Shown here: piece after piece, positions 1 through 64,000 of the stretch | Layout: every line of letters begins with the position of its first letter | Position numbering within the stretch: position 1 is the stretch's first letter | Translations under genes and position numbers: made by a program | Assembly (NCBI RefSeq): GCF_030384885.1 | Contig: NZ_CP128613.1 | Reading direction: 5' to 3' (one strand) | Length of the DNA: 64,000 bases | From: Escherichia coli | Lineage (GTDB): Bacteria; Pseudomonadota; Gammaproteobacteria; Enterobacterales; Enterobacteriaceae | Notes under the pieces: model-generated | What the model was told of the DNA's origin: nothing | Databases searched by the model: none | What the model saw: only the letters and a program-made list of their open reading frames with translations

Positions 1-2324
1 GGGCGATGGAAGCCAAAATTCACAACGGCGCGAAGCTGATTGTGATCGATCCTCGCTTTACGCGTACGGCGGCGGTGGCTGACTACTATGCCCCTATTCG
101 TTCCGGTACTGACATTGCTTTCCTGTCAGGCGTATTGCTGTACCTGCTGAACAATGAAAAATTCAACCGCGAATACACCGAAGCCTATACCAACGCCAGC
201 CTGATCGTGCGTGAGGATTACGGCTTTGAAGATGGCCTGTTCACCGGCTACGACGCGGAAAAACGCAAGTACGATAAATCCAGCTGGACCTACGAGCTGG
301 ACGAAAACGGCTTCGCCAAACGCGATACCACGCTGCAACATCCGCGCTGCGTGTGGAACTTGCTGAAACAGCACGTTTCCCGTTATACGCCAGATGTGGT
401 TGAAAACATCTGTGGCACGCCGAAAGACGCGTTCCTGAAAGTCTGCGAATACATCGCAGAGACCAGTGCTCACGATAAAACTGCCTCGTTCCTTTACGCG
501 CTCGGCTGGACGCAACACTCCGTTGGTGCGCAGAACATTCGTACGATGGCGATGATCCAGCTACTGCTCGGCAATATGGGGATGGCAGGCGGCGGCGTTA
601 ACGCCCTGCGCGGTCACTCCAACATTCAGGGGCTGACGGACCTGGGGCTGCTGTCGCAGAGCCTGCCAGGTTACATGACGCTGCCAAGCGAGAAGCAGAC
701 CGATCTGCAAACCTACCTTGCCGCCAATACGCCGAAACCGCTGCTGGAAGGCCAGGTTAACTACTGGGGCAATTACCCGAAATTCTTCGTCTCCATGATG
801 AAGGCCTTCTTTGGTGATAAAGCGACGGCAGAAAACAGCTGGGGCTTTGACTGGTTGCCGAAGTGGGATAAAGGCTACGACGTCCTGCAATACTTCGAGA
901 TGATGAAAGAGGGCAAGGTCAATGGCTATATCTGCCAGGGCTTTAACCCTGTTGCCTCATTCCCGAACAAAAACAAAGTGATCGGTTGTCTGTCGAAACT
1001 GAAGTTCCTCGTCACTATCGACCCGCTGAACACTGAAACCTCTAACTTCTGGCAGAACCACGGTGAGCTGAACGAAGTGGACTCGTCGAAGATCCAGACC
1101 GAAGTGTTCCGTCTGCCATCGACCTGCTTCGCGGAAGAGAACGGTTCAATCGTTAACTCCGGTCGCTGGTTGCAGTGGCACTGGAAAGGTGCGGACGCCC
1201 CAGGGATTGCGCTGACTGATGGCGAGATCCTCTCCGGTATCTTCCTGCGCTTGCGCAAGATGTACGCCGAACAGGGTGGCGCGAACCCGGACCAGGTGCT
1301 GAACATGACCTGGAACTACGCCATCCCGCATGAGCCGAAGTCGGAAGAAGTGGCGATGGAGAGCAACGGTAAGGCGCTGGCCGATATTACCGATCCGGCA
1401 ACCGGGGCGGTTATCGTCAAGAAAGGCCAACAACTTAGCTCGTTCGCCCAACTGCGCGATGACGGTACCACCTCCTGTGGCTGCTGGATTTTCGCCGGTA
1501 GCTGGACGCCAGAGGGCAACCAGATGGCACGCCGTGATAACGCCGATCCGTCTGGCCTCGGTAACACGCTGGGCTGGGCATGGGCATGGCCGCTTAACCG
1601 CCGCATTCTGTATAACCGCGCCTCCGCAGATCCGCAGGGTAACCCGTGGGATCCGAAGCGTCAGTTGCTGAAATGGGACGGCACCAAATGGACCGGCTGG
1701 GATATTCCGGACTACAGCGCAGCGCCTCCGGGCAGTGGCGTCGGGCCGTTTATCATGCAGCAGGAAGGCATGGGGCGTCTGTTTGCCCTCGATAAGATGG
1801 CGGAAGGTCCGTTCCCGGAACACTACGAGCCGTTTGAAACGCCGCTGGGAACTAACCCACTGCATCCAAACGTTATCTCGAACCCGGCGGCGCGAATCTT
1901 TAAAGACGATGCCGAAGCATTGGGTAAAGCCGATAAGTTCCCGTATGTCGGAACCACCTATCGTCTGACCGAGCACTTCCACTACTGGACCAAACACGCG
2001 CTGTTGAATGCGATTTTGCAGCCAGAGCAGTTTGTGGAAATCGGGGAGTCGCTGGCGAATAAACTTGGCATTGCCCAGGGCGATACCGTGAAAGTCTCCT
2101 CCAACCGTGGCTATATCAAAGCCAAAGCGGTGGTGACCAAACGTATTCGTACGCTAAAAGCGAACGGCAAAGATATCGATACCATCGGTATTCCGATTCA
2201 CTGGGGCTATGAAGGTGTTGCGAAAAAAGGCTTTATTGCCAACACGTTAACGCCATTCGTTGGTGATGCGAACACGCAGACGCCGGAGTTTAAGTCCTTC
2301 CTTGTGAATGTGGAAAAGGTGTAA
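1..2324 (+). CDS. fdoG: Formate dehydrogenase-O major subunit, C-terminal ~772 aa; 5' end lies outside the window
   Basis: ORF 6..2324 is open to the window start; translation matches the molybdopterin oxidoreductase large subunit and is followed by fdoH-fdoI-fdhE. The Sec (TGA) codon would be upstream of the window. Confidence 0.93.
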   Translation, partial: AMEAKIHNGAKLIVIDPRFTRTAAVADYYAPIRSGTDIAFLSGVLLYLLNNEKFNREYTEAYTNASLIVREDYGFEDGLFTGYDAEKRKYDKSSWTYELDENGFAKRDTTLQHPRCVWNLLKQHVSRYTPDVVENICGTPKDAFLKVCEYIAETSAHDKTASFLYALGWTQHSVGAQNIRTMAMIQLLLGNMGMAGGGVNALRGHSNIQGLTDLGLLSQSLPGYMTLPSEKQTDLQTYLAANTPKPLLEGQVNYWGNYPKFFVSMMKAFFGDKATAENSWGFDWLPKWDKGYDVLQYFEMMKEGKVNGYICQGFNPVASFPNKNKVIGCLSKLKFLVTIDPLNTETSNFWQNHGELNEVDSSKIQTEVFRLPSTCFAEENGSIVNSGRWLQWHWKGADAPGIALTDGEILSGIFLRLRKMYAEQGGANPDQVLNMTWNYAIPHEPKSEEVAMESNGKALADITDPATGAVIVKKGQQLSSFAQLRDDGTTSCGCWIFAGSWTPEGNQMARRDNADPSGLGNTLGWAWAWPLNRRILYNRASADPQGNPWDPKRQLLKWDGTKWTGWDIPDYSAAPPGSGVGPFIMQQEGMGRLFALDKMAEGPFPEHYEPFETPLGTNPLHPNVISNPAARIFKDDAEALGKADKFPYVGTTYRLTEHFHYWTKHALLNAILQPEQFVEIGESLANKLGIAQGDTVKVSSNRGYIKAKAVVTKRIRTLKANGKDIDTIGIPIHWGYEGVAKKGFIANTLTPFVGDANTQTPEFKSFLVNVEKV

Positions 2325-2336
2325 CGGAGACGACAT

Positions 2337-3239
2337 ATGGCTTATCAATCTCAAGATATCATTCGTCGTTCCGCGACTAACGGTCTGACCCCCGCGCCTC
2401 AGGCGCGGGACTTCCAGGAAGAAGTGGCGAAACTCATCGACGTCACCACCTGTATCGGCTGTAAAGCCTGTCAGGTGGCGTGTTCAGAGTGGAACGACAT
2501 TCGCGATACCGTCGGCAATAACATTGGGGTGTACGACAACCCCAATGATTTAAGCGCCAAATCGTGGACGGTAATGCGCTTCTCGGAAGTGGAGCAGAAC
2601 GACAAACTGGAATGGCTGATCCGCAAAGACGGCTGTATGCACTGTTCCGATCCAGGCTGCCTGAAAGCGTGCCCGGCGGAAGGAGCAATTATTCAGTATG
2701 CCAACGGTATCGTCGACTTCCAGTCCGAGCAGTGCATCGGCTGCGGTTATTGCATTGCGGGCTGTCCGTTCGACATTCCGCGCCTCAACCCGGAAGACAA
2801 CCGCGTCTACAAATGTACACTGTGCGTTGACCGCGTGGTGGTTGGGCAAGAACCGGCCTGTGTGAAAACCTGCCCGACGGGGGCGATTCACTTCGGTACG
2901 AAAGAGTCGATGAAAACGCTGGCGAGCGAGCGCGTGGCTGAGCTGAAAACCCGTGGTTACGACAATGCGGGTCTGTACGATCCGGCAGGCGTGGGTGGTA
3001 CGCATGTTATGTACGTGCTGCACCATGCTGACAAGCCAAATCTGTATCATGGCTTGCCGGAGAACCCGGAAATCAGCGAAACCGTGAAGTTCTGGAAAGG
3101 CATCTGGAAACCGCTCGCGGCTGTTGGCTTTGCGGCTACCTTTGCGGCCAGTATCTTCCACTACGTGGGTGTCGGTCCGAACCGTGCGGATGAGGAAGAG
3201 AATAATCTGCACGAAGAGAAAGACGAGGAGCGCAAATGA
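2337..3239 (+). CDS. fdoH: Formate dehydrogenase-O iron-sulfur subunit
   Basis: 300-aa ORF with multiple CxxCxxCxxxCP 4Fe-4S ferredoxin motifs and a C-terminal TM anchor; position between fdoG and fdoI. Confidence 0.95.
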
Positions 3240-3871
3240 AACGACGTGACACCATCGTGCGCTACACCGCGCCGGAACGTATCAACCACTGGATCACCGC
3301 CTTCTGCTTCATCCTGGCGGCGGTGAGCGGGCTGGGCTTTTTGTTCCCTTCCTTCAACTGGTTGATGCAAATCATGGGCACACCGCAGCTGGCGCGCATT
3401 CTGCACCCGTTTGTCGGCGTGGTTATGTTTGCCTCGTTCATCATCATGTTTTTCCGTTACTGGCATCACAACCTAATCAATCGGGATGATATCTTTTGGG
3501 CGAAGAATATTCGTAAGATCGTCGTCAACGAGGAAGTAGGTGACACCGGGCGTTATAACTTCGGTCAGAAATGCGTTTTCTGGGCGGCGATTATTTTCCT
3601 GGTCCTGCTGCTGGTGAGCGGTGTGATTATCTGGCGTCCTTATTTTGCGCCTGCTTTCTCAATCCCGGTGATCCGATTCGCGTTAATGCTGCATTCATTT
3701 GCCGCAGTGGCGTTAATTGTGGTTATCATGGTGCATATCTACGCCGCCCTTTGGGTGAAAGGCACGATTACCGCCATGGTGGAAGGATGGGTTACCAGCG
3801 CCTGGGCGAAGAAACATCACCCACGCTGGTACCGTGAGGTCCGCAAGACAACGGAAAAGAAAGCTGAATGA
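3236..3871 (+). CDS. fdoI: Formate dehydrogenase-O cytochrome b556 subunit
   Basis: 211-aa hydrophobic ORF whose start overlaps the fdoH stop (translational coupling); conserved operon position. Confidence 0.93.
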
Positions 3872-4797
3872 GTATTCGCATAATCCCGCAAGATGAGCTG
3901 GGTTCGAGCGAGAAACGTACGGCGGATATGATTCCGCCGTTATTGTTCCCTCGGCTCAAAAATTTATACAACCGCCGCGCTGAACGTCTGCGCGAGCTGG
4001 CAGAAAATAATCCGCTGGGTGATTACCTGCGTTTTGCTGCGCTTATCGCCCACGCCCAGGAAGTGGTGCTGTACGACCATCCGCTGGAGATGGATCTGAC
4101 CGCGCGCATTAAAGAAGCCAGCGCACAAGGCAAGCCACCGCTGGATATTCACGTTTTGCCGCGTGATAAGCACTGGCAAAAGCTGCTGATGGCAATGATT
4201 GCTGAGCTGAAACCTGAAATGAGCGGCCCGGCGCTGGCAGTGATTGAGAATCTGGAGAAGGCATCAAGCCAGGAGCTGGAAGATATGGCCAGCGCACTGT
4301 TTGCCTCTGATTTCTCGTCCGTCAGCAGCGATAAAGCGCCGTTTATCTGGGCTGCACTGTCACTCTACTGGGCGCAGATGGCCAATCTGATCCCGGGCAA
4401 AGCCCGCGCTGAATACGGCGAACAACGTCAATATTGCCCGGTTTGTGGTTCTATGCCGGTGTCCAGTATGGTGCAAATTGGCACCACTCAGGGTCTGCGT
4501 TACCTGCACTGCAACCTGTGTGAAACTGAATGGCACGTAGTGCGCGTAAAATGCAGCAACTGTGAACAGAGCGGCAAACTGCATTACTGGTCGCTGGATG
4601 ACGAACAGGCCGCGATTAAAGCCGAAAGCTGCGATGACTGCGGCACTTACCTGAAGATTCTTTATCAGGAAAAAGAGCCGAAAGTTGAAGCCGTGGCAGA
4701 TGACCTCGCCTCTCTGGTACTGGATGCGCGAATGGAGCAAGAAGGCTACGCCCGCAGTTCCATTAACCCGTTCCTGTTTCCGGGTGAAGGGGAGTAA
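3868..4797 (+). CDS. fdhE: Formate dehydrogenase formation protein FdhE
   Basis: 309-aa ORF with paired CxxC motifs ([27 protein letters not shown]); overlaps the fdoI stop. Confidence 0.93.
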
Positions 4798-4979
4798 TCT
4801 CTGACGTTTTCCGGGTGGCGCAGGTCGCCCGGATTACAGTTGATAGGGTATGACGACACCATCTCTCGTATTCCGCGTTACCCATTCAAGACCATGCTGT
4901 TAGTGCCTGTTTGGCCTCATTCTTCCCGCCAACACATCGATAAGGTTATTGGTATGTCACTGATGACAAGCGTAAGATT

Positions 4980-5083
4980 GCCTGATGCGCTGCGCTTATC
5001 AGGCCTACCAATAAACTGCAATATGTTGAATTTGCACGACTTTGTAGGCAGGATAAGGCGTTCACGCCGCATCCGGCATGAAC
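4980..5083. repeat. REP/BIME palindromic units in the fdhE-yiiF convergent intergenic region
   Basis: Sequences gcctgatgcgctgcgcttatcaggcctac and gtaggcaggataaggcgttcacgccgcatccggcatgaac match the enterobacterial REP consensus. Confidence 0.7.
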
Positions 5084-5127
5084 AACTCGCACGTTGTCAG
5101 CAATCTGATTGATATCATTTTTTCCCA

Positions 5128-5346
5128 TTACCATTCCTCGCGCAGCTTACGCTGGTATTCGACACCATCTTCCTCACATCCTTGCCAGATGCCAAAAGCA
5201 CTGGTTCTTGCTGTTTGCGATTGATTTACCTGGTATTGATCTACCGCTTCCCGTAATAATTCCGCACGAGGAAGATTACACTGCACCTCAAGATCATCAA
5301 GTTGCTTAATCACCTCATTCGATAAATCGAGTAAAATTCTGCCCAT
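5128..5346 (-). CDS. yiiF: Ribbon-helix-helix (CopG-like) small protein YiiF, ~72 aa
   Basis: The 80-aa ORF contains [22 protein letters not shown]...; the internal ATG at 5346 gives the 72-aa form and sits ~7 nt downstream of a GGCAGG Shine-Dalgarno-like stretch. Paralogous to yiiE. Confidence 0.75.
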
Positions 5347-5455
5347 ATCCATACCTGCCAGAGAGTTCATAAATATCTCGCCAATATCATTTTGAATCTA
5401 TGGAGAGAAAAGTACCTTTGTCGAATGCTTAAAGAAAGTGCATTTACGTATCACT

Positions 5456-5499
5456 TTTATTTTTGCGAGGCGTTTTCCAGATATGATGTAACAGTTGCA
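5456..5499 (-). promoter_or_regulatory. Conserved cis-element copy 1 (core ttttgcgaggcgttttccaga), ~110 bp upstream of yiiF
   Basis: The 21-bp core recurs at 5901-5921 and 8021-8041 with 1-2 mismatches. Copies 1 and 2 also share the downstream acagttgca. Function is inferred, not shown. Confidence 0.4.
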
Positions 5500-5586
5500 G
5501 TTATTATAAGTTCAAGTAAAACAACCTTGTATTAATACCAGAATAAGGGCATCTGGTTTTTATATTCAAGAATAAAAAATTTTTTG

Positions 5587-5805
5587 TCATTCCTTATGCT
5601 CCTTACACTGATCATCGACCCCCACTGTCTCCCCCTTTTGCCTGCCTCCCTTTGCTTTACGCACCGGGAATTGCTGACGTTCCAGATATTGCTCTACCGC
5701 TTCGCGTAAAATTGCAGATCGTGAAACCTTACGCCAGCCCCGAAGCTTGTTCAGCCGTTTAATTGCCTCGTCTGATAAATGAAGAAAAACCGTACTCATC
5801 ACCAT
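5587..5805 (-). CDS. yiiE: Ribbon-helix-helix (CopG-like) small protein YiiE, ~72 aa
   Basis: ORF 5587..5835 begins at a TTG; the internal ATG at 5805 is preceded by AAGGTGG (5-nt spacer) and gives MVMSTVFLHLSDEAIKRLNKLRGW... (72 aa). Confidence 0.78.
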   Translation of the reverse strand: MVMSTVFLHLSDEAIKRLNKLRGWRKVSRSAILREAVEQYLERQQFPVRKAKGGRQKGETVGVDDQCKEHKE

Positions 5806-5895
5806 CGCCACCACCTTACATATATCGTTCATCAATGCATGGTGCGAAAATTACGCCGAAAATTTAATTAATAAAAGCTGATTTTTGTATCTTGT

Positions 5896-5939
5896 TTTAT
5901 TTTTGCGAGACGTTTTCCAGAAATAATGCTACAGTTGCA
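5896..5939 (-). promoter_or_regulatory. Conserved cis-element copy 2, ~90-130 bp upstream of yiiE and divergent from the 6054 gene
   Basis: ttttatttttgcgagacgttttccagaaataatgctacagttgca aligns with copy 1 over ~44 bp. Confidence 0.4.
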
Positions 5940-6053
5940 TTCCTTTCAATTATTATTGAAAAACGGTTCAGCTATCGTCAGGGATGATTTACTATTCTTC
6001 ATCAGATGCTGGCGCCCTCACAGGAAAGAAGTGGTAAATAATAAGGATGAGTT

Positions 6054-6593
6054 ATGGATGCCATGAATATGTTTTGCTCAGTAATATTTATTTTCTTTAT
6101 TGGTTTTGCATGGATCTTCGGTTACCTCATCCGCATGATGTACCCGAAAAAAATCAGCGTTTTTACCGCTCCAGGGTTTAGCGGGACCGTTACCCTGCCA
6201 AAAGCAGGAGACTACGCGGTAACTATTACACTCCCACATAATAGCGGCATTGCGTCAAACCTGCCCGGCGCGAGTTTTTATTCAGCGCAATTTAGTATAT
6301 CTACGACTGGTAGGCAGCAAGATATTGCGCTGCAAAGAACAGGGAAGTGGGGAGCTTACTCGTGTAACAAAGATTTCAGTGGCAATAATAGCCATATTAT
6401 TGGCCTGTTTCACTGTCATCAAACTCCGGCAAATTACGACATTATCTGTACTAATCCGGAGGTCATTCACGACACCTATAAAGTGGAGATCATTAACTAT
6501 ATCTCACTTGGAAAACAGATGATGAAAACCATCCCCGGTTGGATCCTTGTTTTTATTGCGATAGGGTTACTTATTATTCCGCAAGTAAGTTAA
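6054..6593 (+). CDS. Hypothetical membrane protein, 179 aa, with N- and C-terminal hydrophobic helices
   Basis: ATG preceded by AAGGATGAG (Shine-Dalgarno); hydrophobic stretches FCSVIFIFFIGFAWIFGYLI and IPGWILVFIAIGLLIIP; AT-rich; followed by a hairpin terminator. No family recognised. Confidence 0.6.
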   Translation: MDAMNMFCSVIFIFFIGFAWIFGYLIRMMYPKKISVFTAPGFSGTVTLPKAGDYAVTITLPHNSGIASNLPGASFYSAQFSISTTGRQQDIALQRTGKWGAYSCNKDFSGNNSHIIGLFHCHQTPANYDIICTNPEVIHDTYKVEIINYISLGKQMMKTIPGWILVFIAIGLLIIPQVS

Positions 6594-6623
6594 TGGCAGA
6601 GATGACTGCACTGCATCCATCGC

Positions 6624-6660
6624 AGACCGGTCAGTGCTGCCACCAACCGGTCTTTAATTT
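6624..6660 (+). terminator. Candidate intrinsic terminator after the 179-aa membrane protein gene
   Basis: Hairpin agaccgg-N16-ccggtct followed by ttaattt. Confidence 0.45.
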
Positions 6661-6939
6661 CTAGTAGTAGTAAATTTGCGGATAACAGTCCGGGAACCAG
6701 ACGATTCCTTGCGGATCATCCCCCTGCATTACCCGATAACATTGGCGTCGATCATCGGCACGACGGCGAAGCGTAGTGTAGAGCCGCTTCCATTCATGAT
6801 CGCCCGGTGTACTGTAGTTTACCCAACAATCCATTGAAGGATGACGCCATTTACCTGTGAGTGTTGGGATCCCTGAATGCTTATGCGGCTTCGCTTTACC
6901 ATTACGATCCCGGTCTTTACGCGTATTAAATGTGGACAT
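6661..6939 (-). CDS. Hypothetical protein, 92 aa
   Basis: ATG at 6939 is preceded on the minus strand by GCAGGAG (strong Shine-Dalgarno); no family recognised from sequence. Confidence 0.5.
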   Translation of the reverse strand: MSTFNTRKDRDRNGKAKPHKHSGIPTLTGKWRHPSMDCWVNYSTPGDHEWKRLYTTLRRRADDRRQCYRVMQGDDPQGIVWFPDCYPQIYYY

Positions 6940-7000
6940 TTTTAGTCTCCTGCTAAGAGTTCTAAAAATGTGCTTCCTTAAAATAGTTCATCATTTTCCC

Positions 7001-7213
7001 TTAATTCGAATAGCGTGCTTTTGCACGAATTTCCGATACGCGGGGACCATTATGATAACGTCGATGTCCACACATCCAACAAGAGCACATACAGGGAGTA
7101 CGAAAGCAAACACCTGATGCTTTTTTGCTTCCATCGCCTGCTGTGCGATAACGACGGCGGATTTTTTTTAATCGCGCCATATGATGGCGACGTTCAGCAC
7201 GATTACGGGTCAT
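7001..7213 (-). CDS. Hypothetical small basic Cys-rich protein, 70 aa (CxxxxCxCxCxxC)
   Basis: ATG at 7213 with a CAGGAG Shine-Dalgarno that lies inside repeat copy A; Arg/Lys-rich N-terminus and a Cys cluster. Could be a spurious GC-rich ORF. Confidence 0.35.
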   Translation of the reverse strand: MTRNRAERRHHMARLKKIRRRYRTAGDGSKKASGVCFRTPCMCSCWMCGHRRYHNGPRVSEIRAKARYSN

Positions 7214-7219
7214 AGCAAT

Positions 7220-7317
7220 ACTCCTGAGCAGGCGGCACTATGCCGCTTTCATAGGAGTTCTGAATGCTGGTGCTTTCTGTATGGCATAACCATGCCTCTA
7301 ACGGTTAAGTGCTTGCA
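7220..7317. repeat. 98-bp direct repeat, copy A
   Basis: About 94% identical to 9037-9134 in the same orientation; contains nested inverted repeats (ctcctg...caggag and gcggca...tgccgc). Overlaps the last codons of the HigA-like gene. Confidence 0.85.
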
Positions 7318-7588
7318 GCACATGTTGCGGATCATTGGCAATCGCTCGCAGCAAAGCCTTTGCAGGCCCGGTCGGTGAACGCCGCCCCTGCTCCCAGTTA
7401 CGCAACGTGTCTACGCTTACGGAAATAAGATCGGCAAATTTAGATTGTGACAACCCTGAAGCACGGCGTATTTCTTTGATTTTCATAGCATCAACTTCAA
7501 AAGTCCGTGAAGGCTGTCGCGTTCCTTCAATAATTTCATTCATCTGGGCCATGCTGTGAGTCAACCGCTCAAAAAGTGCCTTATCCAT
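7298..7588 (-). CDS. HTH (XRE-type) antitoxin, HigA-2-like
   Basis: 96-aa ORF with a helix-turn-helix segment (IKEIRRASGLSQSKFADLISVSVDTLRNWEQGRRSP), immediately downstream of and abutting the toxin-like ORF. Confidence 0.8.
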   Translation of the reverse strand: MDKALFERLTHSMAQMNEIIEGTRQPSRTFEVDAMKIKEIRRASGLSQSKFADLISVSVDTLRNWEQGRRSPTGPAKALLRAIANDPQHVLQALNR

Positions 7589-7900
7589 TTACCACCTCGT
7601 ATTTAACAACCGGAGCATTGCTTTTTCCTGGGGAGACAGATCATCTTTAATACCCTTACGATAAATAAGCAGTAATCTGATCTCATAATGTTTAACCTGA
7701 TGAAAGTAAATAACCCTGACACCAGCACGTTTCCCCTTTTCTCCTGAGACCCATCGAACCTTTCTTAACCCACCAGTTTCAGGTATTACCTCACCGTAGT
7801 CAGGATTCAAGGCCAGGAAAAACTGAAAACGACTGAATTCATCGTCATTCAGCAGTTTTTGAACATCTTCTGGGAAAATTTCCGTTTCGATGAAGAGTAT
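7589..7900 (-). CDS. HigB-2/Gp49-family (RelE-superfamily) toxin-like ORF; no canonical start codon upstream of the conserved N-terminus; possible pseudogene or non-canonical start
   Basis: Called ORF 7589..7810 starts at a TTG. The frame stays open upstream to a stop at 7943-7945 and encodes ...VILFIETEIFPEDVQKLLNDDEFSRFQFFLA..., which resembles this family's N-terminus, but with no ATG/GTG/TTG. The 7900 boundary (an ATA codon) is a guess. Confidence 0.6.
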   Translation of the reverse strand: MLFIETEIFPEDVQKLLNDDEFSRFQFFLALNPDYGEVIPETGGLRKVRWVSGEKGKRAGVRVIYFHQVKHYEIRLLLIYRKGIKDDLSPQEKAMLRLLNTRW

Positions 7901-8015
7901 AACTGTACGCCATTGGCTTAGAGTAACAATCCTTTTTGTACGTCATTGACGTACCCCTGAAACCACTAGCTTACTGATAGTGCTACAGCAAAACCACGTC
8001 TCTGCCGAGTTTGTC

Positions 8016-8041
8016 TTTACATTTGCGAGGCGCTTTCCAGA
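8016..8041 (-). promoter_or_regulatory. Conserved cis-element copy 3 (tttacatttgcgaggcgctttccaga) in the divergent region between the toxin gene and the esterase gene
   Basis: Matches the core of copies 1 and 2 with 2 mismatches over 21 bp; flanks diverge after ccaga. Confidence 0.4.
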
Positions 8042-8086
8042 TTTTCCACGCCCGTGAATTTCCCTGTATCCATCCAGTAAAAACGG

Positions 8087-18115: not shown

Positions 18116-19357
18116 ATGAAATGGTTTAACACCTTAAGTCACAACCGTTGGCTGGAACAGGAAACCGATCGCATCTTTGATTTTGGTAAAAATTCCGTAG
18201 TACCGACTGGCTTTGGCTGGTTAGGCAATAAAGGGCAAATCAAAGAAGAGATGGGCACCCATCTGTGGATCACCGCCCGTATGTTGCACGTGTATTCCGT
18301 TGCTGCGGCGATGGGTCGACCTGGCGCTTACTCGTTGGTTGATCATGGTATCAAAGCCATGAACGGCGCACTGCGCGATAAAAAATATGGCGGCTGGTAT
18401 GCCTGTGTCAATGACGAGGGCGTGGTGGATGCCTCCAAACAGGGCTATCAACATTTCTTTGCCCTGCTGGGTGCCGCCAGTGCCGTCACAACGGGTCACC
18501 CGGAAGCGCGTAAGCTGCTCGATTACACCATTGAAATTATCGAGAAATACTTCTGGAGCGAAGAAGAGCAGATGTGCCTGGAATCCTGGGACGAAGCCTT
18601 CAGCAAAACCGAAGAGTACCGCGGCGGCAATGCCAATATGCACGCGGTGGAAGCTTTCTTGATTGTTTATGACGTAACGCATGACAAAAAATGGCTGGAT
18701 CGCGCGATTCGCGTGGCTTCCGTCATTATCCACGACGTCGCCAGAAATAATCATTATCGCGTTAACGAGCACTTCGATACCCAGTGGAATCCGCTGCCGG
18801 ATTACAACAAAGATAACCCGGCGCACCGCTTCCGCGCATTCGGAGGCACGCCGGGCCACTGGATCGAATGGGGCCGTTTAATGCTGCATATCCACGCTGC
18901 CCTGGAAGCCCGTTGCGAACAGCCTCCGGCCTGGTTGCTAGAAGATGCCAAAGGTCTGTTCAACGCTACCGTGCGCGATGCCTGGGCGCCCGATGGTGCC
19001 GACGGGATTGTTTATACCGTTGACTGGGAAGGCAAACCGGTGGTCCGCGAACGTGTGCGTTGGCCTATCGTCGAAGCGATGGGTACAGCTTATGCGCTCT
19101 ACACCGTTACCGGCGATCGCCAGTACGAAACCTGGTATCAGACATGGTGGGACTACTGCATTAAGTACCTGATGGACTATGAAAATGGTTCCTGGTGGCA
19201 GGAGCTGGATGCGGACAATAAGGTCACCACCAAAGTCTGGGACGGTAAACAGGATATTTATCACCTGCTGCATTGCCTGGTGATCCCGCGTATCCCGTTA
19301 GCGCCAGGCCTGGCTCCGGCAGTTGCGGCGGGTCTGCTGGACGTGAATGCCAAATAA
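18116..19357 (+). CDS. yihS: Sulfoquinovose isomerase (N-acyl-glucosamine 2-epimerase fold)
   Basis: 413-aa ORF; conserved position. Confidence 0.9.
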
Positions 19358-19475
19358 CTGACTGAAAACCCTAACCCTCTCCCCAAAGGGGAGAGGGGAC
19401 CGCCCGGCGCAGTTTTTTGGTTTGACATCAGCCTCATGGGAGGCTGTATGCCGTTTTTTAATTAAGGTGCCTCGT

Positions 19476-20378
19476 ATGCAAATCACCAACATGCATTGCA
19501 GTGGACAAACCGTTTCACTTGCCGCGGGGGATTATCACGCGACTATCGTGACGGTTGGTGCTGGTCTGGCTGAATTAACTTTTCAGGGTTGTCATTTAGT
19601 CATCCCGCACAAACCCGAAGAGATGCCGCTGGCGCATCTGGGTAAAGTGCTTATTCCGTGGCCGAACCGGATCGCCAACGGCTGTTACCGCTATCGGGGA
19701 CAGGAATATCAGTTACCCATTAATGAACATAGTTCAAAAGCCGCTATTCACGGGCTGCTTGCCTGGCGAGACTGGCAAATTAGCGAATTAACCGCCACCA
19801 GCGTTACCCTGACAGCTTTTCTACCGCCCAGTTACGGCTATCCGTTTATGCTGGCTTCGCAGGTTGTTTATTCGCTCAATGCTCGCACGGGCCTTTCCGT
19901 TGAGATCGCAAGCCAGAATATTGGTACTGTGACCGCACCTTATGGTGTGGGTATTCATCCTTATTTAACCTGCAACTTAACATCTGTTGATGACTATCTT
20001 TTCCAGCTTCCGGCAGAACAGGTTTATGCCGTCGATGAGCACGCAAATCCGACAACGCTTCACCACGTTGATGAGCTGAATTTAAATTTCACGCGGGCGA
20101 CAAAAATAGCCGCGACAAAAATAGACCATACCTTTAAAACCGCTAATGATCTGTGGGAAATGACCATTACCCATCCACAGCAGGCACTTTCGGTGAGTCT
20201 TTGTTCCGATCAACCCTGGGTGCAGGTTTATAGCGGCGAAAAATTACAGCGTCAGGGACTGGCAATTGAACCTATGAGTTGCCCGCCTAACGCCTTTAAT
20301 TCCGGCACCGATTTATTATTACTGGAACCAGGAAAAACGCATCGCCTGTTTTTTAATATTCACGGGCAGCACAATTAA
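19476..20378 (+). CDS. yihR: Aldose-1-epimerase-family mutarotase
   Basis: Internal ATG at 19476 preceded by AAGGTG; ~300 aa. Confidence 0.85.
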   Translation: MQITNMHCSGQTVSLAAGDYHATIVTVGAGLAELTFQGCHLVIPHKPEEMPLAHLGKVLIPWPNRIANGCYRYRGQEYQLPINEHSSKAAIHGLLAWRDWQISELTATSVTLTAFLPPSYGYPFMLASQVVYSLNARTGLSVEIASQNIGTVTAPYGVGIHPYLTCNLTSVDDYLFQLPAEQVYAVDEHANPTTLHHVDELNLNFTRATKIAATKIDHTFKTANDLWEMTITHPQQALSVSLCSDQPWVQVYSGEKLQRQGLAIEPMSCPPNAFNSGTDLLLLEPGKTHRLFFNIHGQHN

Positions 20379-20438
20379 TTTCATTAAGAAAAAAACGAGA
20401 TCATTGTTTAGGGTTGTATTTACACAACAGGAAATATT

Positions 20439-21314
20439 ATGGACTTTTTTACGTTATTTTCGCCAGATGGGGCCATGCTGGAAACAAACGTGGTATGTAT
20501 CGTTATCGCGTTGATGTTTCTTTATACCTTTGTGGGGATATGCGCGGGATTTGGTGGCGGTTTAACCACCATGCCACTCGTCACGTTAATGCTCCCCGTA
20601 AAAATGGCAACACCACTTTCGGTAATTGTCGGCACCGCAACCGCCTTGTACGCCACCTGGCTATCACGCAAAGAAACGGATTGGCGCTCGGCAATGGTGC
20701 TGATTATTTTCTCATTTTTGGGAATACCCGTCGGTTTATATGCGCTGTCATATTTACCCGACCATTTTATGAAAGTGGGCTTAGGTGGATTTCTTATCCT
20801 CTACTCCTTTTACAGCATGTTTATTCCTCGCCTGCCGATTTATGACCGTAACTGGATCGCCGCACCTATCGGCGCAGTAGCTGGCGCATTAGGCGCGGCG
20901 TTCTCAACCAACGGGCCGCCGATGGTTATCTACGGGATGCTGCGTAACTTAGGTCCGGCGGCATTTCGCGGCACACTGAACGCCTTCTTCACCGCAAACA
21001 ACATCGCGGTGATCGGCGGGCTGGCGACCAGCGGAATTTTGACTGTTTCTATCTTTAAACTGGTGCTGTTTTGTATTCCCACCATGATCCTCGGTTCACT
21101 GATTGGACAATATGTGCATAAACGCATTTCGGTCAAAGTGTTTCGTGTGATGGTCTTTTTATTGTTGATTGCCTCCGGTTCTATGTTGATAAAAGGTGCG
21201 TTGGGAATTCCCGCCGCTGCCGCACTTCTGCCTCCGTTTACCTTGTTAGTTATACTGCAACTGGCATTTGGTAAAAAAGTGGCGGCAATCCGCCGAGCTG
21301 AAGAAAGTAAATAA
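20439..21314 (+). CDS. TauE/SafE-family (sulfite/sulfonate exporter-type) membrane permease
   Basis: 291-aa polytopic ORF with two halves, each carrying a Gly-rich TM motif (GFGGGLTTMP and GPPMVIYG); followed by the hairpin gcgggt...acccgc. Not part of the K-12 yih cluster as I recall it. Confidence 0.8.
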   Translation: MDFFTLFSPDGAMLETNVVCIVIALMFLYTFVGICAGFGGGLTTMPLVTLMLPVKMATPLSVIVGTATALYATWLSRKETDWRSAMVLIIFSFLGIPVGLYALSYLPDHFMKVGLGGFLILYSFYSMFIPRLPIYDRNWIAAPIGAVAGALGAAFSTNGPPMVIYGMLRNLGPAAFRGTLNAFFTANNIAVIGGLATSGILTVSIFKLVLFCIPTMILGSLIGQYVHKRISVKVFRVMVFLLLIASGSMLIKGALGIPAAAALLPPFTLLVILQLAFGKKVAAIRRAEESK

Positions 21315-21421
21315 TCACTTGCGCGGGTTTTAATTTATACCCGCACACATTCTTTGATTAATGAAACCTGTAATAACAGGATGGCATGAAATATTAGTTT
21401 TATACTCTATGGAGATTATTT

Positions 21422-23458
21422 ATGGATACGCCACGCCCACAGTTATTAGATTTTCAATTTCATCAGAATAACGACAGTTTTACTCTACGTTTTCAAGACC
21501 GTCTTATTTTAATCCATAGCAAAGATAATCCTTGCTTATCGATTGGCTCAGGTATAGCGGATATCGATATGTTCCGCGGTAATTTCAGCATTAAAGATAA
21601 ATTGCAGGAGAAGATTGCGCTGACCGACGCCATCGTCAGCCAGTCACCGGATGGCTGGTTAATCCATTTCTGCCGTGGTTCTGACATTAGCGCCACGCTG
21701 CATATCTCTACTGACGAACAAGGCCGTTTAGTGCTGAAACTGCAAAACGATGATCGTCACCATAACCGCATCTGGCTGCGTCTCGCCGCACAGCCGGAGG
21801 ACCATATCTACGGCTGCGGTGAACAGTTTTCCTATTTTGATCTACGCGGCAAACCGTTCCCACTGTGGACCAGCGAGCAGGGTGTTGGTCGCAACAAACA
21901 AAGCTATGTCACCTGGCAGGCCGACTGCAAAGAGAATGCGGGCGGTGATTACTACTGGACCTTTTTCCCGCAGCCAACCTTTGTCAGCACGCAGAAGTAT
22001 TACTGCCATGTTGATAACAGTTGCTATATGAACTTCGACTTTAGTGCCCCGGAATACCATGAACTGGCGCTGTGGGAAGACAAAGCAACGCTGCGTTTTG
22101 AATGTGCTGATACATACATCTCCCTGCTGGAAAAATTAACCGCACTGCTGGGACGCCAGCCAGAACTGCCCGACTGGATTTATGACGGAGTAACGCTCGG
22201 TATTCAGGGCGGGACGGAAGTGTGCCAGAAAAAACTGGACACCATGCGTAACGCGGGTGTGAAGGTTAACGGCATCTGGGCGCAGGACTGGTCCGGGATC
22301 CGTATGACCTCTTTTGGCAAACGTGTGATGTGGAACTGGAAGTGGAACAGTGAAAACTACCCACAGTTAGATTCCCGCATCAAGCAATGGAAAGAAGAAG
22401 GCGTGCAGTTCCTCGCCTACATCAACCCGTATGTTGCCAGCGATAAAGATCTCTGCGAAGAAGCGGCGCAACATGGCTATCTGGCAAAAGATGCCTCTGG
22501 CGGTGACTATCTGGTGGAATTTGGGGAGTTTTACGGCGGCGTTGTCGATCTCACTAATCCGGAAGCCTACGCCTGGTTCAAGGAAGTGATCAAAAAGAAC
22601 ATGATTGAACTCGGCTGCGGCGGCTGGATGGCTGACTTCGGCGAGTATCTGCCCACCGACACGTACCTGCATAACGGCGTTAGCGCCGAAATTATGCATA
22701 ACGCCTGGCCCGCACTGTGGGCGAAATGTAACTACGAAGCCCTTGAAGAAACGGGCAAGCTTGGCGAGATCCTTTTCTTTATGCGCGCCGGTTCTACCGG
22801 TAGCCAGAAATACTCCACCATGATGTGGGCGGGCGACCAGAACGTCGACTGGAGTCTCGACGATGGCCTGGCGTCGGTCGTCCCGGCAGCGCTGTCGCTG
22901 GCAATGACCGGACATGGTTTGCATCACAGTGACATTGGCGGTTATACCACCCTGTTTGAGATGAAGCGCAGCAAAGAGCTGCTGCTGCGCTGGTGTGATT
23001 TCAGCGCCTTCACGTCGATGATGCGCACCCACGAAGGCAACCGTCCGGGCGACAACTGGCAGTTTGACGGCGACGCGGAAACTATTGCCCATTTTGCCCG
23101 TATGACCACCGTCTTCACCACCCTGAAACCTTACCTGAAAGAGGCCGTCGCGCTGAATGCGAAGTCCGGCCTGCCGGTTATGCGCCCGCTGTTCCTGCAT
23201 TACGAAGACGATACACACACCTACACCCTGAAATATCAGTACCTGTTAGGCCGCGACATTCTGGTCGCTCCGGTGCATGAACAAGGCCGTAGCGACTGGA
23301 CGCTCTATCTGCCGGAGGATAACTGGGTCCACGCCTGGACAGGTGAAGCGTTCCGGGGCGGGGAAGTTACCGTTAATGCGCCCATCGGTAAACCGCCGGT
23401 CTTTTATCGCGCCGATAGCGAATGGGCGGCACTGTTCGCGTCGTTAAAAAGCATCTAA
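21422..23458 (+). CDS. yihQ: Sulfoquinovosidase (GH31)
   Basis: 678-aa ORF with a GH31-like catalytic region (WAQDWSG... and GIWAQDW context). Confidence 0.92.
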   Translation: MDTPRPQLLDFQFHQNNDSFTLRFQDRLILIHSKDNPCLSIGSGIADIDMFRGNFSIKDKLQEKIALTDAIVSQSPDGWLIHFCRGSDISATLHISTDEQGRLVLKLQNDDRHHNRIWLRLAAQPEDHIYGCGEQFSYFDLRGKPFPLWTSEQGVGRNKQSYVTWQADCKENAGGDYYWTFFPQPTFVSTQKYYCHVDNSCYMNFDFSAPEYHELALWEDKATLRFECADTYISLLEKLTALLGRQPELPDWIYDGVTLGIQGGTEVCQKKLDTMRNAGVKVNGIWAQDWSGIRMTSFGKRVMWNWKWNSENYPQLDSRIKQWKEEGVQFLAYINPYVASDKDLCEEAAQHGYLAKDASGGDYLVEFGEFYGGVVDLTNPEAYAWFKEVIKKNMIELGCGGWMADFGEYLPTDTYLHNGVSAEIMHNAWPALWAKCNYEALEETGKLGEILFFMRAGSTGSQKYSTMMWAGDQNVDWSLDDGLASVVPAALSLAMTGHGLHHSDIGGYTTLFEMKRSKELLLRWCDFSAFTSMMRTHEGNRPGDNWQFDGDAETIAHFARMTTVFTTLKPYLKEAVALNAKSGLPVMRPLFLHYEDDTHTYTLKYQYLLGRDILVAPVHEQGRSDWTLYLPEDNWVHAWTGEAFRGGEVTVNAPIGKPPVFYRADSEWAALFASLKSI

Positions 23459-23503
23459 TCACGTCCGCCCGTGGGGAAACTCACGGGCAAAGGGAGAACA
23501 ACG

Positions 23504-24889
23504 ATGAGTCACATCACAACGGAAGATCCGGCTACTTTACGTCTGCCCTTTAAAGAGAAACTCTCTTACGGTATCGGCGATCTGGCCTCTAACATCCTGC
23601 TGGATATCGGTACGCTTTATCTTTTGAAGTTTTATACCGACGTTCTGGGGCTGCCCGGCACCTATGGCGGTATTATCTTTTTGATCTCGAAATTCTTTAC
23701 CGCCTTTACCGATATGGGTACCGGCATCATGCTCGATTCCCGGCGTAAGATCGGTCCAAAAGGCAAATTCCGCCCTTTCATTTTGTACGCCTCATTCCCG
23801 GTCACTCTGCTGGCGATCGCCAACTTTGTCGGCACACCGTTTGATGTCACCGGTAAAACGGTGATGGCCACCATTCTGTTTATGCTTTACGGACTGTTTT
23901 TCAGCATGATGAACTGCTCCTACGGCGCAATGGTCCCCGCTATCACCAAAAACCCCAACGAACGCGCATCGCTGGCAGCATGGCGTCAGGGTGGCGCTAC
24001 ATTGGGCCTGCTGCTGTGTACGGTGGGATTCGTACCAGTTATGAATCTTATCGAAGGTAATCAGCAACTTGGCTATATCTTCGCCGCCACGCTATTTTCA
24101 CTGTTCGGCCTGCTGTTTATGTGGATCTGCTACTCGGGCGTGAAAGAGCGTTATGTCGAAACCCAACCTACCAATCCAGCGCAAAAGCCTGGCTTGTTGC
24201 AGTCTTTCCGCGCAATTGCGGGTAACCGCCCACTGTTCATTCTGTGTATTGCCAACCTCTGCACCTTAGGGGCGTTTAACGTCAAGCTCGCCATCCAGGT
24301 CTATTACACCCAGTACGTACTTAACGATCCCATCCTGTTGTCGTATATGGGATTTTTCAGCATGGGCTGTATTTTCATCGGCGTGTTCCTGATGCCTGGT
24401 GCAGTCAGACGTTTTGGTAAGAAGAAGGTCTATATCGGCGGCCTGCTGATTTGGGTGCTGGGCGATCTGCTCAACTATTTCTTCGGCGGCGGCTCGGTCA
24501 GTTTTGTGGCGTTCTCCTGCCTGGCATTCTTCGGCTCGGCGTTTGTTAACAGCCTGAACTGGGCACTGGTTTCCGACACCGTCGAGTACGGCGAGTGGCG
24601 CACCGGCGTTCGTTCGGAAGGTACGGTCTACACCGGCTTCACCTTCTTTCGCAAAGTATCTCAGGCGCTGGCAGGTTTCTTCCCAGGCTGGATGCTGACG
24701 CAAATCGGCTATGTGCCAAACGTGGCGCAGGCTGACCATACCATCGAAGGTTTACGCCAGCTGATCTTCATCTACCCAAGCGCACTGGCGGTAGTCACCA
24801 TTGTGGCGATGGGTTGCTTCTACAGTCTGAACGAGAAAATGTACGTCCGCATTGTTGAAGAAATAGAAGCCCGTAAACGCACGGCATAA
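23504..24889 (+). CDS. yihP: GPH-family (sugar:cation symporter) transporter
   Basis: Start chosen at the internal ATG after GGGAG; ~461 aa; paralogous to yihO. Confidence 0.88.
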   Translation: MSHITTEDPATLRLPFKEKLSYGIGDLASNILLDIGTLYLLKFYTDVLGLPGTYGGIIFLISKFFTAFTDMGTGIMLDSRRKIGPKGKFRPFILYASFPVTLLAIANFVGTPFDVTGKTVMATILFMLYGLFFSMMNCSYGAMVPAITKNPNERASLAAWRQGGATLGLLLCTVGFVPVMNLIEGNQQLGYIFAATLFSLFGLLFMWICYSGVKERYVETQPTNPAQKPGLLQSFRAIAGNRPLFILCIANLCTLGAFNVKLAIQVYYTQYVLNDPILLSYMGFFSMGCIFIGVFLMPGAVRRFGKKKVYIGGLLIWVLGDLLNYFFGGGSVSFVAFSCLAFFGSAFVNSLNWALVSDTVEYGEWRTGVRSEGTVYTGFTFFRKVSQALAGFFPGWMLTQIGYVPNVAQADHTIEGLRQLIFIYPSALAVVTIVAMGCFYSLNEKMYVRIVEEIEARKRTA

Positions 24890-24929
24890 ATAATAAACAA
24901 CGCCCTGCGGGGCGTTATAAGGAGTGATT

Positions 24930-26333
24930 ATGTCTGACCATAATCCACTGACATTAAAACTGAATCTGCGGGAAAAAATCGCTTATGGCATGGGCGACGT
25001 CGGTTCGAATTTAATGCTTAGCATCGGCACTCTGTATCTCCTCAAATTTTATACCGATGAATTAGGGATGCCTGCTTACTATGGCGGGATTATCTTTCTG
25101 GTGGCGAAATTCTTTACCGCGTTTACCGATATGCTCACCGGATTTTTACTCGACTCGCGAAAAAATATTGGGCCTAAAGGCAAATTTCGTCCCTTTATTT
25201 TATATGCAGCGGTTCCGGCGGCGTTAATTGCAACGCTCCAGTTTATCGCCACCACTTTTAGTTTGCCGATTAAAACGACGATTGCCACCGCGCTGTTTAT
25301 GATGTTTGGACTTTCATACAGTCTGATGAACTGCTCGTATGGCGCGATGATCCCAGCAATTACCAAAAACCCCAATGAGCGCGCGCAGCTTGCGGCTTAC
25401 CGCCAGGGTGGTGCAACCATAGGGCTATTGATTTGTACCGTAGCATTTATTCCATTGCAGTCGCTTTTTTCTGACTCCACTGTCGGTTATGCCTGCGCGG
25501 CACTGATGTTCTCCATTGGTGGCTTTATTTTTATGATGCTGTGCTACAGAGGCGTCAAAGAGCATTATGTGGACACGACGCCAACCGGACATAAAGCCAG
25601 TATTCTCAAATCTTTTTGCGCGATATTTCGTAATCCGCCATTGCTGGTTTTATGCATTGCTAACCTGTGTACCCTGGCGGCATTTAATATCAAACTGGCA
25701 ATTCAGGTCTATTACACCCAGTATGTGCTGAATGATATTAATTTATTGTCGTGGATGGGATTCTTCAGTATGGGATGCATCCTCATCGGCGTATTGCTGG
25801 TGCCATTAACTGTAAAATGTTTTGGTAAAAAACAGGTTTATTTAGCTGGCATGGTGCTGTGGGCGGTGGGGGATATCCTGAATTATTTCTGGGGCAGTAA
25901 CTCTTTCACTTTCGTCATGTTCTCTTGTGTCGCCTTTTTTGGTACGGCCTTTGTAAACAGCCTGAACTGGGCGCTGGTACCGGATACCGTAGATTATGGT
26001 GAATGGAAAACAGGTATACGTGCCGAAGGTTCTATTTATACCGGTTATACCTTCTTTCGTAAAATTTCAGCCGCACTTGCTGGCTTCTTGCCAGGCATTA
26101 TGCTGACGCAAATCGGTTATGTTCCCAACATCGCGCAAAGCGATGCAACATTACAGGGTTTGCGTCAGCTCATTTTTATTTGGCCTTGTGCGCTGGCGAT
26201 AATTGCTGCATTGACGATGGGATTCTTTTACACGCTCAATGAAAAACGTTTTGCGATGATTATTGAGGAAGTTAACCAACGCAAAAATAAAGAGATGGCG
26301 ACAGAAGAAAAAACGGCTTCCTTAACGTTATAA
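24930..26333 (+). CDS. yihO: GPH-family sulfoquinovose transporter
   Basis: ATG after AAGGAG; ~467 aa. Confidence 0.88.
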   Translation: MSDHNPLTLKLNLREKIAYGMGDVGSNLMLSIGTLYLLKFYTDELGMPAYYGGIIFLVAKFFTAFTDMLTGFLLDSRKNIGPKGKFRPFILYAAVPAALIATLQFIATTFSLPIKTTIATALFMMFGLSYSLMNCSYGAMIPAITKNPNERAQLAAYRQGGATIGLLICTVAFIPLQSLFSDSTVGYACAALMFSIGGFIFMMLCYRGVKEHYVDTTPTGHKASILKSFCAIFRNPPLLVLCIANLCTLAAFNIKLAIQVYYTQYVLNDINLLSWMGFFSMGCILIGVLLVPLTVKCFGKKQVYLAGMVLWAVGDILNYFWGSNSFTFVMFSCVAFFGTAFVNSLNWALVPDTVDYGEWKTGIRAEGSIYTGYTFFRKISAALAGFLPGIMLTQIGYVPNIAQSDATLQGLRQLIFIWPCALAIIAALTMGFFYTLNEKRFAMIIEEVNQRKNKEMATEEKTASLTL

Positions 26334-26399
26334 ATGTCAATAGCCGCTATTTCCATCCTGGTGGGTGGCGGCCTCCCTACGTTTAAAAATGGACTTATT

Positions 26400-27092
26400 A
26401 TGAAAAAGATTAATGCAATAATTCTATTATCCTCTCTGACCTCTGCCTCGGTATTTGCTGGCGCATACGTCGAAAACAGGGAGGCATATAATCTCGCCTC
26501 CGATCAGGGCGAGGTTATGCTACGTGTGGGTTATAACTTCGATATGGGCGCGGGTATTATGTTAACCAATACCTACACCTTTCAGCGAGAAGATGAACTA
26601 AAACATGGCTACAATGAAATTGAAGGTTGGTATCCGTTATTCAAACCAACTGATAAATTAACCATCCAGCCCGGTGGCTTAATTAATGATAAAAGCACCG
26701 GTTCCGGTGGTGCAGTATATCTGGACGTCAACTATAAATTTGTACCATGGTTTAATCTGACAGTGCGAAATCGCTATAACCATAATAACTACAGTTCAAC
26801 AGATTTGAACGGGGAGCTGGATAATAATGACACCTATGAAATTGGTACCTACTGGAATTTTAAAATCACCGAGAAATTCTCCTATACATTTGAGCCACAT
26901 TATTTTATACGCGTAAATGACTTTAATAGCAGCAATGGAAAAGATCATCATTGGGAAATCACTAATACCTTCCGTTACCGTATTAACGAAAACTGGCTCC
27001 CTTATTTCGAATTACGCTGGTTAGATCGTAATATAGAACCATACCACCGCGAGCAAAACCAGATTCGTATCGGGACGAAGTATTTCTTCTGA
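26400..27092 (+). CDS. ompL: Outer-membrane porin OmpL
   Basis: Signal peptide MKKINAIILLSSLTSASVFA; beta-barrel-like alternating pattern; C-terminal F. Confidence 0.85.
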   Translation: MKKINAIILLSSLTSASVFAGAYVENREAYNLASDQGEVMLRVGYNFDMGAGIMLTNTYTFQREDELKHGYNEIEGWYPLFKPTDKLTIQPGGLINDKSTGSGGAVYLDVNYKFVPWFNLTVRNRYNHNNYSSTDLNGELDNNDTYEIGTYWNFKITEKFSYTFEPHYFIRVNDFNSSNGKDHHWEITNTFRYRINENWLPYFELRWLDRNIEPYHREQNQIRIGTKYFF

Positions 27093-27100
27093 TGTGAAAC

Positions 27101-27178
<78 letters not shown>

Positions 27179-27182
27179 TTAA

Positions 27183-28448
27183 TCAAGCTTCAGCCGCCAA
27201 CATCTCTTTCTTACGTTGGCTAATTCGCTTAACCAGCATTACGGAAACCACCGCACCACAGAATGCGAAGCAGGCCATAATGCCAAACACGATTTTGTAG
27301 CCAATAATCCCCGGGTTTAAATCCAGAATGTAGCCATACAGACTGAAGCAGAACATCGCCGGGGCGTAACCGATAAAGCTACCCAACGCCATCGCCGCGC
27401 CTGTTTTATTTTCAGCAATTTTTGCTTCGCCGATAGGTGCAAAAAATACGGCTCGCTGTGTAAAGACTATCGCGCCAAAGCCTAATGTACAGGCCATCCC
27501 TAAATAGACCGGCATACTTTCGTGCGGCAGCATAATCAACAGTACGAGCGCAGCGGTACTGATGATAAAGGTGTAGCATAGATATTTACTCGGCGATTTC
27601 AGGATCTTATCTGAAATCATGCCACCAATCGGTCCACCGATCATTTTCAGACAGTATTGGTTAATGATGCCGTAAGCACCCACCAGCGCAACGGGCAGCA
27701 GATAGATGTTTTTCAGGAATGGAATGAAGAATGTCAAGCCACAGTAAACCGCGTAAACGAAGAAGACGTTGAAAGCGATAAGCCAGATGGTTTTATCTCT
27801 CAGCACCGAAGTCATACTGGTGTTTTGCGATGCTTCGTCTTCTTTTTTCACCTCCACGGACGGTGCCTCTTCTTTGTCATTGAGTACAAAGAAAATGATA
27901 ACGCCCACGGCAATCACAATAAGGGAATAGAACCAGATACCCGCTTTAAAGCCCAACAAGCCACTGCCAAACCAGGTAAATACTGCCAACGCAGAAAATG
28001 CCACCACAGTATCGACAATGCCACGCCCTGTTTCGAAGAAGCCAAACAAACGACCTTGTTGTTCGCTATTGCCCAGTCGACTTACCGACTTGAGCAAGAC
28101 AGGCCAGTTCATCATGTCGCAGGTAACGCCAAATAGCGCCCAGACAAAGAGGATGCCCCAATACCCCGGCATTGTCGTCAAATAAACACCCAGTAATCCC
28201 GTCGCAATGAGGGAGAATGACATGGTGTATCTGCGCGGTAGTTTATCGGCAAAATAAATAGACAGAAAAAAGCCTACTGTCGTGACAAATGAGTTTACCG
28301 ACATAGCATTACCAATTTGACCATTGGTCAAATGGAAATATTCCTGCATCGGGATATAAAACGCATCTTTCAACGACGGTAATTTATAAATTGTACCGCC
28401 ACACAATGTTAATAGACTAAATAACGCCCATTTCTTTTTCGTGAGCAT
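27183..28448 (-). CDS. yihN: MFS transporter
   Basis: 421-aa, 12-TM-like ORF. Confidence 0.88.
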   Translation of the reverse strand: MLTKKKWALFSLLTLCGGTIYKLPSLKDAFYIPMQEYFHLTNGQIGNAMSVNSFVTTVGFFLSIYFADKLPRRYTMSFSLIATGLLGVYLTTMPGYWGILFVWALFGVTCDMMNWPVLLKSVSRLGNSEQQGRLFGFFETGRGIVDTVVAFSALAVFTWFGSGLLGFKAGIWFYSLIVIAVGVIIFFVLNDKEEAPSVEVKKEDEASQNTSMTSVLRDKTIWLIAFNVFFVYAVYCGLTFFIPFLKNIYLLPVALVGAYGIINQYCLKMIGGPIGGMISDKILKSPSKYLCYTFIISTAALVLLIMLPHESMPVYLGMACTLGFGAIVFTQRAVFFAPIGEAKIAENKTGAAMALGSFIGYAPAMFCFSLYGYILDLNPGIIGYKIVFGIMACFAFCGAVVSVMLVKRISQRKKEMLAAEA

Positions 28449-28550
28449 AACATCCCCTAAGCGATTTTGAAAATCACTGTTCTAAAGGCAATAAGATACC
28501 GGCCATTCTTATGGAATGGTTTTTATTAACAGCGGATGAGTTAAAGCTTA

Positions 28551-29531
28551 TTAGTGGTTCAGAAGATGGCTTGCCTCTTGTTTGATTTGTTGTAGTACGT
28601 TACGCACATGATTTATCTGATTAATTGCATCTTCTTTTTCTTTACGTAACCGCGCATCCAGTAAATGATTTTCTGGCAGTGGTGTTTCACTCATCTGGCG
28701 ATAAGGGATCCACGGATTATCATCTTCGTCTTCAAAGCGGAACGCCGGAGCATAATAATCAACCTCTTCTTCCAGGCCATACGCTGTCACCTGCGGTTCT
28801 TCATCGCCAAGGCAGATAAGGTGTGTTAATAACTCTTTGAATGGCATATCACCCTGACCTGAAATACAGGCTTTATGGCCCAGGCCACCTTGTTCTTTAA
28901 CAATCAAGGCATCTTTGATATGGACCTGGGTAATATGTGGTGCCATCGTTTTTAAAGCGTCTATGGGATGTTCATTTGCATTGATCATGTTCGCAAAATC
29001 AAACAGTAAGGAAAGAGACTCCATCTCACTCCCTCTGACCAGCGACACCAGTTCATGGCTTTTTAAATCTTCATGCTGTTCGATCGTAAAGGTCAGGCCG
29101 CTGTCCTGATACGCTTCCCGCACATAGGCAATGTCGTTAGCGATGATCGATAATACGTCGCGCAAATTACCTTCATAACGCGGATAAAAACGCACTGACG
29201 ATGCCCCAGTTTTCAACGCAATGGCAACGGCTTCGTCAATAGATGCCTTATCTGAGGCACTGGTTTCAATATGAATATCAAGGTTCAGATGGCGGGCTTT
29301 ATCGCCAAAGGCAGAGAGTTCTTTATCTGCCATATTGCCCAAAGAAAAACGTTCGCCATCCAGAACATGAATTTTTACGCCTCGCAGATTATTTTCACTC
29401 GCAATATCAAGTAAATCAGCTGGCAATACTCTTTCCAGCCGCATATTTAAATGAAAAGCGTAGGCATGCAAATAAAGAGGAAGAGTATCGACACGTTGTA
29501 GAATCTTTCTTGCGTTATTTATTGTCACCAT
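28551..29531 (-). CDS. yihM: Sugar-phosphate isomerase/epimerase (xylose-isomerase-like TIM barrel)
   Basis: Start chosen at the internal ATG after AGGTG, giving ~326 aa. Confidence 0.85.
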   Translation of the reverse strand: MVTINNARKILQRVDTLPLYLHAYAFHLNMRLERVLPADLLDIASENNLRGVKIHVLDGERFSLGNMADKELSAFGDKARHLNLDIHIETSASDKASIDEAVAIALKTGASSVRFYPRYEGNLRDVLSIIANDIAYVREAYQDSGLTFTIEQHEDLKSHELVSLVRGSEMESLSLLFDFANMINANEHPIDALKTMAPHITQVHIKDALIVKEQGGLGHKACISGQGDMPFKELLTHLICLGDEEPQVTAYGLEEEVDYYAPAFRFEDEDDNPWIPYRQMSETPLPENHLLDARLRKEKEDAINQINHVRNVLQQIKQEASHLLNH

Positions 29532-29538
29532 AAAACAC

Positions 29539-30249
29539 CTACAGATTAATGATGAGATCCACGGCCTCAAATCGCCAATATTCAATATCTATCTGGACAA
29601 TATTGCCTTGCTGGTCAGCGCGATGTTTTTCAATTAAGATCGCAGGCATGCCCGCTGAACCGCCAAGAAATTTACTGATATCACCCGGCATTCTTACGGG
29701 TTTGAAAACCAGTTTTTTTACTACCGTCTCTTTTTGGTAGCATTTTTCCCAGACTGAAGAAAATGAGTGGTTTTCAAGTTGCTCTATAAAACCTGGGGCA
29801 ACTTCAGGATTAATATATGTTTCGTGATAGAAAACTTTATGTCCTTCCAGCGCCCCCCAGCCGGTAATGCGATAGAGTTCAGTTGATGGCGTCACTGCAA
29901 CCAGTGGCGCGAGCGTCTCGGGAATGTCGCTGGTACGGCTTTTCTCAGTAAAGCCCCAGGAAGGTTCCCGCCCTTGCTCAATTGCGGCCCGCTGAAAGCT
30001 CGCCGACAGCTCCGGACTGTAATTAAATCGCGGCTGAGTCACGAACCACCCTTTACGATCCTTACGGAAAATTTTGGATTCTGCCTCAAGGTTCAGCAAC
30101 GCCTGGCGTAACGTCATACGTTTAATGCCCAGCAACTCTCCCAGCTCTCTTTCTGAAGGGAGTTTTCCACCCGGCGTGGTGATGCCATCTTTCAACCACC
30201 GATCCAGTTTCTCTTTTGCATTTTCTACGGTGGATTGATTCTCCGCCAT
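29539..30249 (-). CDS. yihL: GntR-family transcriptional regulator
   Basis: N-terminal GntR HTH (ERELGELLGIKRMTLRQAL) plus UTRA-like C-terminal domain. Confidence 0.85.
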   Translation of the reverse strand: MAENQSTVENAKEKLDRWLKDGITTPGGKLPSERELGELLGIKRMTLRQALLNLEAESKIFRKDRKGWFVTQPRFNYSPELSASFQRAAIEQGREPSWGFTEKSRTSDIPETLAPLVAVTPSTELYRITGWGALEGHKVFYHETYINPEVAPGFIEQLENHSFSSVWEKCYQKETVVKKLVFKPVRMPGDISKFLGGSAGMPAILIEKHRADQQGNIVQIDIEYWRFEAVDLIINL

Positions 30250-30465
30250 TGTTTAATCCTTTTGGTTTAAACCAGATGAGGCATCTTACGCTTACGCCAA
30301 AAAAGAAAGCAATTAACAGCGTATGACTTTGCAGATAATTGTGACAAAGCTCTCTATTGACGTAACCACAAACTTATAAGGGAGATACTCGCACTGGTGA
30401 GAACTTACGACAGGCAAAAAAAAACCTGCCATCACTGGCAGGTTTTTTATGACTAAAAAACGAAA

Positions 30466-32289
30466 TTAATCGTCTTTCGGTGCGCGGTTGGCGCGACGAC
30501 GATCGTTTTCCGTCAGGTGACGTTTACGAATACGGATAGAGGTCGGAGTCACTTCTACCAGTTCGTCATCATCGATGAACTCCAGCGCTTGTTCCAGAGT
30601 CATGCGGATAGGCGGAACCAGAACAACGGCTTCGTCAGTACCGGAAGCACGCATGTTGGTCAGTTTCTTACCGGTCAGACAGTTTACAGTCAGGTCGTTA
30701 GAGCGGCTATGAATACCGATAATCTGACCTTCGTAAACTTCTGCACCGTGACCGAGGAACAGCTTACCGCGATCCTGCAGACCGAACAGCGCGAACGCGA
30801 CCGCTTTACCCTGACCGTTAGAGATCAGTACGCCGTTCTGACGCTGACCCACTTCACCCGGACGTACGTCGTCATAGTGGCTGAAGGTGGAGTACAACAG
30901 ACCCGTACCAGAGGTCATGGTCATGAACTCAGAACGGAAGCCAATCAGACCACGGCTTGGGATCACGTAGTCGAGACGTACGCGGCCTTTACCGTCTGGA
31001 TTCATGTTTTTCAGGTCGCCTTTACGTTCGCCCAGCGCCTGCATCACAGAACCCTGATGCTGTTCTTCAACGTCCAGCGTCACGTTTTCATACGGCTCTT
31101 GTTTACGACCGTCGATTTCACGGAAGATAACTTTCGGACGGGATACCGCCAGTTCGAAACCTTCACGACGCATGTTTTCGATCAGAACAGACAGGTGCAG
31201 TTCGCCACGACCAGAAACGCGGAACGCATCGGCGTCTTCAGTTTCTTCTACGCGCAGCGCAACGTTGTGTACCAGTTCTTTGTTCAGACGATCCAGAATC
31301 TGACGAGACGTTACGAACTTACCTTCTTTACCGCAGAACGGTGAGGTGTTAACGCAGAAGAACATAGAAACGGTCGGCTCATCAACGGAGAGTGCCGGCA
31401 GCGCTTCAACGTTTTGCGTGTCGCAAACGGTGTCAGAAATGTTCAGTTCGCCCAGGCCCGTGATCGCCACGATATCGCCAGCTTCCGCCAGATCGGTTTC
31501 GATACGTTCCAGACCGAGGTGGCCCAGCACTTTACCGACTTTCGCGTTGCGGGTTTTGCCTTCGCTATCGATGATAGTAACTTGCTGGTTCGGCTTCACT
31601 TTACCGCGCTTGATGCGGCCAATGCCGATAACGCCAACATAGCTGTTGTAATCGAGCTGAGAAATCTGCATCTGGAACGGACCGTCAAGGTCAACGTCCG
31701 GCGCAGGAACGTGGTCAACAATTGCCTGATACAGCGGGGTCATGTCTTCCGCCATATCTTCGTGGTCCAGACCGGCGATACCGTTCAGCGCAGAAGCGTA
31801 AACGATCGGGAAGTCCAGCTGCTCGTCGGTCGCGTCGAGGTTAACGAACAGATCGAATACCTGATCCACAACCCAATCAGGACGCGCGCCAGGGCGGTCA
31901 ACTTTGTTGATAACAACAATTGGCTTCAGGCCGTAAGCAAACGCTTTTTTGGTTACGAAGCGCGTTTGCGGCATCGGGCCGTCAAATGCGTCAACCACCA
32001 GCAGCACTGAGTCTACCATGGACATTACACGTTCAACTTCACCACCGAAGTCGGCGTGCCCCGGGGTATCAACGATGTTGATACGGTAATCATTCCATTT
32101 GATAGCGGTGTTTTTCGCGAGGATGGTAATCCCACGCTCTTTCTCCAAATCGTTGGAGTCCATCACGCGCTCTTGGGTTTCGGCACGAGAGTCGAACGTA
32201 CCAGATTGTTGGAGCAGCTTGTCTACCAGGGTGGTTTTACCATGGTCTACGTGCGCGATGATGGCGATATTACGCAATTTTTCGATCAC
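30466..32289 (-). CDS. typA: Ribosome-associated translational GTPase BipA/TypA
   Basis: G1 motif [10 protein letters not shown]3 DTPGH, NKVD; 607 aa. Confidence 0.95.
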
Positions 32290-32439
32290 AACTTTGCCTC
32301 AGGCATTAGAAATAGCGCGTTATTGTACACGGATTAATCGCACTACAAAACAGGATCACAAACATCCTCCGCAAACAAGTATTGCAGAGTCCCTTTGTGA
32401 TCGCTTTCACGGAGCATAAAAAGGGTTATCCAAAGGTCA

Positions 32440-32590
32440 TTGCACCAATATGGTGCTTAATGTTTCCATTGAAGCACTATATTGGTGCAACATTCACATC
32501 ATGGTGCAGCCCTTTTGCACGATGTTAAGCATGATAACGCCTTTTAGGGGCAATTTAAAAGTTGGCACAGTTTTCGCTTTATCTTTTTTA
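32440..32590 (+). promoter_or_regulatory. glnA control region: NtrC enhancer sites and sigma-54 promoter glnAp2
   Basis: tgcaccaatatggtgc (32440-32455), gcactatattggtgca (32473-32488), tggtgcagcccttttgcac (32501-32519), and sigma-54 -24/-12 ttggcacagttttcgct (32561-32577). Confidence 0.75.
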
Positions 32591-32661
32591 CGGCGACACG
32601 GCCAAAATAATTGCAGATTTCGTTACCACGACGACCATGACCAATCCAGGAGAGTTAAAGT

Positions 32662-34071
32662 ATGTCCGCTGAACACGTACTGACGATGCTGAACGAGCAC
32701 GAAGTGAAGTTTGTTGATTTGCGCTTCACCGATACCAAAGGTAAAGAACAGCACGTCACTATCCCTGCTCATCAGGTGAATGCTGAATTCTTCGAAGAAG
32801 GCAAAATGTTTGACGGCTCCTCGATTGGCGGCTGGAAAGGCATTAACGAATCCGACATGGTGCTGATGCCAGACGCATCCACCGCAGTGATTGACCCGTT
32901 CTTCGCCGATTCTACCCTGATTATCCGTTGCGATATCCTTGAACCAGGCACCCTGCAAGGCTATGACCGTGACCCGCGTTCCATCGCGAAGCGCGCTGAA
33001 GATTACCTGCGTTCTACTGGCATTGCCGACACCGTACTGTTCGGGCCAGAACCTGAATTCTTCCTGTTCGATGACATCCGTTTCGGATCTTCTATCTCCG
33101 GTTCCCACGTTGCTATCGACGATATCGAAGGCGCATGGAACTCCTCCACCCAATACGAAGGTGGTAACAAAGGTCACCGTCCGGCAGTGAAAGGCGGTTA
33201 CTTCCCGGTGCCACCAGTAGACTCTGCTCAGGATATTCGTTCTGAAATGTGTCTGGTGATGGAACAGATGGGTCTGGTGGTTGAAGCCCATCACCACGAA
33301 GTAGCGACTGCTGGTCAGAACGAAGTGGCTACCCGCTTCAATACCATGACCAAAAAAGCTGACGAAATTCAGATCTACAAATATGTTGTGCACAACGTGG
33401 CGCACCGCTTCGGTAAAACCGCGACCTTTATGCCAAAACCGATGTTCGGTGATAACGGCTCCGGTATGCACTGCCACATGTCGCTGTCTAAAAACGGCGT
33501 TAACCTGTTCGCAGGCGACAAATACGCAGGTCTGTCTGAGCAGGCGCTGTACTACATTGGCGGCGTAATCAAACACGCTAAAGCGATTAACGCCCTGGCA
33601 AACCCGACCACCAACTCTTATAAGCGTCTGGTCCCGGGCTACGAAGCACCGGTAATGCTGGCTTACTCTGCACGCAACCGTTCTGCGTCTATCCGTATTC
33701 CGGTGGTTTCTTCTCCGAAAGCACGTCGTATCGAAGTCCGTTTCCCGGACCCAGCGGCTAACCCGTACCTGTGCTTTGCTGCCCTGCTGATGGCCGGTCT
33801 TGATGGCATCAAGAACAAGATCCACCCAGGCGAAGCCATGGACAAAAACCTGTATGACCTGCCGCCAGAAGAAGCGAAAGAGATCCCACAGGTTGCAGGC
33901 TCTCTGGAAGAAGCACTGAACGAACTGGATCTGGACCGCGAGTTCCTGAAAGCCGGTGGCGTGTTCACTGACGAAGCCATTGATGCGTACATCGCTCTGC
34001 GTCGCGAAGAAAATGACCGCGTGCGTATGACTCCGCATCCGGTAGAGTTTGAGCTGTACTACAGCGTCTAA
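32662..34071 (+). CDS. glnA: Glutamine synthetase
   Basis: 469-aa [27 protein letters not shown]... Confidence 0.97.
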
Positions 34072-34245
34072 TAGTTGAAGTTGTACTACCCGGTGCAAAG
34101 AAGGCCGGGATTTAGTTGCCGTGGAAACTTTCAGCCCATCTCTGCATGGGCTTTTTTCTCCGTAACTTCTTTGATGCTTCGCGCTTTTTATCCGTAAAAA
34201 GCTATAATGCACTAAAATGGTGCAACCTGTTCAGGAGACTGCTTT

Positions 34246-35295
34246 ATGGCAACAGGCACGCAGCCCGATGCTGGGCAGATCCTCAACTCGCTGATTAACA
34301 GTATTTTGTTAATCGATGACAACCTGGCGATCCATTACGCCAACCCCGCCGCGCAACAACTGCTCGCCCAAAGCTCCCGCAAATTGTTTGGTACACCGTT
34401 ACCGGAACTGTTGAGCTACTTCTCATTAAATATCGAGCTGATGCAAGAAAGTCTGGAGGCGGGGCAAGGTTTTACCGATAACGAAGTGACGCTGGTCATC
34501 GACGGGCGCTCGCATATCCTTTCTGTGACGGCCCAGCGTATGCCGGACGGCATGATCCTGCTGGAGATGGCACCGATGGATAACCAGCGCCGCTTAAGTC
34601 AGGAACAGCTACAGCACGCCCAGCAGGTTGCTGCCCGTGATTTAGTGCGCGGCCTGGCACATGAGATTAAAAATCCGCTTGGCGGTTTACGTGGTGCAGC
34701 GCAGCTGCTCAGCAAAGCATTACCTGACCCGTCACTGCTGGAATATACCAAAGTGATTATTGAACAGGCGGATCGGCTGCGAAATCTGGTCGACCGTCTG
34801 TTGGGGCCGCAACTGCCCGGTACGCGCGTTACCGAAAGTATTCACAAAGTGGCTGAACGCGTGGTGACGCTGGTGTCGATGGAACTGCCGGACAACGTGC
34901 GGTTGATTCGTGATTACGACCCCAGCCTGCCGGAACTGGCGCACGATCCGGATCAAATTGAACAGGTATTGCTGAATATTGTGCGCAATGCGCTACAGGC
35001 GCTGGGGCCGGAAGGTGGTGAAATCATTCTGCGTACCCGCACCGCGTTTCAACTGACCTTACACGGCGAGCGCTATCGGCTGGCGGCGCGGATTGATGTG
35101 GAAGATAACGGGCCAGGCATTCCGCCTCATTTGCAGGATACGCTGTTTTACCCGATGGTCAGCGGCCGCGAAGGTGGCACCGGGCTTGGCTTATCCATCG
35201 CCCGTAATTTGATTGATCAGCATTCAGGCAAAATTGAATTTACCAGTTGGCCAGGTCATACCGAGTTCTCGGTTTACCTGCCTATCAGGAAATAA
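34246..35295 (+). CDS. glnL: Nitrogen regulation sensor histidine kinase NtrB
   Basis: PAS domain plus H-box (HEIKNPL) and ATPase domain; 349 aa. Confidence 0.95.
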
Positions 35296-35306
35296 AGGTG
35301 ACGTTT

Positions 35307-36716
35307 ATGCAACGAGGGATAGTCTGGGTAGTCGATGACGATAGTTCCATCCGTTGGGTGCTTGAACGTGCGCTCGCTGGAGCGGGTTTAACCTGTACGA
35401 CATTTGAGAACGGCGCGGAAGTACTGGAGGCGCTGGCGAGCAAAACGCCGGATGTGCTGCTTTCAGATATCCGTATGCCGGGAATGGACGGGCTTGCGCT
35501 GCTCAAGCAGATTAAACAGCGCCATCCGATGCTTCCGGTCATCATTATGACCGCACATTCCGATCTGGATGCTGCCGTCAGCGCCTATCAACAAGGGGCG
35601 TTTGATTATCTGCCCAAACCATTTGATATCGACGAAGCCGTGGCGCTGGTTGAGCGCGCCATCAGCCATTATCAGGAACAGCAGCAACCGCGTAATGTTC
35701 AGCTTAACGGCCCGACGACCGATATCATCGGCGAAGCGCCAGCCATGCAGGACGTGTTCCGGATTATCGGTCGGCTTTCACGTTCTTCTATTAGCGTGCT
35801 GATTAACGGCGAATCCGGCACCGGTAAAGAACTGGTCGCTCATGCCCTGCATCGCCACAGTCCTCGAGCCAAAGCGCCGTTTATCGCGCTGAATATGGCG
35901 GCTATCCCGAAGGATTTGATCGAATCAGAACTGTTCGGTCACGAGAAAGGCGCGTTTACCGGCGCGAATACTATTCGTCAGGGGCGTTTTGAACAGGCCG
36001 ATGGCGGCACGTTATTCCTCGATGAAATTGGCGATATGCCGCTCGATGTACAGACGCGTTTGCTGCGCGTGCTGGCAGACGGTCAGTTTTATCGCGTTGG
36101 CGGCTATGCGCCGGTGAAAGTGGATGTGCGGATTATCGCTGCGACCCATCAGAATCTCGAACAGCGGGTACAGGAAGGCAAGTTCCGTGAGGATTTGTTC
36201 CACCGCCTGAACGTTATCCGCGTTCATCTGCCGCCATTGCGCGAGCGTCGGGAAGATATTCCCCGCCTGGCGCGCCATTTCCTGCAGGTTGCCGCGCGCG
36301 AACTGGGCGTAGAAGCGAAGTTGCTGCATCCGGAAACCGAAGCCGCGCTGACGCGTCTGGCGTGGCCGGGTAACGTACGCCAGCTGGAAAACACCTGTCG
36401 CTGGCTAACGGTGATGGCCGCCGGGCAGGAAGTGTTGATTCAGGATTTGCCTGGCGAACTGTTTGAATCAACCGTAGCGGAAAGCCCTTCGCAATTACAG
36501 CCGGACAGTTGGGCAACGCTGTTAGCGCAGTGGGCAGACAGAGCGCTGCGTTCCGGTCATCAAAACCTGCTTTCCGAAGCGCAGCCTGAGCTTGAGCGGA
36601 CGTTACTGACGACCGCGTTGCGACATACGCAGGGGCATAAACAGGAAGCGGCGCGGCTGCTTGGCTGGGGTCGCAACACACTGACACGTAAGTTAAAAGA
36701 GCTGGGGATGGAGTGA
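35307..36716 (+). CDS. glnG: Nitrogen regulation response regulator NtrC (sigma-54 enhancer-binding protein)
   Basis: Start at the internal ATG ([12 protein letters not shown]); receiver domain, AAA+ motifs GESGTGKE and GAFTGA, C-terminal HTH. Confidence 0.95.
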
Positions 36717-36950
36717 TTCACGGCTTGTGTGTAAAGATTGATTATTGAGCGCAAATTGCTGGTATTTTGCGCTTTACTGTTCCGATAAGTTCAGTATGAT
36801 CTTGCCCGGAAAACGGGGAGAGTCATTATGCTGGAATCAATAATTAATCTGGTATCGAGTGGCGCAGTTGACAGCCACACACCGCAAACTGCCGTTGCTG
36901 CCGTGCTGTGTGCTGCGATGATTGGGCTGTTTAGCTGAAGCTCGTTGTTT

Positions 36951-37055
36951 ATGCCGGATGCGGAGAAAGTCGTAGGCCTGATAAGACGCGACCAGCGTCG
37001 CATCAGGCATCATGCTCAGATGCCGGATGCAGCGTAAACGCCTTATCCGGCCTAC
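36951..37055. repeat. BIME (REP cluster) between glnG and hemN
   Basis: Several REP units, e.g. gtaggcctgataagacgcgaccagcgtcgcatcaggc and tgccggatgcagcgtaaacgccttatccggcctac. Confidence 0.7.
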
Positions 37056-37166
37056 AAAAGCAATAATTTCAACAGGTTTTCTTAACCAGCGCATCAGGCA
37101 ATCTTGTTCTCAGCACATTGATGGCGCTTTCGTTTTCTACTTTGTAAACGAAGCGCCATTCACCAT

Positions 37167-38540
37167 TTAAATCACCCGTGAGAACTGCTGCATCCGCGCT
37201 TTCTGGCGCAGATAGGTATCAAAGCACATGCAAATGTTGCGGATCAGCAGGCGACCTTTCGCCGTTACCTGAATCCCCTTCTCATCCACATCCACCAGCC
37301 CATCTTTTGCTAACGGGGCAAGCAGCTTGAGATCTTCTGCAAAGTAATCAGCGAAGTGCAAATCCCACTGTTGCTCAATGGGGGCGTAATCCAGACGGAA
37401 GTTGCAGATGAGCGACTTAATCACATCGCGGCGAATACAGTCATCACGCGTTAGCGCAATACCACGCCACAGCGCATTGCCTTGTTCATCCACTTGCTGA
37501 TAGTACTGCTTCAACTCTTTCTGGTTCTGCGCGTAGCAGTCGCCAATCATGCTGATGGCGGAAACGCCCATCCCCAGCAGATCGGTATCGCCCTGAGTGG
37601 TGTAGCCCTGGAAGTTACGATGCAGCACGCCTTCACGCTGGGCCACCGCCAGCTCGTCATCCGGGCGAGCAAAGTGATCCATACCGATAAACTGATAGCC
37701 CGATTGTGTCAGGAAGGCGATGGTTTCCTGCAGGATATCGAGTTTTTGCTGCGGACTCGGCAGGTCAGCATCTTTGATTTTACGCTGAGCAGCAAAAATG
37801 GTCGGCAAATGCGCGTAGTTAAAGACACTCAGGCGATCGGGGTTAAGTTCCGCCACGCGTTTCAGGGTAAAGGCGAAACTCTCCGGCGTCTGTTTCGGCA
37901 GGCCGTAAATCAGGTCGATGTTGGTGGAGGTAAAGCCAATCTCACGCGCATGGTTAAGCAGTGCAAAGATGAAATCTTCATCCTGCTCGCGGTTAACCAG
38001 ACGTTGCACTTCTTTGTTGAAGTCCTGCACGCCCATGCTCAGGCGATTAAAGCCTTCGGCGCGTAAATGATCGAGTACATCCAGTTCGATTTCCCGCGGA
38101 TCGACTTCGATCGAAATCTCCGCATCGGCATTGAACTGGAAGTTTTCGCGCAGCAACTTCATCAGTCGGCTGATTTGCGCTTTGTTCAGATACGTCGGCG
38201 TACCTCCGCCCCAGTGCAATTGGCTGATGTGACGCCCGGCGAACAGCGGTGCACGATGGACGATTTCTTGCTCCAGTGCGTCCAGATACTGATCGGCCTT
38301 GTGCTGCTGGCGAGTCACTATCTTATTGCAACCGCAGAAGTAACAAAGCTTATGGCAGAACGGAATATGTACGTAGAGAGATAATGGACGCTCAGGATAG
38401 CGCGCCACGGCTTGTAAAAACGCCTGTTCGCCGAAGTCTTCTGAAAACTCCAGCGCGGTCGGGTACGAGGTGTATCGTGGCCCGGAATAGTTATATTTCT
38501 GGATCAGGGCCAGATCCCAGTCGATTTGCTGTACAGACAT
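37167..38540 (-). CDS. hemN: Oxygen-independent coproporphyrinogen III oxidase (radical SAM)
   Basis: CxxxCxxC radical-SAM motif (CHKLCYFCGC); ~457 aa from the internal ATG. Confidence 0.93.
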   Translation of the reverse strand: MSVQQIDWDLALIQKYNYSGPRYTSYPTALEFSEDFGEQAFLQAVARYPERPLSLYVHIPFCHKLCYFCGCNKIVTRQQHKADQYLDALEQEIVHRAPLFAGRHISQLHWGGGTPTYLNKAQISRLMKLLRENFQFNADAEISIEVDPREIELDVLDHLRAEGFNRLSMGVQDFNKEVQRLVNREQDEDFIFALLNHAREIGFTSTNIDLIYGLPKQTPESFAFTLKRVAELNPDRLSVFNYAHLPTIFAAQRKIKDADLPSPQQKLDILQETIAFLTQSGYQFIGMDHFARPDDELAVAQREGVLHRNFQGYTTQGDTDLLGMGVSAISMIGDCYAQNQKELKQYYQQVDEQGNALWRGIALTRDDCIRRDVIKSLICNFRLDYAPIEQQWDLHFADYFAEDLKLLAPLAKDGLVDVDEKGIQVTAKGRLLIRNICMCFDTYLRQKARMQQFSRVI

Positions 38541-38728
38541 GCTCACTCCTTCCGATGGCGTCTCTGGCGGCTACGGCGTACCGGCGGATGCCCGTTTCGG
38601 GTCATCAGCCGGTTGCGCAGCCACTTTTGTCGCCGCGACAACCGCTGTAGTTTAACGAATAACCACACCAGATAACATATAACCGGAAGGGTTATCAGCA
38701 GAACGGGAAGGCCCACGGCGGCAATCCG

Positions 38729-39238
38729 TTAGTTGCCCCGCAGCAGACGCATCATGTCTTCTTGCTTCTCGTCTTCTTCCTCTTCTTCGTCATCGTCATA
38801 AGAGAGGCCGAGTTTCTGCATCAACTCATCAATACGATCCAGTTTGGCATCCACCCAGGATTGCTCTTCGGCGCTCAGGGTTTCGCCTGCCTCCAGACGT
38901 TCCAGCAGCGCATCCAGACGCTCATCCGTTTCCAGTAACTCCAACTCCGCCTGCGGTGAAAGCATAGGTTTCTCACTCTTCGGTTTGTGCTGTTTGGTGA
39001 CTTTTTCAGTCACGCCCAATGGAATAGGGGTTTTACTGCCAATACGTGGATCTTTCGGTGCGTTCTGGCCTTTGCTGCCTGACGTGGTGTTACCGCCCGC
39101 TGCGCGGCTGCCCGGCGCATGACCACGACGTTTTTTCTGACGCTTACGGTCACGAGCTTCCTGATCCAGCTCCTCGCGTGTTTTTCGACGCGCTTTTGCA
39201 TGACCTTTGCTGCGTGAGTTTGAAGATGATGGTTTCAT
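38729..39238 (-). CDS. yihI: Der GTPase-activating protein YihI
   Basis: Basic N-terminus and acidic C-terminus; start chosen at [12 protein letters not shown] (169 aa). Confidence 0.88.
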
Positions 39239-39307
39239 AATGGTTCGTCTTTTAGCCGTTTTATTCAGTATAGATTTGCGGCGGAATCTAACAGAAAGCA
39301 AGCAAAG

Positions 39308-39549
39308 AAAAAAGGCGACAGATTACTCTGTCGCCTTTTTTCCTGACTCATAACCCTTAACGGGTCTTACAATCCTTGCAGGCCGCCAACACACCCTGTT
39401 TTTCCATTAGCCGGAACAATCCGTGTTGATTCCATTTCCGTTTAATTACGTCTCCGGACGTTTGTCTTCCTGACAATCCTCTGTCTTCGCCTCCTGGCGC
39501 TCCTGACCCTCATCCTGAGTCATTGTTCCTGTTAGCGTCCTCGCTCTAT
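39308..39549 (-). ncRNA. csrC: CsrC small RNA (CsrA-sequestering)
   Basis: Reverse complement matches the CsrC sequence as I remember it (5' ATAGAGCGAGGACGC ... 3' GTCGCCTTTTTTC), with multiple GGA motifs and a Rho-independent terminator; lies between yihI and engB. Confidence 0.8.
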
Positions 39550-39819
39550 GGGTGCTACTTTACGCCTTTGCTTTAAACAAACAATCAACCGCCATCAGTA
39601 TTTGCACATTTTCAGAGTTTTATATAAAAGCAATTAACTGATTTATATAGCTTATTTGACATGCATCGCAGAATTTTCTCTGCTATTTCGCATAAAGACT
39701 ATCGGCAATGTCTCACAAAGCGTATGGCTTTTACTTACAACGCTCACGCCGAAAAATCCGCCTTTTATTATGGTTCAGGTATAATCGCCGCAAAGCTTTG
39801 ACTGACGGAGACGACCGCT

Positions 39820-40452
39820 TTGACTAATTTGAATTATCAACAGACGCATTTTGTGATGAGTGCGCCTGATATTCGCCACCTACCTTCCGATACCGGAATT
39901 GAAGTGGCTTTTGCAGGCCGTTCCAACGCAGGTAAATCCAGCGCGCTGAACACGCTGACTAACCAGAAAAGCCTGGCGCGGACCTCAAAAACCCCAGGGC
40001 GCACCCAGCTTATCAACCTGTTTGAAGTGGCTGACGGCAAGCGTCTGGTTGACCTGCCCGGCTATGGCTACGCGGAAGTCCCGGAAGAGATGAAGCGCAA
40101 ATGGCAACGCGCGCTCGGCGAATACCTCGAAAAACGTCAGAGCCTGCAAGGCCTGGTGGTACTCATGGATATTCGCCATCCGTTGAAAGACCTCGATCAG
40201 CAGATGATTGAGTGGGCGGTAGACAGTAATATCGCCGTACTGGTGCTGCTGACCAAAGCGGACAAACTGGCAAGCGGCGCACGTAAAGCACAATTGAATA
40301 TGGTGCGTGAAGCAGTGCTGGCGTTTAACGGTGATGTGCAGGTTGAAACGTTCTCTTCGCTGAAGAAGCAAGGCGTGGACAAGCTGCGGCAGAAACTGGA
40401 TACCTGGTTTAGCGAGATGCAGCCTGTCGAAGAAACGCAGGACGGCGAATAA
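39820..40452 (+). CDS. engB: Ribosome biogenesis GTPase EngB/YsxC
   Basis: TTG start; G1 motif GRSNAGKSS; 210 aa. Confidence 0.93.
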
Positions 40453-40469
40453 TTTTCTTGCCTTAATGC

Positions 40470-40555
40470 TTGTGCCGGATGTGGCGTATCCGGCCGGTAA
40501 ATTCAATAGATTACGATTCTACCGTTGGCCTGATAAACATGGCGCATCAGGCATT
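40470..40555. repeat. REP-like palindromes / terminator region downstream of engB
   Basis: gccggatgtggcgtatccggcc and gcctgataaacatggcgcatcaggc. Confidence 0.55.
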
Positions 40556-40577
40556 ACAGATCTTTTCTTTCGCCCAA

Positions 40578-40686
40578 TAAAAAACGCCCCAGTCATTACT
40601 GACTGGGGCGGCTAAAATATTCAGCCAAATCCGATTACGTGAAGTAAAAGGTCTGAAAGATAGAACATCTTACCTCTGTACCCTAC
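40578..40686 (-). ncRNA. spf: Spot 42 small RNA
   Basis: Reverse complement reads GTAGGGTACAGAGGTAAGATGTTCTATCTTTCAGACC...CCCCAGTCAGTAATGACTGGGGCGTTTTTTA; lies between engB and polA. Confidence 0.88.
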
Positions 40687-40833
40687 GCGACTAACTTTAC
40701 TCTTTTTTGTTCAGTTCAGAAAGCATTTTTTGTAATTTTTTTTCAGTTGTTGCATAGGAATTTCTAATAGCCATCACAAAACGTGACAGCTTATGTTGCT
40801 TACTTACGAAAAAAGGGCATGTTCAGGCGAATC

Positions 40834-43620
40834 TTAGTGCGCCTGATCCCAGTTTTCGCCACTCCCCACTTCCACCAGCAACGGCACATCCAGACGGGTA
40901 CAGTTTTCCATCAGTTGATGAATCTGTTTCGCGACGGCATCGACATCATCTTTATGAACTTCAAATACCAGTTCATCGTGTACCTGCATAATCATACGCA
41001 CACGCGGTTGCTCAGCTTGTAACCACGCATCAACGGCAATCATCGCTCGTTTGATAATGTCGGCGGCGGTTCCCTGCATTGGCGCGTTAATGGCTGCACG
41101 TTCAGCCGCTGCACGACGAGCACCATTGCTGGATTTGATATCCGGCAGATACAGACGGCGTCCGTCCAGCGTTTCAACGTAGCCCTGTTCTTTCGCCTGC
41201 GCACGGGTGCGCTCCATATACTCCAGCACGCCTGGGTAGCGTTCGAAGTAAAGGTCCATGTACTTCTGCGCTTCTTTACGTGGAATGTTCAATTGTCGCG
41301 CCAGACCGAAAGCACTCATGCCATAAATCAGACCAAAGTTGATCGCTTTCGCGCTACGACGTTGCTCGCTGGTGACGGTTTCCAGTGGCAAACCAAACAC
41401 TTCTGCCGCCGTAGCCCGGTGGATATCTTTTCCTTCCGCGAATGCGGTCAGCAAGCCTTTGTCACGCGAGAGATGCGCCATAATGCGCAGTTCAATCTGC
41501 GAGTAGTCCGCCGAGACAATCACATAATCCTCTGGCGCAATAAACGCCTGGCGGATACGACGACCTTCTTCGTTACGCACCGGAATGTTTTGCAGGTTAG
41601 GATCGGTTGACGATAAACGTCCCGTTGCGGTTACTGCCTGGTGATAAGAGGTATGTACACGCCCGGTTTTCGGGTTGATCATCAGCGGCAGCTTGTCGGT
41701 GTAGGTCGATTTCAGCTTCGCCAGACCACGATACTCCAGAATCACTTTTGGCAACGGATAGTCCAGCGCCAGTTCTTCCAGTACCTCTTCCGACGTTGAC
41801 GGCGCACCACCCGGCGTTTTCTTCAGCGGTTTAATGCCCTGTTTTTCAAACAGAATGGTTTGTAACTGCTTGGTGGAAGAAAGGTTAAATTCTTCACCTG
41901 CAATTTCATGCGCTTTCTTTTCCAGCTCAGCCAGACGTAGAGTGAGCTCTTCAGAATGATTATGAAGCACTTTCGGATCGATCTTCACACCGTTACGTTC
42001 AATGCGTGAAAGCACCGGCACCAAAGGCATTTCGATATTCTCGAAGACGTTCAACGGCCCTTTGTGTTTTTGCAGATCCGGCCACATTTTCAGATGCAAC
42101 TGCAAGGTGACATCTGCATCTTCGGCGGCGTAACGTCCGGCCTCTTCGAGGGCAATCTGGTTAAAGGTCAGTTGATTTTTGCCTTTACCGGCAATCTCTT
42201 CAAAAGTGATGGTTTTGTGCTTCAACCAACGTTCCGCGAGGCTGTCCATATCGTGACGCCCGGCAACGCTATTGAGAATGTAGGACTCCAGCATGGTATC
42301 AAACGCAATCCCACGTAGTTCAATGCCGTAGTTCGCCAGAATACCGCGATCGTATTTCAGGTTTTGCCCGACCTTCAGCGCCTTTTCATCTTCCAGCAGC
42401 GGTTTTAGCAACTCGAGTGCACGCTCGCGAGAGATTTGATCGGGCGCATCAAGATAATCATGAGCAACTGGAATATATGCCGCTACGCCTGGCTCGATAG
42501 CAAAAGAAAGCCCGACCAGGTTAGCAGAGATGTTATCGAGGCTGTCGGTTTCGGTATCAAATGCAAATACCGGCGCTTTTTCCAGCTTCGCAATCCACGC
42601 TTTCAGTGTTTCTTCATCAAGGATGGTGACGTAGTTGTCATAAGAAATCACCGTTGCCGTCACTTCTGGCGCGTCGTCTGCAACACTGGTTTCCTGCGGC
42701 TTCGCGGCTGGTTTTGCCCCTTTGGCCTGTAACCATTTGCCCGCTTCGACATCAGCAGTCCAGCGTTTGAACTCATACTTTTTGAACAGCCCCAACAACT
42801 CTTCCGCCGCCGGTTGCTGCACTTCCAGTTGTTCACAGGTCAGCTCCAGTTCAACGTCGGTTTTAATCGTCGCCAGCTGGTATGAGAGATAAGCAACTTC
42901 TTTGTTTTGCTCGAGCTTCGCTGCCATTGTTTTCGCGCCACGGAAGCTCAACCCAGCAATTTTTTCTGGCTCGGCATACAGCGTATCCAGTCCGCCAAGA
43001 CCTTGCAGCAATGCCTGCGCGGTTTTTTCACCAACGCCCGGTACGCCAGGGATGTTATCGGAGGAGTCACCCATCAGCGCCAGGAAATCGATGATCAGTT
43101 CTGGCGGCACGCCGTACTTATTCACCACCTCTTCCGGTCCGAGGATGGTATTCGTCATGGTATTGATAAGCGTAATATTTGGCGTCACCAGCTGCGCCAT
43201 ATCTTTATCGCCAGTGCTGATCAGCACCGGACGCCCGGCTTTTTCGGCTTCGCGCGCCAGAGTACCGATAACGTCGTCCGCTTCTACGCCAGAAACCGCC
43301 AGCAGCGGCAGTCCCATCGCTTTGACCATCGCGTGCAGAGGTTCGATTTGTGCTCGCAGATCGTCCGGCATTGGCGGGCGATGTGATTTGTAATGTTCAA
43401 ACAGTTCATCACGAAAGGTTTTTCCCTTGGCGTCAAAGACCACCGCTGCATGCGTCGGTTTATATTGCATGATTAGACTGCGCAGCATGTTGAGGACACC
43501 ATACATCGCACCGGTCGGCTCGCCTGCGCTGTTAGTCAGCGGGGGAAACGCGTGATATGCGCGATAAAGATAAGATGAACCATCTACAAGGATAAGTGGA
43601 TTTTGGGGGATCTGAACCAT
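40834..43620 (-). CDS. polA: DNA polymerase I
   Basis: 928-aa ORF with 5'-3' exonuclease, 3'-5' exonuclease and polymerase domains. Confidence 0.97.
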
Positions 43621-43983
43621 AATGTCCGTGCCTGTTTATCAGATTATGGGTAAAGGATGCCACAGACAGGATGAAAACATGAGTTTTTCACCGCTTTTCG
43701 TGAAAATCTTTTGTAGATCTTCTGGATCGCTCGCAAATCGTCATGTGGATAACTTTGTGCATAAATTATTTACATCACTTTTAATTTATTATCATGCTTT
43801 TTACAGCATGATGTTTGTCTTTGCTTTTCATACAGTTAAATATAAAGCCATCCCTAATAATTGTGATAATGGGATTTTTTCTAATGTGGATAGATATGAA
43901 TTATTTTTCTCCTTAAGGATCATCCGTTATTTGGGGCGTTTTCTGCTAAAATCGGCGCCTTGCGCTTCTTTAGCGCACTGTCT

Positions 43984-44916
43984 ATGGCTAACCTTTTGAA
44001 TAAATTCATTATGACGAGAATACTCGCTGCGATAACCCTTTTGCTGAGTATCGTATTGACCATTTTGGTCACTATTTTTTGCTCCGTCCCGATCATCATT
44101 GCCGGGATTGTAAAACTATTGCTACCTGTGCCAGTCATTTGGCGAAAGGTTTCGCGTTTTTGTGATTTTATGATGTATTGCTGGTGTGAAAGTCTGGCGG
44201 TATTACTGCATCTGAACCCACACCTGCAATGGGAAGTTCACGGGCTGGAAGGGTTAAGTAAGAAGAACTGGTATCTGCTTATTTGTAACCACCGTAGTTG
44301 GGCAGATATTGTCGTACTGTGCGTGCTGTTTCGTAAGCACATTCCGATGAATAAATATTTCCTCAAGCAGCAGCTTGCCTGGGTGCCATTTCTTGGCCTG
44401 GCATGCTGGGCGCTGGATATGCCGTTTATGAAGCGTTATTCCCGCGCTTATTTATTACGTCATCCGGAACGACGTGGTAAAGATGTTGAAACCACCCGGC
44501 GTTCTTGTGAAAAGTTTCGCCTGCACCCCACCACCATTGTCAATTTCGTTGAAGGCTCCCGTTTCACGCAAGAAAAACATCAGCAAACCCACTCCACTTT
44601 TCAAAACTTGTTGCCACCAAAGGCGGCAGGCATTGCGATGGCGCTAAATGTACTGGGTAAACAATTCGATAAACTGCTTAATGTTACGCTGTGTTATCCG
44701 GACAATAACCGTCAGCCGTTCTTCGATATGTTAAGCGGTAAACTGACGCGAATTGTCGTACATGTGGATTTACAGCCTATTGCCGATGATTTACATGGCG
44801 ACTACATCAATGACAAAAGCTTTAAGCGCCATTTTCAGCAATGGCTGAACTCACTGTGGCAGGAAAAAGACCGACTTCTGACGTCGTTGATGTCATCACA
44901 GCGTCAGAATAAGTAA
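43984..44916 (+). CDS. yihG: Acyltransferase (PlsC-like) family inner membrane protein
   Basis: HxxxxD acyltransferase motif (NHRSWAD); start chosen at the internal ATG. Confidence 0.85.
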
Positions 44917-44956
44917 GTTTTACTCGCCTCTGAATGAGCAGAGGCGAGTGAGTATT

Positions 44957-46387
44957 TTAATGAACAAAACGTCCGGCACGAGACATAAATTCTTCTTCGC
45001 TCATTTCCTGTCCGTTAAAAACAACTTTACCCGGTGTATAACGCAGTTGCAGCGAGGCGGTATTGTTGTCAATCGTGATTAACTGAAACATCTGACCTAA
45101 TGTCATCATCCCGCTGATTTGTTTATCAGCCTGCTTTTGCGCTTTTTCCGCATCCATGCCTTCAGATAAATTAAGCTGTTTTGCGGTTTCTGTGACAACA
45201 TTAAGCGGTAACTTCACGTCAAAATTGAGCGATTTAATATCTTTGTTTGTGGATGATGAAGATTTGGCTGGGTCGGCAATACTGATATCCAGATTGGCAT
45301 TTAGTTCGCCGAGTGCGTTCTTCCATCTTACCGGTTGTTTAATGGTCGGCTCACTTTTTTGTAATAACGGTAAATACTCTTTGAACAATGCAGCATTCAC
45401 TTCTTGCAGAGCAACTTCATCGTTTGCTAACTCAGGGTGTGCAGCAAGCTGCTTCTGCATCGCAATGTTATACTGAATGATAAATTGGCGCACCGCTGAG
45501 GGATCAATAGATTCCGCAATCAAGGACCACTCTCCACTACCGAGTTGCTGATTCCCTTTTGTTAACTTATCAAGTTCGTAGGTCAGATTGACATTGATAT
45601 AATCTTTGTCTTTAACGCGATCCAGCCTGGTTTTTGCAACGAAAGCATCGATTTGGGCAACGTCTTCTCCCTGATTGATAATGTTAATCTGATTGAATTT
45701 CGACTCGCTTTCGCCAACCGGAAATTTCTTTTCTTCTAATCGCGTCAGAGAATCAATGGTAAAACTTTTCGCCGTTACTTTGTTCAATGGCGATAATTCC
45801 AGAACAATATCTTCGACTTTGCCTTCAATATCCAGGTTAGACAATGAGCTACCATCACCATTAAAAGTAAACTGGCCTTCACCAAAAGAAAACTTTCCAT
45901 ATTTTGCAGGGGCAACATCTAATGTCGTGGAGAATGAGCCACCAAACGCGAATCGCAATGTCGCTTCCACGGGCGATTTATTTTTTGCGGCGATAAATAG
46001 CGGTTGTGTCAGTTCATTATTCACTAAGTTCACTTTTGCCGCTGCCAGTGCGGGGATGACATTACCACGCATTAACATTGTGATGGGCAACGGACCGTGC
46101 TCAACATCCACATCAAATGCAACTTTCTGGCCTGGCTTGATATTGAGATCGGGTGCACCGTTATCAAATGTCATTTGCATTTGAAAATGAGAATTAAAAA
46201 AGCCTTTGTCAAAGTTTTTATAACTTAACGTCATATCGTAGGCATGTTCACCTTTCTTTTTAGCATCGTTAAAATCTTTAATGAACTTTTCGACACCAGG
46301 CTGAATTTGCGTACCTGTGTACCATGTGCCACCACCCCAGATTACGGCTAACGCAACAATAATACCTGTAGCTGACTTACGTATCAT
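44957..46387 (-). CDS. yihF: DUF945-family protein
   Basis: Start chosen at the internal ATG (MIRKSATGIIVALAVIWGGG); N-terminal TM segment. Confidence 0.85.
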   Translation of the reverse strand: MIRKSATGIIVALAVIWGGGTWYTGTQIQPGVEKFIKDFNDAKKKGEHAYDMTLSYKNFDKGFFNSHFQMQMTFDNGAPDLNIKPGQKVAFDVDVEHGPLPITMLMRGNVIPALAAAKVNLVNNELTQPLFIAAKNKSPVEATLRFAFGGSFSTTLDVAPAKYGKFSFGEGQFTFNGDGSSLSNLDIEGKVEDIVLELSPLNKVTAKSFTIDSLTRLEEKKFPVGESESKFNQINIINQGEDVAQIDAFVAKTRLDRVKDKDYINVNLTYELDKLTKGNQQLGSGEWSLIAESIDPSAVRQFIIQYNIAMQKQLAAHPELANDEVALQEVNAALFKEYLPLLQKSEPTIKQPVRWKNALGELNANLDISIADPAKSSSSTNKDIKSLNFDVKLPLNVVTETAKQLNLSEGMDAEKAQKQADKQISGMMTLGQMFQLITIDNNTASLQLRYTPGKVVFNGQEMSEEEFMSRAGRFVH

Positions 46388-46541
46388 ATAAATATTCCCT
46401 GATAAAACAGCAAAACTTTGAATATCCACTTATGCTGAAATAATGTCCAGCGGCAGGACGCATTATCAGAATGTATTTATATTTATTAAATAATAAAAAA
46501 AGCCCGTGAATATTCACGGGCTTTATGTAATTTACATTGAA

Positions 46542-47168
46542 TTATTTTTTCTCGGACAGATATTTCACAGTATCAGCATACTGCTGAACAAAAACATCCA
46601 TATTGCTGGTATCCATACCCTGCGGATTCAGCTGATATTTACCGTTAACAAACATCGCCGGAACGCCACGCAATTGCACGTCGGCTGCGGCTTTTTCCTG
46701 CTGAGCCACCAGAGATTTCACCACGAAGCTGTTCCAGGCCGCGTCGTACTCTTCACCTTTAATACCTGCGTTGATAAATACATCGCGGATATCAGATGCA
46801 GAACGAATGGTCTGGGTTTTCTGTACGCCTTCAAACAGCGGAACAGTCACTTTGTCTTCCACGCCCAGCGCCATCGCCACTGCCCATGCCTGAGTCAGTT
46901 CTTTGCCCAGATCCCCGCCCATGAAGTTGACGTGGTATTTAGTCATTTTCACGCCTTCCGGCAGTTTTTTCTTCACGTTATCAGAAATATGCAGAACTTC
47001 TTCAAACTGATAGCAGTGCGGGCAGAAGAAAGAGAAAAACTCCAGCACTTGCGGCGCGCCAGCTACCGGTTTTTCCAGGGTAGTGTACTGTTTACCATCT
47101 TCATACTGCGCCGCCGATGCGCTAAACGCTAAAACTAAACCAGCCAGCGCCAGCCAAATCTTTTTCAT
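46542..47168 (-). CDS. dsbA: Periplasmic thiol:disulfide oxidoreductase DsbA
   Basis: Signal peptide plus CPHC active site ([12 protein letters not shown]). Confidence 0.95.
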
Positions 47169-47184
47169 GATCTACTCTCTCCGA

Positions 47185-48171
47185 TTAATACATAGGTGTT
47201 AATTGCAAAGGGGGTTCTTGTAGAACTTTTGCCTGTTCTATAAAAGTCGCCGTCTGTCGCAGCCAGTAATCTTCCCCGGTTAACCACGGGAAATTTTTCG
47301 GGAACGCGGGATCAGCCCAACGCCGCATTAGCCAGGCAAGATAATAAACCAAACGCATGGCGCGTAAAGGTTCAATCAGTCCGATTTCAGCGGTATCGAA
47401 CTCGCTAAATTCTTCATAAGCTTCAATAATAGTTTCCAGTTGCATCCGCTGCTCGGATTTATCGCCATTGAGCAACATCCACAAATCCTGAACGGCTGGA
47501 CCATTACGTGCATCATCCAGATCAACGAACATTGGACCATCACGCCAGAGAATATTCCCGGCGTGGCAGTCTCCATGTAGCCGCAGAACGGTGAAATCTT
47601 CCCGCCAATGTGCTGTAACGGCGGCGATCAGCTCATCTGTCGCTTTCAGGAATGCCGCTTTCAACCCGGAAGGTATCAGTGTAGCGTCCTCAAACAGCTT
47701 GCGTGGCTCAATGAGATATTCATTCAGACCGATGGTCGGGCGATGGATAAAAAGCTGTTTGCGCCCCGTCTGGTGCATACGCCCTAAATAACGCCCAACA
47801 GCTTCCATCTGATCGATATTATCAGCTTCGAACTGGCGACCACCGACGCTTGGAAAAACAGCGAAATAAAATCCCTGATGATTCAATAAAGTCTGACCGT
47901 TAAAGGCCACAGGCGCTGCGACCGGAACCTCATCGTTAACCAGCTGCAACGCAAATTGATGTTCTTCGAGGATTTGATCGGCTGTCCAACGTTCAGGGCG
48001 ATAAAATTTGACGACAAAACGTCGACGATCTTCGTCCTGAAATTGATAGACACGGTTTTCATAGCTGTTAAGCGGGGTAAGACCGGAATCCACCCGGATC
48101 CCATGCTCAAACAGAGCGTCCATGATGGTATCCGGGTGTAGTGTCTGGAAAGTAAAAGCGCTGTTGTTCAT
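47185..48171 (-). CDS. srkA: Stress-response Ser/Thr kinase SrkA (YihE)
   Basis: 328-aa ORF; aminoglycoside-phosphotransferase-like kinase fold (HGDCHAGN, DLDD). Confidence 0.92.
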   Translation of the reverse strand: MNNSAFTFQTLHPDTIMDALFEHGIRVDSGLTPLNSYENRVYQFQDEDRRRFVVKFYRPERWTADQILEEHQFALQLVNDEVPVAAPVAFNGQTLLNHQGFYFAVFPSVGGRQFEADNIDQMEAVGRYLGRMHQTGRKQLFIHRPTIGLNEYLIEPRKLFEDATLIPSGLKAAFLKATDELIAAVTAHWREDFTVLRLHGDCHAGNILWRDGPMFVDLDDARNGPAVQDLWMLLNGDKSEQRMQLETIIEAYEEFSEFDTAEIGLIEPLRAMRLVYYLAWLMRRWADPAFPKNFPWLTGEDYWLRQTATFIEQAKVLQEPPLQLTPMY

Positions 48172-48247
48172 CCCATCATCCGGAAAACATTACGAATGAT
48201 GAAGGATATCATTTCACGATGATTTTGGTGGCACCGCTTACAAGCTT

Positions 48248-48517
48248 TTACTCTTTAATTACGCCGCGAGCGCGTAACAGCGCCGTTTTGAAATCTTCTT
48301 CATAATCTTTCTGCAAACCCGGGATCACCGCATCTTTCGCGGAATCACGCATTTTCAGGTGATAGATCAGAATGTCATCCGTCAAATCCGCCAGTTCGCC
48401 GTCAAAACCTGACTCTTTCGCCAGTTTCTGCAAAAATTGCAGCAGGTTAAGGTCTGGCTCTTTTTGCCAGGCTGGCTGGAGGAGTTCAATAACTTCATTC
48501 AGACGTTTACATTTCAT
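48248..48517 (-). CDS. yihD: Small protein YihD
   Basis: Start at the internal ATG ([14 protein letters not shown]), 89 aa. Confidence 0.85.
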
Positions 48518-48586
48518 AGTAATGCTCCTTACTCTTGAGACAGACACGTTAGCAGGGTCAATCCCACAATAAAAGAGGCGATATCG

Positions 48587-49168
48587 GTGAATCTGATGAC
48601 GACGATAACAGGCGTTGTGCTGGCGGGCGGTAAAGCCAGACGAATGGGCGGCGTAGATAAAGGATTGCTTGAATTAAACGGCAAACCATTATGGCAACAT
48701 GTCGCTGACGCGCTTATGACGCAGCTCTCTCACGTCGTGGTTAATGCTAATCGTCATCAGGAAATCTATCAGGCAAGCGGTCTGAAAGTGATTGAAGATA
48801 CACTGGCGGATTACCCAGGCCCTCTGGCAGGAATGCTTTCAGTAATGCAGCAGGAAGCGGGGGAGTGGTTTTTGTTTTGCCCATGCGATACGCCTTACAT
48901 TCCCCCTGATTTAGCTGCCCGGCTTAATCATCAGCGCAAAGATGCGCCTGTCGTGTGGGTCCACGACGGTGAACGCGATCACCCGACTATTGCTCTGGTA
49001 AACCGCGCAATTGAGCCTTTATTACTGGAATATCTGCAAGCAGGAGAACGCCGGGTAATGGCATTTATGCGTCTGGCTGGCGGTCATGCGGTTGATTTCA
49101 GCGATCATAAAGAGGCATTTGTGAACGTGAATACGCCAGAGGAGCTTGCCCGATGGCAAGAAAAGTAA
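48587..49168 (+). CDS. mobA: Molybdenum cofactor guanylyltransferase
   Basis: GTG start; [11 protein letters not shown] motif. Confidence 0.92.
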
Positions 49169-49680
49169 TGATACCGCTACTCGCCTTTGCCGCGTGGAGT
49201 GGCACTGGAAAAACTACGCTGCTGAAAAAACTGATCCCGGCATTATGCGCCAGAGGGATCCGTCCGGGACTGATTAAGCATACGCATCATGATATGGATG
49301 TTGATAAGCCAGGCAAAGATAGCTATGAACTGCGCAAGGCTGGCGCGGCGCAAACCATCGTTGCCAGCCAGCAACGATGGGCTTTGATGACGGAAACGCC
49401 AGACGAAGAAGAGCTGGGTCTACATTTTCTCGCAAGCCGGATGGATACCTCAAAGCTGGATTTGATTCTGGTCGAAGGGTTTAAGCATGAAGAGATCGCA
49501 AAGATTGTGCTTTTTCGTGAAGGGGCTGGACATCGACCGGAAGAATTAGTGATAGACAGACATGTTATTGCTGTAGCCAGTGATGTGCCGCTTAAGCTTA
49601 ATACCACATTACTGGATATTAATGATGTTGAGGGGCTGGCTGATTTTGTGGTGGAGTGGATGCAAAATCAGGACGGATAA
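49153..49680 (+). CDS. mobB: Molybdopterin-guanine dinucleotide biosynthesis adapter MobB
   Basis: P-loop AWSGTGKTT; overlaps the mobA 3' end. Confidence 0.92.
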
Positions 49681-49743
49681 GCAAGAGTAGTCTGGATCAG
49701 ACGCGCCAGCGTCGCATCCGACCTTTTTTTCTGCACCAACGCA

Positions 49744-49772
49744 AAAAGGCCATCCGTCAGGATGGCCTTCTG
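49744..49772 (-). terminator. rrn operon terminator hairpin downstream of the 5S rRNA
   Basis: aaggccatcc-gtca-ggatggcctt, followed by TTTTTGC on the minus strand. Confidence 0.6.
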
Positions 49773-49781
49773 CTTGATTTG

Positions 49782-49901
49782 ATGCCTGGCAGTTCCCTAC
49801 TCTCGCATGGGGAGACCCCACACTACCATCGGCGCTACGGCGTTTCACTTCTGAGTTCGGCATGGGGTCAGGTGGGACCACCGCGCTAAGGCCGCCAGGC
49901 A
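49782..49901 (-). rRNA. rrfA: 5S ribosomal RNA
   Basis: Reverse complement matches E. coli 5S rRNA end to end (TGCCTGGCGGC...CTGCCAGGCAT). Confidence 0.95.
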
Positions 49902-49994
49902 AATTCTGTTTCATCAGACCGCTTCTGCGTTCTGATTTAATCTGTATCAGGCTGAAAATCTTCTCTCAATCCGCCAAAACACCTTCGGCGTTGT

Positions 49995-52899
<2,905 letters not shown>

Positions 52900-53082
52900 T
52901 CACAACCCGAAGATGTTTCTTGCGATTCATCATCGTGTTGCGAAAATTTGAGAGACTCACGAACAACTCTCGTTGTTCAGTGTTTCAATTTTCAGCTTGA
53001 TCCAGATTTTTAAAGAGCAAAACTTCGCAGTGAACCTTTGCAGGTACACTCTGAAGTATTTTTTATTTAATCACTACAGAGA

Positions 53083-53158
53083 TGGTGGAGCTATGCGGGA
53101 TCGAACCGCAGACCTCCTGCGTGCAAAGCAGGCGCTCTCCCAGCTGAGCTATAGCCCC
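53083..53158 (-). tRNA. alaT: tRNA-Ala (anticodon UGC)
   Basis: Reverse complement GGGGCTATAGCTCAGCTGGGAGAGCGCCTGCTTTGCACGCAGGAGGTCTGCGGTTCGATCCCGCATAGCTCCACCA. Confidence 0.95.
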
Positions 53159-53200
53159 ATAACATGTAGTTAAAACCTCTTCAAATTTGCGGTGCAAATT

Positions 53201-53277
<77 letters not shown>

Positions 53278-53345
53278 GTAGAGGTTTTACTGCTCATTTT
53301 CATCAGACAATCTGTGTGAGCACTGCAAAGCACAGTTCTTTAAGG

Positions 53346-54887
<1,542 letters not shown>

Positions 54888-55059
54888 AAAAGTTTGATGC
54901 TCAAAGAATTAAACTTCGTAATGAATTACGTGTTCACTCTTGAGACTTGGTATTCATTTTTCGTCTTGCGACGTTAAGAATCCGTATCTTCGAGTGCCCA
55001 CACAGATTGTCTGATAAATTGTTAAAGAGCAGTGCCGCTTCGCTTTTTCTCAGCGGCGC

Positions 55060-55290
55060 GGGGTGTGCATAATACGCTTTCCCGCTACAGAGTCAAGCAT
55101 TTTTTTGCTTTTCTCTGTCGAGATTCTCAGAAGAACCCCGCTGATCCGGCGGCGTGTTTGCCGTTGTTCCGTGTCAGTGGTGGCGCATTATAGGGAGTTA
55201 TTCCGGCCTGACAAGAGGAAATTTAAAATAATTTTCCGACCGCGCATTTTTTACTCTTTATGCTTATTTCAGCGTCGGTTTGTCGGTTAA
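55060..55290 (-). promoter_or_regulatory. rrn tandem promoters P1 and P2 with upstream AT-rich UP/FIS region
   Basis: Minus strand P1: TTGTCA (55209-55214) and TATAAT (55187-55192), with GCGC discriminator. P2: TTGACT (55091-55096) and TATTAT (55069-55074). Confidence 0.8.
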
Positions 55291-55809
55291 ATGGGCGATT
55301 TCTCGGGCGAAATTCGCCACCTGCTGCCAATCGGTATAGACAACTTCTTTGCGCGTATCCGTTTCACCGCCTGACATCTTCATAATCAGCTTGATCATAA
55401 AGCGGTCGTACCAGCGGTAACGTGGATAACGTAGCGCCCCGGCAATGACGGCACAGCGATCGGGACGCCATTGTGAACTCATCAGAAACTTGCGCGCGTA
55501 GCTGTTGGTCTGTGGAGTACGCTTCTCCGGTTTACGCGCCACCAGGTTTACGGAGTAAAAGGCGCTCGGCATCGAATTCAGCCGCGTCGCATGCTTTTTG
55601 ACAAATTCCTGGAACGCAGAGTGGTAGTGACCATAGCGAATAGAAGCACCAATGACCACACGGTCGTAGTTTTCCCACTGTGGTTCTTCAATGCGGTGCA
55701 CATTGGCGACATCCGCCTGGATCCCCAATTCTTTCAGTTCCGAAGCCAGGTAGGCGGCAATCTCGCGCGTTTGTCCGTCCCTTGTTGAGAAAAGAATTAA
55801 TGTTTTCAC
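55264..55809 (-). CDS. hemG: Protoporphyrinogen IX dehydrogenase (flavodoxin-like)
   Basis: 181-aa [25 protein letters not shown] (flavodoxin fold). Confidence 0.93.
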
Positions 55810-55820
55810 GTATTACTCCA

Positions 55821-57272
55821 TCATTCACGCCAGAAAGTCGGGGTAAAGAGCACCAGTAATGTAAAGACCTCGAGACGACCAAACAGCATATTGGCAATCA
55901 GGATCCATTTAGCCACCGGGTTCATACTGGTAAAGTTATCAGCAACCACGCCAAGCCCTGGCCCCAGGTTATTCAATGTCGCAACAACCGAGGCAAAGGC
56001 AGAAAAGTCATCCACCCCCGTGGCGATAATCGCCAGCATACTGACAATAAACACCAATGCATAGGCAGAGAAAAATCCCCAAACAGCTTCGAGGATACGT
56101 TCCGGCAGTGCGCGATTCCCTAGCTTAATGCTATAGACGGCGTTCGGATGCACCAGTCGTTTCAGCTCACGGTTCCCCTGCTTAAACAGCAGCAGAATGC
56201 GGATCACTTTCAGGCCACCGCCCGTAGACCCGGCGCAACCGCCAATAAATGCTGAACATAACAGCAGTACCGGCAAAAAGAGCGGCCAGCGGGCAATGCT
56301 ATCTGTCGTAAACCCGGCGGTTGTCGCCATCGACACCACCTGAAAAAACGCCTGGTTAATTGTCATCAGCGCCGAACTATAGACATTATGAAACCACAGC
56401 ACGAGGGTACAAATAACCACCAGCGTAAACTGTACGCCGATAAACATGCGAAATTCCGGATCGCGCCAATAAACCTTCAGACTACGCCCACTTAACAGCG
56501 AAAAGTGCAGACCGTAGTTACAGCCGGAGATCAGCAGGAAGATAGCAATGATGGTGTTAATAGTCGGGCTGTCGAAATAACCGATACTGGCATCATGTGT
56601 CGAGAAGCCGCCAATAGCGATAGTCGCAAAGCTATGGCCGATGGCATCAAAGGCATCCATTCCGGCAAACCACAACGCCAGCGCACAGGCGACGGTCAGC
56701 AAGACATAAATCAACCACAGGGTTTTCGCCGTTTCCGCAATTCGCGGGCGCATTTTGTTATCTTTCAGCGGGCCGGGCATTTCTGCGCGATAGAGCTGCA
56801 TCCCACCCACGCCGAGGATAGGCAGTATCGCAACCGCCAAAACGATGATCCCCATCCCGCCAAACCATTGCAGCATCTGGCGATAAAAGAGGATTGCGTG
56901 AGGAAGTGTATCCAGTCCCACCAGCGTAGTGGCCCCCGTGGTAGTCAGACCGGAGAAAGATTCAAAAAACGCATCGGTAATCGTGAGGTTTGGGCTTTCC
57001 GAAAAGATAAAAGGGAGCGCACCGACGCTACCCAACACGGTCCAGAACAGCACCACTATCAGAAACCCTTCACGGGATTTCAGTTCGCCCTTTTCTTTAC
57101 GGTTCGGCCACCACAGCATAGAACCAATGGCAAGGGCGACAAAAAAGGTCTGGGTAAAGGCGCGGCCCGCACCATCCCGGTAGATGAGTGCTACCAGCCC
57201 AGGGATAATCATGGTCCCTGAAAATAAGATGACCAGTAGTCCAACAATTCGGGTAATGGCGCGAAAATGCAT
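55821..57272 (-). CDS. trkH: Trk-system potassium uptake protein TrkH
   Basis: 483-aa polytopic ORF. Confidence 0.93.
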   Translation of the reverse strand: MHFRAITRIVGLLVILFSGTMIIPGLVALIYRDGAGRAFTQTFFVALAIGSMLWWPNRKEKGELKSREGFLIVVLFWTVLGSVGALPFIFSESPNLTITDAFFESFSGLTTTGATTLVGLDTLPHAILFYRQMLQWFGGMGIIVLAVAILPILGVGGMQLYRAEMPGPLKDNKMRPRIAETAKTLWLIYVLLTVACALALWFAGMDAFDAIGHSFATIAIGGFSTHDASIGYFDSPTINTIIAIFLLISGCNYGLHFSLLSGRSLKVYWRDPEFRMFIGVQFTLVVICTLVLWFHNVYSSALMTINQAFFQVVSMATTAGFTTDSIARWPLFLPVLLLCSAFIGGCAGSTGGGLKVIRILLLFKQGNRELKRLVHPNAVYSIKLGNRALPERILEAVWGFFSAYALVFIVSMLAIIATGVDDFSAFASVVATLNNLGPGLGVVADNFTSMNPVAKWILIANMLFGRLEVFTLLVLFTPTFWRE

Positions 57273-57310
57273 CTCTGCCGCTTCCTTAGTTCTGCAAAAT
57301 GAAGTGGGGA

Positions 57311-57928
57311 TTATTCTTCAATCGCTAACAATTGCAATGAACCACGGCTAAAATCCGCCAGTTTTGCGGAAAATTCAGCCACTTTCGCCGCCGGAAGCGC
57401 CACCCGCAGCAGAACGAATGCCTGATAATCACTGTTGATAATTTTGCCGCCACACTGCCCCAGCAACGCTTCAATGCCGGTTAACTGACTATATTCACAT
57501 TGCAAAGTATATTCGGTTAATGGCGTCTTGCGTTGGGTCGTTAGCTGGCGCAGTGCCTGATTCACGCCGCCGCCATACGCTTTCACTAACCCACCGGTGC
57601 CCAGCAATATGCCGCCGTAGTAGCGCACCACCACGGCGGTAATTTCCCCGACGCCGCTGCCCATAAGTTGGGCGAGCATCGGTTTACCTGCCGTTCCCGC
57701 CGGTTCCCCGTCATCAGAGAAACCCAGTTGTTGAGAATCATCCGGTGCGCCAGCTACCCACGCCACACAATGGTGGCGAGCATCGGGATGCTCTGCCCGC
57801 ACCGATTCAACAAACGCTTTCGCCGCCTCAACGCCATCGGTATGCGCCAACAGCGTAATGAAGCGGCTCTTTTTGATCTCTTCAACGACCGTGACCGGTG
57901 CCGCAGGGATTAACCAGCTTTCCATCAC
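57311..57928 (-). CDS. yigZ: IMPACT-family protein YigZ
   Basis: 205-aa ORF; 4-bp overlap with the pepQ stop. Confidence 0.88.
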
Positions 57929-59256
57929 GCCAGTTTCAGATCCCGGGTCATGTTTTCCACGTTGTTTTCGTGGATCACCACGTTGTCTTCGATACGAATG
58001 CCACCAAACGGTTTCAGTGCTTCAATTTTCTGCCAGTTGAAGTGTTTGCTGAACTGCCCTTCACGCCACGGCGCCAGCAGCGATTCGATGAAGTAGATAC
58101 CCGGTTCGATGGTTAACACCATGCCCGGCTGGAGAATACGAGTGCAGCGCAGGTACGGATATTTTGCCGGTGCCGCGAGGTGCGTACCGCTATCATCCTG
58201 CATAAAACCAGCGACGTCATGCACCTGCAGGCCCAGCGGATGGCCGATACCATGCGGCATAAACGGTCCGGTAAGATCATTTTCGACCATCGCCTCTTCA
58301 CTCATATCGGTGATGATTTGATGTTTACGCAGCAGTTTGGCGATACGCTGATGGAACTGGATGTGGTAATCCACATAGCTGACGCCTGCTTTCATGGTAG
58401 CGATCAGCGCCAGTTGTTCATCATTTACGTCTTTCACCAACTGTGCATAGTCGTTGTCGCTTTTTGCCGACCAGGTACGAGTCAGGTCAGCCGCATAGCC
58501 GTTATATTCGGCCCCGGCATCCAGCAGGAAGCTGCGCATCTCTTCCGGTGCCTGATGGTCCAGTTTGGTGTAATGCAGTACCGCAGCATGTTCGTTGAGC
58601 GCCACAATGTTGCTGTAAGGCACGTCGGTATCACGATGACCGGTCGCGGTCAGATAGGCAATGTTGATATCGAACTCGCTCATGCCAGAACGGAACGCTT
58701 CTTCTGCCGCGCGATGGCCGTTGACCGCCATTTTCTGCGCTTCACGCATACAGGCCAGTTCGTACTCGGTTTTGAAGGAGCGGTAGTAATGCAGGTAGTC
58801 GATCACCCCTTTCGGGTTGATATTGCTGGCCTCAATACCCAGTTGCAGCGCACGTTCCGGCACCGGACCGATATAACCGATATTGCCGCGCGCAGCTGGC
58901 AACAGGCTACCAATGCCATCGGCTTTCGGCAGCGCGATCACTTCTATATCTTCAGTCCAGAAGGAGTTCGGCAGCGGTTCAACGTTGTGCCAGTAATCAA
59001 CCGGCAGATAGAACCACAGTTTCGGCTTATTCACGCCATCTACCAGCAGCCAGCAGTTTGGCACCTGAGTTACCGGCACCCACGCTTTGAATTGCGGGTT
59101 CACTTTAAACGGATAGGGATGATCGTCGAGAAAAACGTTGAACAGTTCGCCGGAGTGAATAAGTAACGCATCCAGTTTGAAGCGCGCCAGCGCATCGCGA
59201 GTCCGTTCCTGTAAGGTAGCTATATGATTTTTATAGAGCGAGGCCAGTGATTCCAT
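57925..59256 (-). CDS. pepQ: Xaa-Pro dipeptidase (prolidase)
   Basis: 443-aa M24B-family peptidase with metal-binding [13 protein letters not shown]. Confidence 0.93.
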
Positions 59257-59402
59257 TTTTTACCCTTCTGTTTTTTGACCTTAAGTCTCCGCATCTTAGC
59301 ACAACGTTAATACAGAGCGTGATTTCTGCCGAGCGTGATCAGATTGGCATTTCTTTAATCTTTTATTTGCATATTTTTAACACAAAATACACACTTCGTC
59401 CC

Positions 59403-59419
59403 ATCTGGTACGACCAGAT
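59403..59419 (+). promoter_or_regulatory. FadR operator in the fadBA promoter
   Basis: Palindrome ATCTGGTACGACCAGAT, ~25 bp upstream of the fadB start. Confidence 0.65.
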
Positions 59420-59444
59420 CACCTTGCGGATTCAGGAGACTGAC

Positions 59445-61634
59445 ATGCTTTACAAAGGCGACACCCTGTACCTTGACTGGCTGGAAGATGGCATTGCCGA
59501 ACTGGTATTTGATGCCCCAGGTTCAGTTAATAAACTCGACACTGCGACCGTCGCCAGCCTCGGCGAGGCCATCGGCGTGCTGGAACAGCAATCAGATTTA
59601 AAAGGGCTGCTGCTGCGTTCGAATAAAGCAGCCTTTATCGTCGGTGCTGATATCACCGAATTCTTGTCCCTGTTCCTCGTTCCTGAAGAACAGTTAAGCC
59701 AGTGGCTGCATTTTGCCAATAGCGTGTTTAATCGCCTGGAAGATCTGCCGGTGCCGACCATTGCTGCCGTCAACGGCTATGCGCTGGGCGGTGGCTGCGA
59801 ATGTGTGCTGGCGACCGATTATCGTCTGGCGACGCCAGATCTGCGCATCGGTCTGCCGGAAACCAAACTGGGCATTATGCCGGGCTTTGGCGGTTCTGTA
59901 CGTATGCCACGTATGCTCGGTGCTGATAGTGCGCTGGAAATCATTGCCGCCGGTAAAGATGTCGGCGCGGATCAGGCGCTGAAAATCGGTCTGGTGGATG
60001 GCGTAGTCAAAGCAGAAAAACTGGTTGAAGGCGCGAAGGCGATTTTACGTCAGGCTATTAACGGCGACCTCGACTGGAAAGCGAAACGTCAGCCGAAGCT
60101 GGAACCGCTAAAACTGAGCAAGATTGAAGCCACCATGAGCTTCACCATCGCTAAAGGAATGGTCGCACAAACGGCAGGGAAACATTACCCCGCGCCCATC
60201 ACCGCAGTAAAAACCATTGAAGCGGCTGCCCGTTTTGGTCGTAAAGAAGCATTAAATCTGGAAAACAAAAGTTTTGTCCCGCTGGCGCATACCAACGAAG
60301 CTCGCGCACTGGTCGGCATTTTCCTTAACGATCAATATGTAAAAGGCAAAGCGAAGAAACTCACCAAAGACGTTGAAACCCCAAAACAGGCCGCTGTGCT
60401 GGGCGCAGGCATTATGGGCGGCGGCATTGCTTACCAGTCTGCGTGGAAAGGCGTGCCGGTTGTCATGAAAGATATCAATGACAAGTCGTTAACCCTCGGT
60501 ATGACTGAAGCCGCAAAACTGCTGAACAAGCAGCTTGAGCGCGGCAAGATCGATGGTCTGAAACTGGCTGGCGTGATCTCCACGATTCATCCAACGCTCG
60601 ACTACGCCGGGTTTGATCGCGTGGATATTGTGGTAGAAGCGGTTGTTGAAAACCCGAAAGTGAAAAAAGCCGTGCTGGCAGAAACCGAGCAGAAAGTACG
60701 CCCGGATACCGTGCTGGCGTCTAACACTTCAACCATTCCTATCAGCGAACTGGCCAACGCGCTGGAACGTCCGGAAAACTTCTGCGGGATGCACTTCTTT
60801 AACCCGGTCCACCGAATGCCGTTGGTGGAAATTATTCGCGGTGAGAAAAGCTCCGACGAAACCATCGCGAAAGTTGTCGCATGGGCGAGCAAGATGGGTA
60901 AAACGCCAATTGTGGTTAATGACTGCCCCGGCTTCTTTGTTAACCGCGTGCTGTTCCCCTACTTCGCCGGATTCAGCCAGCTGCTGCGCGACGGCGCGGA
61001 TTTTCGCAAGATCGACAAAGTGATGGAAAAACAGTTCGGCTGGCCGATGGGTCCGGCATACCTGCTGGATGTCGTGGGCATTGATACCGCGCATCACGCC
61101 CAGGCAGTGATGGCAGCAGGTTTCCCGCAGCGGATGCAGAAAGATTATCGCGATGCCATCGACGCACTGTTTGATGCCAACCGTTTTGGTCAGAAAAACG
61201 GCCTCGGTTTCTGGCGTTATAAAGAAGACTGCAAAGGTAAGCCGAAGAAAGAAGAAGATGCCGCCGTTGACGACCTGCTGGCAGAAGTCAGCCAGCCGAA
61301 GCGCGATTTCAGCGAAGAAGAGATTATCGCCCGCATGATGATCCCGATGGTCAACGAAGTGGTGCGTTGTCTGGAGGAAGGCATTATCGCCACTCCGGCA
61401 GAAGCCGATATGGCACTGGTCTACGGCCTGGGCTTCCCTCCGTTCCACGGCGGCGCGTTCCGCTGGCTGGACACCCTCGGTAGCGCAAAATATCTCGATA
61501 TGGCACAGCAATATCAGCACCTCGGCCCGCTGTATGAAGTGCCGGAAGGTCTGCGTAATAAAGCGCGTCATAACGAACCGTACTATCCCCCGGTTGAGCC
61601 AGCCCGTCCGGTTGGCGACCTGAAAACGGCTTAA
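59445..61634 (+). CDS. fadB: Fatty-acid oxidation complex alpha subunit (enoyl-CoA hydratase / 3-hydroxyacyl-CoA dehydrogenase)
   Basis: ATG at 59445 after [30 protein letters not shown]...; 729 aa. The ORF-track extension from 59247 is spurious. Confidence 0.95.
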
Positions 61635-62807
<1,173 letters not shown>

Positions 62808-62814
62808 CCACTTG

Positions 62815-62935
62815 CCGGATGCGGCGTGAATGCCTTATCCGGTCTACCGACCCGGCACTAATGTAGGCCTGATAAGACGCACCAGCGTCGCATCAGGCAT
62901 CGTGCATCGATTGCCGGATGCGACATAGATCTAAA
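62815..62935. repeat. BIME (REP cluster) downstream of fadA
   Basis: Several REP units (gccggatgcggcgtgaatgccttatccgg, gtaggcctgataagacgcaccagcgtcgcatcaggc, gccggatgcgacat). Confidence 0.7.
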
Positions 62936-63005
62936 TGCCACTGTATCACTGTATAAAGTTTTAGTTGCCGTTCTTCCCGCCTGTCAGGGGCGGGTTTTTT
63001 ATATC

Positions 63006-63707
63006 TCAGATAAATGCAAACGCATCGCCAAACAGGCGATCTTCCCGCGCATTACGCTCACTGCAAAACAGGTCACGGGCAATTTTCGCCATCTCAAAAC
63101 GTCCGGCAATATAGATATCATGCTCTGCCAGCGTACCGTGATCCTGCAATACCGCCGTTAACACAGTGCCAGTACGCCCACGCCAGCCCGCTTCCGGTTG
63201 TTCAACCACCGGCACCACTTGCAAACCTGGATGCTTAAGCGAAAGCGCCTCAAGCTCGGAGAGATCATAAAGATGCTGCTCTTCACGCCCGCCCCAGTAA
63301 ATGGTGATATCACGGTTTGGGTTACGCGCCAGCGCCGTCAGCAAAATCGAGCGCGCATAAGAGAAGCCTGTACCGCCCGCAATCAAAATCATCGGACGCT
63401 CTTCATCATCGCGCAGCCACGCTTCTCCGTGGGGAATATCGACCACGATTTGATGATCTTTGAGGATGCGGTCCATGACTGCTTTCGCGTAAAGGTTGAT
63501 TTCAGAAGCGCCAATATGCAGCTCGATAAACTCTTTTTCATCCGGCGTCGAAGCCATTGAGAATGGACGTTTATCGCGCTCATCCATCACCACCATCAAA
63601 TACTGACCAGCACGAAAAGAAAAGGCCGCGTCTGGCACGATGCGGACACGATATACGGTATCGGTGATAGCTTCTACCGAGGTCACTTTACAGCTTAAGG
63701 TTGTCAT
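63006..63707 (-). CDS. fre: NAD(P)H-flavin reductase
   Basis: Start at the internal ATG ([21 protein letters not shown]); 233 aa; FNR-like fold. Confidence 0.92.
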
Positions 63708-63752
63708 GCGCTTTCTCTGTCGGATCGATAAATAGGGCAAAACAAACGCGCA

Positions 63753-64000
63753 TCAGGCGCTTTTACCGTTGTTAAAAATAGCCAGTTCATCCCAGATGGC
63801 GTCAATATGCGCGACAACATCCGGATCTTTTTTGATGGGACGTCCCCATTCACGCTGGGTTTCCCCTGGCCATTTATTCGTGGCATCCAGCCCCATTTTT
63901 GAACCCAGCCCGGAGACAGGCGAGGCAAAATCCAGATAATCAATAGGCGTATTTTCGACCAACACCGTGTCCCGCGCCGGGTCCATACGGGTGGTAATCG
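63753..64000 (-). CDS. ubiD: 3-octaprenyl-4-hydroxybenzoate decarboxylase, C-terminal fragment; 5' end outside the window
   Basis: ORF is open to the window end; translation ...[70 protein letters not shown]. Confidence 0.9.

Follow-up and report, generated by a model that had tools for sequence, protein, structure and literature searches.

Orphan VapB-type genes yiiE and yiiF of Escherichia coli and a predicted Sxy/CRP site repeated upstream of them

Homology and synteny indicate that yiiE and yiiF of Escherichia coli are leftover VapB antitoxin genes whose VapC toxin gene has decayed, and the element repeated upstream of them matches the CRP-S sites at which Sxy acts together with cAMP-CRP. 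In the joint reading that we favor, with a probability of roughly 70%, the two genes are orphans at a hotspot of toxin-antitoxin (TA) turnover reaching from fabY and an alpha/beta-hydrolase gene to fdhE, the core of the element is a CRP-S site, and Sxy with cAMP-CRP would activate the genes behind it. This reading gives two near-universal E. coli "y-genes" a concrete origin, as VapB antitoxins that outlived their toxin, and attaches to them a regulatory prediction, control by Sxy and cAMP-CRP. If confirmed, orphan antitoxins, a second higB-like operon, and an esterase gene with an SOS box would enter the poorly understood Sxy regulon of E. coli, and the recurring, still unexplained tie between competence regulation and TA modules would become stronger. 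The window analyzed here is a stretch of 64,000 nt from E. coli 2013C-4282, and all positions refer to it.

The yiiF and yiiE genes and their missing toxin

In the RefSeq annotation, yiiF lies at 5128-5370 (minus strand) and encodes 80 amino acids, or 72 from the K-12-equivalent start at 5346; yiiE, at 5587-5805 (minus strand), encodes 72 amino acids. Both open reading frames are as the sequence-only reading had described them, tandem paralogous mini-proteins with similar ribbon-helix-helix (RHH) cores, and their products align with 36% identity over 77 amino acids (BLASTP; E = 5e-11). YiiE carries an intact RHH domain (Pfam RHH_1, 1.4e-11). YiiF alone remains below the Pfam threshold (RHH_3, 0.048), yet its structure has been solved (PDB 2K5J, titled yiiF); a family profile matches that entry as well as 7BY2_A ("CopG family"), with values of about 1e-39 to 1e-40, and CopG (1B01) at 0.024. 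Judged from these matches, both proteins belong to the RHH (CopG/Arc/MetJ) class.

The ancestry of the two genes is best seen in the synteny. Citrobacter freundii and Klebsiella pneumoniae have the order fabY, hydrolase (minus strand), CopG-type RHH gene, VapC (PIN) gene, and fdhE (minus strand), and Enterobacter kpr-6 has this order too (PIN domain of its VapC, 8.9e-19). In all three genera, a YiiF ortholog is thus followed by an intact PIN toxin gene, between the alpha/beta-hydrolase gene and fdhE; the RHH genes preceding vapC at this site are 77% (C. freundii), 64% (K. pneumoniae), and 70% (Enterobacter) identical to YiiF. The Klebsiella pair is that of a solved complex, PDB 7BY2/7BY3, consisting of VapB and "Ribonuclease VapC," with K. 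pneumoniae VapB as chain A of 7BY2 (Kang et al. 2020, J Med Chem, as cited in PMC11117207). An E. albertii-type genome combines a YiiE-type N terminus with a VapB tail in a gene paired with an intact PIN gene, and on plasmids, homologs with 31 to 40% identity have reading frames that overlap those annotated as VapC. Citrobacter, Klebsiella, Enterobacter, and the E. albertii-type genome thus all contain homologs that directly precede a PIN toxin gene, as expected of a VapB.

Neither the open reading frames of the window nor the RefSeq annotation places an intact toxin gene beside yiiF or yiiE, as had been stated before; a cognate PIN gene in the same genome would be expected next to them, and only vapC fragments follow yiiF and nothing follows yiiE. 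A remnant of the vapC 5' end at 5093-5134 (minus strand), recognized by three-frame translation against C. freundii and K. pneumoniae VapC, overlaps the yiiF stop codon just as in intact vapBC operons. A decayed vapC pseudogene at 4837-4953 (minus strand; tblastn with VapC, E = 3e-5 to 1e-4, and translation) keeps the N-terminal TNNLIDVLAGR/NEAKQALTAW and C-terminal HGLEWVTRNTRDGVVIPYQL* segments, with residues ~31 to 99 deleted and with frameshifts. Between the two fragments are REP/BIME-type repeats (5001-5083; Rfam ES036, 45.8 bits, above the gathering threshold, and partial naRNA4). With no cognate PIN gene adjacent, both genes are orphan antitoxins and form no TA system. The earlier proposal of orphan antitoxin-like proteins can hence be made specific: the syntenic vapB-vapC pairs and the vapC fragments name the toxin family that it had suggested searching for, the PIN toxin VapC. 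On this homology and synteny, yiiE and yiiF are leftover VapB antitoxin genes of a VapBC module whose toxin gene has decayed.

The two paralogs have fared differently. YiiF, a predicted orphan VapB-type RHH antitoxin by annotation, alignment, and the two PDB matches, keeps the VapC-binding type of C-terminal tail almost unchanged, and its identity to K. pneumoniae VapB extends over the whole aligned length, from the "CopG family" N terminus to the tail LGLWQ.CEEDG.EYQR.LR.EW. In YiiE, a VapB-derived paralog whose homologs were found only in Escherichia and Shigella, the tail region is still homologous in frame at the DNA level, and W, Y, L, and W have become R, D, E, and stop. We infer that YiiE has lost the hydrophobic toxin-binding tail, the binding role of these residues being taken from VapB biology. 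E. coli differs from K. pneumoniae, which carries VapBC at the same chromosomal site (hydrolase/vapBC/fdhE), in having vapC fragments alone and two tandem vapB-derived genes, one with a degenerate tail. The dN/dS values are modest (0.36 to 0.47, with few substitutions behind them), and weak constraint on both proteins is possible.

A predicted CRP-S site in the repeated element

The sequence-only reading had also reported a ~44-bp element before each gene and before the neighboring TA locus. We find a 45-nt repeat in two copies with 89% identity, at 5455-5499 and 5895-5939, and a third copy at 8015-8059 that is 62% identical overall; a 20-nt core upstream of the higB-like/nadS pair is what this locus shares. 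The common 20-mer, TTTGCGAGRCGYTTTCCAGA, occurs three times in the window against 0.02 expected, and yiiF, yiiE, and the higB-like gene each have one copy ~85 to 160 nt upstream of them, on their sense strand. Two copies of the element are present in 5413 of 5426 complete E. coli genomes.

All 10 specified bases of TGCGA-N6-TTCCA are present in each copy, and these are the only matches in the 64 kb (0.23 expected). The predicted CRP-S sites are at 5464-5479 upstream of yiiF (minus strand; TGCGAGGCGTTTTCCA on the plus strand, 10/10), at 5904-5919 upstream of yiiE (minus strand; TGCGAGACGTTTTCCA on the plus strand, 10/10), and at 8024-8039 (TGCGAGGCGCTTTCCA), in the middle of the divergent region between the hydrolase gene (plus strand) and the higB-like/nadS genes (minus strand), where the site is kept at the orthologous position in eight genomes of several genera. 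The same string is the E. coli CRP-S consensus, which is asymmetric and orientation independent and acts in a class-I-like manner (PMC6728893); CRP-S sites also have a T-rich 5' flank, TTTTGCGA (PMC1635313). The element shares TTTGCGAGGC with the sxy site, TGCGAGGCTCTTTCCG, which it matches at 13 of 16 positions. The yiiF and higB-like/hydrolase copies have the stretch TTTGCGAGGCG in common with the candidate sites of ppdD and ybaV; in the yiiE copy, one spacer base is different. An extended half-site is found upstream of K-12 genes induced by Sxy (sxy, aattTGCGAGGCTCTTTCCG; ppdD, aattTGCGAGGCGTTACGAA; ybaV, ttttTGCGAGGCGGCTTCAG; chpS, ttttTGCGAGACGACTCGCA); of these sites, that of sxy is confirmed in the literature and the other three are candidates.

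It is unlikely that the element is instead an ordinary, Sxy-independent CRP site, or the site of another host factor, and that these promoters are activated or repressed through it. Its TGCGA half-site does resemble the CRP core TGTGA and has the correct 6-bp spacer, and some other protein could lie behind the strong conservation of TTTCCAGA. However, C at position 6 is reported to lower CRP binding ~80-fold and to make Sxy necessary, and Sxy-dependent induction at Psxy specifically depends on the weak TTCC(A/G) half-site (PMC6728893); the extended identity shared with sites in front of genes that Sxy induces likewise points to the CRP-S class. SlyA/H-NS and RpoS signals reported at yiiE mean that further regulators act there too.

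A sigma-54 promoter is highly improbable: on the sense strand, the element reads TGGAAA-N-TCGCA, and its GG-N10-GC spacing fits a -24/-12 arrangement, but TGGAAA stands in place of TGGCAC, and conservation extends to all 20 positions, spacer bases among them, unlike in sigma-54 promoters. The main text of the sigma-54 ChIP-seq and RpoN genomic SELEX maps does not name yiiD, yiiE, or yiiF, and the nearest site listed in the ChIP-seq map is inside fdoI.

The repeat might also be functionless, a relic of tandem duplication or a product of gene conversion between the two upstream regions, since the whole hydrolase-vapB intergenic region was duplicated with the genes, including a degenerate remnant of the LexA box, and the 5' part of the repeat (TGCAACTGT...) is limited to the yiiE/yiiF-type copies of Escherichia, that upstream of the E. 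albertii-type vapB included. We consider this very unlikely. The repeat is 89% identical over 45 nt where the coding regions are at 36% amino acid identity, the E. coli genomes have retained the site almost without exception, and its spacing to -10-like hexamers is conserved. The half-sites are invariant in at least seven genera, with variation confined to spacer bases and with unalignable flanks; the cross-species scan used the exact 20-mer, so that invariance among its matches is partly by construction, and the unbiased sites are those found by synteny, in Klebsiella, in Citrobacter, at the E. albertii-type locus, and at the K-12 promoters.

Several other identities for the element were considered and dropped. 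An Rfam E-value search of 4700-8300 returned the REP-derived ES036/naRNA4 alone and no known RNA family on the element. A search for intrinsic terminators found none, and sigma-70 promoter-like sites were below the shuffle expectation; by eye, the -35-like TTGCGA that the element contains lacks a conserved -10 partner, whichever way it is read. A small conserved open reading frame across the element (FCEAFSR frame) does not fit, as R/Y variants alter its amino acids and the flanks are unconserved. Neither the terminus of a mobile cassette nor a site of the integron attC type fits: when the relBE islet of E. coli E69 was compared with Nissle, where the site is empty, the motif proved to be ~100 nt inside the islet and not at its boundary, and no inverted repeats were found. 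For the infA-clpA class, ARAGORN detected no tRNA fragment close to the motif, and boxes for PurR, MetJ, Ada, MarA/SoxS, SlyA, and LacI-family proteins, partly similar by eye, were set aside once the CRP-S consensus fitted exactly.

Promoter geometry and the neighboring operon

The site's position with respect to the promoters suggests class-I-like, Sxy-dependent activation. Predicted -10 hexamers are found at 5409-5414 for yiiF (TACTTT), at 5848-5853 for yiiE (TAATTT), and at 7968-7973 for the higB-like/nadS operon (TAAGCT), all on the minus strand and at 49, 50, and 50 nt from their CRP-S sites, respectively. All 12 promoters compared on the TA side, orthologous or paralogous, have a TAnnnT hexamer at a gap of 49 to 50 nt, and the same gap to a -10-like hexamer is found in 8 of 8 promoters on the hydrolase side; counted from the predicted hexamers, it places the center of the site near -70.5. 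At the relBE islet, the site appears to be near -47.5 from the best -10 (counted from the sequences), which is no standard class-I position.

The third site is flanked by two transcription units. The higB-like toxin gene (RelE family; 7589-7900, minus strand), whose ATG start is replaced by ATA in this strain, has an ortholog that scores 24.6 bits with Pfam RelE (PF06296), below the gathering threshold of 27; its partner nadS (7298-7588, minus strand) is an antitoxin-type HTH gene (NCBIfam NadS, 1.2e-16; Pfam HTH_3). Divergent from this pair, with the CRP-S site in common, is the alpha/beta-hydrolase gene (Abhydrolase_3, hormone-sensitive-lipase-like; 8129-9037, plus strand). A LexA (SOS) box, CTGTACATTCATACAG at 8097-8112 (plus strand; CTG-N10-CAG), at an equal position in 8 of 8 genomes, directly follows the TATAAA -10-like hexamer (8090-8095) of the hydrolase promoter. 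K-12 has no hydrolase, higB-like/nadS, or hypothetical genes between yiiE and fabY, and its 850-bp fabY-yiiE spacer holds no hydrolase remnants; to place yiiF and yiiE at an islet boundary, as had been done, is therefore fair.

RHH antitoxins are normally autorepressors. The element, conserved upstream of yiiE, yiiF, and the higB-like gene, could on that ground be an operator of YiiE and/or YiiF that serves auto- or cross-regulation at all three copies and of the TA operon, as the binding tests proposed in the sequence-only reading imply. This claim found no support, and we regard an operator as quite unlikely. The core is asymmetric and has no tandem or inverted RHH-type subsites, and the repeat search reported no inverted repeat spanning it. 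The element lies ~50 bp upstream of the predicted -10 and does not cover the promoter itself. In other Enterobacteriaceae, the 20-mer stands beside unrelated antitoxins, in RelB/ParE, Gp49/HTH, and RelE-like/NadS modules, and also beside non-TA genes. The presumed DNA-reading beta-strand is TVFLHL in YiiE and RILLDL in YiiF, a difference that makes a common operator unlikely. The element matches the CRP-S consensus at 10 of 10 specified bases, with an extended half-site in common with those upstream of sxy, ppdD, and ybaV, and it is thus probably not the operator of YiiE or YiiF. The leaders of intact vapBC loci contain short inverted repeats (ATATAC-N5-GTATAT and ACATATA-N11-TATATGT) that are degraded in E. 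coli.

Proposed regulation and comparison with known systems

Synteny shows the ancestral state, in which a hydrolase gene with an SOS box faced away from an operon of vapB and vapC. The vapC gene of E. coli has decayed, and two vapB-derived genes have stayed in tandem, yiiF retaining the VapC-binding tail and yiiE the DNA-binding domain alone. Under the CRP-S reading, cAMP-CRP and Sxy (TfoX) would bind a site whose center is ~70 bp upstream of weak sigma-70 promoters; class-I-like activation of yiiE, yiiF, and the higB-like/nadS operon would follow, and the third copy would also activate the divergent, LexA-repressible hydrolase gene. As hicAB, higBA, and chpSB do, these genes would then belong to the "competence" regulon of Sxy. 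For the RHH proteins themselves, the most likely target is other DNA, closer to their own start codons, where they would autorepress, and with no toxin in cis, YiiE and YiiF may act as small regulators or stand-by antitoxins.

TA operons are already members of the E. coli CRP-S regulon, and Sxy has been reported to induce chpSB, higBA, hicAB, and hokD. In the accessible full texts, nothing ties yiiE or yiiF to Sxy, and a full-text literature search with the motif string gave no matches. The sites described here resemble the E. coli CRP-S promoters (Psxy, ppdD, ybaV [comEA], hicAB P1, chpSB, and higBA) in the 16-bp asymmetric core TGCGA-N6-TTCC(A/G), the T-rich flank, the stretch TTTGCGAGRC(G/T), the use of either orientation to the genes, and a predicted class-I-like upstream position. 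They differ in that the predicted sites precede orphan antitoxin genes rather than DNA-uptake genes or complete TA pairs, and in that one site would serve two divergent promoters, one with a LexA box. In Haemophilus influenzae toxTA and E. coli hicAB, a CRP-S promoter unrepressed by the antitoxin is combined with a second promoter that the antitoxin represses. This arrangement is a plausible template for yiiE/yiiF and the higB-like/nadS operon, although the families differ (Gp49/RelE-HTH and HicAB versus VapB-RHH) and the toxin is gone at yiiE/yiiF. As in orphan ("solitary") antitoxins and anti-addiction modules, the antitoxin gene has outlasted the toxin; unlike them, yiiE and yiiF are near-universal in the species and have a conserved predicted activator site, and this points to a role under regulation more than to plain decay.

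A wider and tentative possibility, which we hold to be doubtful as it stands, is that the CRP-S site with its leader is a reusable control region at TA-turnover hotspots of the Enterobacteriaceae, that Sxy commands a network of TA modules and orphan antitoxins much larger than the handful of operons known so far, and that yiiE and yiiF are kept in nearly all E. coli because an antitoxin or repressor output timed by Sxy is useful. VapBC, RelE-like/NadS, RelB/ParE, Gp49/HTH, and C4-like RNA modules occur beside the site and leader, and at the fdhE site, differing TA families stand behind one and the same site and leader. If this were true, YiiE and YiiF might blunt incoming VapC-type toxins or tune the DNA-uptake/SOS response. 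Examples of such hotspots are hydrolase/fdhE, nrdG/cybC, ilvY/ilvA, and infA/clpA. At the locus itself, TA decay and replacement can be followed as a clear natural series, with the control region in front staying fixed: intact vapBC, orphan vapB, a paralog with a degenerate tail, a fusion (yiiE::yiiF), and a state in which higB-like/nadS stands where vapBC was.

Orphaned VapB genes beside fdhE

In the RefSeq annotation, fdoH, fdoI and fdhE (+ strand) end at 4797 and are followed by yiiF (5128-5370, -), yiiE (5587-5805, -), three hypothetical genes (6054-6593, +; 6661-6939, -; 7001-7213, -), nadS (7298-7588, -), a higB-like gene labelled "hypothetical" (7589-7900, -) and an alpha/beta-hydrolase gene (8129-9037, +). 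YiiE and YiiF are paralogues (36% identity across 77 aa; BLASTP, E = 5e-11); YiiE is a clear RHH_1 protein (Pfam, 1.4e-11), and YiiF on its own falls below the Pfam threshold. The sequence-only reading had described the two as tandem paralogous RHH-type genes, which holds, and as orphan antitoxin-like, which can now be made specific: judged by synteny and by vapC fragments, yiiE and yiiF are VapB genes without VapC. The cognate toxin family that it proposed to seek is VapC (PIN), as found in syntenic pairs of Citrobacter, Klebsiella and Enterobacter.

In the annotated C. freundii and K. pneumoniae records the order is dtd, fabY, alpha/beta-hydrolase (-), CopG-family gene, VapC and fdhE (-), and YiiF is 77% and 64% identical, respectively, to their syntenic RHH proteins (multiple alignment). 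For the K. pneumoniae pair the structure of the complex has been solved (PDB 7BY2/7BY3): VapB plus "Ribonuclease VapC" (PMC11117207 cites the study of this VapBC), and PDB 2K5J is titled "uncharacterized protein yiiF." Adjoining fdhE in Enterobacter sp. kpr-6, the conserved 20-mer of the yiiE and yiiF upstream repeats is followed by a YiiF-like gene and then a 126-aa PIN protein (8.9e-19); remoter plasmid homologues (31-40% identity) overlap annotated VapC genes. By its sequence context yiiF is an orphaned vapB, since decayed vapC fragments follow it: a 14-residue vapC-derived stretch is still encoded 3' of yiiF, overlapping its stop codon, and beyond the REP elements that come next the segments TNNLIDVLAGR, NEAKQALTAW and HGLEWVTRNTRDGVVIPYQL* remain. 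This remnant has lost residues about 31-99 and carries frameshifts. The REP/BIME-type repeats between two vapC fragments (5001-5083; Rfam ES036 above threshold, naRNA4 a partial match) have a DxNxLxD-like VapC N-terminal motif encoded on both flanks, i.e., duplicated.

Among the homologues found, YiiE-type proteins occur in Escherichia and Shigella only, and YiiE is closer to Citrobacter VapB (47%, tblastn) than to E. coli YiiF (36%, BLASTP). In one comparison genome, of E. albertii type by the NCBI name of its protein cluster, a YiiE-type N-terminus is joined to a normal VapB tail, and the next gene is an intact PIN gene whose product is 76% identical to Citrobacter VapC. The DNA of the E. 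coli YiiE tail still aligns in frame, with W, Y, L and W changed to R, D, E and stop, as might be expected if the protein no longer had to bind a toxin. The 87 nt between yiiE and the next element hold only a hairpin, too little space for a toxin gene. Comparison of this strain with K-12 gives dN/dS values of 0.47 for yiiE, 0.36 for yiiF and 0.04 for fdhE, on very few substitutions. In some E. coli the two genes are fused into one (yiiE::yiiF); structural polymorphism of the locus (fusion; vapB with intact vapC) is seen in comparison loci L049 and L050 (3001-3225) and L048 (3001-3593). The accessible literature names yiiE and yiiF only as uncharacterised regulators; it counts yiiE among genes that H-NS binds and that respond to SlyA, and places an RpoS SELEX peak in the spacer between yiiD and yiiE. 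No paper found there connects either gene with VapBC or Sxy, and the array of Sinha et al. 2009 may already list them.

The repeated element as a probable CRP-S site

The same element precedes both genes, as had been noted, in 45-nt direct copies that are 89% identical (5455-5499 upstream of yiiF, 5895-5939 upstream of yiiE), and the neighbouring TA locus does carry it too, in a third copy (8015-8059) that is 62% identical overall and shares the common 20-mer. The window has three occurrences of this 20-mer where 0.02 would be expected, and the element is found in two copies in 5413 of the 5426 complete E. coli genomes.

On the opposite strand the core reads TTTT-TGCGA-GGCGTT-TTCCA. The E. coli CRP-S motif of Sinha et al. 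2009, as quoted by Søndberg et al. 2019 (PMC6728893), is 5'-T4G5C6G7A8-6N-T15T16C17C18A19-3', and Cameron & Redfield (PMC1635313) give the half-site T1T2T3T4G5C6G7A8; Søndberg et al. also describe CRP-S sites as asymmetric, active in both orientations and class-I-like in action. All three copies match this consensus at 10/10 positions and are the sole such matches in the 64-kb window (0.23 expected), and the yiiE and yiiF sites in K-12 each score 10/10. Among K-12 genes reported to be Sxy induced, the sxy site aattTGCGAGGCTCTTTCCG agrees with the published half-sites TGCGA and TTCCG, with the conserved half closer to the promoter, and candidate sites lie upstream of ppdD (aattTGCGAGGCGTTACGAA), ybaV (ttttTGCGAGGCGGCTTCAG) and chpS (ttttTGCGAGACGACTCGCA). 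Sites located through synteny and not through the pattern, namely TGCGAGCCGCTTTCCA in Klebsiella and Citrobacter and TGCGAGACTCTTTCCA upstream of the E. albertii-type vapB, keep both half-sites and vary in the spacer alone. A CRP-S site is the best explanation of the element and predicts control by Sxy and cAMP-CRP, not by YiiE or YiiF.

That YiiE and YiiF themselves bind the element as their operator, as the binding test proposed in the sequence-only reading implies, is unlikely. The core is asymmetric, without repeated subsites, lies ~50 bp upstream of the predicted -10 and is common to promoters of unrelated regulators, and the presumed beta-strand differs between the two proteins. Short inverted repeats closer to the start codon in intact vapBC loci, degraded in E. 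coli, are candidate VapB operators, though only suggestively so. A sigma-54 promoter was also considered, given the GG-N10-GC spacing of the core, and rejected: main-text term searches of the K-12 sigma-54 ChIP-seq and RpoN genomic SELEX papers found no mention of yiiD, yiiE or yiiF.

A predicted divergent SOS/CRP-S control region

Orthologous hydrolase-to-TA intergenic regions from E. coli, Citrobacter (two species), Klebsiella, Enterobacter, Superficieibacter and Phytobacter show conserved islands amid unalignable DNA, namely a LexA box beside the hydrolase start, the 20-nt core, a TAnnTT block and the leader immediately before the start codon. The upstream regions of yiiE and yiiF are degenerate copies of this entire region. 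On the TA side, 12/12 promoters (those of yiiE and yiiF in two strains, of five vapB orthologues and of three higB-like genes) have a TAnnnT hexamer at a distance of 49-50 nt from the site. Towards the hydrolase, TATAA(A/C) stands at 49-50 nt and is followed by a CTG-N10-CAG LexA box at 56-57 nt in all eight genomes, which span several genera. Should the hexamers be -10 elements, the centre of the site would fall at about -70.5 for both promoters, not far from -71.5, the class-I position. In the window, a perfect LexA box, CTGTACATTCATACAG (8097-8112, +), directly follows the TATAAA -10-like hexamer (8090-8095). This box predicts that the esterase/lipase-like hydrolase gene is SOS regulated, and the gene would also share the CRP-S site.

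Probable toxin-antitoxin turnover at the site

The orphan VapB and CRP-S conclusions both place the locus within known kinds; what makes it interesting is the regulatory prediction, together with the TA-turnover series behind a single conserved SOS/CRP-S control region. In C. amalonaticus and the window, higB-like/nadS is preceded by the site and by a leader homologous to the one found before vapBC in other genomes, so the control region seems to have stayed in place while the TA coding regions behind it were swapped. According to published work, chpSB, higBA and hokD are induced when Sxy is overexpressed, and the promoters hicAB P1 and H. influenzae toxTA are of the CRP-S kind and escape repression by their own antitoxins. 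The higB-like start codon (7898-7900, -) is ATA here versus ATG in the E. albertii-type locus, other E. coli and Citrobacter; the toxin may thus be untranslated in this strain, which would make nadS another near-orphan antitoxin.

None of the three hypothetical genes has a Pfam or NCBIfam match; the 179-aa product has a hydrophobic, membrane-segment-like stretch at both ends (by eye), and the 92-aa and 70-aa products are strongly basic. Two ORFs of the E. albertii-type locus correspond to them in size and position. In K-12 (L043 3440-4291), an AT-rich 850-bp fabY-yiiE spacer without annotated genes replaces the hydrolase/higB-like islet; no hydrolase remnant was found in it, and its last ~195 bp alone match the window (80% identity).

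An exact-pattern scan of one genome per species, which is not a statistical test, placed the 20-mer at 35 loci, mostly in Enterobacteriaceae. It adjoins a RelB/ParE islet between nrdG and cybC that is missing in strain Nissle, Gp49/HTH pairs between ilvY and ilvA and in the infA-clpA region, and lies near C4-like antisense RNA genes. The relB/parE-type islet (~0.7 kb; L015 4612-5323 compared with L037) has its own CRP-S-like site and takes the place of the 44-bp nrdG-cybC spacer in E. coli E69 and some other Escherichia. C4 antisense RNA matches (RF01695) in other Enterobacteriaceae (L004 863-949, L008 5250-5333, L019 6127-6214, L022 1783-1867) lie 150-250 nt from the CRP-S-like 20-mer. In the infA-clpA class, the intervening promoter holds a LexA-like box (CTG-N10-CAG), and a 145-151-aa protein without family assignment comes next. 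Lelliottia sp. V86_10 has a CRISPR array with Rfam CRISPR-DR4 repeats (L019 6881-7987) ~1 kb from its CRP-S-like site.

Follow-up and report, generated by a model that had tools for sequence, protein, structure and literature searches.

The CRP-S sites of Escherichia coli have been described in several studies (Cameron & Redfield 2006; Sinha et al. 2009; Jaskolska & Gerdes 2015; Sondberg et al. 2019). In the sections of PMC6728893 that quote Sinha et al. 2009, the motif is given as T4G5C6G7A8-N6-T15T16C17C18A19; the same sections describe it as non-palindromic and orientation-independent, with two unlike half-sites that are both needed. Canonical CRP sites (CRP-N; TGTGA-N6-TCACA) share with it the CRP protein, the 22-bp frame and the 6-bp spacer, but CRP-S sites have C6 in place of T6 and a very weak second half-site. 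Binding of CRP to CRP-S-type sites is poor and requires Sxy (TfoX). Published work supports direct Sxy-CRP contact via Q194 and L196 of CRP, along with class-I-like contact between CRP and RNA polymerase. In this literature, radC counts among the competence-regulon genes, and qPCR showed induction of ppdD by Sxy.

Published Sxy targets among toxin-antitoxin (TA) modules include higBA, chpSB, hokD, hicAB P1 and Haemophilus influenzae toxTA. According to the summaries of Turnbull & Gerdes 2017 in PMC6957337 and PMC11951105, E. coli hicAB has a distal promoter that depends on CRP-S and a second, proximal one (P1/P2). [quoted passage not shown]

Three copies of one element and their likeness to CRP-S sites

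We searched the window, that is, the whole stretch of 64,000 nt (64 kb) of E. coli DNA analyzed, for the element, allowing up to three mismatches. Three matches were found, all on the + strand, with 0 (5461-5481), 1 (5901-5921) and 2 (8021-8041) mismatches (Table 1). There was no copy in 100 dinucleotide-preserving shuffles of the window, which bears out the claim of an earlier, sequence-only reading that three near-identical 21-mers are beyond chance. On the + strand the element reads TT-TGCGA-GGCG(T/C)T-TTCCA-GA. Its edge lies 91, 96 and 121 nt from the annotated start codons, in agreement with the 90-140 bp given by that reading, and its centre lies 101-131 nt from them. The first two copies are similar over 45 nt (5455-5499 and 5895-5939; 89% identity), and these shared flanks stem from an old yiiE/yiiF duplication; the two genes were correctly recognized from the start as encoding paralogous RHH proteins (38% identity, E=8e-11). 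Copy 3 is similar to the others only in a core of about 22-27 nt. The view that the element is a shared cis-regulatory element placing three transcription units under common control holds. This part of the sequence-only reading stood, whereas none of its three proposed mechanisms (sigma-54 promoter, RHH operator, duplication relic) proved to be the best explanation.

Each copy contains the half-site T4G5C6G7A8, including C6, as TGCGA (5464-5468, 5904-5908 and 8024-8028), followed after a 6-bp spacer by the weak half-site TTCCA (5475-5479, 5915-5919 and 8035-8039). The exact sequence TGCGA-N6-TTCCA occurs in the 64-kb window in these three copies only. Further, the element resembles the validated CRP-S sites at the K-12 sxy, radC, ppdD and comEA promoters, with which it shares TGCGA-N6-TTCCA, a T-rich left flank and a GGC-rich spacer; compared with the sxy and radC sites, it is identical at 17-20 of 20 positions. 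Site and start codon are also similarly far apart, at 78-141 nt in the four K-12 control promoters. The conserved spacer GGCGYT, common to sxy, ppdD, comEA and radC, goes beyond what the published motif needs. In variants, the half-sites are kept and the spacer is altered, as in locus L003 (TGCGA-GACTGC-aTCCA) and K-12 yhcG (TGCGA-AGAGCT-TTCCt). From this sequence agreement, all three copies are very likely CRP-S sites of the E. coli type and predicted targets of CRP and Sxy; they are fresh members of an already known type of element. In contrast to the known regulon, the genes behind them are two orphan antitoxin genes, a TA module and an esterase gene rather than DNA-uptake genes, and the sites here are predicted.

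The short intergenic region of hofM, a known Sxy target, contained no match to a relaxed pattern. No link between yiiE or yiiF and Sxy was found in the literature searched, outside which lie the microarray gene lists of Sinha 2009 (PMC2725579), and a literal full-text search of 8 million papers with six 14-mers of the motif returned no match. No Rfam family covers the element; the only matches were models of REP-associated sRNAs at 4944-5083.

Table 1. Features of the window around the element copies, and the K-12 sites used for comparison.
Feature	Position	Strand	Sequence	Remarks
yiiF	5128..5370	-		RHH (CopG-type), orphan VapB-like antitoxin
Sigma-70-like match upstream of yiiF	5395..5424	-	TCGACA-18-TAGATT	Consensus match only
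Predicted CRP-S site, copy 1	5461..5482	+	TTTTGCGAGGCGTTTTCCAGAT	22-mer; centre 5471.5; upstream of yiiF
yiiE	5587..5805	-		RHH (CopG family), yiiF paralogue
Predicted CRP-S site, copy 2	5901..5922	+	TTTTGCGAGACGTTTTCCAGAA	Centre 5911.5; upstream of yiiE
nadS	7298..7588	-		HTH (XRE/MqsA-like) antitoxin, next after toxin gene
Putative RelE/ParE-superfamily toxin gene	7589..7900	-		PGAP "hypothetical"; weak PF06296 match
Proximal promoter remnant, toxin gene	7902..7929	-	TTGTTA-16-TACAGT	TTGTTA 7929-7924; TACAGT 7907-7902
Perfect 8-1-8 palindrome	7938..7954		GTACGTCATTGACGTAC	Candidate NadS operator
Predicted CRP-S site, copy 3	8021..8042	+	ATTTGCGAGGCGCTTTCCAGAT	Centre 8031.5; between divergent toxin-nadS operon and esterase gene
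LexA-box-like sequence	8097..8112	+	CTGTACATTCATACAG	Just 3' of TATAAA (8090-8095), esterase promoter region
Alpha/beta hydrolase gene	8129..9037	+		LipP1/hormone-sensitive-lipase-like esterase; divergent from copy 3
K-12 sxy promoter, validated site			TTTGCGAGGCTCTTTCCG	Nearly identical to element
K-12 radC-coaBC intergenic region			TTTGCGAGGCGCTTTCCAGG	
K-12 ppdD			TTTGCGAGGCGTTACGAAGA	
K-12 comEA/ybaV			TTTGCGAGGCGGCTTCAGGA	

Neighbouring genes and distribution of the motif

Genes were annotated by PGAP, taken from E. coli 2013C-4282 (NZ_CP027579), which is 100% identical to the window. In other strains and genera, homologues of yiiF have vapC after them. The toxin gene begins with ATA in this strain and with ATG in others, and TACAGT of its promoter remnant is replaced by TATAAT in other strains, where it abuts the toxin ATG. 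The layout in those strains is a predicted CRP-S site, the palindrome, which is likely the NadS operator judging from its sequence, and TTGTTA-16-TATAAT abutting ATG. As far as hicAB is covered by the two sources above, the two operons are alike in having the toxin gene first, a distal CRP-S site and a proximal promoter by the toxin start. They differ in that their proteins belong to unrelated families, that the proximal promoter of toxin-nadS is predicted and that both the -10 box of this promoter and the start codon of the toxin gene carry mutations in this strain. The likeness to toxTA, which comprises the RelE/ParE-superfamily toxin, the HTH-XRE antitoxin and the CRP-S site ahead, is one of family description, the toxin of the window being a weak PF06296 match only.

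Copy 3 was assigned to the TA operon by the sequence-only reading. The assignment is uncertain given the conserved spacing to the esterase gene: the edge of the copy lies 87 nt from the esterase ATG, and 86-90 nt across genera. It may serve both directions, toxin-nadS and esterase. The LexA-box-like sequence in the esterase promoter region is conserved in Citrobacter as CTGTATATCCATACAG. Predicted promoters place the site centre at about -83.5 (yiiF) and about -70.5 (esterase), positions that are consensus guesses; promoter-like matches in the region are no commoner than in shuffles. Inspection of the core for sigma-70, -32, -E and -28 hexamers revealed no -10 box consistent across the copies, and such promoters were rejected.

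A motif scan of one genome per species gave 108 matches, 77 of them in Enterobacterales. The pattern was taken from the element, which makes conservation within the matches partly ascertainment. The Enterobacterales matches represented 16 contexts with unrelated flanks, in which the motif was sharply bounded, and their neighbours were mostly toxin-antitoxin or defence-type genes, including vapBC, relBE-like, higBA-like, ccdAB, parE and toxin-NadS modules. These neighbours accord with the TA modules already published as Sxy targets. Perfect copies are present at yiiE and yiiF in K-12, and copy 3 corresponds to one orthologous site, the vapB-esterase intergenic region of Citrobacter and Enterobacter. 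Conservation in other genomes, which had been suggested as a check, was found for the core, which Citrobacter, Enterobacter, Lelliottia, Kosakonia and others have kept intact, and not for the flanks, which have diverged beyond recognition. At some sites the nearest gene is divergent (radC at 63 nt, a relB-like gene at 64 nt), which the orientation independence of CRP-S sites accounts for. A 150-aa gene adjoining 12 sites had no NCBIfam match. No conserved small ORF or RNA hairpin was found across the element, the flanks being unlike in every context.

Alternative explanations of the element

The sequence-only reading had proposed that the copies are sigma-54 (-24/-12) promoters driving yiiF, yiiE and the toxin operon. 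The GG-N10-GC spacing that it described, on the minus strand (cTGGaaaacgccTCGCa), is common to all copies and the L003 variant, and the -12 element TCGCA resembles TCGCT of glnAp2 (TTGGCACAGTTTTCGCT), which we located at 32562-32578(+) of the window and which has the same spacing and a TCGC -12 element. However, glnAp2 has TGGCAC where the element has TGGAAA, and with a position weight matrix (PWM) built from 50 ChIP-seq sites (Bonocora 2015) it scored 14.6 bits against 3-5 bits. In this matrix the copies reached 3.1-5.3 bits and the L003 variant -1.6 bits, whereas no real site scored below 7.9 and their median was 15.8; the A after GG in the element costs 4.7 bits, C or T being found there in real sites. 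In the window, 180-415 other 17-mers scored as well as the element, which ranked 182-415, unlike glnAp2 and the fdoI site, which ranked near the top. Further, yiiE and yiiF are absent from the K-12 sigma-54 ChIP-seq list, which includes the nearby fdoI site, despite perfect K-12 copies, and the K-12 list from genomic SELEX (gSELEX) of RpoN has no yiiE/yiiF entry. The PWM score and the absence from both lists refute the sigma-54 proposal, to which we give next to no probability.

RHH antitoxins usually autoregulate and Arc-type operators are about 21 bp long and weakly symmetric. RHH genes follow two of the three copies, and a shared operator for the RHH proteins had been suggested in the sequence-only reading; it would serve auto- and cross-regulation by YiiE and YiiF. 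This has very little chance of being correct, because the motif stands at promoters without an adjacent RHH gene (sxy, radC-coaBC, ppdD, comEA, yfhM-PTS) and ahead of HTH-antitoxin, CcdAB, rhuM and yhcG genes, again with no RHH neighbour. Most of the 16 contexts lack an RHH gene, inspection revealed no repeated, inverted or internal subsites in the element, and the site lies at least 100 nt from the start codons, off the core promoter. The same reading had allowed for a relic of module duplication. A functionless remnant of a duplicated promoter region would account for copies 1 and 2, which lie within 45 nt of common sequence ahead of paralogous genes, and the duplication part of that claim stands for these extended flanks only. 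Copy 3 has the core alone in common, the core is intact across genera while the flanks diverged, and functional sites with the identical sequence exist elsewhere in the genome; the probability of the relic explanation is very slim.

The motif might also be an att-like junction for recombinational cassette exchange, instead of or besides regulation. In the fabY-fdhE hotspot, the copies form direct repeats around variable DNA, with two or three in E. coli against a single one in Citrobacter. The homology of UM146 to the window starts at base 5461, and in K-12-like strains the homology of yhcG stops 2 nt past the site. An identity of 20-27 bp comes close to the shortest that RecA-mediated recombination requires. 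Against this, the UM146 junction resembles a microhomology deletion, no recombinase is annotated in the loci inspected, and radC, sxy, ppdD and comEA, which also have copies, are stable core loci. No motif copy exists at the empty nanQ|gltD site; the element therefore moves together with the gene instead of marking the target, and a target-site (attB) model was rejected. We consider an att-like role highly unlikely. To our knowledge, the motif is unlike dif, attC, hix or known transposon ends, and we know of no full-length fit to the marbox (MarA/SoxS/Rob), the Ada box, the operators of PurR, Cra or other members of the LacI family, boxA, ops, attI or hix/gix half-sites.

Proposed regulation by CRP and Sxy and its meaning

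If the copies are CRP-S sites, each would be a low-affinity, asymmetric site for a cAMP-CRP dimer, with TGCGA as the strong and TTCCA as the weak half-site on either side of the 6-bp spacer, and activation would occur only with the co-activator Sxy. yiiF, yiiE and the toxin-nadS operon would then belong to the Sxy "competence" regulon, probably together with the divergent esterase gene. During ordinary growth, these genes would be silent or expressed at a basal level, and high cAMP and the accumulation of Sxy would induce them jointly. The toxin-nadS operon would have, in addition, a proximal promoter of its own, which the antitoxin presumably represses. We infer that CRP and Sxy occupy the sites and induce the yiiF, yiiE and toxin-nadS genes.

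A broader idea is that, in Enterobacteriaceae, the strict CRP-S motif is chiefly a mark of mobile TA and defence-type cassettes (vapBC, parE, relBE, higBA, ccdAB, toxin-NadS, symE-like, rhuM, yhcG/PDDEXK and orphan Hcp islands), so that the Sxy state would largely arm addiction and defence modules upon uptake of foreign DNA, and the sites of about 22 bp would provide short homologies for duplication, deletion and swapping of cassettes in hotspots such as fabY-fdhE. We regard this idea as rather unlikely.

With the CRP-S assignment, a specific and testable annotation takes the place of a tempting but wrong sigma-54 one. K-12 yiiE and yiiF, which are genes without an assigned role, yiiF being an orphan VapB-type antitoxin gene, are predicted to respond to Sxy and cAMP-CRP, and the toxin-NadS module and the SOS-box-bearing esterase gene are predicted to respond likewise in other strains. 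The E. coli CRP-S consensus extends into the spacer (TTTGCGAGGCGYTTTCCAG), which may help in understanding how Sxy recognizes its sites. Further, the link between the competence regulon and toxin-antitoxin modules would be widened to several more TA families and genera.

Identity of the repeated element

The window was 100% identical to E. coli 2013C-4282 and spanned the variable region from fdhE to fabY (yiiD). The sequence-only reading had placed a 21-bp element in three copies ahead of three minus-strand genes, two of them encoding paralogous ribbon-helix-helix (RHH) proteins. The copies were confirmed at the positions and distances listed in the table, YiiE and YiiF were 38% identical, and no shuffled window sequence contained a match to the 21-mer.

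Features around the repeated element
Feature	Position	Strand	Remark
Element copy 1	5461-5481	+	exact match
Element copy 2	5901-5921	+	1 mismatch
Element copy 3	8021-8041	+	2 mismatches
yiiF	5128-5370	-	copy 1 is 91 nt from annotated start
yiiE	5587-5805	-	copy 2 is 96 nt from annotated start
Toxin gene	7589-7900	-	copy 3 is 121 nt from annotated start; precedes nadS
nadS	7298-7588	-	after toxin gene
REP/BIME cluster	4944-5083		Rfam ES036/naRNA4 matches
Palindrome	7938-7954		perfect 8-1-8, GTACGTCATTGACGTAC
LexA-box-like site	8097-8112		canonical CTGT-N8-ACAG
98-nt direct repeat	7220-7317 and 9037-9134		94% identical; nadS 3' end plus hairpin
637-aa ORF	9206-11119		annotated transposase/pseudogene

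On the plus strand the element reads TT-TGCGA-GGCG(T/C)T-TTCCA-GA. The E. coli CRP-S motif, an asymmetric CRP site that needs the co-activator Sxy (TfoX), is 5'-T4G5C6G7A8-6N-T15T16C17C18A19-3' (Sinha et al., 2009, as quoted in Sondberg et al., 2019). It is non-palindromic and without orientation preference, its geometry is class-I-like, and Sxy-dependent activation needs both (different) half-sites (Sondberg et al., 2019). All three copies matched this motif exactly and were the sole exact matches within the 64-kb window. As positive controls, we read five K-12 promoters for the motif. Sites were found in the validated sxy promoter (TTTGCGAGGCTCTTTCCG), radC-coaBC (TTTGCGAGGCGCTTTCCAGG), ppdD (TTTGCGAGGCGTTACGAAGA) and comEA/ybaV (TTTGCGAGGCGGCTTCAGGA), and TTTGCGAGGC was common to the element and these 4/4 promoters; the pattern was not matched in the fifth, hofM. 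Further, the half-sites were kept and the spacer had drifted upstream of a yiiE-like gene (TGCGA-GACTGC-aTCCA) and at K-12 yhcG (TGCGA-AGAGCT-TTCCt), as a bipartite CRP-type site would be expected to behave. Judged by its sequence, the element is a CRP-S site, a known kind of element, and the three copies may be new, or at least unremarked, members. Our search, which did not extend to Sinha et al. (2009) itself, found no literature link between yiiE or yiiF and Sxy; both genes may already figure as Sxy-induced in that study.

Another sequence, TGCGAAGGGCTTTCCG (36478-36493, minus strand), was one mismatch from the CRP-S core and resembled the sxy-promoter site; it lies inside a 489-aa ORF (probably glnG) and is most likely a chance match.

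Sigma-54, operator and duplication readings

The element had also been taken for a possible sigma-54 promoter. A 17-nt position weight matrix, built from the 50 intergenic sigma-54 ChIP-seq sites that Bonocora et al. (2015) list, was used to score the whole window; it recovered the known fdoI site (3389-3405) at 16.9 bits and glnAp2 (32562-32578) at 14.6 bits. The top match, CTGGCGCGCATTCTGCA, was this site inside fdoI, which corresponds to intragenic site IS47 in Bonocora et al. (2015). The element scored 3.1-5.3 bits, below all training sites (minimum 7.9, median 15.8), and 180-415 other 17-mers in the window scored at least as high as its copies. The chief penalties were for an A in the position after GG, which calls for C or T, and for a C in the -12 TTGC. 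K-12 has two perfect copies, and yiiE and yiiF were absent from the K-12 sigma-54 ChIP-seq tables and supplements, although the fdoI site about 2 kb away is there, and likewise from the RpoN genomic SELEX list. The sigma-54 reading was therefore rejected. A shared operator for the RHH proteins and a relic of module duplication had been offered as alternatives. Duplication stood in part: copies 1 and 2 share 45 nt of sequence, and yiiE and copy 2 arose by an old duplication of yiiF and copy 1, but copy 3 shares the core alone. The sigma-54, RHH-operator and pure-relic readings are all rejected or insufficient as explanations.

Variable DNA lies between the copies, which are direct repeats, and in some cases synteny breaks at the edge of a copy (at 5461 in UM146; 2 nt past the site for K-12-like yhcG). 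UM146 is without yiiF; its junction (window 4862-4893 versus 3460-3521 of its locus, L116) lies in a short similarity, tctcgtattccgcg (window ~4864-4878), to the left edge of copy 1, where it changes TGCGA to CGCGA. This loss looks like a microhomology deletion ending exactly at the site. The empty nanQ/gltD site has no copy, so the element moves together with the genes instead of marking their target, and a recombinational role is at most secondary.

Promoter geometry and neighbouring genes

With high cAMP and Sxy accumulation, cAMP-CRP and Sxy would occupy the three sites and would recruit RNA polymerase by a class-I-like mechanism. The centres of the sites (5471.5, 5911.5 and 8031.5) are 101-131 nt from the minus-strand start codons, and the centre of copy 3 lies 97.5 nt from the ATG of a divergent esterase gene at 8129. 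Going by a consensus sigma-70 match upstream of yiiF (5424-5395), copy 1 would lie near -83.5; going by the TATAAA at 8090-8095, copy 3 would lie near -70.5 of the esterase. Both positions are guesses, promoter-like matches in the region not being enriched. Copy 3 had been assigned to the toxin-antitoxin (TA) operon. However, the spacing from site to esterase ATG is 87 nt in the window and 86-90 nt in Citrobacter, Enterobacter and Lelliottia, regardless of what flanks the site on its other side, so copy 3 is no less likely to serve the esterase than the toxin operon, and may act on both.

At the toxin start (window 7898-7929, minus strand), the window has ATA where three other strains have ATG (L003 7364, L116 5480, L118 5846). 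In those strains a perfect TATAAT, preceded by TTGTTA at 16 nt, stands one base ahead of the ATG; the window reads TACAGT there. Mutation of both the proximal promoter and the start codon has probably silenced the toxin in this strain. The palindrome between the CRP-S site and the toxin start is probably the NadS operator. Just past the TATAAA, ahead of the esterase (an LipP1/HSL-like alpha/beta hydrolase), lies the LexA-box-like site, which is conserved in Citrobacter (L007, about 2583-2598). This suggests that the accessory esterase, next to a CRP-S site, is under SOS control, as at sulA-sxy in K-12. The second copy of the 98-nt repeat follows the esterase gene; it is a remnant of nadS, ended by a low-GC island that carries the 637-aa ORF.

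Distribution and the Sxy regulon

vapC directly follows the yiiF homologue in E. coli 06-00048, Citrobacter and Enterobacter (L004 4636-5252; L007 1792-2408), so K-12-type yiiF is an orphan VapB-type antitoxin; the window has the REP/BIME cluster in place of vapC. The order in Citrobacter freundii is fdhE, vapC-vapB (yiiF-like), one element, divergent alpha/beta hydrolase and fabY, the left flank of the element aligning with that of copy 1 and the right flank with that of copy 3. Further copies of the motif precede yhcG in E. coli PN43 and, in an Enterobacter defence island, rhuM.

When one genome per species (100,044 species) was scanned with TTTGCGAGNCGYTTTCCAG, 108 loci were found, 77 in Enterobacterales and 31 in unrelated phyla, with ~17 chance matches expected by estimate; the pattern was taken from the element's own sequence, and spacer invariance among matches is therefore partly ascertainment. 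The 77 loci represent 16 contexts in which the flanks are unrelated and the motif is sharply bounded. The element is a dispersed motif rather than a local relic. The contexts include the fabY-fdhE hotspot (vapBC, toxin-NadS, parE, esterase), the radC-coaBC intergenic region (Escherichia and Chimaeribacter), a relBE-like operon (divergent, 64 nt), a divergent higB-like/HTH pair, higBA and ccdAB modules (75-100 nt downstream), a symE-like gene followed by rhuM, yhcG, and yfhM-PTS. The nearest gene can be divergent because CRP-S sites are orientation-independent.

In 12 genomes, the context-2 loci (L016, L032, L040, L047, L053, L055, L061 and others) have a LexA-box-like TACTGTGGATTTATCCAG 15-35 nt from the motif and an uncharacterised 150-aa gene (no NCBIfam match) starting ~290 nt from it; the other side is variable (higBA, an Hcp island or a LevR-like activator). 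An annotated SymE-family ORF runs through the motif in Enterobacter/Lelliottia (L013, L021, L041, L054, L060, L070, L005), its C-terminus ...GKRLAKSNTNHLA being encoded by the site, and different genes, including rhuM, lie ~85 nt downstream. Orphan Hcp/TssD genes with small unknown neighbours were seen <2 kb from the motif in Enterobacter quasihormaechei (L040, site +1438..+1918) and, on the opposite strand, in an unclassified Enterobacteriaceae (L102, site +1195..+1747), which recalls the control that TfoX exerts over type VI secretion in Vibrio. Upstream of K-12 higBA (L123 6035-6050), TGGAAGCGCGATTCCA comprises two inverted TTCCA-type half-sites without a TGCGA half-site, ~150 nt from higB, which is unusual for a gene with reported Sxy induction.

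In published work, radC is a member of the CRP-S regulon across gamma-proteobacteria, and higBA, chpSB and hokD are upregulated when Sxy is overexpressed in E. coli. There is a CRP-S site at hicAB P1, and CRP-S regulation also applies to H. influenzae toxTA, which pairs a RelE/ParE-superfamily toxin with an HTH antitoxin. The link between the motif and TA modules found here thus extends this published pattern.

Follow-up and report, generated by a model that had tools for sequence, protein, structure and literature searches.

The window analysed here, a 64,000-nucleotide stretch of DNA from Escherichia coli 2013C-4282, contains a variable islet with fdhE, yiiF, and yiiE on one side and fabY on the other. 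In this islet, two small open reading frames (ORFs), here called p70 and p92, lie 3' of genes for a nadS-type antitoxin and a RelE-like toxin on the same strand (Table 1). The RefSeq entries for p70 and p92 are WP_000197771.1 and WP_000102977.1, both described as "hypothetical protein". Both ORFs had been noted on one strand behind AGGAG-type Shine-Dalgarno sites at the right spacing, and this was confirmed, the strand being the minus strand: the p70 site is at 7221-7225 and the p92 site at 6947-6951, each separated by a 7-nt spacer from its ATG (6937-6939 for p92). A scan predicted no promoter or terminator between the toxin-antitoxin genes and p70/p92, and a consensus scan of the plus strand from 5000 to 9300 gave no match to a sigma-70-type promoter. 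The GC-rich hairpin beyond p92 has no T-run after it on the minus strand; on the plus strand it is followed by TTTAATTT. It is likely a transcript 3' end or stabiliser, common to p92 and a convergent 179-aa gene. Two homopolymer tracts inside p70 are the sites of frameshifts in database variants.

Table 1. Features of the p70-p92 locus and its surroundings in the window.
Feature	Position	Strand	Remarks
13-bp GC-rich hairpin	6624..6653	-	8 nt 3' of p92 stop; fold -29.2 kcal/mol
p92 gene	6661..6939	-	92 aa, basic, conserved C-terminal domain; ORF
p92 leader hairpin	6937..6970	-	predicted fold
uORF2 (MMNYFKEAHF, then stop)	6962..6994	-	start 7-10 nt after p70 stop
p70 gene	7001..7213	-	70 aa, very basic; ORF and translation
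Two homopolymer tracts inside p70	7121..7169	-	A8 at 7162-7169, A6 at 7121-7126
p70 leader hairpin	7220..7258	-	predicted MFE fold; two-tier
uORF1 (MVMPYRKHQHSELL, then stop)	7249..7293	-	sequence; 5 nt after nadS stop
NadS-family HTH antitoxin	7298-7588	-	NCBIfam NF041265, E=1.2e-16; Pfam HTH_3; RefSeq annotation
RelE-like toxin	7589-7900	-	start codon ATA in source strain (start codon comparison); RefSeq annotation

The original prediction held that the ORFs may be real small proteins or else fragments of one degraded gene, and the former was borne out by purifying selection, conserved length, and synteny. For the ORFs, dN/dS in frame was 0.10-0.24 compared to 0.85-2.9 in shifted frames; listed by gene, the values were 0.10-0.13 for p70 between lineages with saturated dS and 0.05-0.24 for p92. 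The annotated frame alone was open across all 6-7 divergent lineages tested, and in three diverged alleles the products measured 70, 70, and 70 residues for p70 and 92, 92, and 95 for p92. Both genes were intact in all fetched loci, and tblastn also recovered an intact p70 in Nissle. Chance frames, or remnants of a single degraded gene, would fit the lack of a Pfam or NCBIfam match for either ORF, the omission of p70 from some annotations (Nissle among them), and the existence of frameshifted database variants. The substitution and frame tests and the intact copies contradict this, as does the finding that p70 and p92 belong to distinct families that each occur alone elsewhere with conserved starts and stops. 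A frameshift splitting one ancestral gene was likewise not borne out, since homology searches gave no homologue spanning both ORFs, and profile-profile comparison detected no homology between p70 and p92 (hhalign probability 1.5%). Weak cross-profile matches in a small database were insufficient to relate them, and two possible chimeras joining a p70-like N-terminal helix to a p92-type C-domain (P0244 and P0217) were too weak to accept (E~0.002 in 119 sequences). By these sequence comparisons, p70 and p92 are genuine, separate genes under purifying selection; the degraded-gene explanation is already refuted, and we assign it almost no probability.

The order p70 then p92 recurs in E. coli, Klebsiella spallanzanii, K. 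oxytoca, Citrobacter, Mixta, Edwardsiella, Kosakonia, and a Salmonella contig, with the Klebsiella pair at the same fabY-fdhE site, and adjacency is kept across Enterobacterales with saturated synonymous sites. Among 5,426 complete E. coli genomes, 1,269 carry the whole cassette, and in about 1,186 others a scar of ~50 bp is what is left of it. Both p70 and p92 also occur alone, which speaks against taking a physical partnership between their products for granted. Adjacent toxin-antitoxin genes are confined to the p70 loci of E. coli, Klebsiella, and Pseudocitrobacter.

The p70 protein has a pI of 11.45, 20 Arg plus Lys residues, a GRAVY score of -1.17, and no hydrophobic segment. The expected Arg/Lys richness and Cys cluster were present, but the cysteines are spaced as C36-x4-C41-x-C43-x-C45-x2-C48 rather than beginning with C-x5-C. 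Only C43, C45, and C48 are invariant family-wide, C36 and C41 being lineage-specific and H10 near-invariant. The full family signature comprises R5, R8, R9, H10, R14, G34, C43-S-C45-W-M-C48-G, R52, and E61, or as a pattern RRHH..RLK...CSCWMCG(N/H)xR. A zinc-ribbon assignment did not hold up: zinc ribbons have two CxxC...CxxC knuckles with four ligands, whereas p70 has a single C-x-C-x2-C cluster and matched no zinc-ribbon sequence model or fold. Its AlphaFold model is of moderate quality (pLDDT 75.8, falling to 55-67 over the Cys loop) and gave no structural neighbour. Neither p70 nor p92 matched Pfam or NCBIfam, sequence and profile searches of the PDB returned non-significant matches only, and the PADLOC protein models yielded no family for either, the HTH antitoxin alone drawing generic HTH matches. 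The composition of p70 and its invariant Cys and His residues invite the guess that it binds zinc and nucleic acid; with low confidence, p70 may hold one zinc ion through C43, C45, C48, and H10 and act on nucleic acid, with p92 as its partner.

Homologues of p70 form at least 3,241 protein clusters that extend through Proteobacteria and beyond and include T5-like and jumbo phages and IncF plasmids, with 439 phage and 152 plasmid records. All 78 aligned relatives matched the profile phrog_4499, as did p70 of the window (E=1.7e-13 over residues 3-68; best, 9.9e-24). No function has been assigned to this phage protein family, and the match therefore supplies a name and not a mechanism; the family description also lacks the chromosomal and plasmid copies, leader RNA, and p92 partner seen here. 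Among phages, T5-like Tequintavirus genomes have members in their tRNA-rich region, and Erwinia jumbo phages have members too. On a Klebsiella IncF plasmid, leader, p70, and terminator together make up a self-contained unit. In species-representative genomes, 96 loci were confirmed, of which 80 were kept. Integrases, restriction-modification genes, and IS elements in variable islets are found among the neighbours, and over the 80 species loci no gene neighbourhood is shared except for p92 in Enterobacterales. Literature searches on the motif, the accessions, phrog_4499, and yiiE/yiiF with sigma-54 returned nothing relevant and no paper naming the p70 or p92 proteins; the sole 'nadS' paper found concerns a K-12 gene annotated nadS and mentions neither.

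The smaller p92 family is defined by a conserved C-terminal domain. The window's protein (pI 9.6) carries W50..T56..R59 R60 A61..G73-D75-P76..P87..Y-Y at the C-terminus, and the family pattern reads ...TRPRRA..G-DPD..KPHxYYW. An exhaustive search gave 126 representatives at E<=1e-3, most of which match profile positions ~40-95 at their own C-terminus. Pfam matched none of 103 p92 relatives, and PHROGs gave one weak match only. Two large proteins matched by the p92 profile (P0210 and P0281) look spurious. Gene neighbourhoods of distant p92 relatives were uninformative.

The Shine-Dalgarno sites had been called strong from their sequence, and they are good sites, but the first reading overlooked that conserved hairpins are predicted to hide both of them. 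In the p70 leader, the outer helix is predicted to pair ACTCCT (7253-7258) with AGGAGT (7220-7225), the latter containing the p70 Shine-Dalgarno site, and the inner helix, capped by a TAG loop, to pair GCGGCA (7241-7246) with TGCCGC (7232-7237). A fold with the same two tiers but other sequences is predicted in other Enterobacterales and in Beta- and Gammaproteobacteria. Across 74 p70 leaders the median MFE z-score was -3.6, with 70% below -2, compared to a median of 0.0 and 9% below -2 for 150 control genes (Mann-Whitney p=8e-16). The window's own leader is modest in this respect (z = -2.55), its outer helix having 6 bp only, and about 30% of p70 homologues lack a structured leader. In alignment A9, 90.5% of cells were paired, compared to 76% in shuffles (reached by 0 of 500) and 45-62% when the alignment was slid, and 11 of 15 pairs showed double changes. 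The enterobacterial inner helix was 89% paired compared to 76% in shuffles (0/500); the outer helix was misaligned by one column by MAFFT, so the inner helix alone was counted formally. Enterobacterial outer helices vary in sequence and always pair with the Shine-Dalgarno site. Leader and intergenic DNA is 75-92% identical, compared to 49-59% at third codon positions.

A covariance model, R1, was built from the leaders of Beta- and Gammaproteobacteria. In 816 kb it matched only just upstream of p70 homologues, with three exceptions (E 0.03-0.9), two of them antisense copies of true matches and one unrelated; it did not detect the enterobacterial leader variant. No family of Rfam 15, ROSE and fourU included, matched the leaders of 8 loci at gathering score or gave a leader match at E<=1 in window positions 5000-9500, and the p70 leader matched no REP family. 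The p70 Shine-Dalgarno site thus lies in a predicted helix kept by compensatory changes, and this leader, absent from Rfam, recurs upstream of homologues in many lineages.

Each hairpin is overlapped by a short upstream ORF. For uORF1, the start is likely the second ATG (7285-7287), which has GAGG 7 nt upstream; its final codons, GAA CTC CTA, overlie the anti-Shine-Dalgarno strand, and its stop, at 7249-7251, keeps its position in divergent E. coli and Klebsiella alleles (MTYRKQRHSELM and MMNRKFQYSELM, each followed by the stop). An ATG-initiated ORF crosses the 5' arm in 47 of 52 structured leaders, the frames varying between lineages. Open frames through a GC-rich leader are not rare by chance. 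The p92 leader is predicted to pair CATTTTTAG (6962-6970) with CTAAAAATG (6937-6945), burying both the AGGAG and the p92 ATG. Equivalent helices of other sequence are predicted in Citrobacter (GTAAGT/GCTTAC) and the Salmonella contig (GGTAAC/GTTATC), and hairpins predicted to sequester the Shine-Dalgarno site also precede the distant p92 relatives at L096, L099, and L102. The GGG of TAAGGGAAA precedes the uORF2 start, and the ORF ends with a TAG inside the 5' arm of the p92 hairpin. Its peptide, MNYFK(E/D)AHF, is kept in three alleles with mostly synonymous changes. What is new here is this predicted arrangement, in which both Shine-Dalgarno sites lie in conserved hairpins and each hairpin is overlapped by a short upstream ORF.

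We consider it fairly probable that p70 and p92 are two separate functional genes forming an accessory two-gene cassette whose translation is gated by its leader hairpins. The hairpins are thermodynamic predictions, from which we infer the following gated, relayed mechanism. As the upstream frame crosses the 5' arm, its translation would be expected to unmask the Shine-Dalgarno site: ribosomes ending nadS or starting uORF1 would open the ACUCCU/AGGAGU helix and thereby free the p70 site. Ribosomes ending p70 could then restart on uORF2, 7-10 nt downstream, and uORF2 translation would open the helix over the p92 Shine-Dalgarno site and AUG. Both proteins would be made only upon translation of the upstream frame, and always in one order, by a logic like that of hok/mok or other leader-ORF coupling. 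A wider proposal, which we regard as speculative and rather unlikely, is that the p70 leader, with its overlapping leader ORF, stands for a riboregulator class of its own and accompanies a very widespread, wholly uncharacterised family of small zinc-binding proteins. Its members might be conditional effectors on a core nucleic-acid process, such as a toxin-like or host-takeover factor across chromosomes, IncF plasmids, and T5-like phages, with the Enterobacterales p92 a dedicated partner by translational relay.

Gating of this kind could also serve to silence a harmful product. Hok/mok-type toxins combine an overlapping leader ORF with a sequestered Shine-Dalgarno site, and p70 could similarly act as a small toxin, or as a factor of phage origin that takes over or harms the host, with p92 as a modulator or immunity partner in an addiction- or conflict-like module. 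The p70 leader shows both features as far as predicted folds and ORFs go, and homologues are neighbours of integrases, restriction-modification genes, and IS elements in variable islets, or are carried by lytic T5-like and jumbo phages or by conjugative plasmids. The cassette is dispensable, given the scarred genomes, and frameshifted p70 variants occur at the homopolymers. However, hok-like type I toxins are hydrophobic, membrane-inserting peptides, and p70 is hydrophilic. Most p70 homologues have neither p92 nor any other conserved neighbour, the plus-strand scan matched no promoter for an antisense RNA, and no PADLOC model matched, and the strength of purifying selection, together with the frequency of intact copies, speaks against a merely tolerated gene. 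We judge a harmful effector to be possible but unlikely.

Still less probable, in our view, is that the RelE-like/NadS toxin-antitoxin operon has p70 and p92 as its third and fourth genes and that they act only there, for example in regulation or as co-factors. Joint transcription with toxin and antitoxin, as originally proposed, is plausible from the shared strand, the absence of a predicted promoter or terminator in between, and a uORF1 start 5 nt 3' of the nadS stop; E. coli and Klebsiella both keep the order toxin-nadS-p70-p92, and Pseudocitrobacter keeps toxin-nadS-p70. The pair is nevertheless not bound to those genes, each set occurring without the other. Toxin-antitoxin genes stand beside p70 in 2 of 80 species loci (L013 and L016) and in separately fetched E. 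coli and Klebsiella-like loci, but among the four E. coli loci displayed for the divergent allele, three (L003, L004, and L006) have p70-p92 without them; plasmid and phage copies also lack them, and the approximately 1,186 genomes that lost the cassette, O26:H11 included, retain them. Finally, the hairpins could be incidental or serve as transcript 3' ends, stabilisers, REP-like elements, or DNA-level sites. GC-rich intergenic hairpins are common, the Shine-Dalgarno site is not inside the inner hairpin, and a second, orphan leader copy at 9037-9134 has no gene behind it. Set against this are a hairpin position fixed relative to the start codon, an outer helix whose 3' arm is the Shine-Dalgarno site in every structured lineage despite differing sequences, the lack of a T-run after the leader hairpin, the confinement of R1 matches in 816 kb, and the absence of a REP or Rfam match, and we think such a role improbable indeed.

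About a quarter of complete E. coli genomes, Nissle 1917 and ST131 included, carry two conserved small proteins that are nameless in every library. The p70 family, with its invariant Cys/His signature, spans thousands of sequences over bacterial phyla, T5-like phages, and resistance-plasmid backbones, and is so large that one E. coli experiment would annotate many members. The leader hairpin, supported by compensatory changes and new to Rfam, offers a concrete, testable case of translation coupled in a chain by very short relay ORFs. It also calls for caution in annotation, as a "strong Shine-Dalgarno" judged by sequence alone can mislead if structure masks the site.

Among known proteins, p70 is comparable in size to small zinc-binding basic proteins such as ribosomal protein bL36, YacG, and B-box fingers, and it shares with them a very high pI and a short Cys cluster close to a His. 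Those proteins have two CxxC knuckles in place of the single p70 cluster, and p70 has no significant match by sequence or fold among solved structures; the profile match of its CSCWMCG..R segment to the TRIM29 B-box is weak and non-significant (E=0.29). The p70 leader is like RNA thermometers of the ROSE and fourU types in its short, imperfect helix with internal loops, which pairs a pyrimidine-rich stretch with the Shine-Dalgarno site. It differs from them in its leader ORF and lack of an Rfam match, and betaproteobacterial p70 leaders, at -30 to -44 kcal/mol, fold much too stably to work as thermometers. Hok/mok coupling and leader-ORF attenuation of the ermC/cat type share with the p70 and p92 leaders a Shine-Dalgarno site hidden in a helix and a frame across the 5' arm. 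Unlike hok/mok, p70 has no known antisense RNA and is not a hydrophobic membrane peptide, and its leader has no sequence or Rfam similarity to either system. The arrangement predicted here also differs from both in its two chained gates, one before p70 and one before p92.

The variable islet that separates fdoGHI-fdhE/yiiF/yiiE from fabY holds the p70 and p92 ORFs; there the minus-strand order, 5' to 3', is a RelE-like toxin, a NadS-family HTH antitoxin (nadS), p70 and p92. RefSeq labels both products hypothetical proteins; the Nissle 1917 annotation includes only p92, while tblastn showed that p70 is nonetheless intact there, as in all related loci fetched. Both ORFs translate as originally predicted, and each is preceded by the proposed Shine-Dalgarno sequence (AGGAG, a 7-nt spacer and ATG). 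We compared three alleles: the window, a divergent E. coli locus (L004) and a Klebsiella-like locus (L009). With dS saturated at 1.3-2.2, dN/dS was 0.10-0.13 for p70 and 0.12-0.24 for p92, and 0.85-1.8 when the same alignments were read in the two other frames. Lengths were conserved (p70, 70/70/70 aa; p92, 92/92/95 aa), and across six or seven Enterobacterales the annotated frame alone was stop-free in every lineage. The Klebsiella pair occupies the same fabY-fdhE position as in E. coli, and p70 is followed by p92 in K. spallanzanii, K. oxytoca, Citrobacter, Mixta, Edwardsiella, Kosakonia and a Salmonella contig. Purifying selection, conserved lengths, open frames and synteny indicate that these small proteins are real. 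The original prediction, correct in its observations and right only in part in interpreting them, had also allowed that the ORFs were fragments of one degraded gene. No homologue covering both was found, and profile-profile comparison of the two families gave no relationship (probability 1.5%); this reading was therefore rejected.

Features of the p70-p92 locus and equivalent outer leader pairs in other lineages
Feature	Position	Strand	Remarks
RelE-like toxin gene	7589-7900	-	
NadS-family HTH antitoxin gene	7298-7588	-	NF041265, E=1.2e-16
uORF1	7249-7293	-	MVMPYRKHQHSELL, then stop; starts 5 nt after nadS stop
p70 leader outer helix	ACTCCT 7253-7258 / AGGAGT 7220-7225	-	predicted fold
p70 leader inner helix	GCGGCA 7241-7246 / TGCCGC 7232-7237	-	predicted fold
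p70 ORF	7001-7213	-	70 aa
uORF2	6962-6994	-	MMNYFKEAHF, then stop; start 7-10 nt past p70 stop
p92 ORF	6661-6939	-	92 aa
Outer pair, Mixta			GUACUCC/GGAGUUAC
Outer pair, Pluralibacter			UACUCCCA/UGGGAGUA
Outer pair, Citrobacter			CCAUUCGG/CCGAAUGG
Outer pair, K. oxytoca			UUUCUUCAUAU/AUAUGAGGAAG
Outer pair, Massilia			GUUACUCCA/UGGAGUAAC
Outer pair, Rhodocyclales			UUUCUUC/GGAGAAA

The ribosome-binding sites of p70 and p92 are both masked in predicted folds. Upstream of p70 homologues, DNA comparison revealed a GC-rich stem-loop whose spacing to the start codon is fixed and whose sequence varies among lineages, with pairing retained. The predicted p70 fold has two tiers, an outer helix joining an upstream CUCC-containing stretch to the Shine-Dalgarno sequence and an inner hairpin stacked upon it. 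The 70 nt upstream of 74 distinct homologues had a median MFE z of -3.6 (70% below -2), compared with 0.0 (9%) for 150 control genes at those loci (Mann-Whitney p=8e-16); the value for the window leader was modest (-2.55), and about 30% of homologues have no structured leader. In an alignment of 14 Beta- and Gammaproteobacterial leaders, 90.5% of cells were paired, versus 76% after shuffling (0/500) and 45-62% after sliding, with compensatory double changes at 11 of 15 pairs. A covariance model from these classes produced 18 strong matches over 816 kb, each just 5' of a p70 homologue, the remaining matches having E values of only 0.03-0.9; it fails to detect the enterobacterial variant. The formal count in Enterobacterales covers the inner helix (89% of cells paired versus 76% shuffled, 0/500), because a one-column misalignment left the outer helix without one. 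No Rfam 15 family matched the leader.

At p92, the last codons and stop of uORF2, a short ORF following p70, (CATTTTTAG) are predicted to pair with CTAAAAATG, burying the Shine-Dalgarno sequence and ATG. In Citrobacter and the Salmonella contig, other complementary sequences replace this helix. The p70 leader and the p70-p92 spacer are 75-92% identical between alleles that agree at just 49-59% of third codon positions. The corresponding short ORF ahead of p70, uORF1, has a second ATG with GAGG 7 nt upstream; its last codons form the anti-Shine-Dalgarno stretch, and its stop lies 2 nt ahead of the inner hairpin. Both the divergent E. coli allele and the Klebsiella allele retain its length and stop position. 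Elsewhere, 47 of 52 structured leaders have an ATG-initiated frame across the 5' arm of the hairpin; it usually continues through the hairpin into the first p70 codons, with the same relative frame in 31 cases. The leader peptide begins MRK(I/M)(I/L)..(Y/H)SE in Pantoea, Pectobacterium, Citrobacter and a K. pneumoniae IncF plasmid. The uORF2 peptide is likewise retained, its changes being mostly synonymous.

Two further arrangements of the leader were observed. A K. pneumoniae IncFII/IncR plasmid (L105, 3935-4260) carries a compact stand-alone unit of leader ORF, hairpin, p70 homologue and intrinsic-terminator-like hairpin, without p92 and adjoining a truncated IS integrase. In the window, a 98-bp direct repeat (7220-7317 and 9037-9134, 94% identical) includes a second copy of the entire p70 leader (Shine-Dalgarno sequence, hairpin and uORF1) with a nadS-like 3'-end remnant; this copy, at 9037-9134, adjoins the end of an alpha/beta hydrolase gene, has no p70 behind it, and resembles a scar left by the loss of a second p70-p92 cassette.

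No Pfam, NCBIfam or PADLOC model matched p70. It did match phrog_4499, a phage family with no assigned function (E=1.7e-13), as did 78 of 78 aligned relatives. Scanning a single genome per species gave 96 confirmed loci, distributed over Enterobacterales, Chromatiales, Burkholderiales, Rhodocyclales and MAGs assigned to Planctomycetes, Desulfobacterales, Acidobacteria, Gemmatimonadetes and Verrucomicrobia; a profile search of a large protein collection returned 3,241 clusters, none named. Homologues were present in 439 phage records (T5-like Tequintavirus, in the tRNA-rich region, and Erwinia jumbo phages) and 152 plasmid records, chiefly of conjugative Klebsiella, E. coli and Salmonella plasmids. 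Across 80 loci there was no conserved neighbour except p92 in Enterobacterales; neighbours included integrases, restriction-modification genes, IS elements and, in one clade, gyrA. In four related Chromatiales/Gammaproteobacteria loci (L040, L041, L044 and L052), the p70 homologue lies directly 3' of gyrA and its leader lacks the hairpin.

The protein is very basic, as proposed (pI 11.45; 20 R+K among 70 residues). Its family signature comprises an N-terminal basic helix (R-A-x-R-R-H-H-x2-R-L-K-x2-R), a variable linker, T-P-x-x-C-S-C-W-M-C-G-(N/H)-x-R, and a C-terminal helix with Q-E-x-R. CSCWMCG was itself a search pattern in the species scan; CSCWMCGN was found in 114 of the 120 best matches of an independent profile search, with Cys never substituted. 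The predicted Cys cluster is present, spaced C-x4-C-x-C-x-C-x2-C rather than opening with C-x5-C. Only one knuckle is present, in which three Cys are invariant, so a zinc ribbon is unsupported; conservation can reasonably be read as a putative Cys3-His zinc site that includes near-invariant H10. As a low-confidence best guess, p70 would be a zinc-stabilised nucleic-acid-binding protein partnered by p92. Within p70, A8 (7162-7169) and A6 (7121-7126) runs mark exactly where database variants are frameshifted, some carrying two shifts that compensate each other and bring the C-terminus back into frame; slippage, phase variation or homopolymer sequencing error could be the cause.

An exhaustive profile search recovered 126 p92 representatives at E<=1e-3. 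Conservation lies in the last ~50 residues, which invariably form the extreme C-terminus of 60-120-aa proteins, with the motif (S/T)-P-x-x-W-W...T-R-P-R-R-A...G-x-D-P-D...W-P...K-P-H-x-Y-Y-W. The N-termini vary and are basic (MAHYKRKKPR..., MSRTYRR...; MSTFNTRKDRDRNGK in the window protein). For this family Pfam gave no match, and PHROG and PDB none that was meaningful. Because p92 relatives exist without p70 and most p70 relatives lack p92, the pairing is an enterobacterial arrangement and not obligate. A Mixta locus (L017, 5351-5966) has two tandem p92-family copies 3' of its p70 homologue. In metagenomic loci L099-L101 (~2757-2933 in L099), the place of p70 ahead of a p92-family gene is taken by another basic Cys protein of 58 aa (MHHKRKRSKARRAGCLLCKPNK...), whose N-terminus is similar to that of long p92 relatives of the MAHYKRKKPR type.

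Co-transcription with the toxin-antitoxin pair, as originally predicted, is plausible because the strand is common, nothing is predicted between the genes, and nadS is directly followed by uORF1. Even so, the cassette and that pair are separable. Of the four divergent-allele E. coli loci shown, three have p70-p92 but no toxin-antitoxin genes, which plasmid and phage p70 copies lack as well. Conversely, O26:H11 (L104, 3001-3054) and about 1,186 complete E. coli genomes keep the toxin-antitoxin and hydrolase genes with a p70 stump made up of its initial ~50 bp alone, the rest of p70, p92 and a 179-aa gene being deleted. The complete cassette is present in 1,269 of 5,426 complete E. coli genomes, including Nissle 1917 and ST131, and the exact p70/p92 proteins on hundreds to >1,000 contigs.

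Several other features of the islet were recorded. The toxin start codon (7898-7900, -) is ATA in the window strain and ATG in Nissle 1917 and O26:H11; RefSeq annotates a full-length toxin despite the ATA, which may cripple its translation. An identical 20-nt motif, TCTGGAAA(A/G)CG(C/T)CTCGCAAA, at 5462-5481, 5902-5921 and 8022-8041 (-), sits ~90-120 nt 5' of yiiF, yiiE and the toxin gene (three matches versus 0 expected). Its TGG...GCA spacing is that of sigma-54 -24/-12 promoters, and the three copies suggest that these small operons may share a promoter or operator. The 179-aa protein (6054-6593, +), convergent with p92, has hydrophobic N- and C-terminal stretches and no family match; a homologue adjoins p70-p92 in L012, an E. 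coli islet with another gene arrangement. An unbroken 637-aa ORF (9206-11119, -), without Pfam or PADLOC match, is divided by RefSeq into 'transposase' and 'incomplete hypothetical protein'. Just 3' of fdhE, 5001-5083 matches Rfam ES036 (above gathering score) and naRNA4 (below), which we take to be REP-derived and unrelated to p70/p92.

From the leader, ORF and hairpin parts observed here, we infer, as the most probable mechanism, a translational relay running from nadS, or from independent initiation, through uORF1, p70 and uORF2 to p92, in which each passing or terminating ribosome would open the next masked start site. The p70 leader could possibly be a thermosensor; the betaproteobacterial versions are very stable, which argues against a pure thermometer. 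It is also possible that p70 binds its own leader as an autoregulatory site. The main alternative for p70 itself is a toxin-like or host-takeover role, which would fit tight gating as well as a distribution that is mobile and dispensable.

On the ordinary side, these are small hypothetical genes already in RefSeq and PHROGs. Their interest lies in a very large and wholly uncharacterised p70 family, a conserved masking structure at both genes that no RNA library holds, and a putative chained relay via very short ORFs that is directly testable in a tractable organism. The proposed relay has its logic in common with hok/mok coupling and leader-ORF attenuators; it has no sequence relationship to either, and p70 and p92 would apply that logic twice in series.

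What the first reader, a model, noticed from the sequence alone, without database searches (positions are those of the whole stretch)
7298..7945. HigB-2/HigA-2-type toxin-antitoxin pair in which the toxin lacks any canonical in-frame start codon
The downstream gene (7298-7588, minus) is a clear XRE-HTH antitoxin. The upstream frame encodes a Gp49/HigB-2-like toxin (…LFIETEIFPEDVQKLLNDDEFSRFQFFLALNPDYGEVIPETGGLRKVRW…). Between the stop at 7943-7945 and the TTG at 7808-7810, the 44 in-frame codons contain no ATG, GTG or TTG; the position where homologs usually begin (just before LFIETEIF) is ATA. Either the toxin is inactivated while its antitoxin is retained, or it starts at a near-cognate codon, or it starts at the TTG and loses ~37 N-terminal residues.
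Basis: seen in the sequence. Interest (0 to 1): 0.65.

Follow-up and report, generated by a model that had tools for sequence, protein, structure and literature searches.

The report
Toxin gene with mutated start codon
This E. coli strain carries a widespread HigB-2/HigA-2-type toxin-antitoxin gene pair in which a single G-to-A change turned the toxin's ATG start into ATA, most likely silencing the toxin while its antitoxin stays intact, which is an ordinary form of gene decay that genome annotation hides.

Summary
On the minus strand there is a TGA at 7945-7943, then 44 codons with no ATG, GTG or TTG up to the TTG at 7810, and an ATA at 7900-7898.

The locus is present in about 2,635 of 5,426 complete E. 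coli genomes. Of these, 2,598 have ATG at that codon and 9 have ATA, on two different haplotypes. Homologs in five other enterobacterial genera are 103 aa and start with Met at that position.

The toxin is a clear V. cholerae HigB-2 homolog (E about 1e-17; predicted fold TM 0.84-0.87) and keeps all four catalytic residues. It is not a Gp49/DUF891 protein. The antitoxin (NadS/HigA-2-like) has its own Shine-Dalgarno sequence. A conserved GTACG-N7-CGTAC palindrome matches the footprinted HigA2 operator.

Neither the ATA nor the TTG has a Shine-Dalgarno sequence, and a TTG start would delete β1, α1 and α2. AUA initiates at 0.02-3% of AUG.

The best reading is a start-codon-loss allele that is null or severely weakened, with the antitoxin retained. 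Other lineages lost the toxin through a +G frameshift (133 genomes), a nonsense codon or an IS element. RefSeq annotates the ATA as a start and does not flag it. Interest is low to moderate.

The parts
7298..7588 (-). Antitoxin/repressor gene (nadS, HigA-2-like; 96 aa). The ATG at 7588-7586 follows the toxin's TAA stop directly.
   Evidence: NCBIfam NadS NF041265 scores 60.7 bits against a cutoff of 60. It matches V. cholerae HigA-2 chains at E = 1.8e-8 and Atu1735 (2PPX) at 1.3e-10 over the C-terminal HTH. PGAP names the same protein, WP_000356397.1, in all five genomes inspected. Among eight alleles it has 0 non-synonymous and 5 synonymous polymorphic codons.
7594..7598 (-). Shine-Dalgarno GAGGT for the antitoxin, 5 nt before its ATG and inside the 3' end of the toxin ORF.
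   Evidence: Script scan. The surrounding RNA is less structured than shuffled sequence (z = +2.4), so antitoxin translation should not depend on toxin translation. This last step is inference.
7589..7900 (-). HigB-2-like toxin reading frame: 103 codons plus TAA, otherwise intact, beginning with ATA.
   Evidence: phmmer to V. cholerae HigB-2 structures gives E from 2e-18 to 2e-17, aligning residues 2-99. The AF2 model has pLDDT 84.7 and Foldseek TM 0.84-0.87 to 5JA8/5JA9/5MJE. The catalytic residues R49, R62, Y80 and K82 (VcHigB2 R51, R64, Y82, K84; PMC5416850) are invariant.
7898..7900 (-). ATA at the ancestral ATG start codon. The lesion is a G-to-A change at 7898 on the coding strand.
   Evidence: Alignments A1, A2 and A5. 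In complete E. coli genomes ATG is found in 2,598 and ATA in 9. Met occupies this column in Enterobacter, Cronobacter, Klebsiella, Yokenella and Pseudocitrobacter.
7808..7810 (-). First canonical in-frame start (TTG, codon 31). It is not a natural start.
   Evidence: No homolog begins here. There is no SD within 20 nt. A product from here would lack β1 (2-5), α1 (9-16) and α2 (19-31).
7871..7873 (-). Codon 10, CCA (Pro). It is Thr in the common E. coli allele and in all other enterobacterial homologs aligned.
   Evidence: This is a lineage-specific non-synonymous change at a conserved position.
7739..7741 (-). Codon 54, GAA (Glu), in the basic β2-β3 loop. It is Gly in every other homolog aligned.
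   Evidence: The loop was described as positively charged and ribosome-contacting in VcHigB2 (PMC5416850).
7733..7736 (-). G4 run that is G5 in other lineages, giving a +1 frameshift and a 69-aa product.
   Evidence: The Ecol_743 pseudogene is annotated 'frameshifted'. The G5 allele is present in 133 complete genomes. P0124 from strain SE15 is the corresponding product.
7902..7907 (-). TACAGT. It is TATAAT in the common E. coli allele, so there are two further lineage-specific SNPs just upstream of the start.
   Evidence: In the common allele TTGTTA-16-TATAAT scores 10 of 12 as a promoter, and the window has none above threshold. The hexamer is not conserved in other genera, where SD-like GGA or GGGA sits instead.
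7908..7918 (-). AGCCAaTGGCG, a near-invariant block across six genera. It is a degenerate copy of the operator half-sites and a candidate second operator around the predicted transcription start.
   Evidence: Footprint alignment A4. The role is inferred.
7920..7928 (-). Candidate extended -10 (TGtTACTCT). Hexamer positions A2 and T6 are invariant in all eight sequences, and TG is present in seven of eight.
   Evidence: Alignment A4. This is inference and no transcription-start data were available.
7938..7954 (.). Perfect palindrome GTACGTCA-a-TGACGTAC, the probable NadS/HigA-2 operator. The in-frame TGA at 7945-7943 lies in its right arm.
   Evidence: the repeat finder. It is the only GTACG-N7-CGTAC in 64 kb, against 0.04 expected. 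It is conserved upstream of the toxin in E. coli, Pseudocitrobacter, Cronobacter and Enterobacter and with one change per arm in Yokenella and Klebsiella. Its half-sites and spacing match the footprinted V. cholerae HigA2 operator TGTACGC-N5-GCGTACA (PMC11006873).
8024..8039 (-). Conserved block TGGAAAGCGCCTCGCA, about 125 nt upstream of the toxin start. Its role is unknown and its link to the module is uncertain.
   Evidence: It is conserved in all eight sequences of A4. It occurs three times in the window against 0.11 expected. See the items noticed in passing.

Best explanation
This is a chromosomal higBA-2-type type II toxin-antitoxin operon, with the toxin gene first and the antitoxin second. 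It sits at a conserved enterobacterial position between fabY (yiiD) and yiiE/fdhE.

In its normal form, a 103-aa RelE-fold, ribosome-dependent mRNA endonuclease (HigB-2 family) is made from an ATG that has little or no Shine-Dalgarno. It is neutralised by a NadS/HigA-2-like protein, which also represses the operon by binding a GTACG-N7-CGTAC palindrome at the promoter.

In the window's lineage a single G-to-A transition changed the toxin's ATG to ATA. No other in-frame start is usable and there is no Shine-Dalgarno. Toxin synthesis should therefore drop to at most a few percent of an already weak level, which makes the toxin gene a null or severe hypomorph. The antitoxin has its own GAGGT ribosome-binding site in unstructured RNA, so it should continue to be made and to autoregulate, effectively as an orphan repressor/antitoxin.

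Shown: the homology, the ancestral ATG, the allele frequencies, the conserved operator, and the intact antitoxin. Inferred: the size of the drop in toxin expression, the promoter and transcription-start positions, and the continued role of the antitoxin.
For: - **Ancestral state:** 2,598 complete E. coli genomes have ATG at 7900-7898 and 9 have ATA (alignments). Homologs in five other genera are 103 aa with Met at that column, and V. cholerae HigB-2 starts two residues earlier.
- **Family:** HigB-2 structures match at E about 1e-17. The AF2 model has TM 0.84-0.87 and rmsd 1.2-2.1 Å to HigB2. The four catalytic residues are conserved. The antitoxin matches NadS and HigA-2.
- **Operator:** the palindrome has the half-sites and spacing of the footprinted VcHigA2 operator.
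- **Loss of initiation:** there is no SD within 20 nt of the ATA or the TTG, while the antitoxin has GAGGT at 5 nt in unstructured RNA. AUA, AUC, AUU and CUG initiate at 1-2%, 0.1-3% and 0.02-3% of AUG in three reporter systems that used a designed RBS (bioRxiv 10.1101/063800).
- **A TTG product** would lack β1, α1 and α2.
- **Signs of relaxed constraint in this lineage:** T10P and G54E fall at positions conserved in all other homologs, and a sister allele has P10L. The antitoxin has 0 non-synonymous and 5 synonymous polymorphic codons.
- **Toxin loss with the antitoxin kept recurs at this locus:** a +G frameshift in 133 genomes, a Q26 nonsense, an IS1 insertion (H11) and other truncated products. 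nadS is still annotated or called intact in each case.
Against: - Apart from the start codon the ORF is intact and keeps every catalytic residue.
- The exact product is recorded on about 400 contigs with no further decay seen, although this may simply mean the clone is young.
- The same G-to-A change sits on two different haplotypes. That could reflect selection for a weak start rather than random loss.
- AUA does initiate measurably, and RelE-type toxins are potent, so a residual trickle could matter biologically.
- No transcription, translation or toxicity data exist for this locus.
- My allele sample for the constraint comparison was deliberately enriched for damaged toxins.
Confidence: 0.8

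Rival explanations
1. ATA is a functional, very weak start codon. The toxin is still made at about 0.02-3% of the ATG level, and this dimmed expression is biologically meaningful and possibly selected. It would lower the cost of the module while keeping some toxin activity.
For: The near-cognate AUA initiates at 0.02-3% of AUG in E. coli. The ORF and the catalytic tetrad are intact. The identical ATG-to-ATA change occurs on two haplotypes that differ at about 20 of 811 sites, including SNPs 5 and 7 nt from the codon. The allele is carried by about 400 contigs. PGAP accepts it as a start.
Against: There is no SD to recruit ribosomes to a poor codon, and the reporter figures come from a designed RBS. 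The ATA is derived and rare, at 9 of about 2,635 locus carriers, not conserved as infC's AUU is. The window lineage also carries T10P and G54E at otherwise invariant positions. G-to-A transitions are the commonest mutation, and any loss-of-function change appears tolerated here, as the 133 frameshifted genomes show. Two hits on one base are therefore not strong evidence of selection.
Confidence: 0.13
2. Translation starts at the TTG at 7810 and yields a 73-aa N-terminally truncated but active toxin.
For: It is the first canonical in-frame start. Some annotators have called this 73-aa product in start-less alleles (P0122).
Against: No homolog starts there; all are 103 aa or longer. There is no SD. 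The product would lack β1, α1 and α2 of the RelE fold. In VcHigB2, α2 also contacts the antitoxin's globular domain (PMC5416850).
Confidence: 0.02
3. The missing start is an artefact. Either the A at 7898 is a sequencing or assembly error, or the true start is the out-of-frame ATG at 7913-7911, joined to the toxin frame by a frameshift (mutational or programmed).
For: An ATG lies 13 nt upstream in another frame. One database product (P0010) is such a frameshift fusion.
Against: The same ATA allele is found in independent assemblies. The common allele has an in-frame ATG at 7900, so no frameshift is needed. The 7913 mini-ORF is not conserved, being only two codons long in Yokenella and Klebsiella and in a different register in Enterobacter. 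The ATG at 7913 lies inside the conserved operator-like block, which explains its conservation as DNA. A fusion from it would replace β1.
Confidence: 0.02

Closest known systems
Vibrio cholerae HigB-2/HigA-2 (VCA0468/VCA0469; PDB 5JA8, 5JA9, 5JAA, 8A0X; Pfam PF06296 'RelE')
   Same: Toxin-first operon. The toxin is 36-40% identical and has the same predicted fold (TM 0.84-0.87). The catalytic residues Arg/Arg/Tyr/Lys are conserved. The antitoxin has a C-terminal XRE-HTH similar to HigA-2 (E = 1.8e-8). The operator has the same GTACG half-sites and 7-nt spacing.
   Different: It sits at a fixed, syntenic core-genome position in Enterobacteriaceae rather than in a superintegron cassette. The antitoxin's N-terminal 30 residues show no detectable sequence similarity to the HigA-2 disordered region. 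Only two of the four base-contacting residues are kept (N64 and R69; D60 and R63 replace Arg68 and Glu71). In this allele the toxin start codon is ATA.
E. coli K-12 RelE/RelB
   Same: RelE-type fold, and by inference from VcHigB2, ribosome-dependent mRNA cleavage. Foldseek matches have TM 0.5-0.57.
   Different: Opposite gene order, a different antitoxin class (RelB is RHH-type), about 10-12% sequence identity, and a different Pfam family (K-12 RelE is in PF05016, per the preprint read).
E. coli K-12 HigB/HigA (YgjN/YgjM; PDB 5IFG) and Proteus Rts1 HigBA
   Same: The name, the toxin-first order, and an HTH antitoxin.
   Different: A different toxin family. The Foldseek match is negligible (E = 1.0, TM 0.40). 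According to PMC5416850, Rts1 HigB lacks helix α3 and has a different active site.
Toxin genes decayed beside a retained antitoxin
   Same: Toxin inactivated with antitoxin intact. The window holds a second example: yiiF is 75% identical to an RHH antitoxin whose PIN toxin partner survives here only as fragments.
   Different: The lesion here is a single base in the start codon. The ORF looks intact and RefSeq annotates it as a normal protein.
Genuine non-AUG starts in E. coli, for example the AUU start of infC (from my own knowledge)
   Same: A near-cognate AUN codon at the start position.
   Different: The infC AUU is conserved and is part of an IF3 feedback loop. The ATA here is derived, rare (9 of about 2,635 carriers) and has no Shine-Dalgarno.

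Membership tests
HigB-2 toxin family (Pfam PF06296 'RelE') | Significant sequence similarity to the founding member, V. cholerae HigB-2 | tested here: met
   phmmer E from 2e-18 to 2e-17 over residues 2-99.
HigB-2 toxin family (Pfam PF06296 'RelE') | Match to the Pfam PF06296 profile at family threshold | tested here: inconclusive
   This sequence scores only E = 0.022, 15.4 bits. Several close homologs carry precomputed PF06296 hits, mostly marked weak. NCBIfam has no model that matches.
HigB-2 toxin family (Pfam PF06296 'RelE') | RelE-type fold with order β1-α1-α2-β2-β3-β4-α3 | tested here: met
   AF2 pLDDT 84.7 with exactly these elements. The top 11 Foldseek PDB hits are all HigB2 chains, with TM up to 0.87. 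This is a predicted structure.
HigB-2 toxin family (Pfam PF06296 'RelE') | Catalytic residues equivalent to VcHigB2 Arg51, Arg64, Tyr82 and Lys84 | tested here: met
   R49, R62, Y80 and K82 are invariant in alignment A3.
HigB-2 toxin family (Pfam PF06296 'RelE') | Ribosome-dependent mRNA cleavage and growth inhibition | not testable with these tools
   No experimental data were found for the E. coli protein.
Functional type II toxin-antitoxin module | The toxin is expressed, which requires a usable initiation codon and ribosome-binding context | tested here: not met
   ATA replaces the ATG, there is no ATG, GTG or TTG for 44 codons, and no SD lies near the ATA or the TTG. Residual near-cognate initiation cannot be excluded.
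Functional type II toxin-antitoxin module | An adjacent, co-oriented cognate antitoxin gene with autoregulatory DNA binding | tested here: met
   The TAA and ATG are directly adjacent. The antitoxin is intact with its own SD. A HigA2-type operator palindrome is conserved upstream. Actual binding is inferred.
NadS family (NCBIfam NF041265) / HigA-2-like antitoxin | Score above the curated NCBIfam cut-off | tested here: met
   60.7 bits against a cutoff of 60, so it passes only narrowly. PGAP names it NadS in all genomes inspected.
NadS family (NCBIfam NF041265) / HigA-2-like antitoxin | Disordered N-terminal toxin-neutralising segment followed by a C-terminal HTH dimerisation and DNA-binding domain | tested here: inconclusive
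   The C-terminal HTH (residues 31-89) aligns to HigA-2. Residues 1-30 show no detectable similarity, and neither disorder nor toxin binding was tested.
   The Pfam-A scan at E up to 10 lists only RelE PF06296 and DUF7073.
Known anti-phage defence systems (PADLOC-DB 2.0) | The toxin or antitoxin matches a defence-system model | tested here: not met
   The toxin has no hits. The antitoxin has only generic HTH hits.

The most novel reading that the evidence does not exclude
ATG-to-ATA is not decay but a recurrent adaptive 'dimmer'. Two E. coli lineages independently converted the HigB-2 start to the same near-cognate codon. Each kept an intact, catalytically competent ORF expressed at roughly 1% of normal, so the module stays functional (for example for stress or phage responses) at a much lower cost.
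Probability: 0.1. Interest if true: 0.55.

Novelty: new member of a known kind. Interest (0 to 1): 0.25.

Why it matters
- **Function:** strains with this allele probably lack an active HigB-2-type toxin. Inventories that count TA systems from annotation will overcount it.
- **Annotation:** PGAP/RefSeq accepts ATA as the start and issues ordinary protein records (WP_032269392.1, WP_000897305.1), so the start-codon loss is not visible. One of these records has already been used as the example E. coli HigB2 in a 2025 preprint.
- **Evolution:** the locus is old, syntenic and uncharacterised. Its toxin has been knocked out repeatedly by different mutations while the antitoxin stays invariant. That makes it a convenient natural series for asking why antitoxins outlive their toxins.

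None of this changes how TA systems are understood.

Tried and rejected
- **Frameshift from the out-of-frame ATG at 7913.** This was my first idea from reading the sequence. I rejected it because the common allele has an in-frame ATG at 7900 and the 7913 mini-ORF is not conserved.
- **Sequencing error.** Rejected, because independent assemblies share the allele.
- **Window from a cryptic Escherichia clade.** I inferred this from about 96% identity over 1-20 kb. I withdrew it because 40-60 kb is about 99% identical to ordinary E. coli. The divergence is local.
- **Shared transposase beside the hydrolase as evidence that the two ATA haplotypes share ancestry.** Rejected, because that structural variant is common: 1,961 genomes cover at least 80% of the 20-kb query.
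- **TTGTTA-16-TATAAT directly before the ATG as the operon promoter.** It scores 10 of 12 in the common allele. However, it would start transcription inside the first codons, and the hexamer is not conserved in other genera. I kept it only as a possible E. coli-specific internal promoter.
- **Rho polarity on nadS when the toxin ORF is untranslated.** The ORF has more G than C (76 G, 51 C) and no C-rich window, so this is unlikely.
- **Database searches that found nothing.** Rfam found nothing between 7000 and 8300. PADLOC had no toxin hit. NCBIfam had no toxin model.
- **Literature searches.** Searches for 'NadS', 'NadS family' and yiiE/yiiF found nothing relevant. No experimental paper on the E. 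coli module was found.
- **Second HigB-2 or NadS copy in the window.** None was found.

Full report
**Observation.** On the minus strand the toxin frame reads TGA (7945-7943), then 44 codons without ATG, GTG or TTG, then TTG at 7810-7808. The frame continues to TAA at 7591-7589, and the ORF listing picks the same TTG. The codon before LFIETEIF is ATA at 7900-7898. The antitoxin ORF (7588-7298, 96 aa) follows the toxin stop directly. By my own estimate a 44-codon stretch without a canonical start has a chance probability of about 0.11. The observation therefore matters only because of the homology. The coordinates are right. Relative to the homologs' start, a TTG start removes 30 residues, not about 37.

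**What the two genes are.** The toxin frame, modelled from the ATA, matches solved V. cholerae HigB-2 chains at E from 2e-18 to 2e-17 over residues 2-99. An AlphaFold model built on 14 homologs has mean pLDDT 84.7 and the element order β1(2-5) α1(9-16) α2(19-31) β2(46-51) β3(60-68) β4(73-81) α3(90-102). Its 11 best PDB matches are all HigB2 chains, with TM up to 0.87 and rmsd 1.2-2.1 Å for the free-toxin entries. RelE proteins follow, and E. coli K-12 HigB (5IFG) is a non-match at TM 0.40. Mutagenesis in V. cholerae defined Arg51, Arg64, Tyr82 and Lys84 as the active site (PMC5416850). These correspond to R49, R62, Y80 and K82 here, and all four are invariant in my alignment. Pfam gives only a weak PF06296 match (E = 0.022) and no Gp49/DUF891 match, and NCBIfam has no matching model. 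The antitoxin reaches the NadS equivalog cut-off narrowly (60.7 against 60 bits). Its C-terminal HTH aligns with HigA-2 (E = 1.8e-8) and with Atu1735.

**The ancestral start.** The locus is present in about 2,635 of 5,426 complete E. coli genomes. Short queries whose 28-base seed must span the codon found ATG in 2,598 genomes and ATA in 9. The common allele reads TATAATTATGCTC and the window reads TACAGTTATACTC. Homologs in Enterobacter, Cronobacter, Klebsiella, Yokenella and Pseudocitrobacter are almost all exactly 103 aa. Every one aligned has Met at the window's ATA column, and V. cholerae HigB-2 starts two residues earlier. The module is syntenic in these genera, lying between fabY and fdhE and usually beside the same α/β-hydrolase. 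It is therefore old and vertically inherited.

**Two origins.** One of the nine ATA genomes (2013C-4282) is identical to the window. The other eight (S51, NCTC10444, an O78 strain and others) carry TATAATTATA. The S51 type differs from an ATG haplotype (HM670) at about 7 of 811 sites and from the window at about 20, including SNPs 5 and 7 nt from the codon. Two independent mutations are the most parsimonious reading. A conversion tract would have to be shorter than 5 nt on one side. The window allele is not an error. An independent draft assembly has the same sequence, and the exact product is recorded on about 400 contigs. I first thought the window came from a cryptic clade, because 1-20 kb is only about 96% identical to other E. 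coli. However, 40-60 kb is about 99% identical, so the divergence is local.

**Regulatory anatomy (partly inferred).** Aligning the upstream region from six genera shows four features:
- A perfect palindrome, GTACGTCAaTGACGTAC (7954-7938). Its GTACG-N7-CGTAC half-sites and spacing equal those of the footprinted VcHigA2 operator TGTACGC-N5-GCGTACA (PMC11006873).
- A near-invariant AGCCAaTGGCG (7918-7908), which resembles a degenerate second site.
- A candidate extended -10, TGtTACTCT (7928-7920). Its A2 and T6 positions are invariant, and it predicts a transcription start near 7914-7913 and a leader of about 13 nt.
- No conservation of the TATAAT just before the E. coli ATG. Cronobacter and Klebsiella have SD-like GGA or GGGA there.

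Of the four HigA2 base-contacting residues, two are kept (N64, R69) and two differ (D60, R63).

**Consequences of the ATA.** No SD-like sequence lies within 20 nt of the ATA or the TTG. The antitoxin has GAGGT 5 nt before its ATG, in RNA that folds less well than shuffled sequence (z = +2.4). In E. coli reporters with a designed RBS, AUA, AUC, AUU and CUG initiate at 1-2%, 0.1-3% or 0.02-3% of AUG, depending on the construct (bioRxiv 10.1101/063800). A TTG product would lack β1, α1 and α2. The most likely outcome is a toxin that is silent or reduced by about two orders of magnitude, with antitoxin synthesis and autoregulation unaffected. The ORF has more G than C, so Rho polarity on nadS is unlikely.

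**Population context.** Toxin loss with the antitoxin retained recurs at this locus:
- A +G frameshift in the G-run at 7736-7733 is present in 133 complete genomes.
- A Q26 nonsense allele exists.
- An IS1 insertion exists (H11).
- Several other truncated or fused products are on record, from strains such as SE15, 536 and MS 200-1.

nadS is annotated or called intact in every such case examined, and WP_000356397.1 is identical in the five genomes inspected. Among eight alleles the antitoxin has 5 synonymous and 0 non-synonymous polymorphic codons. The toxin has 4 synonymous and 5 non-synonymous, but this sample was enriched for damaged toxins. In the window lineage the two amino-acid changes, T10P and G54E, hit positions that are conserved in every other homolog aligned. 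A sister allele carries P10L. This is consistent with relaxed constraint, though the numbers are small.

**Annotation.** PGAP starts the CDS at the ATA in 2013C-4282 (WP_032269392.1) and in S51 and NCTC10444 (WP_000897305.1) without flagging a pseudogene. A 2025 preprint uses WP_032269392.1 as 'HigB2 toxin from E. coli APEC179' in a structural superposition. Annotators that do not allow ATA have called the 73-aa TTG product instead.

**Verdict.** This is a start-codon-loss allele of an uncharacterised but recognisable E. coli HigB-2/HigA-2 (NadS) module. The toxin is most likely null or severely weakened, and the antitoxin is retained. The possibility that the ATA is a selected weak start is not excluded (about 0.1) and can be tested with reporters, ribosome profiling and nadS deletion. 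This is a new member of a known kind in a decayed state. Its interest is low to moderate, mainly for the recurrence of the mutation and for the hidden annotation problem.

Noticed in passing
window 8041-8015, 5921-5895 and 5481-5455 (all minus strand): A motif of about 30 nt, TCTGGAAA(A/G)CG(C/T)CTCGCAAA…, occurs three times against 0.11 expected. Each copy lies 95-125 nt upstream of a small TA-type or DNA-binding gene (higB2-nadS, yiiE, yiiF). The copy upstream of the toxin is conserved in six genera, including those without the hydrolase. Its GG-N10-GC spacing resembles a sigma-54 -24/-12 element (9 of 12 to TGGCACG-N4-TTGCA). Its function is unknown.
   Followed up: partly
window 5370-5128 (yiiF), 5835-5587 (yiiE), 4930-4837: yiiF is 75% identical to a Pseudocitrobacter RHH antitoxin that is paired with a PIN toxin, and yiiE is a 45%-identical paralog. 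Downstream of yiiF only short PIN fragments remain (PIN residues 100-124 at 60% identity, E = 0.001). This is a second decayed toxin beside a retained antitoxin in the same neighbourhood.
   Followed up: partly
window 7733-7736 (G-run in toxin codons 55-57): This G4 run is G5 in 133 complete E. coli genomes, giving a 69-aa frameshifted toxin (SE15 type). It is by far the commonest toxin-inactivating allele I counted.
   Followed up: yes
L002 3191-3502; L004 and L005 1513-1824: PGAP/RefSeq annotates the ATA as a start codon and issues normal protein accessions (WP_032269392.1, WP_000897305.1) rather than flagging a pseudogene. WP_032269392.1 is used as the E. coli HigB2 example in bioRxiv 10.1101/2025.01.28.635273.
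   Followed up: yes
window 1-20000 compared with 40000-60000: The first 20 kb (fdoG to yihS, including the TA locus) is only about 96% identical to all E. coli except strain 2013C-4282 (99.7%). By contrast, 40-60 kb is about 99% identical to many strains. This is a locally divergent, possibly recombined, segment.
   Followed up: partly
window 7902-7929; L003 3162-3189: In the common E. coli allele, TTGTTA-16-TATAAT (10 of 12) ends 1 nt before the toxin ATG. It would start transcripts inside the first toxin codons, which suggests a possible antitoxin-only promoter. The window's TACAGT weakens it below the scan threshold. The hexamer is not conserved in other genera.
   Followed up: partly
window 7001-7213 (minus): This is a 70-aa basic, Cys-rich ORF (MTRNRAERRHH…TPCMCSCWMCGHRR). 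It is annotated hypothetical (WP_000197771.1) in 2013C-4282 but has no CDS annotated in HM670 or Ecol_743.
   Followed up: no
window 9206-11119 (minus): This is a single 637-aa ORF between the hydrolase and fabY. In 2013C-4282 the same stretch is annotated as a truncated hypothetical pseudogene plus a 915-nt transposase gene. This insertion variant is common among E. coli.
   Followed up: no

What the first reader, a model, noticed from the sequence alone, without database searches (positions are those of the whole stretch)
20379..21421. TauE/SafE-family permease gene inserted between yihR and yihQ in the sulfoquinovose catabolic cluster
A 291-aa polytopic protein with the two-repeat architecture and Gly-rich TM motifs of TauE/SafE anion exporters lies between the mutarotase and sulfoquinovosidase genes, same strand, with its own Shine-Dalgarno and a downstream hairpin. 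I do not recall such a gene in the K-12 yih cluster. TauE-type proteins export sulfite or sulfonates in other sulfonate pathways, so this could be a dedicated exporter for the pathway end-product (DHPS or sulfolactate) or for sulfite, implying a variant pathway output in this strain.
Basis: partly seen in the sequence, partly recalled or inferred. Interest (0 to 1): 0.5.

Follow-up and report, generated by a model that had tools for sequence, protein, structure and literature searches.

The report
Sulfonate exporter gene K-12 lost
A real, intact membrane-transporter gene sits between yihR and yihQ in this strain's sulfoquinovose-degradation cluster; it is an old, conserved part of such clusters in enteric bacteria that E. 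coli K-12 lacks, most likely exports the waste sulfonate DHPS, and is already annotated, so it is only mildly interesting.

Summary
ORF 20439-21314 (+), 291 aa, is a clear TauE/SafE (TSUP, PF01925) membrane protein between yihR and yihQ. K-12 has only a 198-bp spacer there.

- **Not a strain-specific insertion.** RefSeq already annotates it. It occurs in 1,295 of 5,426 complete E. coli genomes, including O157:H7 and ETEC H10407. It sits at the same position in Salmonella, E. whittamii, Citrobacter, Mangrovibacter and Superficieibacter, so K-12-type strains most likely lost it.
- **No changed pathway output.** The enzyme genes are the same as in K-12, with YihU present and no sulfolactaldehyde dehydrogenase or desulfonating enzyme.
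- **Tied to sulfoquinovose (SQ) catabolism.** All 34 loci examined outside E. coli that carry an ortholog (65-99% identity) are SQ clusters, either yih/sulfo-EMP or sulfo-ED-like.
- **A discrete, constrained clade.** The next relatives are at most 38% identical, and dN/dS is 0.01-0.05.
- **Transporter pattern.** Clusters whose only transporters are one sugar importer plus TauE point to export of the C3-sulfonate end product, most likely DHPS.

Transport itself is untested. TauE-type exporters are already predicted in other sulfoglycolysis clusters, so this is a new member of a known kind.

The parts
20439..21314 (+). TauE/SafE (TSUP) family membrane transporter gene, 291 aa, including the stop codon. 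Predicted C3-sulfonate (DHPS) exporter of the sulfoquinovose cluster.
   Evidence: ORF. PF01925 at E=2.4e-35. RefSeq WP_000345431.1, 'sulfite exporter TauE/SafE family protein'. dN/dS 0.01-0.05. AF2 model pLDDT 94.5.
20379..20438 (+). 60-nt yihR-TauE spacer, 27% GC, with Shine-Dalgarno AGGAAA at 20429-20434. No promoter-like site found.
   Evidence: Sequence. SD and ATG conserved in Escherichia and Salmonella. Promoter scan negative here.
21320..21347 (+). Hairpin after the TauE stop, with core stem GCGGGT/ACCCGC and a 10-nt loop. It has no U-run, so it is not a canonical intrinsic terminator.
   Evidence: Fold. Not called as a terminator. Stem mismatches are uncompensated in H10407 and E. whittamii, and Salmonella has a different hairpin at the same place.
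21367..21380 (.). Perfect palindrome CCTGTAATAACAGG, about 42-55 nt upstream of the yihQ start. It lies just right of the point (21364) where homology with K-12 resumes. Role unknown.
   Evidence: Conserved in Escherichia with and without TauE, and absent in Salmonella.
19476..20378 (+). yihR, sulfoquinovose mutarotase (aldose 1-epimerase), the upstream neighbour.
   Evidence: RefSeq annotation of the identical record.
21422..23458 (+). yihQ, sulfoquinovosidase, the downstream neighbour.
16302..19357 (+). yihU (sulfolactaldehyde reductase, 16302-17198), yihT (aldolase, 17222-18100) and yihS (isomerase, 18116-19357), upstream on the same strand.
   Evidence: YihU matches NF012005 at 601 bits.
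23504..27092 (+). yihP (23504-24889) and yihO (24930-26333), both GPH/MFS transporters, and ompL porin (26400-27092), downstream on the same strand. All are intact.
14419..16134 (-). csqR (14419-15204), the DeoR-type repressor, and yihV (15238-16134), the sulfofructose kinase. This is the divergent unit.

Best explanation
The gene encodes a TSUP/TauE-family inner-membrane transporter that is an ancestral, functional component of enterobacterial sulfoquinovose catabolic clusters.

Its most likely job is to export the C3-sulfonate end product. That product is 2,3-dihydroxypropane-1-sulfonate (DHPS), made from sulfolactaldehyde by YihU. The gene is probably co-transcribed with yihUTSR and yihQPO-ompL.

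The presence/absence difference within E. coli reflects loss of the gene in the K-12-type haplotype, not gain in this strain. In K-12-type strains YihP and/or housekeeping exporters would cover export.

**Shown here**
- Family membership, an intact gene and purifying selection.
- Strict co-localisation with SQ clusters of two different biochemical types.
- Distribution in E. coli and its relatives.

**Inferred**
- The direction of transport and the substrate.
- Co-transcription with the neighbouring yih genes.
- The polarity of the indel.
For: 1. **Family.** PF01925 at E=2.4e-35. Conserved Gly motifs. A confident two-repeat helical-bundle model.
2. **Functional constraint.** dN/dS is 0.012-0.051 between Escherichia alleles that differ by dS of 0.12-0.25. 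The protein is 75-89% identical across gammaproteobacterial genera, while the neighbouring YihR is only 51-73% identical.
3. **Exclusive SQ context.** All 34 non-E. coli loci with an ortholog are SQ clusters.
   - yihR-TauE-yihQ order: Salmonella, E. whittamii, Citrobacter sp., Mangrovibacter, Superficieibacter, UBA5654.
   - yihQ-TauE-yihP/O order: Klebsiella, Kluyvera, Pantoea, C. freundii, Atlantibacter, Lelliottia.
   - Last gene of a sulfo-ED-like operon: Hafnia, Leminorella, Mixta, Edwardsiella, Buttiauxella, Vibrio owensii, Aeromonas cavernicola, Craterilacuibacter.
4. **Shared step.** The two pathway types share only the entry substrate and the sulfolactaldehyde-derived end product. 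A transporter common to both must therefore handle one of these.
5. **Transporter bookkeeping.**
   - Most ED-like clusters have one SSF sugar symporter plus TauE and no yihQ homolog within 10 kb. Craterilacuibacter has one, and the Enterobacter ENT03 locus includes yihQ from an adjoining yih cluster. They therefore have one importer for one substrate, plus TauE.
   - The Klebsiella (L007) and uncultured Enterobacter (L037) yih clusters have YihO plus TauE and no YihP.
   - In K-12 a yihO deletion abolishes growth on SQ, so YihO is the importer (PMC6278857).
6. **Discrete clade.** The orthogroup is a single 50%-identity cluster and the next full-length relatives are at most 38% identical. Two of those relatives sit in unrelated contexts.
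7. **Precedent.** TauE-type proteins are the predicted sulfolactate/DHPS/isethionate exporters of other sulfoglycolysis clusters: SftE (PMC7491151), Arthrobacter (PMC8873060), SqwE (PMC12890257) and the sulfo-ED sulfolactate exporter (bioRxiv 10.1101/2019.12.17.868638).
8. **Loss rather than gain.** Same position in Salmonella, a tree congruent with hosts and cluster type, native-like GC, and no insertion sequence or target duplication.
Against: - No transport or expression data exist for this protein or, to my knowledge, for any close relative. The direction and the substrate rest on gene context only.
- K-12 lacks the gene yet excretes DHPS stoichiometrically (Denger 2014, as cited in PMC6278857). 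The gene is therefore dispensable.
- One review-type statement assigns TSUP proteins in SQ clusters to import (PMC8940949).
- The reductase in the ED-like clusters is only 30% identical to YihU and is below every NCBIfam cut-off. DHPS as the product of those clusters is itself inferred.
- The middle roughly 130 nt of the K-12 spacer shows no remnant of the gene. The deletion is inferred from phylogeny, not seen as a scar.
- No promoter or terminator evidence either way.
Confidence: 0.6

Rival explanations
1. It is an importer, a second uptake route for sulfoquinovose or a sulfoquinovosyl glycoside, rather than an exporter.
For: The founding TSUP member TsaS is described as a 4-toluenesulfonate uptake component. 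PMC8940949 states that TauE/TSUP transporters in sulfo-EMP and sulfo-ED clusters 'import SQ and its glycosides'. SQ is the other compound shared by the EMP and ED cluster types.
Against: Every cluster already encodes a sugar-type importer, GPH YihO/YihP or SSF. Most ED-like clusters lack a sulfoquinovosidase gene, so they have only one substrate to import but still carry SSF plus TauE. If TauE imports, these clusters have no exporter at all. Other SQ-cluster TauE homologs are generally assigned to product export.
Confidence: 0.15
2. It is a sulfite exporter, as the database name says, removing sulfite released from a sulfonate.
For: The family name and the RefSeq product name. TauE of Cupriavidus necator was proposed as a sulfite exporter (reference listed in PMC8873060).
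Against: No desulfonating enzyme (sulfo-lyase, Xsc, or SQ mono- or dioxygenase) is encoded in the window cluster or in any of the orthologous clusters examined. The sulfo-EMP pathway yields DHPS, not sulfite. The name is inherited from the Pfam family, and no NCBIfam equivalog supports it.
Confidence: 0.05
3. It exports a different or broader set of small sulfonates, for example sulfolactate formed by adventitious oxidation of sulfolactaldehyde, or toxic sulfolactaldehyde itself. In that case it acts as a safety valve, not as the main DHPS route.
For: Related SQ-cluster TauE proteins are assigned to sulfolactate export. Klebsiella sp. ABR11 produces both sulfolactate and DHPS from SQ. K-12 exports DHPS without this gene.
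Against: This clade always co-occurs with a YihU or YihU-like reductase gene. A sulfolactaldehyde dehydrogenase is not conserved in these clusters: an aldehyde dehydrogenase flanks the Hafnia locus but not Leminorella. Sulfolactate-exporting homologs would be among relatives that are at most 38% identical.
Confidence: 0.15
4. It is a recently acquired passenger gene, or a decaying one with no role in the pathway.
For: It is absent from half of all E. coli genomes. An IS1-truncated copy exists in strain BE2-5.
Against: dN/dS of 0.01-0.05, full length in all orthologs, conserved SD and start codon, native GC content, and conserved synteny across at least 20 genera.
Confidence: 0.03

Closest known systems
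Predicted TauE/TSUP-type sulfonate exporters of other sulfoglycolysis clusters: the sulfolactate exporter of the P. putida SQ1 and R. leguminosarum sulfo-ED operons, SftE of the sulfo-TAL pathway, SqwE of the sulfo-TK pathway, and the TauE permease of Arthrobacter AK04 sulfo-EMP.
   Same: Same Pfam family (PF01925). Same kind of genomic position, inside an SQ catabolic operon. Same proposed logic, namely exporting the C2/C3 sulfonate that the cell cannot desulfonate.
   Different: This protein belongs to a separate, tight clade. Identity is 65-99% within the clade and at most 38% to every other full-length 50%-cluster representative. The clade pairs with a reductase (DHPS-forming) rather than a sulfolactaldehyde dehydrogenase. 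In Enterobacterales, Vibrio and Aeromonas it carries an extra C-terminal helix at residues 259-290. I could not fetch those named proteins to measure identity directly.
TauE of Cupriavidus necator H16 and SafE, the founding members that give the family its 'sulfite exporter TauE/SafE' name.
   Same: Family membership, glycine-rich motifs, and a helical core of about 240-250 aa.
   Different: Those proteins act in taurine or sulfoacetate pathways that release sulfite or export sulfoacetate. No sulfite-releasing enzyme is present here. Their roles were also assigned largely from gene context.
YihP of E. coli K-12, the GPH/MFS protein conventionally drawn as the DHPS exporter.
   Same: Encoded in the same cluster and assigned the same proposed role.
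   Different: An unrelated fold and family. The YihP assignment is described only as 'most likely'. YihP and TauE are each missing from some otherwise complete clusters: K-12 lacks TauE, and Klebsiella L007 and L037 lack YihP. That pattern fits redundancy, or YihP being a second importer.
The long and short yih cassette variants of E. coli (Kaznadzey et al. 2025, PMC12608037).
   Same: The same locus and the same theme of structural polymorphism and recombination at yih.
   Different: That study describes two forms (ompL-yihOPQRSTUVW and yihTUVW) and does not mention the TauE gene. The window represents a third common form, long plus TauE.

Membership tests
TauE/SafE = TSUP family (Pfam PF01925; TC 2.A.102) | Significant match to the family profile above the curated threshold | tested here: met
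   122.8 bits against a gathering score of 32.6, E=2.4e-35, profile positions 2-235 of 237. 5,651 relatives at E<=1e-3 in the representative library.
TauE/SafE = TSUP family (Pfam PF01925; TC 2.A.102) | Polytopic membrane protein built from two homologous 4-TMS repeat units | tested here: inconclusive
   The AF2 model (pLDDT 94.5) shows two equivalent units of long-short-long-long-long helices at 16-128 and 138-255. Sequence self-alignment and hhalign of the halves (E=0.029, probability 1.7%, though in register) are not significant. No solved structure of the family exists for comparison.
TauE/SafE = TSUP family (Pfam PF01925; TC 2.A.102) | Conserved glycine-rich motifs at the start of each repeat | tested here: met
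   G37 and G39 are invariant. F38, G145, G149, G152, G159, P160 and P161 are at least 90% conserved in 93 sequences.
TauE/SafE = TSUP family (Pfam PF01925; TC 2.A.102) | Transport of sulfite or an organosulfonate | not testable with these tools
   Requires transport assays or mutant phenotypes.
Sulfoquinovose (yih / sulfo-EMP) catabolic gene cluster component | Encoded inside the cluster, on the same strand, with short spacers to pathway genes | tested here: met
   60 nt after yihR and 107 nt before yihQ, on the same strand as yihUTSR and yihQPO-ompL.
Sulfoquinovose (yih / sulfo-EMP) catabolic gene cluster component | Association with the cluster conserved across species | tested here: met
   34 of 34 non-E. 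coli loci are SQ clusters: 20 yih-type and 14 sulfo-ED-like. In E. coli, all annotated copies seen lie between yihR and yihQ.
Sulfoquinovose (yih / sulfo-EMP) catabolic gene cluster component | Induced by sulfoquinovose / controlled by CsqR | not tested
   No expression data were found for TauE-positive strains. The published K-12 work cannot address it. The promoter and terminator scan was uninformative.
Dedicated DHPS exporter | Loss slows DHPS efflux or raises intracellular DHPS; the protein transports DHPS | not testable with these tools
   Inference from transporter bookkeeping only.
   GC is 48.7% against 48.5% for yihR. The only flanking repeat is a weak 14/17 inverted repeat. The gene is present at the same site in Salmonella, E. 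whittamii and Citrobacter.

The most novel reading that the evidence does not exclude
The TauE protein, not YihP, is the ancestral dedicated DHPS exporter of enterobacterial sulfoglycolysis. YihO and YihP would then both be importers, for example for SQ and for sulfoquinovosyl-glycerol. On this reading the K-12 model cluster is a degenerate form that relies on non-dedicated efflux. The TauE presence/absence polymorphism in E. coli (24% with, about 50% long cassette without) would then affect how fast strains can run sulfoglycolysis and feed DHPS to sulfidogenic gut bacteria.
Probability: 0.35. Interest if true: 0.45.

Novelty: new member of a known kind. Interest (0 to 1): 0.3.

Why it matters
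Sulfoquinovose breakdown by Enterobacteriaceae supplies DHPS to gut and environmental sulfonate respirers that produce H2S. The export step is the least characterised part of the pathway.

Nearly all mechanistic work uses K-12, which lacks this gene. The textbook assignment 'YihP = DHPS exporter' has never been tested.

A conserved SQ-specific TSUP clade is present in Salmonella, O157:H7, ETEC and many plant- or gut-associated enterics. It gives a concrete candidate exporter to test.

The scope is limited. The gene is already annotated, the kind of transporter is already expected in such clusters, and the gene is dispensable in K-12.

Tried and rejected
1. **Remnant of the gene in K-12.** MAFFT placed bits of the K-12 spacer against the gene. 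Sensitive blastn found no significant match for the middle roughly 130 nt, only the last 57 nt of the spacer (window 21364-21421) and a weaker match near the yihR stop. The deletion-scar idea was dropped and the polarity argument rests on phylogeny.
2. **Internal repeat by sequence.** Neither self-alignment nor hhalign was significant. Only the predicted structure shows the repeat.
3. **Solved structures.** None were found by sequence or by fold. The best hit was BacA/UppP at TM about 0.45, which is not convincing.
4. **Terminator or promoter around the gene.** Nothing usable. The hairpin is not conserved by compensatory changes.
5. **Rfam.** No RNA family in or near the interval.
6. **Literature on the Salmonella or O157 gene.** Searches on locus-tag guesses and on yihU-yshA found nothing on this gene. 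Denger 2014 and Felux 2015 are not held.
7. **A cryptic-clade (E. whittamii) origin of the window allele.** The protein is 99% identical, but dS is 0.24, the same as to ordinary E. coli alleles. This was not pursued.
8. **Nearest non-orthologous TSUP relatives (P0127, P0131).** These were checked for SQ context and have none.
Full report
**1. What is in the sequence**

The interval 20379-21421 is exactly the gap between the stop codon of yihR and the start codon of yihQ. It contains one long ORF, 20439-21314 on the + strand, ATG start, 291 aa.

An AGGAAA Shine-Dalgarno sits at 20429-20434. A hairpin follows the stop codon, with core stem 21323-21328/21339-21344.

The protein matches Pfam PF01925 (TauE) at E=2.4e-35, far above the curated threshold, over residues 23-248. 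No NCBIfam equivalog model matches.

The window is 100% identical to E. coli 2013C-4282 (NZ_CP027579.1). There RefSeq already annotates the gene as 'sulfite exporter TauE/SafE family protein', WP_000345431.1. Its neighbours are csqR and yihV on the minus strand, and yihU-T-S-R and yihQ-P-O-ompL on the plus strand.

**2. Protein anatomy**

An AlphaFold2 model built on a 93-sequence alignment is very confident, with mean pLDDT 94.5 and pTM 0.90. It shows two equivalent units, each of a long helix, a short helix and three long helices. The units span residues 16-128 and 138-255. An extra C-terminal helix follows at 259-290.

The glycine-rich motifs sit at the equivalent place in each unit: GICAGFGGG at 33-41 and GAVAGALGA at 145-153. 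G37 and G39 are invariant, and G145/G149/G152 are at least 90% conserved.

Sequence alone does not demonstrate the duplication. Self-alignment scores the same as shuffles. hhalign of the two halves gives an in-register but non-significant hit.

No member of the family has a solved structure, whether searched by sequence or by fold.

The C-terminal helix and its basic tail are specific to the Enterobacterales, Vibrio and Aeromonas part of the clade. The Craterilacuibacter ortholog ends at the equivalent of residue about 257. All relatives at 38% identity or below are about 240 aa long, with matches ending near residue 250.

**3. Is it a strain-specific insertion? No**

- Among 5,426 complete E. 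coli genomes, 4,001 have the yihR-yihQ region.
- 1,295 of the 5,426 (24%) carry the gene, always on the chromosome. They include O157:H7, O55:H7 and ETEC H10407.
- About 2,700 genomes have the K-12 form.

K-12 has a 198-bp spacer. Only the spacer's last 57 nt (window 21364-21421), plus a short weaker stretch next to the yihR stop, align with the window. The middle roughly 130 nt has no detectable similarity to the gene.

Outside E. coli, the same yihR-TauE-yihQ order occurs in five other genera plus one unnamed Enterobacteriaceae genome bin:
- Salmonella enterica, in two subspecies;
- Escherichia whittamii;
- Citrobacter sp. wls619;
- Mangrovibacter;
- Superficieibacter;
- the unnamed Enterobacteriaceae genome bin UBA5654.

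A neighbour-joining tree of the TauE proteins groups them by cluster type and gene position. Within the yihR-TauE-yihQ group, Escherichia is sister to Salmonella and Citrobacter. The tree has no bootstrap support, so it is indicative only.

The gene's GC content (48.7%) equals that of yihR (48.5%) and lies within the range of the cluster. No insertion sequence or target duplication flanks it, only a weak 14/17 inverted repeat.

The simplest history is presence in the common ancestor of Escherichia and Salmonella, followed by loss in the K-12-type haplotype. That haplotype is shared nearly unchanged by strains with different flanking alleles (K-12 and strain 26a).

The locus is unusually divergent between haplotypes. 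It is 93-97% identical to K-12 across yih and drops to 87-90% just right of the indel. This fits old haplotypes shuffled by recombination, as Kaznadzey et al. 2025 proposed for the long and short cassettes. That paper does not mention this gene.

**4. Is it functional?**

Yes, by every sequence criterion.
- dN/dS is 0.012-0.051 between Escherichia alleles separated by dS of 0.12-0.25.
- Length, start codon and SD are conserved from Escherichia to Salmonella.
- The protein is 75-89% identical across gammaproteobacterial genera, whereas the adjacent YihR is only 51-73% identical.

**5. What does it do?**

The strongest evidence is context. I examined 34 loci outside E. coli that encode an ortholog at 65-99% identity. 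Twenty-eight were GTDB species representatives. Six more came from Salmonella (two loci), Hafnia (two loci), Klebsiella and Leminorella. Every one is a sulfoquinovose catabolic cluster.

Twenty are yih/sulfo-EMP clusters. Fourteen are sulfo-ED-like operons with this gene content:
- a LacI regulator and an SSF symporter;
- an IlvD/Edd-type dehydratase, an HpcH-type aldolase and a mutarotase;
- an SMP-30-type lactonase and an SDR dehydrogenase;
- a beta-hydroxyacid-dehydrogenase-family reductase;
- TauE as the last gene.

Published surveys already list Hafnia and Leminorella among carriers of sulfo-ED clusters (PMC7491151).

In Enterobacter ENT03 the two cluster types abut and share one TauE gene. 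In C. amalonaticus and Enterobacter 10-1, yih genes lie next to the ED-like cluster.

The orthogroup is a single 50%-identity cluster among 1.84 billion representatives. The next full-length relatives fall to at most 38% identity. Two of these that I checked sit in unrelated neighbourhoods. This is therefore an SQ-specific clade of the TSUP family.

The EMP and ED routes share only their substrate (SQ) and the fate of sulfolactaldehyde. A transporter common to both should handle one end of the pathway. Three observations favour the exit.
- Each cluster already has a sugar-type importer, GPH YihO/YihP or SSF.
- Most ED-like clusters have no sulfoquinovosidase gene within 10 kb. Craterilacuibacter has one, and in Enterobacter ENT03 an adjoining yih cluster supplies one. 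Those without it have a single substrate to import, yet carry two transporters.
- The Klebsiella (L007) and uncultured Enterobacter (L037) yih clusters have only YihO plus TauE. In K-12, YihO is the importer whose deletion abolishes growth on SQ (PMC6278857).

Every cluster has YihU or a YihU-like reductase. A sulfolactaldehyde dehydrogenase is not conserved in them. DHPS is therefore the most likely cargo.

There are caveats. The ED-cluster reductase is only 30% identical to YihU and is below all curated cut-offs. No transport or expression experiment exists for this protein. K-12 excretes DHPS without it.

The name 'sulfite exporter' is inherited from the Pfam family. No sulfite-releasing enzyme is encoded in any of these clusters.

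**6. Transcription**

The spacers are short, at 60 and 107 nt. All genes from yihU to ompL are co-oriented. The consensus scan found no promoter in front of TauE or yihQ and no canonical terminator after TauE.

The hairpin after the gene lacks a U-run and accumulates uncompensated mismatches among Escherichia alleles. Salmonella has an unrelated hairpin at the same place.

Co-transcription with the neighbouring yih genes is therefore plausible but unproven.

**7. Relation to what is known**

TauE/TSUP-type exporters are a recurring, predicted feature of sulfoglycolysis clusters:
- the sulfolactate exporter of the sulfo-ED operons;
- SftE, 'predicted SL/DHPS exporter';
- SqwE;
- the Arthrobacter TauE permease.

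The open literature I could search does not discuss this gene in the E. coli or Salmonella yih cluster. That includes a 2025 paper devoted to yih cassette variation. The field still draws YihP as the 'most likely' DHPS exporter.

**8. Verdict**

This is a real, intact, already-annotated gene. It belongs to a known kind, forms an uncharacterised clade, and is common in E. coli and its relatives.

The 'insertion' and 'variant output' parts of the interpretation are not supported. The 'dedicated end-product exporter' part is well supported by comparative genomics but untested.

Interest is modest at 0.3. The most novel reading still open is that TauE, not YihP, is the ancestral DHPS exporter and that K-12 is a degenerate model. 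I put that at roughly 0.35 probability.

Noticed in passing
window 21367-21380: Perfect palindrome CCTGTAATAACAGG about 42-55 nt upstream of yihQ, immediately right of the indel boundary. It is conserved in Escherichia haplotypes with and without TauE. Strain 26a has a 6-nt internal duplication of it, and Salmonella and Citrobacter lack it. It could be an operator or an RNA hairpin for yihQ.
   Followed up: partly
window 20379-20395 and 21350-21366: An imperfect inverted repeat (17 nt, 14/17 complementary) brackets the TauE module almost exactly at the two boundaries of homology with K-12. Both arms are AT-rich, so it may be chance.
   Followed up: no
window 11000-31000 (yih locus and flanks): The locus is 93-97% identical to K-12, falling to 87-90% in the first roughly 600 bp right of the indel. 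Only 13-14 of 5,426 complete E. coli genomes are at least 99% identical to the window here. dS of the TauE allele against other E. coli alleles is about 0.24. This looks like a deep, rare haplotype or a divergent Escherichia lineage.
   Followed up: partly
window 5992-10955: A roughly 5-kb segment that did not align to the corresponding K-12 region, next to fabY. It holds an HTH_3/MqsA-like antitoxin ORF (7298-7588, minus strand), an Abhydrolase_3 esterase (8087-9037, plus strand) and a 637-aa ORF with no Pfam match (9206-11119, minus strand). Salmonella has HigB toxin, HTH_3 and Abhydrolase_3 genes at the same side of fabY.
   Followed up: partly
L005/L006 (Hafnia), L008/L025 (Leminorella), L021, L030, L032, L034, L035, L038, L040: The enterobacterial, Vibrio and Aeromonas sulfo-ED-like clusters carry a beta-hydroxyacid-dehydrogenase-family reductase in the operon. 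It is 30% identical to YihU and below all NCBIfam cut-offs. They carry no conserved sulfolactaldehyde dehydrogenase, and most have no sulfoquinovosidase gene nearby. This suggests a DHPS-forming variant of sulfo-ED that uses free SQ.
   Followed up: partly
L026 (Enterobacter sp. ENT03), L024 (C. amalonaticus), L039 (Enterobacter sp. 10-1): In Enterobacter ENT03 a sulfo-ED-like cluster and a sulfo-EMP (yih) cluster lie side by side with a single TauE gene between them. In L024 and L039, yih genes (yihT/U/V and csqR, or csqR and ompL) flank the ED-like cluster.
   Followed up: no
L007 (Klebsiella quasipneumoniae), L037 (uncultured Enterobacter): These yih clusters have TauE after yihQ and only one GPH transporter (YihO-like), with no yihP or ompL. 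This is the complement of the K-12 state, which has YihP and no TauE.
   Followed up: partly
window 20439-21314, residues 256-291; L038 9965-10774: The extra C-terminal helix and basic tail (KKVAAIRRAEESK) are specific to the gammaproteobacterial orthologs. The betaproteobacterial Craterilacuibacter ortholog (65% identity) and all more distant TSUP relatives lack them.
   Followed up: partly
L009 (E. coli BE2-5): An independent inactivation: IS1A has truncated the TauE gene after 90 nt and deleted through to a partial MFS transporter gene.
   Followed up: no
window 32371-54887: Ordinary landmarks found by Rfam: an rRNA operon (16S 53346-54887, 23S 49995-52899, 5S 49784-49899, two tRNAs), CsrC (39296-39549), Spot 42 (40578-40696), and ES222, naRNA4 and ES036.
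   Followed up: no
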